Assembly: GCA_963843975.1 (NCBI GenBank)
Contig: CAWJMG010000001.1
Location: 270,001-302,000 of the forward strand
From: an uncultured Actinomycetes bacterium
GTDB taxonomy: Bacteria > Actinomycetota > Actinomycetes > S36-B12 > CAIYMF01
Length of the DNA: 32,000 nt
Direction of reading: 5' to 3'
Shown here: positions 1 to 32,000 of the stretch, in pieces
How the letters are laid out: every line of letters starts with the position of its first letter
Position numbering within the stretch: the stretch's first letter is position 1
The notes under the pieces: model-generated
Database searches by the model: none
Seen by the model: the letters and a program-made list of their open reading frames with translations, nothing else
What the model was told of the DNA's origin: nothing
Program-made: the position numbers and the translations under genes

Positions 1-356
1 TTCTTCTGGTTCGGCGGGTTGGTGAAGAGCTCGTGCCAGGTGAGCGTGCCGACATAGCCTGCCGCGCGCAGGTGCCGGGCCTTCTGGAACCGCTTGACGA
101 GCTTCACCGTCACCGGCCCGTAGCGGCCGGTCTGCTTCACGCCGATGCGGTCCTGCAGCATCTTCACCGCGCCGCCGCGCGCACCGGGCTCGAGCACCGG
201 CATCTGCCACCACTGCATCGACGTGGCCGTCGGGACGACGACGCGGGCGGGCTGCACCGGTGCGGCGCCGGCGGCGGGCGCCGCCCCCAGGGCGCCGACG
301 AGCAGCGCGGCACCGACGGCGGAGGACGTGAGGAACGGGTGGCGGGCGACAGGCAC
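1..356 (-). CDS. Secreted peptidoglycan-binding-domain protein (partial; C-terminus lies left of the window)
   Basis: Not in the ORF track because it is truncated at the edge. The reverse strand from GTG at 356 reads VPVARHPFLTSSAVGAALLVGALGAAPAAGAAPVQPARVVVPTATSMQWWQMPVLEPGARGGAVKMLQDRIGVKQTGRYGPVTVKLVKRFQKARHLRAAGYVGTLTWHELF... This is a signal-peptide-like N-terminus followed by a PG_binding_1-like pattern (G..V..LQ..L...G.YG..T...V..FQ......G.VG..TW..L). GGAGG lies 8 nt upstream of the GTG. Confidence 0.6.
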   Translation of the reverse strand, partial: MPVARHPFLTSSAVGAALLVGALGAAPAAGAAPVQPARVVVPTATSMQWWQMPVLEPGARGGAVKMLQDRIGVKQTGRYGPVTVKLVKRFQKARHLRAAGYVGTLTWHELFTNPPNQK

Positions 357-535
357 GGGCGAGACCTCCGGGACGGTGGGGCGCGGGCGTAGGCGCGGAC
401 GCTGCCACGGTCGCCGTACGCCCACCACCCCCCGCGCAGGTAACGGACACCGTGTCCGCACACCGCGCACGCGCTGCTCCGCGCCCCGCACGGAGGCAGC
501 GGGCGGCGTCCGGATCGGGGAGGCATGATGACGAC

Positions 536-1381
536 GTGACGCCCGATGCCCGCGACCTCGCGCCGCTCGCCGATCTCGTCGCCGGCGGCGGGGTCGTCGC
601 GCTCACCGGCGCCGGCATCTCGACCGAGTCGGGCATCCCCGACTACCGCGGCCCGTCCGGTGCCTCGCTGCGCCGGCACTCGCCCATGACCTACCAGCTC
701 TTCACCGGCGATCCCGTCGCACGGCGCCGCTACTGGGCGCGCAGCCACGTCGGCTGGCGGATCATGCGCGAGGCGCAGCCGAACGACGGCCACCGCGCGG
801 TCGCCGAGCTCGAGCGCCTCGGCCTCGTGCTCGGCACCATCACGCAGAACGTCGACGGGCTCCACCAGGCAGCCGGGGCGCAGCGCGTGGTCGACCTCCA
901 CGGCCGGCTCGACCGCGTGGTGTGCCTCGACTGCGGCACGGCGACGACGCGCGCGGACCTCGACGCGCGGCTGTCCACCGTCAACCTCGACTGGAGGGCG
1001 ACAGTCACCGCGGTCAACCCCGACGGCGACGTCGACCTCCCCGACGACCAGCTCGACGCGTTCACCGTCGTCGACTGCGAGGCCTGCGGCGGGGTGCTCA
1101 AGCCCGACGTCGTCTACTTCGGCGAGAACGTCCCGGCCACCCGGCTGGCCGAGACGTACGAGCTGGCGGACGGCGCGCGGGCTCTGCTCGTGCTCGGCTC
1201 GTCCCTCACCGTCTTCTCCGGCCGCCGGTTCGTCGTGCGGGCGGACAAGGCCGGAGTGCCCGTGGCGATCGTGAACGACGGCCCGACGCGCGGCGACGAC
1301 GTCGCGGCCGTGCGCCTCGGCACCCCGCTCGGCGCCACCCTCCGCACGCTCGTCGAGTCGCTCAGCACTTCGACGGTCTGA
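536..1381 (+). CDS. cobB: NAD-dependent protein deacylase, Sir2 (sirtuin/CobB) family
   Basis: ORF 452..1381. Motifs: GAGISTESGIPDYRG, TQNVDGLH, catalytic His in VDLHGRLD, and Zn-ribbon cysteines CLDCG...CEACGG. I prefer the GTG at 536 (VTPDARDL...), which has GGGGAGG about 13 nt upstream. The Arg-rich extension from 452 looks non-coding. Confidence 0.88.
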   Translation: MTPDARDLAPLADLVAGGGVVALTGAGISTESGIPDYRGPSGASLRRHSPMTYQLFTGDPVARRRYWARSHVGWRIMREAQPNDGHRAVAELERLGLVLGTITQNVDGLHQAAGAQRVVDLHGRLDRVVCLDCGTATTRADLDARLSTVNLDWRATVTAVNPDGDVDLPDDQLDAFTVVDCEACGGVLKPDVVYFGENVPATRLAETYELADGARALLVLGSSLTVFSGRRFVVRADKAGVPVAIVNDGPTRGDDVAAVRLGTPLGATLRTLVESLSTSTV

Positions 1382-1442
1382 CCGCCGCGCCCGCGGGGCT
1401 GCGTGAAACACTCGCGCACGTCGACGTGCGAGGAGGTGTGCG

Positions 1443-3470
1443 ATGCGGATCCCGCAGCCGAGGCTGACCCAGGCCCGGCGGGCAGGCCTGCTCGCCGCCG
1501 TCGCCGTCTATCCCCTCTCCCGGCTCGCGGGCACGCTGCCGCGGCCCGCGCTCGACCGGGCGGTGGTCTCGGGCGTCACGATGGCCACCGCCTACCAGGC
1601 CGCAGCGGCGTCCGCCGGCGCCATCCGCGGGGCCGCCGGAGTCGGTACGTCGAACCCGCGCACCCGCGCCGCCAGCACTGCCGGCGCCGCGCTCTCGCTC
1701 ACCGTCTTCGCCGCCCTCGTCGCGCAGCGCGCCCGACGCGAGGCGCGACGCCTCGCCCTGGCGGGTGTGCGGCTCCCGGTGCCCGCCGCAGCGCTGGGCT
1801 CCGGCGCCGAGCTCGTGATGGTCGGGACCGGCGCGGCCATGCTCGTGGCGCTCGCGGACACCGTCGGCATGACGCTGCCCGAGCCGCTGCGCCCCACCCA
1901 CCCGGTGGTCGTCACGGCCGGACTCGTCGCGGTGGGCGGCGCACTGGGCGCGGCTGCGCGCCACCCGCGGCTGCTGTCGCACCTGCAGGTCGAGGCGTCG
2001 GACGGCGGCCCGGTCGAGGTGCCCGCGTTCCAGGAGGGCGCCACCCTGCCCGTCGCCATCGCGCGCTCGGCCGGCGTCGCCGGCGCGGCGGTGCTCGTGC
2101 TGGCGCTGGAGAACAAGGCCGCCGAGCAGATCGCCGGCCTGCTCGGCGGCGACGAGCCCCCGATCCTCGCCCGCGCGGCCGGGCACAGCGTCATCGCACT
2201 CGGAGTCGGGGCCGCCGGCCTGGCGGGCTTCTCGTTCTACTCCTCGCGCGTCGTGGTCGAGGAGCGGCTGCTCGAGGCCGCCTACGCCGCGGTCCCTGCG
2301 CGGCACGGCGTGAGCGGCGGGCCCGACTCCGACTTCGAGTTCGAGGACCTCGGCCGCGAGGGGCGCCGATTCGTCTCGCAGGCGCACACAGCCGAGGAGC
2401 TCATCGCCGTCCTCGCCGAGGCGGCCACCGACCCCGTGCGCGCGTTCGTGCCGCTGTCGGCGCTGAGCGACGACGTCGAGGCCGATGCCGCGGCCGTGGT
2501 GGCCGAGCTCGAACGCCTCGGCGGGTTCGCCAAGGGCTGCATCGTGCTGTCGGCACCGACCGGCGACGGCTACGTCTCCTACGTGCACACCGAGACGGTC
2601 GAGATGCTGACGGGCGGCGACTGCGCGACCGTCGCCGTCGCGTACGCCAACGTGCCCTCGGCCATCGCCTTCCCGCGGCGCCACCGCGCGGCGACGGCGT
2701 ACGCCGCCTACGCGCGGGCGATCGCCGACCGCGCCCGCGAGCTCGGCTCGGACGCCCGCCTGTTCACCTTCGGCGAGTCGCTCGGCTCGATCGTGGCGCT
2801 CGACGCGTTCGGGCCCGACATCGTCATGGAGCTCGAGGAGACGGGCTTCGACGGCGGCCTGTACGTCGGCGTCCCGATCTTCAGCCGCACCGACCAGGCG
2901 CTGCGCCCGGACCACCCCCGCAAGCGCCAGCAGGGCGGGCTGCAGTACGTCAACACCCGCGAGCAGGCGCTTGCGGCGCATCCGGGCCACGTCAACCTCT
3001 CGCACCCGACCGACCCCGTGGCCGTGGCAGACCCGAGCGTCGTCGTGCGCCACCACGTCGACTACTGGGGCAGGCCCTTCGGCGTGCACGTGCCGATCGT
3101 GTCGTTCCTCGTGCACCTCTTCGACGTCAAGAACGCCATGAACCTCCGGCCTGGCGAGTTCACGCCCTCGCCGGGGCACGACTACCGCTACGAGACCGCG
3201 GCCGCCGTCGCGCGCGCGTACGCCCTGCCGTTCGAGCAGGAGGAGGTCGTCGAGGCGGCCCTGCGCGAGCGCGAGCTGGCGTGGTCGGTGAAGCGCCTGC
3301 TGTCCAAGCAGATCGCGGCCGCACGCGACGGCGCGGTGTCCAAGCTGAAGAGCTGGGGAGTCGACCCGGCCGAGCTGTCGAGCCGCTTCAACATCCCGGA
3401 GTCGTCGCTGCCGACGTGGCTGCTCGGCGACCCGCATGCGATGACCGACGACGACCTGCCGCAGATCTAG
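1443..3470 (+). CDS. Membrane-anchored alpha/beta-hydrolase family protein (Abhydrolase_9-like architecture)
   Basis: 675-aa ORF. The N-terminal ~270 aa has several hydrophobic helices. The C-terminal domain has a nucleophile elbow, GESLGS. GAGGAGG lies about 8 nt upstream of the ATG. High GC3. Confidence 0.8.
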   Translation: MRIPQPRLTQARRAGLLAAVAVYPLSRLAGTLPRPALDRAVVSGVTMATAYQAAAASAGAIRGAAGVGTSNPRTRAASTAGAALSLTVFAALVAQRARREARRLALAGVRLPVPAAALGSGAELVMVGTGAAMLVALADTVGMTLPEPLRPTHPVVVTAGLVAVGGALGAAARHPRLLSHLQVEASDGGPVEVPAFQEGATLPVAIARSAGVAGAAVLVLALENKAAEQIAGLLGGDEPPILARAAGHSVIALGVGAAGLAGFSFYSSRVVVEERLLEAAYAAVPARHGVSGGPDSDFEFEDLGREGRRFVSQAHTAEELIAVLAEAATDPVRAFVPLSALSDDVEADAAAVVAELERLGGFAKGCIVLSAPTGDGYVSYVHTETVEMLTGGDCATVAVAYANVPSAIAFPRRHRAATAYAAYARAIADRARELGSDARLFTFGESLGSIVALDAFGPDIVMELEETGFDGGLYVGVPIFSRTDQALRPDHPRKRQQGGLQYVNTREQALAAHPGHVNLSHPTDPVAVADPSVVVRHHVDYWGRPFGVHVPIVSFLVHLFDVKNAMNLRPGEFTPSPGHDYRYETAAAVARAYALPFEQEEVVEAALRERELAWSVKRLLSKQIAAARDGAVSKLKSWGVDPAELSSRFNIPESSLPTWLLGDPHAMTDDDLPQI

Positions 3471-3527
3471 TCCGGCGTCCGAGCGGGTGCCCGTGCCGAT
3501 CCGGCCGAGGCGACGCATACTGCTGCG

Positions 3528-4625
3528 ATGGGGCTGGGGAACCGCGCGCTCGCAGCGGTCGTCGTGGTGACGGCGCTGGCGCTGTCGGGCTGCACCGCGA
3601 CACCCGAGAGCCCCAGCGTCGTCGGGACGCCGACGACCTCGTCCCCTGCGCCGTCCGCTAGCCCCACCTCGGCGGCGCCGACGGCTAGCGCACCGGCCAC
3701 GCCCGAGGCCTCGCCGTCCGCGTCGGACGACGGCCTCCCGCCGGTGACCGACCCCGTGTCGTTGCCGGCGCTCATGCGCGAGGACGTGACGGGCACCGAT
3801 CTGAAGCTCGGCGCGGTGCTCGGCCGCTTCGGCGCCTACACGCGGTACGCCGTCAGCTACCGGGCCGACGACCTCACCATCACCGGGATCATGAACGTGC
3901 CTGCGGGCAAGGGCCCGTTCCCCGTCGTCGTCCTGCTGCACGGCCACATCGACCCCGCCATCTACGTGACCGGCCAGGGCTACCGCCGAGAGCAGGACTC
4001 GCTCGCCCGCAACGGGTACGTCGCCCTCCACGTCGACTACCGCAACCACGCCGGCTCGAGCGACGACCCGCGCAACGACGTCGACCTGCGCCTCGGCTAC
4101 GCGCGCGACACGATCGCGGCGGTCGAGGCGGTGAAGGCCTCTGACCTTCCGTTCCTGGACGGCGAGCGGATCGGCATGATCGGCCGGTCGATGGGCGGGC
4201 AGGTCGCCTTCAACGCGCTCGTTGCCAGGCCCGGCCTCGTGGACGCCGCCGTCACGTACGCGTCGGTCAGCACCGACGCCGTCGACAACTACGAGCGCTG
4301 GATCCGCTTCGCCGACGGCCGCCGCGAGCTCGCCGCCGCGATCGAGAAGGCGCACGGCTCGCCGGAGGACGACCCCGAGTTCTGGCGCGGGGTGTCGGCC
4401 CGGAACTACTTCGACCGCATCACGACGCCGGTGATGGTGCACCACGGCACGGCGGACGACACGTGCCCCATCGCGTGGTCGCGGGCGACGATCCGCGCCC
4501 TGCGGGCGGCAGGCGTCGACGTGACGTACCACGAGTACCCGGGCGAGAACCACTACATGTACGCGGCCTGGGCGCCGTCCTTCCAGCGGACGCTGGTGTT
4601 CCTGAAGGAGCATCTGACCGCCTGA
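3528..4625 (+). CDS. Lipoprotein, S9 prolyl-oligopeptidase / dienelactone-hydrolase-like alpha/beta hydrolase
   Basis: 365-aa ORF. Lipobox LALSGC follows a hydrophobic signal. An Ala/Pro/Ser/Thr linker comes next, then a hydrolase core with GRSMGG (GxSxG) and a C-terminal HHGTADDTCP / ENH region. Confidence 0.8.
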   Translation: MGLGNRALAAVVVVTALALSGCTATPESPSVVGTPTTSSPAPSASPTSAAPTASAPATPEASPSASDDGLPPVTDPVSLPALMREDVTGTDLKLGAVLGRFGAYTRYAVSYRADDLTITGIMNVPAGKGPFPVVVLLHGHIDPAIYVTGQGYRREQDSLARNGYVALHVDYRNHAGSSDDPRNDVDLRLGYARDTIAAVEAVKASDLPFLDGERIGMIGRSMGGQVAFNALVARPGLVDAAVTYASVSTDAVDNYERWIRFADGRRELAAAIEKAHGSPEDDPEFWRGVSARNYFDRITTPVMVHHGTADDTCPIAWSRATIRALRAAGVDVTYHEYPGENHYMYAAWAPSFQRTLVFLKEHLTA

Positions 4626-4684
4626 TCGGCACCGAATGTGTCTCGGAGGTGTCAGGTTGACGCTCAACGTGGGACGATTCGGAC

Positions 4685-4912
4685 ATGACGACCCCCTCGG
4701 AGCGCAACGGCATCCGGAACGGGGTACGCCGACCGGCGATCCCGGTCCCCGAACCCCACGACTGGGCGGACGGCGAGCGCTGCACGCACGACTCCCACGG
4801 GCTCGGAAAGATCGTGCGCGTCGAGACCTACACCGTGCTCGTCGACTTCGGCGAGGGCGACAACGCGGTACGCCGCGTGAAGCGCAGCGACGACCGCCTC
4901 AAGCCTCTGTAG
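4685..4912 (+). CDS. Small conserved hypothetical protein (75 aa; possibly DUF3553-like)
   Basis: High-GC3 ORF in the same orientation as its neighbours. The core ERCTHDSHGLGKIVRVETYTVLVDFGEGDNAVRRV resembles the small beta-barrel '...V.H..fG.G.V......v.V.F' pattern. The family assignment is from memory only. Confidence 0.6.
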   Translation: MTTPSERNGIRNGVRRPAIPVPEPHDWADGERCTHDSHGLGKIVRVETYTVLVDFGEGDNAVRRVKRSDDRLKPL

Positions 4913-4989
4913 GCCCACCGGAGGTCAACGCTCGGCAAACGGCGGCGCGCGCCGCGAGTCGACCCGTGGCCGTGGTGCAGAGTGTGGGT

Positions 4990-6298
4990 GTGAGCCGTCG
5001 AGCAGTGCCCCTGCGCACGACGGTGCTCCGCTCCCTCCTCACCGTCACCGCGATCGCCGTCATCACCCTCGCGGTCCCGCTCGCCTGGTACATGTGGACC
5101 TCGAACGAGACCGCGGTCGTGGCCGAGCTCGAGCAGGAGGCCACGCGCGTCGTGGCCCTCACGCCTGAGGGTGCCTCCGAGCTTCCGGCTCCCCTGAACC
5201 CCGACGTCGTGCTCGGCCTGTACGCCAGCGACGGCCTCAAGATCGCCGGGGCGGGTCCCCGCCGCGACAACGACGCCGCAGGCGCGCTCGAGGCGGGCAG
5301 CACGCGCGTCAAGCACGAGGACGGCTACCTCGCGGTCTACGTCCCCTTCGCCCCCGAGGGCGAGAAGCAGGTCACCGTCCGCGCGGCGATGCCCGAGAGC
5401 GTCCCGCAGTCACGCACCTACCGGGCCTGGAGCCTGCTGCTGCTCGCGGTGCTCGTCGCCTTCGCCGTGAGCGCGCTCGTCGCGCTGCGGCGCAGCCGCC
5501 AGCTGGCGCTCCCGTTCGAGCGGATCGCCGACGCCGCGCGCGAGCTGCGCGACGGCTCGCTCGCCGTACGCGTGGGGCCGACGGGGATCGCCGAGGGCGA
5601 CGAGGTCGGTCGCGTTCTCGAGGACGCCGCCGTGGCGGCGGCCGAGCGCATCCACCAGGAGCGCGAAGCTCTCGCAGGACGCCAACCACCAGGTGCGGAC
5701 GCCCGTCGCGGCCGCGCGGCTCACGCTCGAGGCCGCGCTGTCGATGGAGGGCAGCAACCTCGAGCTCGCAGCCACCGAGGCCGTCGCACAGCTCGACCGT
5801 GCGTCGAACGCGATCGACGAGGTCCTCGCCCTGCGGCGCGAGGACGCCGTCGTCCGCGCCGAGCCGGCAGCCGACGCGCTCGACGACGCGATCTCGCGGT
5901 GGGCGCCGGTCGCGCGCCACCAGGGCCGCGACCTCGTCGTGCACCTCGACCCTTCAGCGGGAGCGCTGCCGGTCGCCGGAGCCGTGCTGCGCCAGGTGCT
6001 CGACGTCCTGTTCGACAACGCACTGCGGCACGGCCAGGGCGTCGTGACCCTCGCCGTCCGCGAGGCCGCGGACTCCGTCGTGGTCGACGTGTCCGACGAG
6101 GGGTCGCTGCCCGCGGACGTCCTCGGATCGGACCCGTTCGCCCGCGGCACCACCACCCGCGAGCCAGGTGCACCGGGCGGGTTCGGCCTCCCGCTCGCCC
6201 GCTCCCTCGCCGAGCGGGTCGGCGGCCGCCTCGTGCTGGCGACCTCGAGCCCCACGCGCTTCACCCTGCTGCTGAATGCGGAGCTGCCCCATGAGTGA
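4990..6298 (+). pseudogene. Two-component sensor histidine kinase, interrupted by a +1 frame change just upstream of the H-box
   Basis: The N-terminal part (two TM helices, a periplasmic loop and a HAMP-like segment ending ...AAAERIHQERE) is in the frame of ORF 4636..6294. The H-box and ATPase are in the frame of ORF 5693..6298: (L)SQDANHQVRTPVAAARL, N-box DNALRHG, DEG, GGFGLPLARSLAE. The switch is at about 5665-5670. The start is uncertain (GTG candidates from 4966 to 4990). Confidence 0.8.
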
Positions 6299-6977
6299 AC
6301 GGATCTGGCTGGTCGAGGACGACGACGCGCTCGCGCTCCCGCTCGTCGCGGCGCTGAAGTCCGCCGGGCTCGACGTGCTACGCACGGCCGACGTCGCCGA
6401 GACCCTCGCTCTCGCGAACAGCAGCCAGTCGCCCGACCTCGTCCTGCTCGACCTCGGGCTGCCCGACGGCGACGGAATCGATCTCGCACGCCGGTTGCGC
6501 CTCATCGCGCCGAACACCGTCATCGTCGTGCTGACCGCACGCACCCAGGAGTCCGACGTCATCGTGGCGCTCGACGCCGGCGCCGACGACTACCTCACCA
6601 AGCCGTACCGGCTGGCGGAGATCCAGGCGCGCATCCGCGCGCACCTGCGCCGGCAGGGCGACCTGCGCGACGGATCGGCCGTGGTCGAGGCCTCGGGTGT
6701 GAAGGTCGACATGGCCGCGCGCATCGCCGAGGTGAACGGCGTACCGCTCACCCTGCGCGCCAAGGAGTTCGAGCTGCTGGCCGATCTCGTCGGGCACGCG
6801 GGCGAGGCCGTGCGCCGCGAGGACCTCATGAGCCGCGTGTGGGACCAGCACTGGGACGGCCCGACGAAGACCCTCGACATGCATGTGTCGTGGCTGCGCC
6901 GCAAGCTCGCCGACGCCGGGTGCGCGGACGTGCTGACGACCGTGCGCGGAGTCGGCTATCGCTTCGAGCGCCGCTGA
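6291..6977 (+). CDS. OmpR/PhoB-family response regulator
   Basis: MSERIWLVEDDD..., phospho-acceptor context LVLLDLGLPDGDG, TKPY, and a winged-helix C-terminus (LTLRAKEFELL...VRGVGYRFE). The ATG at 6291 overlaps the kinase stop codon (6296-6298). Confidence 0.92.
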   Translation: MSERIWLVEDDDALALPLVAALKSAGLDVLRTADVAETLALANSSQSPDLVLLDLGLPDGDGIDLARRLRLIAPNTVIVVLTARTQESDVIVALDAGADDYLTKPYRLAEIQARIRAHLRRQGDLRDGSAVVEASGVKVDMAARIAEVNGVPLTLRAKEFELLADLVGHAGEAVRREDLMSRVWDQHWDGPTKTLDMHVSWLRRKLADAGCADVLTTVRGVGYRFERR

Positions 6978-6987
6978 CGCGACGCCG

Positions 6988-7006
6988 CACCCGCACTCAG
7001 CGGGTG
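6988..7006. terminator. Short hairpin between convergent genes (possible bidirectional terminator)
   Basis: CACCCGC-ACTCA-GCGGGTG: a 7-bp perfect stem with a 5-nt loop. It spans the ferredoxin stop codon, 10 nt after the response-regulator stop. The stem is weak and there is no U-tract. Confidence 0.3.
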
Positions 7007-7209
7007 GCGACCTTGACCAGGGTGAGCGCCAGCCGCGGGCAGGCTGCGACGGCCCGCTTGGCGTGCTTTCGGTCGTCGCCGTGCATGACCTCGGCGTCGA
7101 TGATCGGGTAGCCCCACTCGTCGAGGTGGATGCGCTCGGGCAGCAGCTGGGCGCAGGTGCCGAAGCCGTCGCACTTGATGCGGTCGACCGTGATGACCTT
7201 GCCGCTCAT
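6997..7209 (-). CDS. Small ferredoxin (single Fe-S cluster type)
   Basis: The last 70 aa of ORF 6997..7572: MSGKVITVDRIKCDGFGTCAQLLPERIHLDEWGYPIIDAEV...AVAACPRLAL. The CxxGxC...CP pattern is typical of actinobacterial 3Fe/4Fe ferredoxins. The ATG at 7209 overlaps the upstream stop (ATGA). Confidence 0.8.
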   Translation of the reverse strand: MSGKVITVDRIKCDGFGTCAQLLPERIHLDEWGYPIIDAEVMHGDDRKHAKRAVAACPRLALTLVKVATR

Positions 7210-8543
7210 CGCCACTCCTCCCCCGGGCGCTCGACCGGGATCGCGGTGACCCCGCTCGGGATGGGCATCAGGGGCGCGCGCTGCGTGCCGGTGCACTGGC
7301 CGGACAGGTGGGCCACGACCTCCGCCTCGTGCACCGTCAGCGCCGTGGCCGCGAAGCGCACGACGCCGTCGGGGTGACGGCACGCGCCGCGGCCGGGGAT
7401 GATGCCGAGTCGCTGCTCGAGCAGCCGCACGTCGGCGGACGACGTACGACGCGTCGCGAGGCGGTCGAGGCCCTCGGAGACCGAGGCGAGGCCGAAGCGG
7501 CAGGGGCCGCACTGGCCGGCGCTCTCCCCCGCCATCCAGCGGGCGACGCGGGCGGTCTCGACGAGGGCGCACGTGTCGGTGGGCACCGCGATGAGAACGC
7601 CGGCGCCGGGGACGCCGCCGACGGGGCGCAGCCCCTCGACCGTCCAGGGCAGGTCGATGGCGTCGGCCGCGGCCACCCAGGAGCCGCCGTACCCGCCGGT
7701 GACGAACGAGCGCACCGAGGTGGTCGTGCCGCCCGCGAGGCCGAGGATCGTGCGGATGGTCGTGCCGGTCGGCACCTCGAGGACGCCTGGCTTCGCGACC
7801 GCGCCGGACACGGAGACGAGCAGGGTGCCGGGGGCCGACGGGTCGCCGACGCTGCGGAACCAGTGCGAGCCGTGGCGGGCGATGAGCGCGATGTGCACAT
7901 AGGTCTCGGCGTTCGACAGCAGCGTGGGGCGGCGGCGTACGCCGGACTCGAACACGCGCGGCGGCACGGTGACCGGCAGCGCGATGCCGTCGCCGACGAA
8001 GTGCGCGAGCGCGCTCTCCTCGCTGGAGACGTAGCGGCCGGGTGCATCGAGCACCGTGATGGCGACGGCGTCGGTGCCGGCCGCGGCGCGCTGTGCCGCA
8101 GCGCGCGCGAGGGCGGTGTGGGTCCGTCCGCCGCGGTGCGCGACGACGGTGATGGTCTTGGCGCCGACGGCCTCGGCCGCGAGCACGGCGCCGTCGAGGA
8201 TCAGGTGCGGGTTGTACTGCGCGAGCGTGGCGTCCTTCGACGCCGCGGGCTCGCCCTCCATCGCGTTGACGACGACGACCGCGTCCTTGCCGTTGTGCTT
8301 GGCAGCGCCGACGACGGCGCGCATCTTGCGCCCGGTCGGGAACCAGCCGCCACCGCGGCCCGTGAGCCCGGCGTCCTCGATGTCGGTCACGAGGTCGCTC
8401 GCGTGCCCGCGACGGCTGCGACCGCGCGTCGGGTTGGTGCCGTGCACCTCGAGGTGGCGGCGGAGGTCGACCCCCACCTTCTCGCCGAGCAGGCGCAGCT
8501 CGCCGAGGGCGGCGCTGGGCGCGGCCTGGTGCAGGGCGCTCAT
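7206..8543 (-). CDS. NuoF-like NADH-binding flavoprotein with a C-terminal 4Fe-4S-binding region
   Basis: 445-aa ORF. GRGGGWFPTGRKM matches the NuoF GRGGAGFPTG.KW FMN/NADH site. NAMEGEPAASKD is present. The C-terminal ESAGQCGPCRFGL matches the NuoF ESCGqCtPCReG cluster motif. Confidence 0.85.
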   Translation of the reverse strand: MSALHQAAPSAALGELRLLGEKVGVDLRRHLEVHGTNPTRGRSRRGHASDLVTDIEDAGLTGRGGGWFPTGRKMRAVVGAAKHNGKDAVVVVNAMEGEPAASKDATLAQYNPHLILDGAVLAAEAVGAKTITVVAHRGGRTHTALARAAAQRAAAGTDAVAITVLDAPGRYVSSEESALAHFVGDGIALPVTVPPRVFESGVRRRPTLLSNAETYVHIALIARHGSHWFRSVGDPSAPGTLLVSVSGAVAKPGVLEVPTGTTIRTILGLAGGTTTSVRSFVTGGYGGSWVAAADAIDLPWTVEGLRPVGGVPGAGVLIAVPTDTCALVETARVARWMAGESAGQCGPCRFGLASVSEGLDRLATRRTSSADVRLLEQRLGIIPGRGACRHPDGVVRFAATALTVHEAEVVAHLSGQCTGTQRAPLMPIPSGVTAIPVERPGEEWR

Positions 8544-9100
8544 CGCCGTGCCTGCGTCTCCACGAGGGTGACTCCCGGGTCGTCGGAGCGGTCAGGGGTG
8601 AAGAAGCGGGCGACGAACGCGAGCGCGACGGTGGTGACCATCGTGATCGCGACGAGCCGGGTGAGGGTCTTGTCGGTGCCGACGCCGAGCGAGTGCACGA
8701 TGGCCGAGGCCCAGAGCGCGTACGCCGTCCAGTGGATCGCCTTCCACGCGCGCTGCGGCATGCGGTGGCGCAGGAGGCTCGTGATGATCACGGCGATGAG
8801 CAGGTCGAGGGCGACGGTGCCGAGTCCGACCCACAACGTCTGGTACGACGTCTGGCCCGGGAGGAACACGTCGACCCAGCTGATCGGCACGTAGCCGTCG
8901 ATCACGGTCGTCGCGATGTGCACGACGAGGAACACGACGGACAGCAGCGAGACGTTGCGGTGCACGAGGGTCACGACCGATTCCGGCCAGCGCTCGTGGG
9001 CCCAGCCCTTGGTCGTCGCGATGCCGAGCACCGTGACGACCGTCAGGAGGACGAGGGCGACCTCGCCTGTCGCGCGGGTCGCAAGCCAGAACACGCTCAT
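8540..9100 (-). CDS. Ferric-reductase-like (MsrQ/NOX-type) transmembrane domain protein
   Basis: MSVFWLATRATGEVALVLLTVV... 186 aa, about 5-6 TM helices, with conserved His residues in helices (LVHRNVSLL, VVHIATTV, IHWTAYALWASAIVHSLG). ATGA overlaps at both ends. Confidence 0.78.
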   Translation of the reverse strand: MSVFWLATRATGEVALVLLTVVTVLGIATTKGWAHERWPESVVTLVHRNVSLLSVVFLVVHIATTVIDGYVPISWVDVFLPGQTSYQTLWVGLGTVALDLLIAVIITSLLRHRMPQRAWKAIHWTAYALWASAIVHSLGVGTDKTLTRLVAITMVTTVALAFVARFFTPDRSDDPGVTLVETQARR

Positions 9101-10042
9101 CGGGCGTCCGCCTCTCGGGCAGAGGTGCCGTCGTCGGCCGGCCAGCCTCCGAGTCGGACGAGGCGGCCGTCCACCGACACGAGGCGGCACGGAAGTCCAC
9201 TCTCCTCCAACCACGGCACCGCATGCTCACCGAGCACGATGGCGGCGGTGGTGGCGGTGTTCGCGGTGAGGCAGTCGCCGGCGGCGACGCTGACCGTGCG
9301 CCACACGGGGGTCACCGGGCGCCAGGTCGTGGGGTCCACGAGGTGGGCCAGGCTCGATCCGTCGCGACCGGTGCGGGCGCGCACGGTGGTGCTCGAGGTG
9401 GCGAGGCCGCCGCCGGACACGCTGACGGCCTGCGCGACGGGGTTGGCTGTGTCGACGCCCTCGCGGTGGTCGTCGGTGACGACGACGAGCCAGCCGCCGT
9501 GCGGCGCCGGCCCCGAGGTGGCGATGTCGCCGCCGAGGGAGACGAGCGCGCCGCCCTCGACGACACCGGCGGCGAGCTCGGCCGCGCGGTCCGCAGCCCA
9601 GGCCTTCGCCGTCGCGCCGAGGTCGAGACGCAGGCCGGCCGGCAGCCACACCGTGTGCACGCCGTCCTCCTCCACCAGGATCACGTCGCGGTGGCTGCCG
9701 GTGCGGGTGATGGTCGCGTTGAACGACGGCGCGCTGATGGTGACGCCGCCGACGGTCGGGTCGACGGTGCCCTCGGTGAGCCTCCGCGGCGTCGAGCGCG
9801 ACCCGCAGCAGCTGCGCGAGGAGCGCGCTGATGACGACGGGTGCGCCCTCGGCGGCGTTCACCGCGGTGATCTCGCTGTCCGCACGCCACGTGCTGGCGG
9901 CGACGTCGACCTCGGCGAGCCAGCGGACGACCTCGCTCACCGCGAGGTCGTGGCTGCCGTGGCCCTGCGTGGTCACCGTCGCGCGTCCACCCCAGAGGTC
10001 GAACGTGGAGGTGCGCATGTCGAGCTCGGCCATGACCGTCAT
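9097..10042 (-). pseudogene. apbE: FAD:protein FMN transferase (ApbE family), split by a +1 frame change
   Basis: The N-terminal 87 aa are in the frame of ORF 9227..10042: ...TFDLWGGRATV...STWRADSEITAVNAAEGAPVVISALLAQLLRVALDAAEA. The rest is in the frame of ORF 9097..9684: TEGTVDPTVGG...LDLGATAKAWAADRAA...LVSLGGDIA...GGLATSS...AHLVDPTTWRP...CLTANTATTAA. The switch is at about 9781. Confidence 0.8.
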
Positions 10043-10043
10043 G

Positions 10044-10418
10044 TCACGATCCGCCGGAGGTGGCGGCGGCCTTCGGCGCAGCCGGGGCGGCGACGGGGGC
10101 CGCGGGCGGCGGCGTGAGCTTCGGTGCGGCCGGGGTCTTCGTGGTGGTGACGGTCGATGCCGTCTTCTTCGCAGCTGCGGCCTTCTTGGCGGCGGCCGTG
10201 GCCTTCGCGGTGGGGGTCACGGTCGAGGTGGAGCCGGCGGCGACAGTGGTGGTGCCGGCGGCCGGGGCCTGCTTGTCGACGGCCTGGGCGGCGCTGACCA
10301 TCCCGAAGCCGAGGCCGAACGCTCCGGCGGCTCCGATGACGGCGGTGCCGACGGTGACGGCCGTGACGCGGCGCAGGACGGCGTCGCGGTGGTCAGGGGT
10401 CCAAGGGCGGTGCTGCAT
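10044..10418 (-). CDS. Secreted low-complexity Ala/Thr/Pro/Lys-rich protein, first gene of the redox operon
   Basis: The ATG at 10418 is preceded by GGAGGA with a 4-nt spacer. MQHRPWTPDHRDAVLRRVTAVTVGTAVIGAAGAFGLGFGMVSAAQA looks like a signal peptide with an AQA cleavage site. About 79 aa of low-complexity sequence follow, ending ...AAATSGGS. The stop lies 1 nt before the ApbE start. Confidence 0.55.
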   Translation of the reverse strand: MQHRPWTPDHRDAVLRRVTAVTVGTAVIGAAGAFGLGFGMVSAAQAVDKQAPAAGTTTVAAGSTSTVTPTAKATAAAKKAAAAKKTASTVTTTKTPAAPKLTPPPAAPVAAPAAPKAAATSGGS

Positions 10419-10603
10419 GGTGTCCTCCGTTGTCGGCCCCCGGTGGAGGGGGTACGACCAGGACACCGCAGCGGCGGTAGCGGCTTGGTCAGCCGCCGGT
10501 CAACGGATTGCCAACACCGGCTGAGTGTTCGTACAGGAACGCCGGGGGCACTGCCTCACGCTCACCCGCACGGCCCAACCGCCAGCGGAGAGCGAGGGGG
10601 CGA

Positions 10604-10894
10604 CTACGCGCAGTCGAGGCAGATGTCGACGCCGGGCTTGGCGCGACGGGTGCGGTGCTGCACGAGGAAGCACTTGTCGCAGCGGAACTCGTCCGCGAGC
10701 TGCGGCACCACGGCGACAGCGAGCACCTCGCCGGAGAGATCGGCGCCCGGGAGCTCGAGATCCTCGAGCAGGTTCGCCTCGTCCTCGACCAGCGTCTCGG
10801 TCGTCGGAGCCTGAGCGCGCAGTGCGTCAAGGCTCGCGGTCTGCTCTGCCGCCGTCGCCTCCGCGTCGCGCGGTGCGTCGTAGTCGGTAGCCAC
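10604..10894 (-). CDS. DUF4193 family protein
   Basis: MATDYDAPRD...LELPGADLSGEVLAVAVVPQLADEFRCDKCFLVQHRTRRAKPGVDICLDCA. This is the characteristic N-terminus, acidic middle and C-terminal CxxC...CxxC of actinobacterial DUF4193 proteins. Confidence 0.85.
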   Translation of the reverse strand: MATDYDAPRDAEATAAEQTASLDALRAQAPTTETLVEDEANLLEDLELPGADLSGEVLAVAVVPQLADEFRCDKCFLVQHRTRRAKPGVDICLDCA

Positions 10895-11051
10895 CGTTCC
10901 TCCTGCTCCCCCACACGTGCCGTCAACCCGGGTGCTCCGGAGGTGCCGAGGGTACGCCAGAGTTGGACCTCTCGCTCACGCGGGTCATGACCTGGACATG
11001 AACGCTCGGCGAAGCCGTCGGACGCGGGGCCTCCCCCTCTAGGGTCGGAGC

Positions 11052-12782
11052 ATGGCCTCGACGCCGGATCGACCGCTGCGCTCCTCCGAGTGGTACGGCG
11101 GCGACGACCGCAACGCGTACATCCACCGGGCCTGGATGCGGCGAGGACTTCCGTCCGACGCGTTCAGCGGACGGCCGCACATCGCGATCGCCAACACGGC
11201 GTCCGACCTGACCCCGTGCAACGCGCACCTGTCCGAGGTGGCGCGCTCGGTGCGGGACGGCGTGCACGAGGCGGGCGGCATCCCGCTCGAGCTGCCGGTC
11301 GTGTCGCTCGGCGAGACGCAGGTGCGGCCGACGGCGATGCTCTGGCGCAACATGGCCGCGATGGCGATCGAGGAGATGCTGCGCGCCAACCCGATCGACG
11401 GCGTGGTGCTGCTCGGCGGCTGCGACAAGACGATCCCGTCGCTGCTCATGGCGGCGGCGTCGGTGGACCTCCCCGCAGTCGTGGTGCCCGGCGGCCCGAT
11501 GATCACCGGCACCTTCCGCGGCACGCCGCTCGGCTGCGGCACCGACGTGTGGAGGCTGTCCGAGGAGGTCCGCGCAGGTGGCATGACCGCCGACGACTTC
11601 GCGCGGTCGGAGTCGTCGATGATCCGTTCGCGCGGCCACTGCAACACGATGGGCACGGCGTCCACGATGGGGCTGCTCGCCGAGGCGCTCGGCACGGTCG
11701 TCCCGGGGATCGCAGGGACTCCGGCACCCGACTCGCGGCTGCTCGAGGCGGCGCACGCGACGGGGAAGCTCGCGGTGTCGCTCGTGCACGACCAGCGCAC
11801 GCCGTCGGCCTTCCTCACGAAGGCCTCGTTCCACAACGCCATCGTGGCGCTCGCCGCGATCGGCGGGTCGTCCAACGCCGTCGTGCACCTGCTCGCGATC
11901 GCGGGCCGTCTCGACATCGACTTCACCCTCGACGACGTCGACCGCATCGGCGCAGGGGTGCCGTGCGTGGTCGACCTGCAGCCCGCCGGCCGTTTCCTCA
12001 TGGACGACCTGCACCGCGCAGGCGGTCTGCTCGCGGTGCTCGCCGAGGTGCGCGACCTGCTCGACCCGAGTGCGCTCACGGTGACCGGCGAGCCGCTCGT
12101 GTCGTACCTCGACGACGCCCAGGTGTGGGACGCCGAGGTCATCAGGCCGCGCTCCGCTCCTCTCGTGGCCGATGCCGGCATGGCCGTGCTGCGCGGCAAC
12201 CTCGCGCCGGACGGCGCGATCCTGAAGCCGGCCGCGGCCTCTTCGCACCTGCTGCAGCACCGCGGCCGCGCCCTCGTCTTCGACTCGATCGAGGACTTCC
12301 ACGCGCGCATCGACGACCCCGATCTCGACGTCGACGCCGACACCGTGCTGGTGCTGCGTGGCTGCGGCCCACGCGGCTACCCCGGCATGCCCGAGGTCGC
12401 CAACATGCCGCTGCCGACCAAGCTGCTCGAGCAGGGCGTGCGCGACATGGTGCGGGTGTGCGACGGCCGCATGAGCGGGACGGCGTACGGCACGGTCGTG
12501 CTGCACGTGGCCCCCGAGGCGGCCGCGGGCGGGCCGCTGGCGCGCATCCGCACCGGCGACGTGATCGTGCTCGACGTCGCGGGTCGGCGACTCGACGTCG
12601 AGCTGAGCGGCGACGAGCTGGCCGCGCGCGAGCCATCAGCAGTGGCCGCTGCGTCGTACGCGAACCCCGCGCGCGGGTGGGAGCGGCTGTACGTCGACCA
12701 CGTGCTGCAGGCCGACTCCGGTGCCGACCTCGACTTCCTGCGCGGCTCCAGCGGCTCGAAGGTGAGCCGCGAGTCGCACTGA
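11052..12782 (+). CDS. IlvD/Edd-family dehydratase (dihydroxy-acid / sugar-acid dehydratase)
   Basis: 576-aa ORF. Motifs: RPHIAIANTASDLTPCNAHL, LLGGCDKTIPSLLMAAAS, CNTMGTASTM, SSNAVVHLLAIAGR, DGRMSGTAYG. Closer to the arabonate/xylonate-type branch than to canonical IlvD, but substrate cannot be assigned from sequence alone. Confidence 0.9.
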   Translation: MASTPDRPLRSSEWYGGDDRNAYIHRAWMRRGLPSDAFSGRPHIAIANTASDLTPCNAHLSEVARSVRDGVHEAGGIPLELPVVSLGETQVRPTAMLWRNMAAMAIEEMLRANPIDGVVLLGGCDKTIPSLLMAAASVDLPAVVVPGGPMITGTFRGTPLGCGTDVWRLSEEVRAGGMTADDFARSESSMIRSRGHCNTMGTASTMGLLAEALGTVVPGIAGTPAPDSRLLEAAHATGKLAVSLVHDQRTPSAFLTKASFHNAIVALAAIGGSSNAVVHLLAIAGRLDIDFTLDDVDRIGAGVPCVVDLQPAGRFLMDDLHRAGGLLAVLAEVRDLLDPSALTVTGEPLVSYLDDAQVWDAEVIRPRSAPLVADAGMAVLRGNLAPDGAILKPAAASSHLLQHRGRALVFDSIEDFHARIDDPDLDVDADTVLVLRGCGPRGYPGMPEVANMPLPTKLLEQGVRDMVRVCDGRMSGTAYGTVVLHVAPEAAAGGPLARIRTGDVIVLDVAGRRLDVELSGDELAAREPSAVAAASYANPARGWERLYVDHVLQADSGADLDFLRGSSGSKVSRESH

Positions 12783-12786
12783 CAGA

Positions 12787-12828
12787 ACGACGGCGGCCCC
12801 GGGGATCGCTCCCCGGGGCCGCCGTCGT
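12787..12828. terminator. Strong bidirectional intrinsic-terminator-like hairpin between convergent genes
   Basis: ACGACGGCGGCCCCGGGGA-TCGC-TCCCCGGGGCCGCCGTCGT: a 19-bp perfect GC-rich stem with a 4-nt loop. It sits in the 56-bp gap between the stops at 12782 (+) and 12839 (-). Confidence 0.8.
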
Positions 12829-12838
12829 CACTGCAGGG

Positions 12839-15598
12839 TCAGCGGCGGACCTTCAGCACCGCCCACTGGTAGCGCGTCGCCAGCTCGTCACCGACGAAGA
12901 GGTCGGTGCGGTAGAGCGGGCCCACGAGCATCGGCGTGCCGGTGCCGGTGGTGCTCTTGAGGTTGTACTGCCAGTAGCCGCCGCCGCGAACGCGGCTGTC
13001 ACGGACCCAGCGCATCTGCGTCGAGCCGGCCGCGGTGGCCGGACCGGCGCTGTCGAGGCCCACCACGATCGAGACGTCGGCCGCCGGGTTGTTGACGTAC
13101 GACTGGGTGCAGACGTCGTAGATCGTCGCCTTCACCGGCACCGTGCGACCGGCCCGGATCGTGTTGACGTCGATGTCGCCGGCCTCGGAGTCGTGCAGGT
13201 CGCCGCGGAAGTCGATCGAGTACGTCTGCCGCACCGAGGCCGCGTTGGTCGACGCCTTCGACACCGCGGTGCCGTCTGCCGCCGTCACCGTGACGACCGG
13301 CGTGTAGATGCCGGGCGCCGCGTAGCGGTGGGTGAGGTTGGGCTGCGCGCCCTCGGTCGACGTGGAGTACGCCGTCGTGGTGCCGTCGCCCCAGGCCACG
13401 TTCACCGACCACGAGCCACCGGTCTGGCCGAGGTCGTCGAACGAGATCCCCGAGAGGGTCACCCGCGCCCGGCAGTCGACCGCGCCGCTGGCGAACGACG
13501 GCGCCGCGACGACCGGGAGGACGACGTCGCTGCGGCTCGCGAGGATCTCGATCCGCAGGTCCTGCGACGCCGGGGTGTCGGCCACGTCGTACGCCGTCGC
13601 CGGCGTCGGGTGCTCGGCGAGGAGGAAGTCCTCGAACGCCTTCTGCTCGCCGAGGATGTCGGCCAGCGTGATGCCGACGGACGTCGCGGCTGCGGCCGTG
13701 GTGAAGTCCAGCGCCTCGTCGACGGGGGCCGACAGCGTGCCGTCGGTCTTGAGGAAGCGGAAGCTGTCGGCGTTCGCCTTGATCGGGTAGGCGTCCCCGC
13801 CGTTGGCGGTGAAGCTCAGGGAGATCATGTGGATCACGGCCGGCGCGTTCGGGTTGACCACGCCGTCCTGCACGATCGTGGCGATGCGCTGGCCGCTCTC
13901 GTCGTACAGCGCGGCGCTGCGCAGCTTCTGCCCCGCCGGCTGGGTCGAGTCGTACGAGAAGCGGAGGCCGCCGATCTGCGGGTAGCCGCCGTTCTGGTTG
14001 CTCGGACCGGTCGAGAGGCCGGACGCGAAGTTCAGGATGTTCGCCAGGCCCTGCGGGGTCGTGTCGAACACCATGAGCTTGTTGTCGAAGCGCAGCGCGT
14101 TCTCGACGTCGAGCTGGGAGATGGCACCGGCCGGCTTGCTGGCCAGCGGGTTGGCGATGTTGGGGATCTTGCCGCCGTCCTCGTCGATCGAGCCGATCGA
14201 GGCACGGATGCCGCCGCCGTTCTTCAGCGACACGACGTGCTGGCCGCTGAACGCGGCCTCGGCCACCAGGGCGTTGGCGTCGGCCGTGAGCGAGCCGAGG
14301 TTGACCTCCTGGGTGCGGCCGAAGACGCGGTCGCCCTCGAGGTAGACGTTGCTGTAGCCGTAGAGCGTGCCGTCCTTGGCCGCGACCACGTCGCCGATCG
14401 CCTTGGTGATGGCTCGGACCTTCGCGCCGGTGACGCTGCCCGCGATGATCGTGGCGCCGGAGTCGCTGGTGGCGTACGCCGCCTGCAGGCTCGCCTCGGT
14501 GGCGGCGTACGCGCCGTTGACCACCGGGTCGAGCTCGGCGGTGTTGATGACGCCCGCGGCGTCGAACGGAACCACGAGACGGCCGAGGTAGCTGAACTCG
14601 GTGTCGGTCGTCACGACCAGCGTGGGTGCGCCGTCGTTGCCGGCGGTGACGTAGGGGTAGGTCTCGGAGAACACGGCGTCGTGGCCGTTGAACGCCACGG
14701 CGGTGTCGTTCGCGTCGCCCATGCGCTCGTGACCGCCTCCGGCGACCATGACGTCGACGCCGTGCAGCAGCGGCGCGAGCGCGCGGTTGCGGTCGAGGGT
14801 GTCGAGCTGGTCGACCATGACCACCTTGTTGACGCCGGTGGCCGTGAGCGCGTCGACGGTGGTCTGGATGATGCCCGCGAGCTCCGGGATCTTGACCGCG
14901 TCGCTCGTCGAGGCGACACCGCTGACCGTGGTGCCGTTGGGCGAGGTCTTGCTGAGCAGCTCGTACGTCGTCGCGCCGACGATGCCGATCTTCTCGCCGT
15001 TGACCGTCTTCACGGCGTACGGCGCGAACTTGCCCTTGATCGTGGTGACCTCCTTGCCCGCGAAGGCGTTGGTGGAGGTGCCGCCGACCGTCGCGTCGGA
15101 GAGGCCTCGCAGCGAGCTGTCGCCGGCGAAGCTGAGGTTGCTCGTGATGAACGGGAACTGCGCACCAGGCCAGGCGCCCGATGCCGCGACGGCGCCGGAC
15201 ACGACCGGCGAGCCGAGGTCGTACTCGTGGTTGCCGAGCGCCGAGGCGTCGACGCCCAGCGCGTTCATGATCGCGACGTCCGGGCGCCCGAGCGCGGTCG
15301 AGCCGATGCCCGGGATCGCGTTGAGCGAGGGGTCGGCACCGGCGACGAGCCACGGGCCGGGGATCCAGGTGTCGCCCTCGGCCAGCGTGATCGTGTTCGG
15401 GTACTCGCTCCGGAACTGGTCGACCAGCGCGCCGAGCGCCGGGGCCGTGTCGAGGCCGAGCAGGCCCGACTCCCCGTAGAAGTGCAGGATCTGCAGCTGA
15501 TAGGTGGTCGGTGCGGCCGCCGCCGGCGACAGTGGTGCGACGGCGAGCGCCGCGGCCGTGGCGGCTGCGGCGGTCGCTGCGATGACGCGCTTCCTCAT
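12839..15598 (-). CDS. Secreted bifunctional metallophosphatase / 5'-nucleotidase with a C-terminal PKD domain
   Basis: I prefer the ATG at 15598 (MRKRVIAATAAAATAAALAVAPLSPAAAAP, a signal peptide), with GGGGAG 7 nt upstream. Metallophosphatase motifs: ILHFYGES, GDTWIPG, GNHEYD, and a GGGHERMG region. A 5'-nucleotidase C-terminal domain follows, then a PKD-like segment WGDGTTTAY...THRYAAPGIYTPVVTVTAADGT. Confidence 0.9.
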   Translation of the reverse strand: MRKRVIAATAAAATAAALAVAPLSPAAAAPTTYQLQILHFYGESGLLGLDTAPALGALVDQFRSEYPNTITLAEGDTWIPGPWLVAGADPSLNAIPGIGSTALGRPDVAIMNALGVDASALGNHEYDLGSPVVSGAVAASGAWPGAQFPFITSNLSFAGDSSLRGLSDATVGGTSTNAFAGKEVTTIKGKFAPYAVKTVNGEKIGIVGATTYELLSKTSPNGTTVSGVASTSDAVKIPELAGIIQTTVDALTATGVNKVVMVDQLDTLDRNRALAPLLHGVDVMVAGGGHERMGDANDTAVAFNGHDAVFSETYPYVTAGNDGAPTLVVTTDTEFSYLGRLVVPFDAAGVINTAELDPVVNGAYAATEASLQAAYATSDSGATIIAGSVTGAKVRAITKAIGDVVAAKDGTLYGYSNVYLEGDRVFGRTQEVNLGSLTADANALVAEAAFSGQHVVSLKNGGGIRASIGSIDEDGGKIPNIANPLASKPAGAISQLDVENALRFDNKLMVFDTTPQGLANILNFASGLSTGPSNQNGGYPQIGGLRFSYDSTQPAGQKLRSAALYDESGQRIATIVQDGVVNPNAPAVIHMISLSFTANGGDAYPIKANADSFRFLKTDGTLSAPVDEALDFTTAAAATSVGITLADILGEQKAFEDFLLAEHPTPATAYDVADTPASQDLRIEILASRSDVVLPVVAAPSFASGAVDCRARVTLSGISFDDLGQTGGSWSVNVAWGDGTTTAYSTSTEGAQPNLTHRYAAPGIYTPVVTVTAADGTAVSKASTNAASVRQTYSIDFRGDLHDSEAGDIDVNTIRAGRTVPVKATIYDVCTQSYVNNPAADVSIVVGLDSAGPATAAGSTQMRWVRDSRVRGGGYWQYNLKSTTGTGTPMLVGPLYRTDLFVGDELATRYQWAVLKVRR

Positions 15599-15810
15599 GT
15601 GGATGCTCCCCATTCCCGCACCGGCGAGAAGCCGCACTGGCGACGCTGCCGGTGACCCCTGACGTGGCGCAGCGGTGCTGCGCGGCTCACGCCCCATGAC
15701 GTTCCTAGGTGCGGGGCAGGGCGCCGTCAAGCGGATCCCCGGAAGATCAGGGCCGGGTCACCGAGAGTCCCGCGCGGCAGACCGACAGAGCCGACATACC
15801 GGACGCGATG

Positions 15811-17217
15811 TCACTCCCCGGAGTCGAGGGCATCCGCCAGCAGAGCGATGGTCTGGTCGAGGTCGTCGGTGGTCGTGCGCGGGTTGATCGTGCAGAGTCG
15901 GAAGACCGTACGGCCGCGCAGGACGGTCGGGCTGACTGCCGCGAAGCCGTCCTGGGTCACCGCAGCCGCCGCACGCACGTGGTCGGCATCGGTGCGCGTC
16001 GGCGACGCGAACGTGATGATGCCGATCTGCGCGGGGGTCACGACCTCCAGGCGCGGGTGGGCCTCGACGACTCCCTGCGCGTGCTCGGCGAGCGCCACGC
16101 CGCGGTCGATCGCGTCGACGATCGTGCCCAGGCCGTACGTGCGGAACGTGAGCCACAGCTTCGCCGCACGGGTACGCCGGGTGAGCTCGAGGCCACGGTT
16201 GTGGAAGTTGACCGCGCCGTCCTGCGAGTCGCGCAGGTACTCCGGGTGCATCGCGAACGTGCGCTCGAGGGCACCGGGCTCGCGGACGATCAGGCATGCG
16301 ACGTCGTAGGGCTGGAACAGCCACTTGTGCGGGTCGAGCACGAACGAGTCGGCGAGCTCGAGGCCCGCGATGCCATGGCGTCCGACAGAGAACGCGGCCG
16401 GTCCGCCGTAGGCGCCGTCGACGTGCAGCCACATTCCGTGCGCCCCTGCCACGGCTGCGATCGCGGGGAGGTCGTCGATCGCGCCGGTGTTGGTGGTGCC
16501 CGCGGTGGCGACGACGACGGCCGGTGTGCGCCCGGCGGCGACGTCGGCCTCCACCGCCGCACGCAGCACCTCGGCGTCGAGCCGGAAGCCGTCGTCGGTC
16601 GTCAGCAGACGCACCTGGTCTGCGGGCCAGCCCATGGCGAGCGCGCCGCGCTTGATCGACGAGTGGGTCTGGTCGGACAGGTAGAGCACGCCGTCGCCGC
16701 GCTCGGCGCGCGCCGTGATGAGGGCGGTGGTGCTCGCCATCGAGCCGCCCGAGAGCAGGATCCCGGCCGCGCCCTCGGGGAGGCCGAGCGCCTCGCGGAT
16801 CCAGTCGAGCACGACGAGCTCGAGCGTGGCGGTGCCCGAGCCCCCACCCCACGACGACGCGATCGCCTGCATGCCGGTCGCGAGCCAGTCACCCAGCACC
16901 GCGGCGTACGACGACGGGCCGGGCACGCGGGCGAAGTAGCGCGGGTGGTCGCCGTGCTGCTGGTGCTCGAGGGCGACGTCGGCGAGAAGCGCGAGGTCGG
17001 CCTCGATGTCCCCGGCCGCGGTGGGTAGCGGGCCGCCGAGGGCGGCGCGCAGCGCGTCGTGGTCGGCGACGGTGAGGGCGGGGCGGTCGCCAAGGGTCGT
17101 CAGGTGCTCGATCGTTCGGTCGACCACCCAGTGGCCGAGCGCGCGCAGCCGCTCGGGGTCGACGTCGAGGACGTCGGGCGGCACGTCGAGCCCAGGGCGC
17201 TGCGGGTCGTCGGCCAT
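15811..17217 (-). CDS. Pyridoxal-phosphate-dependent (group II) amino-acid decarboxylase
   Basis: 468-aa ORF. Motifs: SGGSMASTTAL, HVDGAYGG, and the PLP-lysine motif DPHKWLFQPYD. The ATG overlaps the upstream stop (ATGA at 17217). Confidence 0.9.
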   Translation of the reverse strand: MADDPQRPGLDVPPDVLDVDPERLRALGHWVVDRTIEHLTTLGDRPALTVADHDALRAALGGPLPTAAGDIEADLALLADVALEHQQHGDHPRYFARVPGPSSYAAVLGDWLATGMQAIASSWGGGSGTATLELVVLDWIREALGLPEGAAGILLSGGSMASTTALITARAERGDGVLYLSDQTHSSIKRGALAMGWPADQVRLLTTDDGFRLDAEVLRAAVEADVAAGRTPAVVVATAGTTNTGAIDDLPAIAAVAGAHGMWLHVDGAYGGPAAFSVGRHGIAGLELADSFVLDPHKWLFQPYDVACLIVREPGALERTFAMHPEYLRDSQDGAVNFHNRGLELTRRTRAAKLWLTFRTYGLGTIVDAIDRGVALAEHAQGVVEAHPRLEVVTPAQIGIITFASPTRTDADHVRAAAAVTQDGFAAVSPTVLRGRTVFRLCTINPRTTTDDLDQTIALLADALDSGE

Positions 17218-18335
17218 CAGACGATGTTGTGCTCGAGGACGCGGACTCCGGCGGTGAACCGCTCGGCCGACAGGGAGGTCACGTCGACGACGGTCTCACG
17301 CCCGAGCCAGAGGTCGCGCACGACCTCGCCGACGGCTGGGCCCTGCAGGAACCCGTGGCCGGAGAAGCCGGCGGCGTACACGAACCGCGAGATCCCGTGT
17401 GCCTCACCGATCACGGCGTTGTGGTCGGGTGTCGTCTCGTACAGCCCAGCCCACCGGTGCGCCATGCCGACCTCGAGCAGAGCGGGTGCGCGTCGCTCCA
17501 TCACCTCGACCAGGTCCGGCAGCCATTCCTCGCTGTAGCTCTCGCGGAACCCCGGCGTCTCGGCCTGGTACGACATGCCGAGGAGCACGCCCGGGCCCTC
17601 GCGGTGGAGGTAGAAGGTGGACGCCGCGTCGATCGTCATCGGCATCTCGTCGTGGAAGATCCGCAGCAGGTCGTCCGAGATCGGCTCGGTCACGAGGATC
17701 TGGCGCCGCAGCGGCTCGATCGGCAGGTCGACGCCGACCCACTCCCCCACGGCCTTCGACCACGCGCCCGCCGCGCACACCACACCGCCGGCCGCGATCG
17801 TGCCCGCGCTGGTCGTCACGGCGGTGATCTCGCCGCCGCTCGTCTCGGTGCCCGTCACCTCGATGCCGGTGCGGATGGTGGCGCCGAGGTCGCGCGCGGC
17901 CTTGGCGTAGCCCTGCACGACCGACTCGGGGCTGCAGTAGCCGTCGCGCGGGTGGAACGTGGCGCCGATGACGTCGTCGGTGACGACGCCGGGGCTGAGG
18001 CGCGCGGCCTCGTCGGGCGTCAGCAGCTGCGTGGGCACGCCCATCGAGTTCTGCAGCGCCACTGCCTGCTCGGCCGCGGCCAGGCCGGACGTCTCGGTGT
18101 GCAGGAACAGGTAGCCGACCTGGCGCAGGTCGATCTCGGCACCGGGTCGTGCGCCGAACTGCTCGAACGCCGGCAGGCTGCGCGCACCGAGCGCGATGTT
18201 GACGGGGTCGGAGAACTGCGCGCGCACGCCGCCCGCGGACTTCGACGTCGATCCGCCCGCGAGGTCGCCCTTCTCGAGCAGCACGATGTCGGTGACACCG
18301 GCCTCGGCCAGATGAAACGCGGCGCTCGCGCCCAT
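17217..18335 (-). CDS. FAD-dependent oxidoreductase (DAO family; sarcosine / pipecolate / amine oxidase-like), true 5' end unresolved
   Basis: The 372-aa ORF starts MGASAAFHLAEAGVTDIVLLEKG. The in-frame sequence just upstream reads ...AQVVIVGGGV, which completes a Rossmann VVIVGGGVMGASAAF motif. No ATG, GTG or TTG lies between that segment and the in-frame TGA at 18387-18389. An ATG at 18390 (an ATGA overlap with the ALDH stop) is in the neighbouring frame. See findings. Confidence 0.8.
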   Translation of the reverse strand: MGASAAFHLAEAGVTDIVLLEKGDLAGGSTSKSAGGVRAQFSDPVNIALGARSLPAFEQFGARPGAEIDLRQVGYLFLHTETSGLAAAEQAVALQNSMGVPTQLLTPDEAARLSPGVVTDDVIGATFHPRDGYCSPESVVQGYAKAARDLGATIRTGIEVTGTETSGGEITAVTTSAGTIAAGGVVCAAGAWSKAVGEWVGVDLPIEPLRRQILVTEPISDDLLRIFHDEMPMTIDAASTFYLHREGPGVLLGMSYQAETPGFRESYSEEWLPDLVEVMERRAPALLEVGMAHRWAGLYETTPDHNAVIGEAHGISRFVYAAGFSGHGFLQGPAVGEVVRDLWLGRETVVDVTSLSAERFTAGVRVLEHNIV

Positions 18336-18386
18336 GACGCCGCCGCCGACGATGACGACCTGCGCGCTCGCAGGGAAGCTCGCGGC

Positions 18387-19898
18387 TCATCCGAAGTTCA
18401 CACCCTGGGCGAGCGGGAGCGACGTCGAGTAGTTGATGGTGTTGGTCGCGCGGCGCATGTAGCCGCGCCACGAGTCCGAGCCGCTCTCGCGTCCGCCGCC
18501 GGTGGTCTTCTCGCCGCCGAAGGCGCCGCCGATCTCGGCGCCCGAGGTGCCGATGTTGACGTTGACGATGCCGCAGTCCGAGCCCGCGGCCGACATGAAG
18601 AGCTCGGCCTCGCGCTGGTTGAGCGTGAAGATGCTCGACGACAGGCCCTGCGGCACGCCGTTGTGCAGCGCGATCGCCTCGTCGAGGTCGTCGTAGGTCA
18701 TCACGTAGAGCAGCGGCGCGAAGGTCTCCTCCCGGACGACGTCGGTCTGCGCCGGCATCCGCACGACCGCCGGACGCACGTAGAACGAGTCGGTGCCGGC
18801 GACGTCGACGCGGTCGCCGCCGGCGACGAGCGTGCCGCCGTCGGCCACCGCGCGGGCGATCGACTCCTGCATGCGGTCGTACGCCTTCTGGTTGATGAGC
18901 GGGCCGACGAGCGTGCCCTCCTCGAGCGGGCTGCCAACGGCGAGGCCCGAGAACGCGCCGGCGATGCGCTCGACGAGCGCGTCGACCACCGACGAGTGTG
19001 CGATCACACGGCGCATCGAGGTGCAGCGTTGGCCCGCCGTACCGGCCGCGGCGAACACGATGCCGCGCAGGGCGAGGTCGAGGTCGGCGCTGGGCGTGAC
19101 GATCGCGGCGTTGTTGCCGCCGAGCTCGAGGATCGTGCGGCCGAAGCGGGCTGCGACGCGCGGCGCGATCTCGGCGCCCATGCGCTCAGACCCCGTGGCG
19201 CTGACGACAGCGATGCGCGGATCGTCGATGAGGGCGGCGGAGTCGTCGCGCTCGGCGAGGACGAGCTGGTGCACGTCGGCGGGGGCGCCGACGTCGGCGA
19301 TGGCCTGGTCGAGCAGCGCGCTGCAGGCGAGGGCGGAGAGGGGAGCCATCTCGGACGGCTTCCAGATCACGCTGTCGCCGCAGACGAGTGCGAGCGCGGT
19401 GTTCCACGACCACACGGCGACGGGGAAGTTGAACGCCGAGATCACGGTGACGGGGCCGGCGGGGTGCCAAGTCTCCATGAGGCGGTGACCCGGGCGCTCG
19501 GACGGCATCGTGCGCCCCTCGAGCTGGCGGGAGAGGCCGAGGGCGAACTCGCAGACGTCGATCATCTCCTGCACCTCGCCGAGGGCCTCGGAGCGGATCT
19601 TGCCCACCTCGAGCTGCACGAGGTCGGCGAGGTCCTCCTTGTGCTCCTCGAGCAGGCGCCCGAGGCGGCGGATCAGGCCGCCGCGCACGGGCGCAGGCAC
19701 CGTGCGCCACTCCAGGAACGCCTCCTGGGCGCGTCCGATCGCGGCCTCGACGTCGGCCGCGCTCGCGGCGGCCAGCGGGATCAGGGTGCCGCCGTCGATG
19801 GGAGAACGGCTGAGCAGCGTGTCGCCGGTGGGCACGGTGGCACCGCAGGCGGTCAGCGCGGCGTGGGCACGGGCGACGAGGTCGTCGTGAAGGGTCAT
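18387..19898 (-). CDS. ALDH7-type aldehyde dehydrogenase (piperideine-6-carboxylate / alpha-aminoadipic semialdehyde dehydrogenase-like)
   Basis: The ATG at 19898 (MTLHDDL...) has GGAGAA 7 nt upstream. 503 aa. Motifs: ELGGNNA and GQRCTS (catalytic Cys). The C-terminus GAFGGEKTTGGGRESGSDSWRGYMRRATNTINYSTSLPLAQGVNF closely resembles the antiquitin/ALDH7 tail. The track ORF extending to 21650 is a spurious upstream extension. Confidence 0.88.
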   Translation of the reverse strand: MTLHDDLVARAHAALTACGATVPTGDTLLSRSPIDGGTLIPLAAASAADVEAAIGRAQEAFLEWRTVPAPVRGGLIRRLGRLLEEHKEDLADLVQLEVGKIRSEALGEVQEMIDVCEFALGLSRQLEGRTMPSERPGHRLMETWHPAGPVTVISAFNFPVAVWSWNTALALVCGDSVIWKPSEMAPLSALACSALLDQAIADVGAPADVHQLVLAERDDSAALIDDPRIAVVSATGSERMGAEIAPRVAARFGRTILELGGNNAAIVTPSADLDLALRGIVFAAAGTAGQRCTSMRRVIAHSSVVDALVERIAGAFSGLAVGSPLEEGTLVGPLINQKAYDRMQESIARAVADGGTLVAGGDRVDVAGTDSFYVRPAVVRMPAQTDVVREETFAPLLYVMTYDDLDEAIALHNGVPQGLSSSIFTLNQREAELFMSAAGSDCGIVNVNIGTSGAEIGGAFGGEKTTGGGRESGSDSWRGYMRRATNTINYSTSLPLAQGVNFG

Positions 19899-19926
19899 GG
19901 GCGGATTCTCCGGCATCGGAGGCTCT

Positions 19927-19945
19927 AGGAACAGCGACGGTTCCT
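19927..19945. promoter_or_regulatory. Interrupted dyad AGGAAC-N7-GTTCCT in the lysR-ALDH gap (candidate LysR-type operator or weak hairpin)
   Basis: The dyad is seen directly in the sequence, in the 68-bp relatively A/T-rich gap between the LysR stop (19967) and the ALDH start (19898). LysR regulators typically bind interrupted dyads with about 7-nt spacers. The function is inferred. Confidence 0.3.
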
Positions 19946-19966
19946 GGCCATGATGCTTGAGGATCT

Positions 19967-20893
19967 CTATTGCTTCGTGCTGCGCCGAGGCTTCTGCAGG
20001 CTCGCGACCACCTCGCCGGCCAGGTCGGCCACCGCTCGCGTGGCCCGGCCGGCGAGGGCGCCCTCCGGGGCGACGATCACGACGTCGCGGTAGACCTCCT
20101 CCTCCACCGGCCGGTGCGAGAGCTCGGGGGTCGTGGCGAGGCGCTGCATGAGGTCGGTCGCGAGCGTGAGGCCGAGGCCCTGCGAGGCGAGCTGCAGCGA
20201 GGCGGCCGAGTCGTTGACCTCGTGCACCACCCGCGGCTCGACGCCGGCGCGACGGAACGCGATGCGCAGGGCACGGCCCATCACGGTCGCGGGGTCCGGG
20301 AGGATCCAGTCGGCCTCGGCCAGGTCGGCGAGCGAGACCGGCGTACGGCGGGTCCGCCCCGGCGCGGACGCGACCCAGAAGCGCTCGCGCAGCACCGCGC
20401 TCACCGTGGTGTCCCGCTCGCGGCGCAGCGGGTCGTCGGGGTAGTCGAGGCCGAACGCGAGATCGACCTCGCCGAGGCGTACGGCGCGGGCGGCGACGTC
20501 GACATCCACCTCGCGGCTCGTGATGCGCAGCTGCGGGTAGCGCGTGGCCGCATGCGCGAGCAGCGGCGACAGGAAGGCCGCGGCCGAGCTGCCCCAGATG
20601 CCGAGCAGGACCTCGCCGCTGGGCTCGTCGTCGAGCTCCGTGACGCTGCGCCTCACCTGCTCCTCGGCGTCGAGCAGCGGCCCGGCCTGCTCGGCCAGGA
20701 GGCGTCCGGCGTCGGTGAGCACGAGGCGGCGACCCGACTTCACGAGGATCTCGACGCCGAGCTCCTTCTCGAGCAGCGCGATGTGCTGGCTCGCCGCACC
20801 CGGCGTGTAGCCGAGCGCCTCGGCCGCAGCGCCGAGCGTGCCCCGGCGTACGAACTCCCGCAGCGTCGCAAGGTGCACGAGGTTGAGGCTCAC
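19967..20893 (-). CDS. LysR-family transcriptional regulator
   Basis: GTG at 20893 (V103 of ORF 19967..21199): SLNLVHLATLREFVRRGTLGAAAEALGYTPGAASQHIALLEKELGVEILVKSGRRLVLTDAG is a classic LysR HTH. About 200 aa of substrate-binding domain follow. Confidence 0.9.
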   Translation of the reverse strand: MSLNLVHLATLREFVRRGTLGAAAEALGYTPGAASQHIALLEKELGVEILVKSGRRLVLTDAGRLLAEQAGPLLDAEEQVRRSVTELDDEPSGEVLLGIWGSSAAAFLSPLLAHAATRYPQLRITSREVDVDVAARAVRLGEVDLAFGLDYPDDPLRRERDTTVSAVLRERFWVASAPGRTRRTPVSLADLAEADWILPDPATVMGRALRIAFRRAGVEPRVVHEVNDSAASLQLASQGLGLTLATDLMQRLATTPELSHRPVEEEVYRDVVIVAPEGALAGRATRAVADLAGEVVASLQKPRRSTKQ

Positions 20894-20960
20894 GACGGGA
20901 ACCGTACGCCGCCGTGCTTGTCGGGCCGCGGATCGCGCATCGCGGTGGGAGCATGTCGCC

Positions 20961-21930
20961 GTGACGGACCTCCTCGAGCTCGCGCACATGCTCCCCCGGC
21001 CGTTGGCACTCGTCTTCGGCGGCGGCGGATCGCGAGGTGCCGTCCAGCTCGGCATGGTCCGTGCGATGGCCGAGACCGACCTCGTGCCCGACATGGTGCT
21101 GGGCACCAGCGTGGGCTCGCTCAACGGCGCGCTGATGGCTGCCGACCCCGCGCGGGCGCACGAGATGCTCGAGGACATCTGGCCGCGCATCGACCGCAAA
21201 CCAGGTCTTCCCCGGCGGCTTCATCCGCCAGACGTTCGCGGCCACGACGTCGGGCCGGCCCTTTGTCTTCGACACCGCGCCGCTCGCCCAGCTGCTGCTC
21301 GAGTACCTGCCCGTGACTCGTATCGAGGATCTCGCGCTGCCGTTCGTGGCGATGGCGACCGACCTCGACTCTGGCGCGCGCGTCGAGATGGACTCGGGCG
21401 ACCTCATCACGGCGCTCCTGGCATCGACCGCGATCCCGGTCGCGTTCCCCTGGGTCGGGCGAGACGGCCTCCGCCTCGTCGACGGCGGCCTGGTGACCAA
21501 CATCCCCGTGCGCCAGGCGGTCGCACGCGGCGCGAAGTCGGTGATGGTGCTCGACTGCGGCGTCTTCGGCGCCGAGGGCAAGTGGTCGGAGGGGATCATG
21601 GGCGTCGCCGTGCAGGCGTTCGCGATCGCCGGACGCCAGCAGATCACCAACGACCTCGAGATCGCGGCCGACGTACCGCTGCTCTACTTCCCCGTGCCCG
21701 ACACGATCCCGACGACGATCTTCGACTTCGAGAGCACCCCGGCACTGGCGGACCAGTCGTACGAGCTCGGCAAGGTCGCGCTCGACGGCTTGCACAGGTA
21801 CGGGCCTGCTGAGGGGTTGCTCGAGCCGGGTCTCTACGGGCGGCCGCCGCTCGCGATCATGAACCCCGAGATCCATGCCCTGCGCGTCCAGCTGCCGGGT
21901 GTGCCGCCCGAGGGCACCGACGCCGGCTGA
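20961..21930 (+). pseudogene. Patatin-like phospholipase, split by a +1 frame change
   Basis: The N-terminal part is in the frame of ORF 20838..21812: LALVFGGGGSRGAVQLG (oxyanion GGGxRG), GTSVGS (GxSxG), ...EDIWPRIDRK. The C-terminal part is in the frame of ORF 21313..21930, which stays open upstream to about 21202: QVFPGGFIRQTF...FVFDTAPLAQLL...ATDLDSG...LLASTAIPVAFPWV...LVDGGLVTNIPV (catalytic DGG). The switch is at about 21198-21202. Start is GTG 20961 or ATG 20988. Confidence 0.8.
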
Positions 21931-21984
21931 AGGCGGCCCGTTTGCGGCGACGGGCTGGACGCTGCGCCGGGGTACGGTCGCACG

Positions 21985-22467
21985 ATGCGTTCACCTCGTG
22001 CAGTCCTCCTGGCGCTTCTGGGCTCGGTCGCCGCGGGCGTCGCGCTGTCGTACGGGCAGACGACGGCGCCGGACGGCATCGCTCCGCTGTTCAACTCCGC
22101 GCTGCCCGTCGTCACGCTCGCCGCACTCGCGGCACTCGCTGGACGCCGGCTCTGGGCCTGCGTTCTGCTGGGCGCATCCGCCGGCCCGCTCGCGATGGGC
22201 GCGGGAGTGGGAGTCGCCCTCGGTGCCGCTCGCGACAGCGTCGTACGCCGGACCTCAGGGAGCGAGATCTCCCGCGACGCCCTCGACCAGTCCGGTGGCA
22301 GCCGTCGATGCCTCGTCCACTGCGCCGGCGACGACCTCGTCGCCTGCCACTGCGCCGACCGCGTCGGTGACCGTGCCGACCGCGTCCGACCCAGCGATGT
22401 CGGCGACGACACCAGAGACGCCCTCGCCCGCCGACGACGCGAGATCCGTGACGGCGGTCGTGGCTGA
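21985..22467 (+). CDS. Possible small membrane protein (only the first ~85 codons look protein-like)
   Basis: MRSPRAVLLALLGSVAAGVALSY...LPVVTLAALAALAGRRLWACVLLGASAGPLAMGAGVGVALGAA has three hydrophobic segments. The 3' 210 nt lie codon-for-codon antisense to the better-supported minus-strand gene 22255..22539 and translate to an Arg/Asp/Cys-rich tail. Confidence 0.3.
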   Translation: MRSPRAVLLALLGSVAAGVALSYGQTTAPDGIAPLFNSALPVVTLAALAALAGRRLWACVLLGASAGPLAMGAGVGVALGAARDSVVRRTSGSEISRDALDQSGGSRRCLVHCAGDDLVACHCADRVGDRADRVRPSDVGDDTRDALARRRREIRDGGRG

Positions 22468-22539
22468 CTCGAGCCCCGGCACCTCGATGCCTGCCTGCTC
22501 TGCGATCCCCGCGACAGCGTCGCGCAGCTTGCTCCACAT
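22255..22539 (-). CDS. Small acidic Ala/Gly/Val/Asp-rich hypothetical protein (94 aa)
   Basis: The ATG at 22539 (M168 of ORF 22255..23040) has GGGAGG 6 nt upstream. MWSKLRDAVAGIAEQAGIEVPGLESATTAVTDLASSAGEGVSGVVADIAGSDAVGTVTDAVGAVAGDEVVAGAVDEASTAATGLVEGVAGDLAP contains loosely repeated D-x-VG-x-V units. Confidence 0.55.
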   Translation of the reverse strand: MWSKLRDAVAGIAEQAGIEVPGLESATTAVTDLASSAGEGVSGVVADIAGSDAVGTVTDAVGAVAGDEVVAGAVDEASTAATGLVEGVAGDLAP

Positions 22540-22821
22540 GGGGTGCCTCCCGGGCCGCCCGTGAGCGGCAGTGGGTGGGACGGCGCGGAGACTGTCCGCC
22601 TGCGCGTGCTCGTCCCTGCCCCCATCGTCGACCGGTCGTTCGCGGGTATCAACCGAGCGACTGACCATCGGACGGACGCACGTAGTCGACGTCGACCACG
22701 CGCCGGCTCCTCGATACCGTGAGCGACCACTGACGAACGCAGGTGAGCTCGTCGAGGTCGCCGCGCGAAGACGAGTTCGAGTGCCTCGAGACGCACGCGG
22801 ACCGGCCTGGGAGGATCGCTC

Positions 22822-23196
22822 ATGACCGTCACCGCCCCGCTCAGCGACCGGCAGATCGTCGTCGAGCGGTACGTCGAGGGGTTCCGCGCCGGCGACCATG
22901 CCGCGATCCACGCCTGCCTCACCGACGACGTGACATGGGACATCGTCGGCTACACGACGGCGGCGGGCCGTGAGGCGTTCGGCGCGCTCATCGACGGACC
23001 GCCCGGTGCGAGCCTCCCGCGACTGACGATCGAGCGACACGTCGAGGACGGCGACGTTGTCGCAACCTACGGCTCGGGCGAGTTCGACGACGCCGAGGGC
23101 GCCCTGCAGCGGTTCCGCTTCGCCGACACGTTCACCTTCCGCGGTGCCCTGATCTGCGCGGTGACGTCGTACGTCGTGGCGCTGTCGCCGCAGTAG
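22822..23196 (+). CDS. SnoaL-like / NTF2-family protein
   Basis: 124 aa. The N-terminal LSDRQIVVERYVEGFRAGDHAAIHACLTDDVTWDIVG is typical of SnoaL/ketosteroid-isomerase-like folds. GGGAGGA lies upstream of the ATG. Confidence 0.8.
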   Translation: MTVTAPLSDRQIVVERYVEGFRAGDHAAIHACLTDDVTWDIVGYTTAAGREAFGALIDGPPGASLPRLTIERHVEDGDVVATYGSGEFDDAEGALQRFRFADTFTFRGALICAVTSYVVALSPQ

Positions 23197-23217
23197 GCGC
23201 GGCCCGGCGGACGAGGA

Positions 23218-23261
23218 TCACCACCCTGCTCACATCATGTGGTGATGTGGGGTCACCACCC
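23218..23261. repeat. TCACCACCC direct repeat pair with a central inverted copy (candidate operator)
   Basis: TCACCACCC at 23218-23226 and 23253-23261. GTGGTGA(T) at 23239-23246 is the inverted copy. This also forms CACATCA-TGTGG-TGATGTG (a 7-bp stem). The element lies 60-105 bp upstream of the ATG at 23323. Confidence 0.4.
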
Positions 23262-23322
23262 GGATTCCTAACGTCGTCGATGTCGCCGGACGCCCGTCCG
23301 GCCGCGACGACAGGAGCCCGAC

Positions 23323-24000
23323 ATGACGATCACCAGCACCGGCCTCACCCGGGCGGCGGGCATCTGCGCCGCGACCGCCGGGGCCATCTTCATCGCCGTC
23401 CAGATCAACCACCCGGCAATGGACGTCGCCTCGGTCGAGACCACCGACTGGCTGGTCCGCAACACGGCCAAGGCGGTCATGGCCGGGCTCGCGCTGGTCG
23501 GCATCGCCGGCCTCTACCTGCGCCAGGTGCGCAAGGTCGGCATCCTCGGCCTGATCGGGGCGGCGGTGTTCAGCCTCGGCTACTTGCTGATGTTCGGCGT
23601 CGAGGTGGTCGCGACCGCGGTGCTGCCCTCGCTGACGCAGAGCAACCCGGCGTACGTGAGCGACGTCGTCGCCGCGGCCTTCGGCGGCACGCCGGTCGGC
23701 GACATCGGCGGCATGGCGATCGTGCTCAACCTCGCCGGGATCAGCTACATGCTCGGCGGGGTGCTGTTCGGCATCGCGCTGTTCCGCGCTCGCGTCGTCA
23801 CCCGCTGGGGATCGCTCCTGCTTGCCGTCGCCACGCTCGCGACCGCCTCGCTCGCCGTGCTGCCCGAGGAGTTCAACCGCCCGATGGCCGTTCCGACCGG
23901 TCTTGCGCTCATCTGGCTCGGTACGTCGCTGTTCCGCAACCCGGGCCACGACGCCACGCCGGTCACGTCGATCAGCGCCGCCGAGCGCGTCTCCGTCTGA
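23323..24000 (+). CDS. Integral membrane protein (about 6 TM helices), function unknown
   Basis: 225-aa ORF with regular hydrophobic helices. CAGGAG RBS 6-7 nt upstream. The stop overlaps the next start (TGATG). Confidence 0.75.
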   Translation: MTITSTGLTRAAGICAATAGAIFIAVQINHPAMDVASVETTDWLVRNTAKAVMAGLALVGIAGLYLRQVRKVGILGLIGAAVFSLGYLLMFGVEVVATAVLPSLTQSNPAYVSDVVAAAFGGTPVGDIGGMAIVLNLAGISYMLGGVLFGIALFRARVVTRWGSLLLAVATLATASLAVLPEEFNRPMAVPTGLALIWLGTSLFRNPGHDATPVTSISAAERVSV

Positions 24001-24695
24001 TGACCACCGTGCAGAACGCGGGTCGGCCGGGGCTGGTGCCCCGGTCGTCCCGCACGTGGGCAGTCGTCCTGCCGATCGTCCTGCTCAGCCTCATCCCGGT
24101 CGCCGCGGGCGTGCTGCGGCTCGTCCAGGTGGCGGGCGGTCCGGCGATCATCCCGGCCGACCACCGCTACGCCGACTTCCCGGCTCCGCTGATCGTGCAC
24201 ATCGTGTCGTCGATCGTGTTCCTGCTCGTGGGCGCGTTCCAGCTCGCACCCCGCTTCCGTCGCGGGCACCTGCGCTGGCACCGTCGCGCCGGCCGCGTGC
24301 TCGGCGTCGCGGGGATGCTCGTCGCGTTCTCCGCGATCTGGATGACGCTGTTCTACGAGCGCCACCCGGGCACGACCGACCTGATCTACGTGCTGCGCCT
24401 CGCGTTCGGCAGCTTCCTCGCCGCCGCGCTCGTCATCGGCATCCGCGCGGCGCGGAACGGCGACCTCGTCACCCACCGCGCGTGGATGATCCGGGCGTAC
24501 GTCGTCGCGCTCGCTGCCGGGTCGCAGGCCGTCACCGAGGGCGTGTTCGGCGCGATCTTCGGCACGGCCGGCATCCGCGGCGACCTCGCGAAGGCGTCGT
24601 CGTGGGTCATCGGGATCGCGGTGGCCGAGTGGATCATCCGCCGCCCGGCCCGTCAGGCTCGTCTCGCAGTGCGGCTCTCGGTCGTGTCGTCATGA
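24000..24695 (+). CDS. DUF2306-like membrane protein
   Basis: The ATG at 24000 is in the frame of ORF 23247..24695: MTTVQNAGRPGLVPRSSRTWAVVLPIVLLSLIPVAAG... It has HIVSSIVFLLVGAFQLAPRFRR..LRWHRRAGRV, resembling the DUF2306 Q-F...HR..GR motif. About 6 TM helices. Confidence 0.72.
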   Translation: MTTVQNAGRPGLVPRSSRTWAVVLPIVLLSLIPVAAGVLRLVQVAGGPAIIPADHRYADFPAPLIVHIVSSIVFLLVGAFQLAPRFRRGHLRWHRRAGRVLGVAGMLVAFSAIWMTLFYERHPGTTDLIYVLRLAFGSFLAAALVIGIRAARNGDLVTHRAWMIRAYVVALAAGSQAVTEGVFGAIFGTAGIRGDLAKASSWVIGIAVAEWIIRRPARQARLAVRLSVVSS

Positions 24696-24904
24696 CCGAC
24701 GGTCGCGTCTACACGCTGCGGGTCGGCGGCCACCTCGACGACCGGTGGGCGAGCTGGTTCGACGGCCTCGTGATCGCCGACGCCGAGGACGGCACGAGCA
24801 GCCTCACGGGCCGTGTCGAGGATCAGGCGCAGCTGCACGGGATCCTCGCGCGGCTGCGCGACCTCGGCGTCCCGCTGATCAGCTGCCAGGCGCTCGATGC
24901 CTGA
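24692..24904 (+). CDS. Small hypothetical protein (70 aa)
   Basis: The ATG at 24692 overlaps the previous stop (ATGA). MTDGRVYTLRVGGHLDDRWASWFDGLVIADAEDGTSSLTGRVEDQAQLHGILARLRDLGVPLISCQALDA. The DQA.LHG.L..LRDLG.PL.S ending recurs in many small actinobacterial proteins of unknown function. Confidence 0.6.
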   Translation: MTDGRVYTLRVGGHLDDRWASWFDGLVIADAEDGTSSLTGRVEDQAQLHGILARLRDLGVPLISCQALDA

Positions 24905-24916
24905 CCCGTACGACGT

Positions 24917-27640
24917 CTACCCGCCGATCAGGCCGAGCTCGCTTCCCCTGCGTACGGCGGCACGACGACTCGTCACGCCGAGCTTGGTGTAGATGCTCTT
25001 GGTGTGGGTGCGGACGGTGTTGAGCGACAGGAACAGGTGCCGCGCGATCTCCGGCCCGTCGAGGTCGGAGGCGAGCAGCCGCAGCACCTCGAGCTCGCGC
25101 GGGCTGAGCGGGTCGATCAGCTGCGCCGTGTCGTTCGTGATCGCGGTCTCTGGTGCGCTGCTGGGAACGGCGCGCAGGAGAGTCGCGGCGTACGGCGACG
25201 AGCCAGGGATCGCTGCGAGCGCGGTGAGCAGCGGCACGATCGCGCTGCCGTGTCGGGTGAACGGGCGGACGACCGACTCGGGCTCGGCAAGCGCGACCGC
25301 CCTTGCGATGGCTTCTGAGGCGGCCCTGTCGTCGGGCGCCGCCAGGGCCTGCAGCACCTCGACGTCGATGACCGTGGCGTCGCGGCCCCCTGCGGTCGCG
25401 ACGTCGAGCAGGCGCTGCAGAAGATCGCGGGAGTCCGTGAGGGCCTGTGCGTCGCCACTGGTGCGATCCCGTGCGAGGAGCACCTCGGCGAAGGTGACGT
25501 GCTCGTACTCGCGGAGGTACGCCACGTCGTCCTGCGCCGTCAGCCCGCGGTCGCGTGCCCAGCGCTCGGCTGCGTCGAGGTCGCCGAGGCGCAGGTGCAG
25601 CCGGGCGGCGGCTGCGTGCAGCGGGCGCACGTTCGGCGAGAAGTCGCCGAGGTAGACCTGCTCCGCCTCGGTCACGAGGTCGAGAGCGCCGACCAGGTCG
25701 CCCTCGGCCTCGGCGAGGAGGGCGGCGACCGCCCGCGAGCGTCCGGCGTAGCGGGGCAGAGCGAGCTCCTCGCCGAACGACCTCGCGGTGTCGAGGTGCG
25801 TGCGCGCGGTGACGAGGTCGCCGCGCTCGAGCGCGAGCTCGGCGAGGCCCACGTGGATGTCGGCGATGCCGCGAGCCGGTGAGCCCGTGGAGTCGCCGGC
25901 GAGCGCGAGCGCGTCGGCCAGCACTCTGCCCGCGTCGCGCCGGCGGCCTTGCGCTGCACGGATCTCGGCGAGGGTGAGATAGCAGCCGATCGCGTCCGAG
26001 AGGTGCTGCGCGCGGCGGAGGCCGGCGACGCAGACGTCGTAGCGCGCGTAGGCGTCGTCGAGCTCCCCGACCGCCCAGTGCGCGAGGCCTGAGAGGCCGG
26101 AGGCACCCGACCGAACGACGTCATCGCTCTCCGGCGCGGCCTCGATCGCGAGGGCGGCGTGGCGGTGGGTGCCGGCGAGGTCGCCAGACACGAGCGCCAG
26201 GCCTGCGCGGTAGAGCTCGATCGCCCCAGGGATGCGCGCGATCTCGGTCTCGTCGATCGCCGTGAGGCCGGTGCCGCTGTCAGGTCCGTCCGCGATCCGA
26301 CGCTCGATCGCAGGCAGCTGCGCGGCGAGCGCGTCGAGCCTCGGGCCGACCGCGGCAAACTCGTTGCACGACATGAGCGCGCCGACGAACGTCACGGCCA
26401 GCACCGGGCGATGGCGAAGGACATCGTCGGGGAAGTCGTCGGACCATCGGCGCAGCACGGCCTCGTGGCGCTGCCGCCTCAGATCGGGCGTGGCCGTCTC
26501 GACGACGTCGGCCGCGAGCTCGAGCTCGCCCGCCGCGACCGCGTGCCGCACCGCGCCCACGGGCTCACGCGCATCGGCGTACCAGCGGCTCGCGCGCGCG
26601 TGCAGTGCATTGACCTCGGCGACGGTGTTCGTCGAGCGCAGGTGCGCGCGGAGGACGTCGGCGAACAGGTGGTGGTAGCGGTACCACCGCCGCTCGTCGT
26701 CGAGCGGTATGACGAAGAGATTCGCACGGTCGAGAGAGTCGAGAACGGTTGCGCTGCCTGAGGTCTCCAGCACGGCGTCGCAGAGGTCGCCGCAGAGCCG
26801 GTCGAGCATCGACGTGCGCACGAGGAAGTCGCGGACGTCGCCGCTCTGGCGCGAGAGCACCTCGTCGACGAGGTAGTCGACGACGAAGCGGTCGGTGCCG
26901 GCGAACCCAGCCACGAACCCGCCGACGTCGTCGCGCCCCTGCATCGACAGCGCCGCGAGCTGCAGGGCCGCCGCCCAGCCCTCGGTACGAGCCTCGAGCG
27001 CAGCGACGTCGTCCGGGCCCAGGGTGAGTCCGTGCACGTCGGTGAGGTACGCCGCGGCCTCGTCGGCCGTGAAGCGCAGGTCGCGCGCGCGGAGCTCGAG
27101 CAGCTCGCCCCGGGCGCGGAGCCTCGACAGCGGCAGCTGCGGATCCGCGCGCGTGCCGACGACGACGTGCAGGTTGGGCGGCCGGTGGTCGAGCACGTAG
27201 GTCATGCCCTCGGCCACCTCCGCCCCGTCGGCGAGGTGGTAGTCGTCGAGCACGAGCGTGATGCGCGTGGGCGCCTCGGCGAGGTCGTTGAGCACCGAGG
27301 TGAGGAGCGCGGGTGTCGCAGGCTGACCCGCTTCGAGCAACGGGAGCACGCCGGCGCCGACTCCCGGCACGGCCGTGCCGAGAGCGGCGACGACGTACTG
27401 CCAGAACATCGAGGGTTGGCTGTCGCCCTCGTCGAGCGACACCCACGCGACGGCCCGGTCAGTGGTTCCTGCGAGCCAGGTGCTGAGGATGGTCGTCTTG
27501 CCGAACCCGGGAGCGGCCGAGACGAGAGTGAGCGCAATGCGCTCATCGGCGTCGAGACGGGCCGTCAGCCGGTCGCGAGGGACCAGCGCGGGACGCGGCG
27601 CCGGGATGTGGAGCTTGGTCGAGACGAGCGTGCCCGCCAT
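24917..27640 (-). CDS. Large ATP-binding LuxR-family regulator (LAL / MalT-like: AAA ATPase + TPR-like repeats + LuxR HTH)
   Basis: 907-aa ORF. N-terminus STKLHIPAPRPALVPRDRL. Walker A SAAPGFGKTT and Walker B LVLDDYH. A long helical-repeat middle. C-terminal LSPRELEVLRLLASDLDGPEIARHLFLSLNTVRTHTKSIYTKLGV. GGGGGAGG RBS. Confidence 0.92.
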   Translation of the reverse strand: MAGTLVSTKLHIPAPRPALVPRDRLTARLDADERIALTLVSAAPGFGKTTILSTWLAGTTDRAVAWVSLDEGDSQPSMFWQYVVAALGTAVPGVGAGVLPLLEAGQPATPALLTSVLNDLAEAPTRITLVLDDYHLADGAEVAEGMTYVLDHRPPNLHVVVGTRADPQLPLSRLRARGELLELRARDLRFTADEAAAYLTDVHGLTLGPDDVAALEARTEGWAAALQLAALSMQGRDDVGGFVAGFAGTDRFVVDYLVDEVLSRQSGDVRDFLVRTSMLDRLCGDLCDAVLETSGSATVLDSLDRANLFVIPLDDERRWYRYHHLFADVLRAHLRSTNTVAEVNALHARASRWYADAREPVGAVRHAVAAGELELAADVVETATPDLRRQRHEAVLRRWSDDFPDDVLRHRPVLAVTFVGALMSCNEFAAVGPRLDALAAQLPAIERRIADGPDSGTGLTAIDETEIARIPGAIELYRAGLALVSGDLAGTHRHAALAIEAAPESDDVVRSGASGLSGLAHWAVGELDDAYARYDVCVAGLRRAQHLSDAIGCYLTLAEIRAAQGRRRDAGRVLADALALAGDSTGSPARGIADIHVGLAELALERGDLVTARTHLDTARSFGEELALPRYAGRSRAVAALLAEAEGDLVGALDLVTEAEQVYLGDFSPNVRPLHAAAARLHLRLGDLDAAERWARDRGLTAQDDVAYLREYEHVTFAEVLLARDRTSGDAQALTDSRDLLQRLLDVATAGGRDATVIDVEVLQALAAPDDRAASEAIARAVALAEPESVVRPFTRHGSAIVPLLTALAAIPGSSPYAATLLRAVPSSAPETAITNDTAQLIDPLSPRELEVLRLLASDLDGPEIARHLFLSLNTVRTHTKSIYTKLGVTSRRAAVRRGSELGLIGG

Positions 27641-27664
27641 CGCCTCCCCCTCGCACCCGCGACC

Positions 27665-27739
27665 CCCGTCAGCGACGACCCTAGTGGCACATGCCCGTCA
27701 GCTTCTCGAGCCAAGCTTTGCCGGGCCCAGCGCTGACGG
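27665..27739. repeat. Three copies of CCGTCAGC (two direct, one inverted) in the LuxR / CHAT-gene intergenic region
   Basis: CCCGTCAGC at 27665-27673 and 27694-27702. The inverted copy GCTGACGG is at 27732-27739. Coordinates were read by eye and may be off by 1. Confidence 0.4.
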
Positions 27740-27918
27740 TGTCGCTTGCGGACCAGAGCGCCGTGACTTGGATCCCGCGCTGGGCAGTGCATGCTTGGTT
27801 AGCCGGTCGGTTCGATCTTGTGCAGTGAGTGTGAACTTGCGTGCCGATTGTGCCCCGCGGGCTGAACGGCAAGCGAAGATGGGGTTGACGACGAACAGCG
27901 CCAAGTACAGGGGGGCAC

Positions 27919-30366
27919 GTGACCGACAAGATCACGCGCGATGCAGTGCTCGAGCTTCGTCAGAAGTGGTTCAACGACCTCGTGGCCCTCACGTGTGACG
28001 GCACGCGGCTATCTGAATCGACGGAACGAACTCCGTTGATGGCGACGGCGCTGGCGAGTCTCACCATCCTCGGAGGGCACCTGCTCGGCGCACAGGACGA
28101 TGCACTCGTACTTCCTAACGTCAGTGTGGAGGATGTTGGGAAGGAGATCGGGCGGTGGCGAACGGGCAGGGGGCGCCCGCGGTTGGCCCGCCATTGGGAG
28201 GAAGGTTGGCTAAGCCTGTTCCGCTACGCCCGGGACGAGAGCTTGTTGACGTCTGACCTTCTCGCCGCCTTCGCGTCTAGTCCGTGCGGCGAAGCTGCAG
28301 GTGGCCGCACCCAGCATGACTTGCGCGGAGCTTCCGATGCCACGCTCCTTCGTGAGTTCATCGAGCGCATCCTGGCCGCGAACACTGGGCGCGCTTGGGA
28401 TCAACCCATGCACAACGGTCTCGACCTTCAGCCCAATCACCTCAGTGTGGTCGCAGCTGGTGTGGACCTTGATCTGGCACTGGCGCTCAAGCTGTTCACG
28501 CCGATAGAGATCCTGGCAACACTGCCAGATGAGGACGAAGACCTGTTGGCGGACTCATGGATGATGTCGTCGCGCGGTTACCTGCGCGTCTATCTCACAG
28601 CGGTTGGCGAATGGCCGGGTTCGGCACCTGGCGGCGTGCCGGAACACGTGGCGGACTGGGTATTGAAGCGAGACGGCCGCCAGGGCAACTGCACAACCGG
28701 CTTCGTACCCGGTTGGTTTGCCACCGCTGAATCGGAGGCAGATCTAGATGCCATCCGTAGGCTTGCGTTCGCCGGCGGAGTGGCACTGGAACTGAGTCCT
28801 TCGCGAGCGGCGATCTCTCTCCTGACGCCGGATGCCGATGGGCAGCCCACGAACCTTGCCCCCACGTATTTCGTCCAACGCACGACCGAACAACTCCAAG
28901 ATCTTGCCGTCTTGGTCGCCATGGGCTGCGTCACGCTGCACCGCTTCTACATCGACGCCAATCGCCAACTGAGCTACGACGGGAGCCACTTGATCCGGCT
29001 CCCGGAAGGCGCGCTACATGAACTAAGGGATTGGATCGGTCCCACGTTTCAGGGTTGGACCATGGACTCGTTCATGAGCGACCTTCCTGACTCCAACGAA
29101 GAAGCGCGACTCCGGGCCGTAACAGGAGAGCGCAGACGGTTTGAACTTGCGCGCCTCGTGAGGGCGAGACTCGACGGGCAACTACGCCCAGAACTGTCCT
29201 CGGCGCTGGGCGACTACCTCTCCGCCCTTAGGCGAGCCGGAGCAACCGGAGGCCTCGGCGGCGCATCTCGGCCCGAGACGGCAGAACTCGAGACAACCAG
29301 GGGCACCCTTCGGTCGCTGGTGAATGGCTCACGGTCTATAGGGGTTGACCAACTCGATGTCGACGTCTTGGGCGCCGAGCGTGCCTACCTGCAGTTCGAA
29401 GCTACGCAATCTGGCATCCAGTGGGTGAGTGCAAGCTGGAAGCATGGGAACACCACGGTTCATCGCGTCTTCGAATACCGCTCGGCCGGCCGGCCCCGAC
29501 CCTGGAGGCTCTCGGACCAGTCCGCGTGGCTCGCAGAATCACTGGGGGACCTCCAATCTCTTGCCCTAGAGGGCATCCGGCACGTGGTGCTAAGCCCTTC
29601 TTCCGAAGACTACGGGGCCCCGTACCACCAAGCCCTGCTCAGCTTGGGGTTTGAGACGGCAAGCTACGCACCAAGTCTCGATCTCCTGCGTCCGGTGGAC
29701 CGCCCACTCAAGAGTGGTCAACCGTCTCGCAACTACCTCGCCGGCTGGCCGTCTGAAGGTGACACCTTCTTGCCAGGAGTTGCAGCCGAACTGGAGGCCC
29801 TTGAGGACGACCTCGGCTGTCGCGTCGAGACTGACCTGCGCTCGCTGAGCGGCCCCTTCCGCACGATCCACCTCACCGGACACGCTCGCGCTGGATCGCA
29901 TGAAGCATCAACGGCGATCGATCTTGGGCCTGCCGGGCGTCTAACTGCGGTCGACCTCTTGGAGCGGGCGGACCTGGCCGGATCGGGCATCGCGTTGCTC
30001 TGTGCATGCTCGACGGGCGAGGGCGTCTATTGGCCCATGCAACTACAGGACAACACGCCCCTCGACGTCTGCTTCCTTGCCGTTGGCGTGCAAACCGTAG
30101 TGAGCACTTGCCGGCCTGTAGGCGATGTAAGCGCGCTGTTGTTTGCTCTGGAGTTCCATCACGAGGTGCTATCGGGCGTCAACCCATGGTCTGCCTACAG
30201 CAGGGCGCGTCACGTACTGCGAGCGCCCTACGCCTCCTCAGTAGCACCAGCGATCGCTAAGCGCCTAGATGGCTTGCTGCCGGATTGGAGGGAGCGATCC
30301 CTTCAGTCAGACGAGGACGACTGGCTCGCGTTCCGCATTGCTGGTCGTCACTGGGCTGAGCGTTAG
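27919..30366 (+). CDS. CHAT-domain (caspase-like cysteine protease) protein with a large uncharacterised N-terminal region
   Basis: 815-aa ORF. The GTG start has GGGGGG 3-4 nt upstream. Residues ~485-770 follow the CHAT pattern: IRHVVLSPSSEDYGAPYHQALL, then TIHLTGHARAGS..STAIDLGPAGRLTAVDLL (His655, nt 29881-29883), then GIALLCACSTGEG (Cys697, nt 30007-30009), then FLAVGVQTVVSTCRPVGDVSALLFALEFHHEVL. Residues 1-480 match nothing I recognise. G+C is lower and codons are atypical. Confidence 0.85.
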   Translation: MTDKITRDAVLELRQKWFNDLVALTCDGTRLSESTERTPLMATALASLTILGGHLLGAQDDALVLPNVSVEDVGKEIGRWRTGRGRPRLARHWEEGWLSLFRYARDESLLTSDLLAAFASSPCGEAAGGRTQHDLRGASDATLLREFIERILAANTGRAWDQPMHNGLDLQPNHLSVVAAGVDLDLALALKLFTPIEILATLPDEDEDLLADSWMMSSRGYLRVYLTAVGEWPGSAPGGVPEHVADWVLKRDGRQGNCTTGFVPGWFATAESEADLDAIRRLAFAGGVALELSPSRAAISLLTPDADGQPTNLAPTYFVQRTTEQLQDLAVLVAMGCVTLHRFYIDANRQLSYDGSHLIRLPEGALHELRDWIGPTFQGWTMDSFMSDLPDSNEEARLRAVTGERRRFELARLVRARLDGQLRPELSSALGDYLSALRRAGATGGLGGASRPETAELETTRGTLRSLVNGSRSIGVDQLDVDVLGAERAYLQFEATQSGIQWVSASWKHGNTTVHRVFEYRSAGRPRPWRLSDQSAWLAESLGDLQSLALEGIRHVVLSPSSEDYGAPYHQALLSLGFETASYAPSLDLLRPVDRPLKSGQPSRNYLAGWPSEGDTFLPGVAAELEALEDDLGCRVETDLRSLSGPFRTIHLTGHARAGSHEASTAIDLGPAGRLTAVDLLERADLAGSGIALLCACSTGEGVYWPMQLQDNTPLDVCFLAVGVQTVVSTCRPVGDVSALLFALEFHHEVLSGVNPWSAYSRARHVLRAPYASSVAPAIAKRLDGLLPDWRERSLQSDEDDWLAFRIAGRHWAER

Positions 30367-30899
30367 GCTGCCTCAGGTTGGGGCAGGGACCGAAGGACGA
30401 TGACCCCGGACCTTCCACGGCAATGGTGCCCTCCAGGCCCGGACAATCGACGTCTCCGCAAGCCGTGGTCAGGCATTCTCCCAACTGCCGTCGGCGTGAT
30501 CTCCCTGGCGGCCAGGAACGGCGATGGCCAACCGATCACCCCTCCAGCGGAGTTTCAGTCCAGGTCCGGGACCACGGGCAACGGACGAACGAACCACTAC
30601 CGCCCGCGTCATCGCGCCACCAATGCCGAATGAGCCTCGGGTAGCGCAGAGCACGAGCGTAGGGCGGCTTCGCCGCGGGGGCTCGAGGCGACGCGGCGGT
30701 CCTCCCGGTGCAAGTGGGACCTCCACACACCGCGGCAGAATGAATGGCTCGGCAGGAATCTGCGGTGCCATTCCCGGAACAGGTGATCGGGTGTGTGGAG
30801 GTGCCGCGACGAGGCCGTCAGCGGCGTCGCTTTGCGCCGAGGGATCCGACCCCGAGGAAGACTCCTCCCGAATTCGAGGGACCTCGCCGACCGCGGTCA

Positions 30900-32000
30900 C
30901 GTCCCACCGCGTGGTGTAACTCGAGCCGGTCGTGATCGGCTTCGCGGTGGTGCTTGTCTGACTATGACGCCATGAGTTCGGGGACCGCCACCTCCTTGGT
31001 CGAGTCGAGGGTGGCGGCGCCGATCTGGGCCATCGAGTTCTCGGACAGGTAGCGGCGGTCGGAGACCTGCCATTCGTCGTGGGTCTCGATCAGGACCGCG
31101 CCGGCCAGGCGCAGCAGCGCCTTCGGGTTCGGGAAGACACCGACGACGTCGGTGCGGCGTTTGATCTCCTTGTTCACCCGCTCCAACGGGTTGGTCGACC
31201 AGATCTTCTTCCAGTGCGCGGGCGGGAAGTCCGCGAACGCGGTCACGTCGTCAGCGGCCTCGCGGAGCATCGCCTCGACCTTGGGGAACTGGCGGCCGAG
31301 CATGGTGGCGATGACGTCGAGCTGGTCGCGGACGTGCTCGGCGTCGGGTTGGGCGAAGATCGTGCGGACCGCGGCTGCGACCATCTCCTGCGACGCCTTG
31401 GGGACCTGGGCCAGGACGTTGCGCAGGAAGTGGACCCGGCACCGCTGCCAGGACGACCCGATCATCACCGCGGCGATAGCCGCCTTGAGGCCGGTGTGGG
31501 CGTCGGAGATGACCAGCTTCACCCCGTGCAGGCCGCGGGCCTTCAGCGAGCGCAGGAACGCGGTCCAGAACGCTCCCTCTTCGCTGTCGCCGACGGCGAA
31601 GCCCAGGACTTCCCTTCTCCCGTCAGCACTCACCCCGGTGGCGACCACGACGGCTTGGGACGCGACCCGCGACCCCTTGCCGCCCTTCCCACCACCGATG
31701 CGGGCCTTGCAGTAGGTCGCGTCGAGGAACACGTAGGGGAACTCGTCCTCGGACAGGTCCCGGTCAGCGAACGCTGCGACCTCGGTGTCGAGGTCCGCGC
31801 AGATCCTCGACACCTCGGACTTGGAGATCCCGGTGTCCGCACCGAGTGCCTTGACCAGGTCGTCGACCTTGCGCACGCTCGTGCCGGTGACGTAGGCCTC
31901 CATCACGACCGCGAACAGCGCCTGATCGATCCGGCGGCGCCGCTCGAGCAGCGACGGGAAGAACGACCCGGCCCGCAGCTTCGGGAGCGCCAGCTCGACG
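30900..32000 (-). mobile_element. IS256-family insertion sequence (partial; left boundary approximate, other end outside the window)
   Basis: Inferred from the transposase gene. IS256-type elements usually end within ~100 bp of the transposase stop. The terminal inverted repeat cannot be identified without the other end. Confidence 0.55.
30962..32000 (-). CDS. IS256-family (Transposase_mut) transposase, partial (N-terminus beyond the window end)
   Basis: ORF 30962..31906 plus an in-frame extension to the window edge (...LPKLRAGSFFPSLLERRRRIDQALFAVVMEAYVTGTSVRKVDDL). Family motifs: FLDATYCKAR, VISDAHTGLKAAI, WQRCRVHFLRNVL, STNPLERVNKEIKRRTDVVGVFPN. Confidence 0.92.
   Translation of the reverse strand, partial: VELALPKLRAGSFFPSLLERRRRIDQALFAVVMEAYVTGTSVRKVDDLVKALGADTGISKSEVSRICADLDTEVAAFADRDLSEDEFPYVFLDATYCKARIGGGKGGKGSRVASQAVVVATGVSADGRREVLGFAVGDSEEGAFWTAFLRSLKARGLHGVKLVISDAHTGLKAAIAAVMIGSSWQRCRVHFLRNVLAQVPKASQEMVAAAVRTIFAQPDAEHVRDQLDVIATMLGRQFPKVEAMLREAADDVTAFADFPPAHWKKIWSTNPLERVNKEIKRRTDVVGVFPNPKALLRLAGAVLIETHDEWQVSDRRYLSENSMAQIGAATLDSTKEVAVPELMAS

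What the first reader, a model, noticed from the sequence alone, without database searches (positions are those of the whole stretch)
27650..30961. Compositional island (lower G+C, atypical codons) wedged between a native regulator gene and an IS256 element
My hand counts of single 60-nt lines give 60%, 65% and 60% G+C (lines 27961, 28021 and 28981) inside the CHAT gene. A line in the adjacent LuxR gene (26041) gives 77%. These are spot counts, not a full computation.

Codons that are scarce in flanking genes (TTG, CTA, TCT, AGT, GAA, GAT, CTT) are frequent here. The shift starts within a few tens of bp of the LuxR start codon (27640) and persists to the transposase stop (30962). This pattern fits horizontally acquired DNA, possibly delivered or rearranged by the IS.
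Basis: partly seen in the sequence, partly recalled or inferred. Interest (0 to 1): 0.65.

Follow-up and report, generated by a model that had tools for sequence, protein, structure and literature searches.

The report
Foreign gene island beside the tmRNA gene
The low-G+C stretch is real horizontally acquired DNA. It is only the far end of a roughly 13.5-kb, recombinase-less mosaic island downstream of the tmRNA (ssrA) gene, and the IS256 element is a later simple insertion, so this is an ordinary kind of island carrying one rare, uncharacterised CHAT protease gene.

Summary
Window 27650-30961 is 63.9% G+C against a 71.6% genome, placing it in the lowest 0.9% of 3-kb windows. The CHAT gene has GC3 0.69 against a genome mean of 0.90. 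It uses the seven listed rare codons at 134 per 1000 against 20 per 1000, the most extreme of 2258 long ORFs.

The right limit is wrong. Low G+C continues past the window to the tmRNA gene at window-equivalent 41160-41524.

The IS256-family element (30895-32331) has a perfect 8-bp target duplication. It sits inside a copy of the ssrA-downstream module and has no partner copy, so it did not deliver the island.

The island is a mosaic. Reading away from ssrA it holds a flank module, type I R-M genes plus an AlbA_2 gene, two more decayed flank modules with tmRNA 3'-end copies, and then the CHAT gene next to a native MalT/LuxR regulator. I found no integrase.

Relatives keep ssrA and the regulator but carry different cargo between them, and none of 30 has the CHAT gene. 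The only other genomic copy of this rare CHAT family lies between Gabija and Rosmer-type (RmrA) defence genes in a Nocardioides low-G+C island.

Earlier first-reader notes of this scan, made on overlapping windows of this same genome, had already flagged the ssrA-flank modules and the IS target duplication.

The parts
24917..27640 (-). Native left flank: a 907-aa MalT-like LuxR-family regulator (TPR_MalT plus GerE HTH).
   Evidence: Pfam TPR_MalT 3.3e-44 and GerE 4.6e-16. GC3 0.90. Orthologues at 85% in G007 and 66% in G010; in G010 the gene is syntenic with ssrA.
27695..27705 (.). Left junction of the foreign DNA. Homology to the closest relative G007 ends about 58 nt upstream of the LuxR start codon.
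   Evidence: BLAST homology runs from window 23215 to 27688 at 85%. The alignment diverges after 'CATGC' at about 27698.
27919..30366 (+). Solitary 815-aa CHAT (caspase-like) protease gene. It has a conserved but unrecognised N-terminal region of about 540 aa, and it is the compositionally most foreign gene of the island.
   Evidence: Pfam CHAT 1.5e-13 over residues 580-805. GC3 0.69, rank 0.1%. Rare-codon load 133.7 per 1000. About 36 full-length relatives among 1.84 billion representatives. H651 and C697 are invariant in 29 sequences. No PADLOC, NCBIfam or PHROG match.
30644..30788 (-). F3: a decayed copy of the ssrA-downstream flank module, of the type that directly follows ssrA in relative G007. 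Its hairpin has eroded.
   Evidence: 83% identity over 167 nt to the G007 ssrA 3' end plus flank. Alignments. Hairpin z-score -1.4 here against -8.6 for the G007 copy.
30789..30812 (-). c3: a direct-repeat copy of the tmRNA 3' end (…CGCGGCACCTCCA), an att-like scar.
   Evidence: Repeat D20. 18-nt match at 94%. 11/12 core match at L001 5797-5808.
30813..30894 (-). Left part of F2, a second copy of the ssrA-flank module that the IS interrupts. It includes the left target-site duplication CCGACCGC (30887-30894).
   Evidence: 30-nt block at 93% to the ssrA-proximal flank (D12). Target duplication read from the sequence.
30895..32000 (-). IS256-family insertion sequence, 1437 bp, cut by the window end. 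It runs to window-equivalent 32331 (G000:C1:300895-302331). The transposase is 440 aa and the right target duplication is at 32332-32339.

The rest of the island lies BEYOND THE WINDOW. Window-equivalent coordinates follow; add 270000 for G000:C1.
- 32340-32414 (-): right part of F2, with an intact hairpin.
- 32415-40967: cargo B. A 130-aa ORF (-) and a 268-aa ORF (+), the AlbA_2-like gene (33722-34996, -), hsdR (34993-38244, -), hsdS (38160-39278, -) and hsdM (39271-40881, -).
- 40968-40983: c2', a mimic of the tmRNA 3' end.
- 40984-41161 (-): F1, the live ssrA flank module.
- 41160-41524 (-): the tmRNA gene, which is the anchor and right boundary.
   Evidence: **IS:** Pfam Transposase_mut 4.3e-133. 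NCBIfam transpos_IS256 355.8 bits against a cut-off of 150. Inverted repeats (I3). 8-bp duplication. No identical second copy.

**Beyond the window:** G+C profile. Pfam and PADLOC for type I R-M and AlbA_2. Flank modules and the mimic. tmRNA by ARAGORN and by Rfam RF00023 at 135 bits.

Best explanation
The stretch 27.7-30.9 kb is the segment furthest from ssrA of a ~13.5-kb mosaic genomic island. The island fills the interval between the 3' end of the tmRNA gene (window-equivalent 41160) and a native MalT/LuxR regulator (start codon at 27640).

**The locus in this genus.** ssrA is followed by a conserved module of about 175 nt. The module holds a terminator-like hairpin and ends in a mimic of the tmRNA 3' end. 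Beyond it lies a hypervariable cargo region.

**This genome.** Reading away from ssrA, the order is:
1. ssrA
2. flank module F1, ending in the mimic c2'
3. cargo B: type I R-M hsdMSR, an AlbA_2 gene and two unknown ORFs
4. flank module F2, into which the IS256 element later inserted
5. the tmRNA 3'-end copy c3
6. flank module F3
7. the CHAT gene
8. LuxR

**What is shown.** The repeated flank modules and tmRNA 3'-end copies are present. The composition is foreign. Relatives lack the CHAT gene. The IS has a clean target duplication. No recombinase gene is present.

**What is inferred.**
- The repeats are att-type scars of successive acquisitions at the ssrA hotspot (accretion). Recombinase genes have since been lost, so the island is now fixed or only cis-mobilisable.
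- The CHAT segment came from a lower-G+C donor than cargo B (GC3 0.69 against 0.84-0.89).
- The exact route of the CHAT segment is unresolved. It could be site-specific integration at the mimic, or replacement by homologous recombination in the conserved flanks.
- Functionally the interval is a defence-type island. The CHAT gene most likely encodes a stand-alone caspase-like protease with an intact His651/Cys697 dyad, controlled by its large N-terminal region and acting in phage or mobile-element conflict.
For: **Extent and anchor**
- Low G+C and deviant tetranucleotides run continuously from 27.6k to 41.2k.
- The tmRNA gene sits at the right edge.

**Repeats**
- Direct repeats of the tmRNA 3' end and its downstream flank lie at 30644-30894 and 32340-32414.
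- The flank copies have equivalent hairpins: strong in F1 and F2, eroded in F3.

**Insertion sequence**
- The IS has an 8-bp target duplication and interrupts module F2.

**Relatives**
- G010 keeps ssrA and LuxR in synteny with a different 7.9-kb filler: an M10 peptidase, RibD_C and a sulfate permease.
- In G007, synteny stops at 27688 and is followed by a Schlafen-type helicase and a hydrolase.
- G004 has a canonical 7.25-kb insert bounded by a 22-nt exact repeat of the tmRNA 3' end. It carries an AEP-TOTE/PrimPol gene.
- The CHAT gene was not found in 30 relatives.

**Defence content**
- PADLOC recognises the type I R-M genes.
- The only other genomic copy of the CHAT family found (Nocardioides nanhaiensis, 33-35% identity) also lies in a 60-67% G+C island within 72-78% flanks. 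It sits between GajA/GajB and RmrA.

**Protease**
- H651 and C697 are invariant across 29 family members.
Against: - No tyrosine or serine recombinase gene, or fragment, was detected anywhere in C1:297-312 kb. None was found in the equivalent intervals of G004, G007 or G010 either. Site-specific integration therefore rests on the repeats alone.
- The order of the repeats does not fit one simple integration scheme. No clear att copy exists on the LuxR side of the CHAT segment, and the mimic expected at about 30618-30643 is barely recognisable (and my reading of it).
- The defence role of the CHAT protein rests on neighbourhood in only two genomes. There is no PADLOC, PHROG, NCBIfam, plasmid or phage match.
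- The structure model was unusable, with pLDDT 38.6.
Confidence: 0.8

Rival explanations
1. The IS256 element brought in or rearranged the low-G+C segment, acting as a composite or one-ended transposon.
For: An intact IS256-family element abuts the segment. IS256-type fragments also occur at the edge of another low-G+C island 29 kb away, at C1:331505-331595.
Against: A perfect 8-bp target duplication flanks a single IS, and deleting the IS restores a contiguous ssrA-flank module. No IS copy or IS end lies left of the CHAT gene. Low G+C continues for 9 kb on the other side of the IS. The IS has GC3 0.91 against 0.69 for CHAT.
Confidence: 0.03
2. The cargo, including the CHAT segment, arrived with no site-specific step. 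DNA taken up from another strain replaced the interval by homologous recombination in the conserved flanks (ssrA plus module on one side, LuxR on the other). The internal module copies came along with the donor DNA.
For: No recombinase gene is present here or in three relatives' intervals. The variable region is bounded on both sides by sequence conserved across the genus, and the left break is sharp at the edge of LuxR. The flank-module types F2 and F3 also occur in G007, in a different order.
Against: Relative G004 shows that true integration into the tmRNA 3' end, with an exact 22-nt repeat, does happen in this genus. Tandem module copies that separate cargo segments are what accretion at an att site produces. 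This was described for ssrA islands of Dehalococcoides (PMC3146451). The two routes are not exclusive.
Confidence: 0.3
3. The segment is native DNA whose unusual composition reflects the gene itself, for example low expression or protein composition, rather than transfer.
For: For hsdM and hsdR, part of the low G+C is indeed carried by codon positions 1 and 2, with near-native GC3 of 0.86-0.89.
Against: For CHAT the third codon position itself is deviant, at 0.69 and rank 0.1%. The gene was not found in 30 relatives. Different DNA occupies the same position in G007 and G010.
Confidence: 0.02

Closest known systems
ssrA (tmRNA gene)-linked genomic islands, especially the tandem ssrA-GIs of Dehalococcoides (PMC3146451)
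   Same: The DNA has low G+C and disrupts synteny immediately downstream of the single-copy ssrA gene. Several segments are separated by direct repeats of the ssrA 3' end. Some segments lack any integration module; that paper calls these 'cis-mobilizable' or fixed, arising by accretion.
   Different: No recombinase gene of either major family is present in the locus here. Dehalococcoides islands typically carry the serine recombinase DsiB. Here each repeat unit is a ~175-nt flank module with a hairpin and a tmRNA 3'-end mimic that is conserved genus-wide, not just a 20-bp repeat. The cargo is defence-type rather than reductive dehalogenase genes.
Defence islands and hotspots
   Same: The interval carries a type I R-M system with an AlbA_2/Schlafen-like fourth gene. 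Relatives carry a Schlafen-type helicase or an AEP-TOTE/PrimPol gene at the same hotspot.
   Different: In G010 the same interval holds ordinary-looking genes: a peptidase, RibD_C and a permease. The hotspot is therefore not exclusively defensive.
IS256-family insertion sequences
   Same: A Mutator-type DDE transposase matches NCBIfam transpos_IS256 above its cut-off. The element has imperfect terminal inverted repeats and an 8-bp target duplication.
   Different: This is a single copy of its variant. Other genomic copies are 87-89.6% identical. It does not form a composite transposon.
CHAT-domain caspase-like proteases in prokaryotic conflict systems (type III-E Craspase TPR-CHAT, PMC9729208; the CHAT anti-sigma factor DdvA, PMC11506125)
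   Same: The protein has a Pfam CHAT domain with a conserved His and Cys, and it sits in a defence-island neighbourhood.
   Different: It has no TPR, no CRISPR or gRAMP partner, no sigma-factor partner and no PADLOC match. The only solved-structure sequence match is weak and confined to the Cys motif (8rot_B, E 1.5e-4). The ~540-aa N-terminal region matches no family.

Membership tests
t(m)RNA-gene-linked genomic island (ssrA island) | Lies immediately downstream of the 3' end of the tmRNA gene | tested here: met
   The tmRNA gene is at L001 16160-16524 (-), which is window-equivalent 41160-41524. The low-G+C block ends there.
t(m)RNA-gene-linked genomic island (ssrA island) | Direct repeat of the tmRNA 3' end at the distal boundary or boundaries | tested here: met
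   Copies lie at window 30797-30808 (11/12 of the core) and at 40968-40979, with flank-module copies beside them. No clear copy lies at the LuxR-side end of the CHAT segment.
t(m)RNA-gene-linked genomic island (ssrA island) | Atypical composition, with presence or absence varying among relatives | tested here: met
   for composition. for relatives.
t(m)RNA-gene-linked genomic island (ssrA island) | Encodes its own integrase or recombinase | tested here: not met
   Six-frame searches with PF00589 and PF00239 gave no match in C1:297-312 kb. I therefore file it as a recombinase-less (decayed or cis-mobilisable) island, not as an autonomous integrative element.
IS256 family insertion sequence | IS256-type DDE transposase, terminal inverted repeats and an 8-9 bp target duplication | tested here: met
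   NF033543 scores 355.8 bits against a cut-off of 150. Inverted repeats at 5892-5929 and 7297-7334. CCGACCGC is duplicated.
Composite (IS-bracketed) transposon | Two IS copies or IS ends bracket the cargo | tested here: not met
   Genome-wide BLAST of the IS finds no copy or end between C1:295000 and 300894.
CHAT / caspase-like peptidase (Pfam PF12770) | Domain match above the gathering score, with conserved catalytic His and Cys | tested here: met
   51.3 bits against a cut-off of 24. H651 and C697 are invariant in 29 homologues. Assigning them as the catalytic dyad is an inference from the known CHAT/caspase fold.
Known CHAT-containing defence systems (type III-E Craspase, PADLOC-listed systems) | Match to a system model and presence of the partner genes | tested here: not met
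   No PADLOC family matches the protein or its Nocardioides homologue. The locus has no cas, gRAMP or sigma-factor partner.

The most novel reading that the evidence does not exclude
The ~800-aa protein family (conserved unknown N-terminal region plus CHAT protease, about 36 representatives in 1.84 billion) is a new single-gene anti-phage or abortive-infection system. It travels between high-G+C actinobacteria inside defence islands. Separately, the genus-wide ssrA-downstream module with its tmRNA 3'-end mimic may serve as a secondary attachment site that lets recombinase-less cargo accrete.
Probability: 0.3. Interest if true: 0.6.

Novelty: new member of a known kind. Interest (0 to 1): 0.33.

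Why it matters
As a compositional island this is textbook: foreign DNA parked at the tmRNA gene. The useful corrections are threefold. The island is four times larger than reported. The IS is a bystander. The 0.6-kb 'empty' stretch after the CHAT gene is a stack of decayed ssrA-flank scars.

Two things could merit follow-up:
- A rare, uncharacterised CHAT-protease family was seen in only two genomic contexts, both defence islands. It is a candidate new defence gene.
- A conserved ssrA-flank module with a tmRNA-end mimic marks where variable cargo begins throughout this genus.

Tried and rejected
**CHAT family searches**
- The word-indexed homologue search found only the query itself, both with the single protein and with the 29-sequence profile. 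The exhaustive HMMER search was needed to find the family.
- The search for related loci with the 29-sequence alignment failed because it had no conserved block. With four close sequences it found one genome locus and nothing in metagenome or viral contigs.
- A search of 400 genomes of the class gave one partial hit.
- tblastn against plasmid and phage collections gave no match.
- PHROGs, NCBIfam and PADLOC gave nothing for the CHAT protein, the AlbA_2 protein or the two small ORFs.

**Structure**
It returned pLDDT 38.6, so I ran no fold search.

**Regulatory signals and recombinases**
- The consensus promoter and terminator scan of 27500-31000 found nothing.
- I looked for an integrase remnant with six-frame searches for tyrosine and serine recombinases and found none.
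- I looked for an att-like tmRNA-end copy at the LuxR-side junction. Only a chance-level GCCGGG match is there, so I rejected it.

**Not available or abandoned**
- I tried to derive a unique order of integration events from the repeat arrangement. The repeats are too decayed and the order is ambiguous.
Full report

Yes. The 500-nt G+C profile is 0.70-0.77 over the first 27.5 kb of the window and falls to 0.62-0.67 from 27501 to 30500.

The window is G000:C1:270001-302000, in a 4.19-Mb genome of 71.6% G+C. Window 27650-30961 is 63.9% G+C, and only 0.9% of all 3-kb genome windows are as low. Its tetranucleotide deviation is in the top 0.6% of 4184 windows.

The 815-aa CHAT ORF (27919-30366) has GC3 0.69. 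The mean for 2258 long ORFs is 0.90, so this ranks at 0.1%. The genome-wide figure and the figure for the neighbouring LuxR gene are both 19.8, and no other long ORF scores as high.

**2. Where does the island really start and stop?**

Homology to the closest relative (G007, LuxR 85% identical) runs to about window 27698, which is 58 nt upstream of the LuxR start codon, and then stops.

The right edge is not at the transposase stop. Past the end of the window, G+C stays at 62-68% up to G000:C1:~311200, which is window-equivalent 41200. There it ends at a full-length tmRNA gene: ARAGORN gives tag ANSQRTDFALAA, and Rfam RF00023 scores 135 bits.

The foreign block is therefore about 13.5 kb, and the finding covers only its distal quarter.

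**3. Anatomy**

Reading from ssrA towards LuxR, in window-equivalent coordinates, the parts are as follows.

- **ssrA:** 41160-41524 (-).
- **F1:** a flank module of about 175 nt with a strong hairpin (z -4.6). It ends in a mimic of the tmRNA 3' end, GGGACGGATCCCGGCACCTCA, which I call c2'.
- **Cargo B:** hsdM, hsdS and hsdR, a 424-aa AlbA_2/Schlafen-like gene, and two unknown ORFs.
- **F2:** a second flank module with an equivalent but sequence-different hairpin (z -5.4). The IS splits it.
- **c3:** a copy of the tmRNA 3' end at 30789-30812.
- **F3:** a third, eroded flank module at 30644-30788. It is 83% identical to the module that directly follows ssrA in G007, and its hairpin has decayed (z -1.4).
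- **The CHAT gene**, followed by **LuxR**.

The 0.6-kb 'gene-less' stretch after the CHAT gene is therefore a pile of ssrA-flank scars, not an unexplained gap.

**4. The IS**

The element spans window 30895-32331 (1437 bp). It encodes a 440-aa transposase that matches NCBIfam transpos_IS256 above its cut-off. It has imperfect terminal inverted repeats.

It is flanked by a perfect 8-bp duplication, CCGACCGC. Removing the IS and one copy of the duplication restores module F2.

The genome holds no identical copy. The best other copies are 87-89.6% identical, and there is no IS end to the left of the CHAT gene. The transposase has native-like GC3 of 0.91.

This is a simple, later insertion into the island, not its vehicle.

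**5. Relatives**

The CHAT protein gave no significant match in 30 relatives. In 400 sampled genomes of the class it gave only one partial hit.

| Relative | What lies downstream of ssrA |
|---|---|
| G010 | ssrA and LuxR are on the same contig in the same order, separated by an unrelated 7.9-kb filler (M10 peptidase, RibD_C, sulfate permease) |
| G007 | After the break at 27698, the LuxR side continues with a Schlafen-type helicase and an alpha/beta hydrolase. The ssrA side shows tmRNA, flank module, mimic and a second flank module before the contig ends |
| G004 | Textbook case: a 7.25-kb insert between ssrA and an exact 22-nt repeat of its 3' end, followed by the native flank module. It carries an AEP-TOTE/PrimPol gene and an HTH gene |

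A tmRNA-end mimic lies about 170-180 nt downstream of ssrA in G007, G008, G010 and G015, and about 115 nt downstream in G003. The flank module is therefore an old, conserved feature of the locus, and variable cargo begins right after it.

This is a genus-wide hotspot.

**6. How did it get there?**

Tandem cargo segments separated by ssrA 3'-end repeats are what accretion at an ssrA attachment site produces. This was described for Dehalococcoides ssrA islands, including segments without an integration module (PMC3146451).

However, six-frame searches found no tyrosine or serine recombinase in this interval or in the equivalent intervals of G004, G007 and G010. The repeat order does not fit one simple scheme, and the LuxR-side end of the CHAT segment has no recognisable att copy.

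My conclusions on mechanism:
- The mosaic, ssrA-anchored, recombinase-less nature of the island is shown.
- That the repeats are scars of past site-specific events is an inference.
- Replacement by homologous recombination in the conserved flanks remains a live alternative or complement, at about 0.3.

Composition indicates at least two donors. CHAT has GC3 0.69 and hsdS 0.71. In contrast, hsdM, hsdR and the AlbA_2 gene have GC3 0.84-0.89 and owe their low G+C to codon positions 1 and 2.

**7. What does the CHAT gene do?**

The only recognisable domain is CHAT, at residues 580-805.

An exhaustive HMMER search of 1.84 billion representatives found about 36 full-length relatives. They are about 770-830 aa long and 25-39% identical, so the ~540-aa N-terminal region is conserved within a small, rare family. 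H651 and C697 are invariant in 29 members. I infer that they form an intact caspase-like catalytic dyad.

The gene stands alone. It has no partner ORF and no match in PADLOC, NCBIfam, PHROGs, plasmids or phages. The best solved-structure match is a weak hit to the Cys motif of chain 8rot_B, deposited as a 'CHAT domain-containing protein' (E 1.5e-4).

The only other genomic copy I could retrieve is in Nocardioides nanhaiensis, at 33-35% identity. It also sits in a 60-67% G+C island within 72-78% flanks. On one side are GajA (574 bits) and GajB (333 bits), and on the other is RmrA (343 bits).

With type I R-M next door here, the family lies in a defence island in both of the two contexts available. 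The most likely mechanism is inferred, not shown: a stand-alone, N-terminally regulated protease acting in phage or mobile-element conflict.

The AlphaFold2 model, built from two sequences only, was unusable at pLDDT 38.6.

**8. Verdict**

Horizontal origin is supported, and IS-mediated delivery is rejected. The thing itself is a recombinase-less mosaic island at the ssrA hotspot, which is a new member of a well-known kind. Interest is modest. It lies mostly in the orphan CHAT family and in the conserved ssrA-flank module.

Earlier first-reader notes of this scan on overlapping windows (e1-2553048, e1-2553049, e1-2552946) had flagged the flank modules, the IS target duplication and the gene-less stretch. 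I reached the first two before reading those notes, and I verified all three.

Noticed in passing
window 27562-27739: Four copies of CCGTCAGC lie within 180 bp around the LuxR start and the native/foreign junction: three direct and one inverted. There are 10 copies in the 20-kb locus against 2.2 expected, and 0 of 200 shuffles reached 10. The first upstream copy is not conserved in G007. It could be an operator or a junction feature.
   Followed up: partly
G000:C1:311705-313087 (window-equivalent 41705-43087, +): A DUF222 plus HNH endonuclease gene sits directly on the 5' side of ssrA. Only about 67% nucleotide identity is seen at the same place in G010, while the genes beyond it are 86% identical. 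This looks like a fast-evolving or selfish gene next to the hotspot.
   Followed up: no
G000:C1:326000-332000 (window-equivalent 56000-62000; L002 11000-17000): This is a second low-G+C island (61-64%) about 15 kb beyond ssrA. It holds NlpC/P60-like and M23 peptidase ORFs and several unknown ORFs. A 91-nt IS256-end fragment lies at its right edge (C1:331505-331595). No tRNA gene is nearby.
   Followed up: partly
window-equivalent 38160-39278 (hsdS): The specificity subunit has GC3 0.71, while the flanking hsdM and hsdR have 0.86 and 0.89. This suggests that the specificity gene was swapped in from a different donor than the rest of the R-M operon.
   Followed up: no
L020 (G004:C3:104001-124000), 5905-13355: This is a canonical 7.25-kb ssrA island in a relative. 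It is bounded by an exact 22-nt repeat of the tmRNA 3' end. It carries an AEP-TOTE/PrimPol gene and an HTH protein, but no detectable tyrosine or serine recombinase.
   Followed up: partly
L021 (Nocardioides nanhaiensis NZ_BAABIM010000002.1:572801-591194), 4000-13000: This low-G+C defence island holds GajB, GajA, the CHAT-family homologue, a 286-aa unknown ORF that may be the partner of RmrA, and RmrA.
   Followed up: partly
L004/L019 (G007), L007/L017 (G010), L009 (G015), L012 (G008), L014 (G003): A mimic of the tmRNA 3' end (…GACGGATCCCGCCACCTCCA) is conserved about 115-180 nt downstream of ssrA across the genus, after a hairpin. Variable DNA starts immediately beyond it. It may be an ancient att scar or a secondary attachment site.
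   Followed up: partly
window 4990-21930 (note e1-2552954 of another reader): Another reader reports several genes that each need the same +1 frame correction at short homopolymer runs. Together with the 92.9% completeness of a 3-contig assembly, this suggests systematic long-read indel errors. Single-nucleotide frame breaks in this genome, for example in the 268-aa ORF of cargo B, should not be read as pseudogenes without checking.
   Followed up: no

Follow-up and report, generated by a model that had tools for sequence, protein, structure and literature searches.

A GC-poor actinobacterial gene joins a conserved N-terminal module without recognisable relatives to a CHAT protease and is a candidate single-gene immune sensor-protease

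What might a bacterium do with a caspase-like protease whose other half resembles no recognised domain? The question is raised by a gene near one end of a 32,000-nucleotide stretch of actinobacterial DNA, referred to here as the window. A preliminary description of this DNA had taken the gene product for an orphan, with a CHAT protease at its C-terminus and an unrecognisable N-terminal region, and had proposed a candidate sensor-protease module for conflict or defence. The open reading frame is present and encodes 815 amino acids. Upstream of its GTG start there is an in-frame TGA at 27886-27888, with no other start codon in between. The full-length AlphaFold2 model of its product has a pLDDT of 88.8 and a pTM of 0.86. 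The features of the gene and its surroundings are collected in Table 1.

Table 1. Position of the gene, its predicted domains and residues, and the flanking elements in the window.
Feature	Position	Strand	Evidence
Foreign GC-poor segment bearing the gene, ~3.2 kb	27700..30924	.	GC drop; GC3; contig end at 30924
GGGGGG run, RBS-like	27910..27915	+	3 nt 5' of GTG start; read off sequence
ORF, novel N-terminal module plus CHAT protease, 815 aa	27919..30366 (including stop codon)	+	
All-alpha domain, aa 1-250	27919..28668	+	Model secondary structure; family conservation
Alpha/beta domain, aa 251-362, two helices and ~7 strands	28669..29004	+	Model secondary structure
Long-helix linker, aa 363-486	29005..29376	+	Helices H363-373 to H452-470 in model
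Charged stretch EEARLRAV...QLRPE, aa 394-425, within linker	29098-29193	+	Helical in model
CHAT domain (caspase-like, clan CD), aa 487-815	29377..30363	+	Pfam PF12770, 51-55 bits; Foldseek
Codon of His655, predicted catalytic His, motif H651-L-T-G-H655-A	29881..29883	+	Invariant 25/25
Codon of Cys697, predicted catalytic Cys, motif C-A-C697-S-T-G	30007..30009	+	Invariant 25/25; aligns with DdvA C907
Non-coding-looking tail of foreign segment, ~560 bp	30367..30924	.	GC 0.65-0.68
IS256-family insertion sequence	30925..32000	-	Transposase gene 30962 to beyond 32000, off window edge

The C-terminal ~330 amino acids are a CHAT cysteine protease of the separase/Csx29 type (caspase-like), and its predicted dyad, His655 and Cys697, is intact. 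The Pfam CHAT profile (PF12770) matches the full protein with 51.3 bits (E 1.5e-13, residues 580-805) against a cut-off of 24 bits, which bears out the CHAT layout proposed earlier, and it matches the C-terminal 335 residues alone with 54.9 bits as well as all 25 aligned members of the family. The numbering of the dyad was also right, with HLTGHA at residues 651-656 and LLCACSTGEG at residues 693-702. Six residues are invariant across the 25 members (H651, G654, H655, C697, D736 and H747); H655 stands in an H-x-x-G-H motif directly after strand E647-654 of the model, and C697 sits in a conserved (S/A)-A-C-x-(S/T)-G context. The assignment of Cys697 as the predicted catalytic cysteine is upheld by the family profile, which places the invariant cysteine on C907 of DdvA, the catalytic cysteine of that protein (PMC11506125). 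The 42 residues from H655 to C697 equal the spacing of H585 and C627 in TPR-CHAT (PMC9729208).

Foldseek searches with the full-length model, all with a probability of 1.00, matched Csx29/TPR-CHAT (E 1e-10), DdvA (8e-6), separase (5e-6 to 1e-4), SAVED-CHAT (2e-5, 8tl0) and gingipain (1e-3), and by these matches the C-terminal domain has a caspase/separase-type fold. Two other matches were set aside: a SUMO-like one of the family profile at the first CHAT strands was insignificant (E 0.08), and those of the full model in Foldseek to the MMLV reverse transcriptase were gone when the N-terminal model was used, so that they are located in the CHAT part.

Since the CHAT fold begins near residue 487, the novel part comprises ~486 amino acids, close to the ~480 estimated in the preliminary description. 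It is a conserved three-part module without a recognisable relative, and its AlphaFold model is confident (pLDDT 85-89). The all-alpha domain has a set of conserved polar residues (H54, G57, W80, R81, G83, H174 and E197), the alpha/beta domain has a conserved R254 and a G261-x-V-P-G-W motif, and in the module as a whole H54, R81 and E197 are invariant while H174 and R254 are nearly so. The linker, which contains the charged stretch that had been read, correctly, as helical, is the least conserved region with a mean pairwise identity of 22%. Its pLDDT of ~84-93 in the full-length model falls to 52-85 once the CHAT domain is removed, and this drop suggests that the linker packs on the CHAT domain.

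The N-terminus, with 27-32% identity against 35% for the protease, is no more variable than the protease. The sensors of many immune proteins evolve fast; conservation of the N-terminus near the level of the protease is unlike them, and counts against an immune sensor.

No known domain was matched in the first ~486 amino acids in Pfam, NCBIfam, PADLOC or PHROGs, nor did the N-terminus match any PDB sequence profile, and Foldseek searches of PDB and BFVD returned nothing better than E 0.2-0.5. The earlier view that this region lacks a recognised partner domain holds across all of these collections, and no characterised family matches it. The alpha/beta domain alone gave no match in a PDB profile search even at E<=10. 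Its reading as a PD-(D/E)xK nuclease, which had come from very weak Foldseek matches (E about 1, probability <0.15) to lambda exonuclease, YqaJ, UL24 and EndoV, was rejected because the acidic or Lys catalytic residues are not conserved, and its reading as a duplicated beta-alpha-beta-beta (SHS2/GyrI-like) unit is unsupported, as hhalign detected neither similarity between the two halves nor an internal sequence repeat. A match to DUF5558 was below the cut-off (E 0.07-0.13), occurred in one member only and is put down to chance.

The term orphan proved to hold in one kind of search only. A word-index search of 5.8 billion proteins with the window protein returned nothing but the protein itself, and with the family alignment it retrieved nothing beyond the query and some CHAT proteins unrelated to it. 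In contrast, an exhaustive HMMER search with residues 1-520 found at least 34 cluster representatives (50% identity), of which 27 reach E<=1e-10, so that the word overstated the case: this is a rare actinobacterial protein family, whose named members come from ten genera of Actinomycetota. Homologues include proteins of Rhodococcus (WP_157234326), Mycetocola (WP_147436287) and Curtobacterium (WP_205462106). All 34 matches to the N-terminus are proteins of ~800 amino acids or fragments of such proteins, colinear and CHAT-bearing; in other words, the N-terminal module was found only fused to CHAT. A locus search with the single protein gave no match in GTDB representative genomes; with a 10-sequence alignment it gave two new full-length loci along with the Mycetocola locus again.

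How the gene came to lie in the window can be read from its composition. At about position 27700 the GC content drops from 0.70-0.75 to 0.60-0.65, the gene has a GC3 of 0.69 against 0.90-0.95 in resident genes, and an independent short-read contig (L001) stops at position 30924, where the insertion sequence begins. The transposase of the latter is of the IS256 family (Transposase_mut, E 1.3e-98), and the DNA of the element is 77-78% identical to annotated IS256/IS1245 transposase genes. The tail between gene and element contains ORFs without a Pfam match, no Rfam family and nothing resembling the neighbours of other members. On the other side of the gene is a MalT/LuxR STAND-like regulator, a separate gene that looks host-native; a functional link to it was considered and dropped, as its GC3 is host-like (0.90) and it is absent from all other loci. 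The gene is horizontally acquired. In the window itself, the island context claimed for it comes down to the GC drop and the IS256 element; the remaining 27 kb encode ordinary metabolism. Nothing that would mark the limits of an island was found there, be it a tRNA, an Rfam family, direct repeats at the flanks, a promoter or a terminator.

The window locus was compared with 12 others, and in all 13 the GC content of the gene is below that of its flanks. No neighbour is conserved among them (all-against-all BLASTP of ORFs >=45 amino acids within 4 kb), and the idea of a conserved small partner ORF was given up. In raw counts, a recognised defence system lies within 10 kb in 7 of the 13 loci, and hallmark mobile-element genes are present in 5. 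Gabija GajA/GajB adjoins the gene in two unrelated loci, in opposite arrangements. Other single loci have a methyl-directed REase with a type I R-M system, a GmrSD-type enzyme, Mrr_cat-nSTAND with GmrSD and HicB, or MADS mad7. In one more locus, with GmrSD_N/HEPN, the gene lies between an integrase and a TrwC relaxase; in another it is inside a conjugative element, with the T4SS coupling protein/DUF4913 on one side and relaxase/NikA on the other; and a further one has a TrwC relaxase 2.5 kb away, and DUF4238. No recognised defence system was found nearby at three loci (L008, L012 and L018). The homologues are thus found in variable defence islands and mobile elements and not in conserved housekeeping contexts, and in Actinomycetota the gene travels by itself, as GC-poor cargo of defence islands and of elements that are conjugative or integrative.

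Location beside bona fide defence systems is a classic signature of defence genes. That this gene stands alone, next to known anti-phage systems and within mobile elements, makes it a good candidate for a single-gene immune sensor-protease, and we infer from these settings and from the architecture of the protein both a defence function and a sensing role for the N-terminal module. The reading preferred here, at a probability of about 0.5, is that the product is a cytoplasmic, stand-alone and autoinhibited sensor-protease for defence against phages or other mobile genetic elements. The proposal made in the preliminary description is supported, as the CHAT match, the alignment of Cys697 with a known catalytic cysteine, the invariance and spacing of His655, the lack of a match for the N-terminus and the settings of the homologues all agree with it. 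No PADLOC-DB 2.0 model matches the window protein, so this is not a recognised system.

The same neighbourhoods invite a different reading, in which the protease would serve the mobile element and not the host, as an anti-defence, inter-element competition or addiction factor that might degrade immune proteins of the recipient after transfer, exclude rival elements or kill cells that lose the element. Conjugative or integrative elements carry several of the members (three loci have relaxase genes), the window gene adjoins an IS256 element, and the gene is always GC-poor relative to its flanks. Most chromosomal copies, however, directly adjoin Gabija (twice), R-M, GmrSD or MADS, and no member was found in the phage, plasmid and IMG/VR collections, an absence that also weighs against the preferred reading. 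Known anti-defence proteins are mostly small, and a protein of 815 amino acids with a conserved putative regulatory module of ~490 would be atypical among them. Such a role for the protease is unlikely, if worth keeping in view.

For the preferred reading of an immune sensor-protease, TPR-CHAT/Csx29, the protease of the type III-E CRISPR Craspase, provides the nearest precedent. It is the best structural match of the protease part, is similar in size and is laid out in a similar order, with a linker between a large regulatory N-terminus and a CHAT domain at the C-terminal end, along with the shared His-Cys spacing; by analogy, the window protein is proposed to be activated allosterically by way of its linker. 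A TPR or Csx29-like N-terminus was nevertheless discarded, for Pfam finds no TPR in any of the 25 members and Foldseek matches the N-terminal model neither to Csx29 nor to any TPR protein. Nor do the 13 loci contain Cas7-11/gRAMP, Csx30, Csx31 or any CRISPR context, which means that the activator cannot be a cis-encoded crRNA-guided complex. Eukaryotic separase likewise combines, in a single chain, a helical N-terminal region with a caspase-like protease after it, but it is much larger, with an ARM/HEAT-like superhelix, control by securin and phosphorylation and a role in the cell cycle, and it has no sequence relation to the window protein outside the CHAT domain.

In the mechanism envisaged, the N-terminal module would at rest pack on the CHAT domain and keep it inactive, as in TPR-CHAT and separase. 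A cue derived from infection would then bind the module and re-order the linker and the active site, possibly with the involvement of oligomerisation. The cue is more likely to be a protein or a small molecule than a nucleic acid, because every domain of the protein is acidic (pI ~5.1), and binding of nucleic acid by the N-terminus is for the same reason unlikely. The active protease would cleave proteins that are not encoded beside the gene, be they conserved host or invader proteins or the protease itself, and this cleavage would stop the infected cell or the invader. Both SAVED-CHAT (linked to type III-B CRISPR/CBASS) and the type IV Thoeris protease are bacterial immune proteases, of the CHAT or caspase-like kind, that are switched on by a sensor in the same chain and can act on proteins encoded elsewhere. 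Unlike them, the present family lacks a SAVED domain and is not paired with a gene for a cyclase, Cas10 or TIR protein, so the producer of any small-molecule cue would not be linked. STAND/NACHT/Avs-type sensor-proteases differ in having a P-loop NTPase domain, of which neither Pfam, NCBIfam nor PADLOC found any in the window protein.

The protease might instead cut one specific, unlinked regulator, with a transcriptional or stress response as its output and not cell arrest. Csx29 cleaves Csx30, CalpL cleaves CalpT and a similar action is proposed for DdvA; indeed the closest structural relatives (Csx29, separase and DdvA) are all site-specific regulatory proteases, and a moderately conserved N-terminus with invariant polar residues fits one fixed partner or ligand. 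DdvA, the TPR-CHAT anti-sigma factor of Myxococcus xanthus (PDB 8ROT), is the only PDB sequence match of the family profile (E 1e-4). Yet DdvA is a transmembrane, periplasmic and dimeric protein with TPRs and an ECF sigma partner, whereas the window protein has no transmembrane segment and no sigma neighbour, and no substrate, sigma or anti-sigma gene is conserved alongside the family in the 13 loci. A horizontally acquired gene in ten genera would require its substrate to be universally present, and the contexts are variable islands, not regulons. Such a signalling role is quite improbable.

A similarly low probability goes to the reading in which the N-terminal module is a latent effector, instead of or besides a sensor, and in which CHAT would cut its own chain in cis or in trans and free a toxic or enzymatic fragment. 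It would amount to a fusion, in one protein, of the protease-effector modules common in Actinobacteria, in which gasdermin, Pepco, EACC1, MBL or alpha/beta-hydrolase effectors occur with sensor-fused proteases (PMC12642450). Those modules resemble the present family in the fusion of a sensor to a caspase-like protease and in their location in defence islands, but their protease cleaves an effector encoded next to it (PMC12642450), whereas no neighbour is conserved in the 13 loci here, and the window N-terminus matches none of the known sensors such as STAND, Avs and WD40. The lack of a separate effector gene, which known defence proteases usually have beside them (PMC12642450), is what speaks for a fused effector; the invariant His, Arg and Glu of the N-terminus could form an active site, and the poorly conserved linker, with pLDDT dips near residues 440-450 and 470-480 of the full-length model, could hold a cleavage site. 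Against it, the searches recognised no fold of an enzyme or a pore former in the N-terminus, no hydrophobic or amphipathic segment of the pore type is conspicuous there and no cleavage motif was identified, so that a latent effector is pure conjecture.

That the gene is a passenger next to an insertion sequence, in decay or without a function, is most improbable: it is flanked by the IS256 element and ~560 bp of non-coding DNA, a consensus scan found no sigma-70-type promoter or intrinsic terminator and a few positions that are near-invariant in the family (L51, D252, F284, F318 and F343) differ in the window copy from the consensus, but the 815-codon frame is intact with a coding-type GC1/GC2/GC3 pattern, the predicted catalytic and the invariant family residues are all kept, the protein is full-length and colinear with its relatives (33-38% identity) and modelled with high confidence, and such a scan is uninformative in high-GC actinobacteria.

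Bacterial immunity increasingly turns out to have caspase-like proteases among its major outputs, as in Craspase, SAVED-CHAT, type IV Thoeris and the gasdermin, Pepco and EACC1 modules. To our knowledge, every characterised immune protease of this kind has a recognisable sensor or a linked substrate, and the present family has neither. A bolder form of the preferred reading, to which we give somewhat less than even odds, is that the N-terminal module is a new fold class that senses an infection cue directly and allosterically switches on a separase-like protease in the same polypeptide, a new single-gene immune system confined to Actinomycetota that would cleave itself or unlinked proteins of host or phage, and not a dedicated neighbouring effector. 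The confident model and the clear catalytic mutants (H655A and C697A) make the family directly testable. Screens that rely on E. coli and Bacillus sample the phage defences of Actinomycetota too sparsely, and if this is a defence gene, it would add a system from that phylum and a new sensor fold, and would raise the question of what a stand-alone immune protease cleaves.

The CHAT protein of the window belongs to a family that is rare, not orphan. The preliminary description had called it an orphan, and in a word-index search of 5.8 billion proteins it was indeed its own sole match; the label was overturned by an exhaustive HMMER search, run with residues 1-520 only on 1.84 billion cluster representatives, which matched 34 proteins, 27 at E<=1e-10, the best non-self match being 38% identical. 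With one divergent member as the query, 34 is a minimum. Nearly all matches are 770-830 aa long and colinear along the entire N-terminus, and since the short ones are fragments with ~800-aa cluster mates or still contain CHAT, the N-terminal module was not seen without it; nor was the module joined to another partner in any of the 34. The conserved, unrecognised 486-aa module is thus fused exclusively to CHAT. The named members (Promicromonospora, Nocardioides, Rhodococcus, Mycetocola, Arthrobacter, Brevibacterium, Curtobacterium, Microbacterium, Cryobacterium and Agromyces) are all Actinomycetota and bear no annotation beyond "CHAT domain-containing" or "hypothetical". Searches of phage, plasmid and IMG/VR collections yielded no member.

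The 815-aa reading frame is present as first described (see table), and its GTG is the first start codon past an in-frame TGA. Family-conserved R14 and W17 lie shortly downstream, so the start is judged correct to within a few codons. The gene has a GC of 0.63 and a GC3 of 0.69, in window DNA of 0.70-0.77 GC whose resident genes have a GC3 of 0.90-0.95. The MalT-type regulator, divergent across a 278-bp gap, has a host-like GC3 of 0.90 and no equivalent in 12 other loci, and its adjacency therefore looks coincidental. The tail beyond the CHAT gene, with no convincing ORF, Pfam match, Rfam match or terminator, may be left over from the donor element. An independent short-read contig of the same DNA (L001) ends exactly at 30924, the repeat boundary, and the acquired segment has its right end beyond the window.

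Features of the window, the CHAT protein and the homologous loci
Feature	Location	Strand	Remarks
SIR2-family protein	452-1378	+	E 3e-40; among hydrolase genes, 26 kb from CHAT gene; probably a housekeeping deacetylase
963-aa protein	12842-15730	-	5'-nucleotidase C-terminal and PKD domains; probably a secreted or surface nucleotidase, unrelated to the CHAT finding
LAL/MalT-type regulator, 907 aa	24917-27640	-	AAA_22-like NTPase, TPR_MalT region, GerE/LuxR HTH
Low-GC segment	~27700 to ~30924		From just past 5' end of the regulator to the IS256-family element
In-frame TGA	27886-27888	+
GGGGGG run	27910-27915		Ahead of the GTG
CHAT gene	27919-30366	+	815 aa; GTG at 27919
Intergenic tail	30367-30924		~560 bp, CHAT stop codon to IS; GC 0.65-0.68 (intermediate), non-coding-looking
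IS256-family element	30925-32000	-	Transposase gene from 30962, runs past 32000 (window end)
All-alpha domain	aa 1-250		AlphaFold2 model
Alpha/beta domain	aa 251-362		Two helices, about seven strands (AlphaFold2 model)
Long helices (linker)	aa 363-486		Run into first CHAT strands at ~488 (AlphaFold2 model)
Charged stretch	aa 394-425		Helical in AlphaFold2 model
Pfam CHAT match	aa 580-805		PF12770
HLTGHA	aa 651-656		Contains H655
LLCACSTGEG	aa 693-702		Contains C697
L003, L004 conjugative element	~600-15800		JGI metagenomes; apparently complete, actinobacterial
L007 Gabija neighbours	6621-9381	-	GajA/GajB directly beside CHAT gene
L009 Gabija neighbours	3948-7018	-	GajA/GajB directly beside CHAT gene
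L010 neighbour, 1312 aa	12505-16443	-	Rhodococcus CP063783.1; faint Mrr_cat match, nSTAND_NTPase5
L015 neighbour, 1813 aa	9457-14898	-	Very large; no Pfam match; beside mad7 and NERD-kinase
L018 neighbour, 1287 aa	2801-6664	-	Very large; no match in Pfam or PADLOC

The decisive evidence came from the context of the homologues, surveyed at 12 loci beyond the window. In Promicromonospora the gene is flanked by a confirmed methyl-directed REase and a type I R-M system; in Nocardioides it is divergent from a Gabija GajA/GajB pair, and in a metagenomic member convergent with a different one. Another metagenomic member adjoins a GmrSD-type type IV enzyme, and one more (L015) adjoins MADS mad7 and a NERD-kinase. 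The Rhodococcus gene adjoins an Mrr_cat-nSTAND protein that has no PADLOC model and so may represent a STAND-nuclease defence gene not yet described; GmrSD, HicB, a transposase and a NACHT protein are close by. Mycetocola has an integrase/excisionase pair on one side and GmrSD_N/HEPN and a TrwC relaxase on the other, and in Cryobacterium TrwC relaxase, DUF4365 and DUF4238 are near. Context at L008, L012 and L018 was uninformative. The two Gabija-linked members are distantly related, with different GajA subfamilies and opposite orientations, and this adjacency could be either a recurrent island association or chance. The CHAT gene is lower in GC than its flanks in all 13 loci; carriage is stand-alone and horizontally mobile, in defence islands and mobile elements. 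The island context first proposed is thin in the window itself, where it amounts to the low-GC segment and the IS256-family element, the other 27 kb being ordinary metabolism.

The reading preferred here, with a probability of about 0.5, is of a stand-alone, autoinhibited sensor-protease that would take an infection cue via its N-terminus and abort infection. Protein P0009, from three metagenomic loci, lies inside a conjugative element (M23 peptidase, T4SS coupling protein, DUF4913, relaxase, NikA-like protein) as cargo between the transfer operon, at the coupling protein/DUF4913, and the relaxase, in a near-identical layout in three samples. A function for the mobile element's own benefit, in anti-defence, exclusion or addiction, is unlikely, set beside the islands described above. 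When all ORFs >=45 aa lying within 4 kb of the CHAT gene in the 13 loci were compared with one another by BLASTP, no neighbour proved conserved, apart from a weak GajA-GajA match; a site-specific signalling protease whose substrate is an unlinked regulator is a rather improbable explanation.

The N-terminal region, described at first as unrecognisable, has kept that status: it had no match in Pfam, NCBIfam, PADLOC or PHROGs, PDB sequence profiles matched neither the entire N-terminus nor the alpha/beta domain alone, and Foldseek of a separate model (pLDDT 84.5) gave best E values of only 0.46 (PDB) and 0.22 (BFVD). The charged helical stretch reported within it was likewise borne out. Mean pairwise identities of 27% (helical domain), 32% (alpha/beta domain) and 22% (linker), beside 35% for CHAT, mark the module as conserved rather than hypervariable. 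Its conserved residues include H54, G57, W80, R81, G83, H174, E197, W232, R254 and the motif G261-x-V-P-G-W. All domains are acidic (pI ~5; family mean net charge -34), which argues against nucleic-acid binding by the N-terminus. The loss of linker confidence once CHAT is left out of the model, together with the high pTM of the full-length model, suggests that N-terminus and protease form a single packed unit. Release of the N-terminus as a latent effector by autoproteolysis is also rather improbable.

The CHAT domain itself was verified by Pfam (51.3 bits, cut-off 24), and the numbering of H655 and C697 proved exact. H651, G654, H655, C697, D736 and H747 are invariant in a 25-sequence alignment. 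The sole match of the family profile to PDB sequences was the CHAT domain of M. xanthus DdvA, where the family Cys falls on C907, the catalytic residue, which pairs with H862 (PMC11506125). H655 is the predicted catalytic His from its invariance, motif and spacing, the 42 residues to the Cys equalling those between H585 and C627 of TPR-CHAT (PMC9729208). The full-length AlphaFold2 model, built on only 25 sequences, was confident (pLDDT 88.8, pTM 0.86), and Foldseek against the PDB returned Csx29/TPR-CHAT (E 1e-10), separase, DdvA, SAVED-CHAT and gingipain. Through the Pfam and profile matches, the Cys on DdvA C907 and these fold matches, membership in the CHAT/caspase-like clan is established by sequence, catalytic Cys and fold. 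A SUMO/ubiquitin-like match of the family profile at residues 483-530, the first three long CHAT strands, was not significant (E 0.08). The protease is intact, and a functionless remnant is most improbable.

Closest in working are TPR-CHAT/Csx29 and SAVED-CHAT, which likewise have sensor and CHAT in one chain, but the family lacks the TPR, Cas7-11 and Csx30 of the former and the SAVED domain and cyclase of the latter. Unlike the protease-effector modules (PMC12642450), it has no gasdermin, Pepco, EACC1 or MBL neighbour, and there is no TIR partner, NTPase domain, or transmembrane or anti-sigma part. Each known system compared has defining features that are missing here, and no PADLOC-DB 2.0 model, candidate systems included, matches the window protein. 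In TPR-CHAT, separase and DdvA at rest the dyad is mis-aligned until an allosteric signal arrives (PMC9729208, PMC11506125), and by analogy the N-terminal module would hold the protease off until an infection cue, probably a protein or small molecule, bound it. There being no linked substrate, the active protease would then cut itself or conserved proteins of host or invader, and infection would be aborted.

Each test run supported the sensor-protease conflict or defence module proposed initially, and the protein is a candidate CHAT-protease immune or conflict module. The protease class is already well known in bacterial immunity; what is new is the N-terminal module without a linked effector, in an architecture that is unusual and clearly testable.
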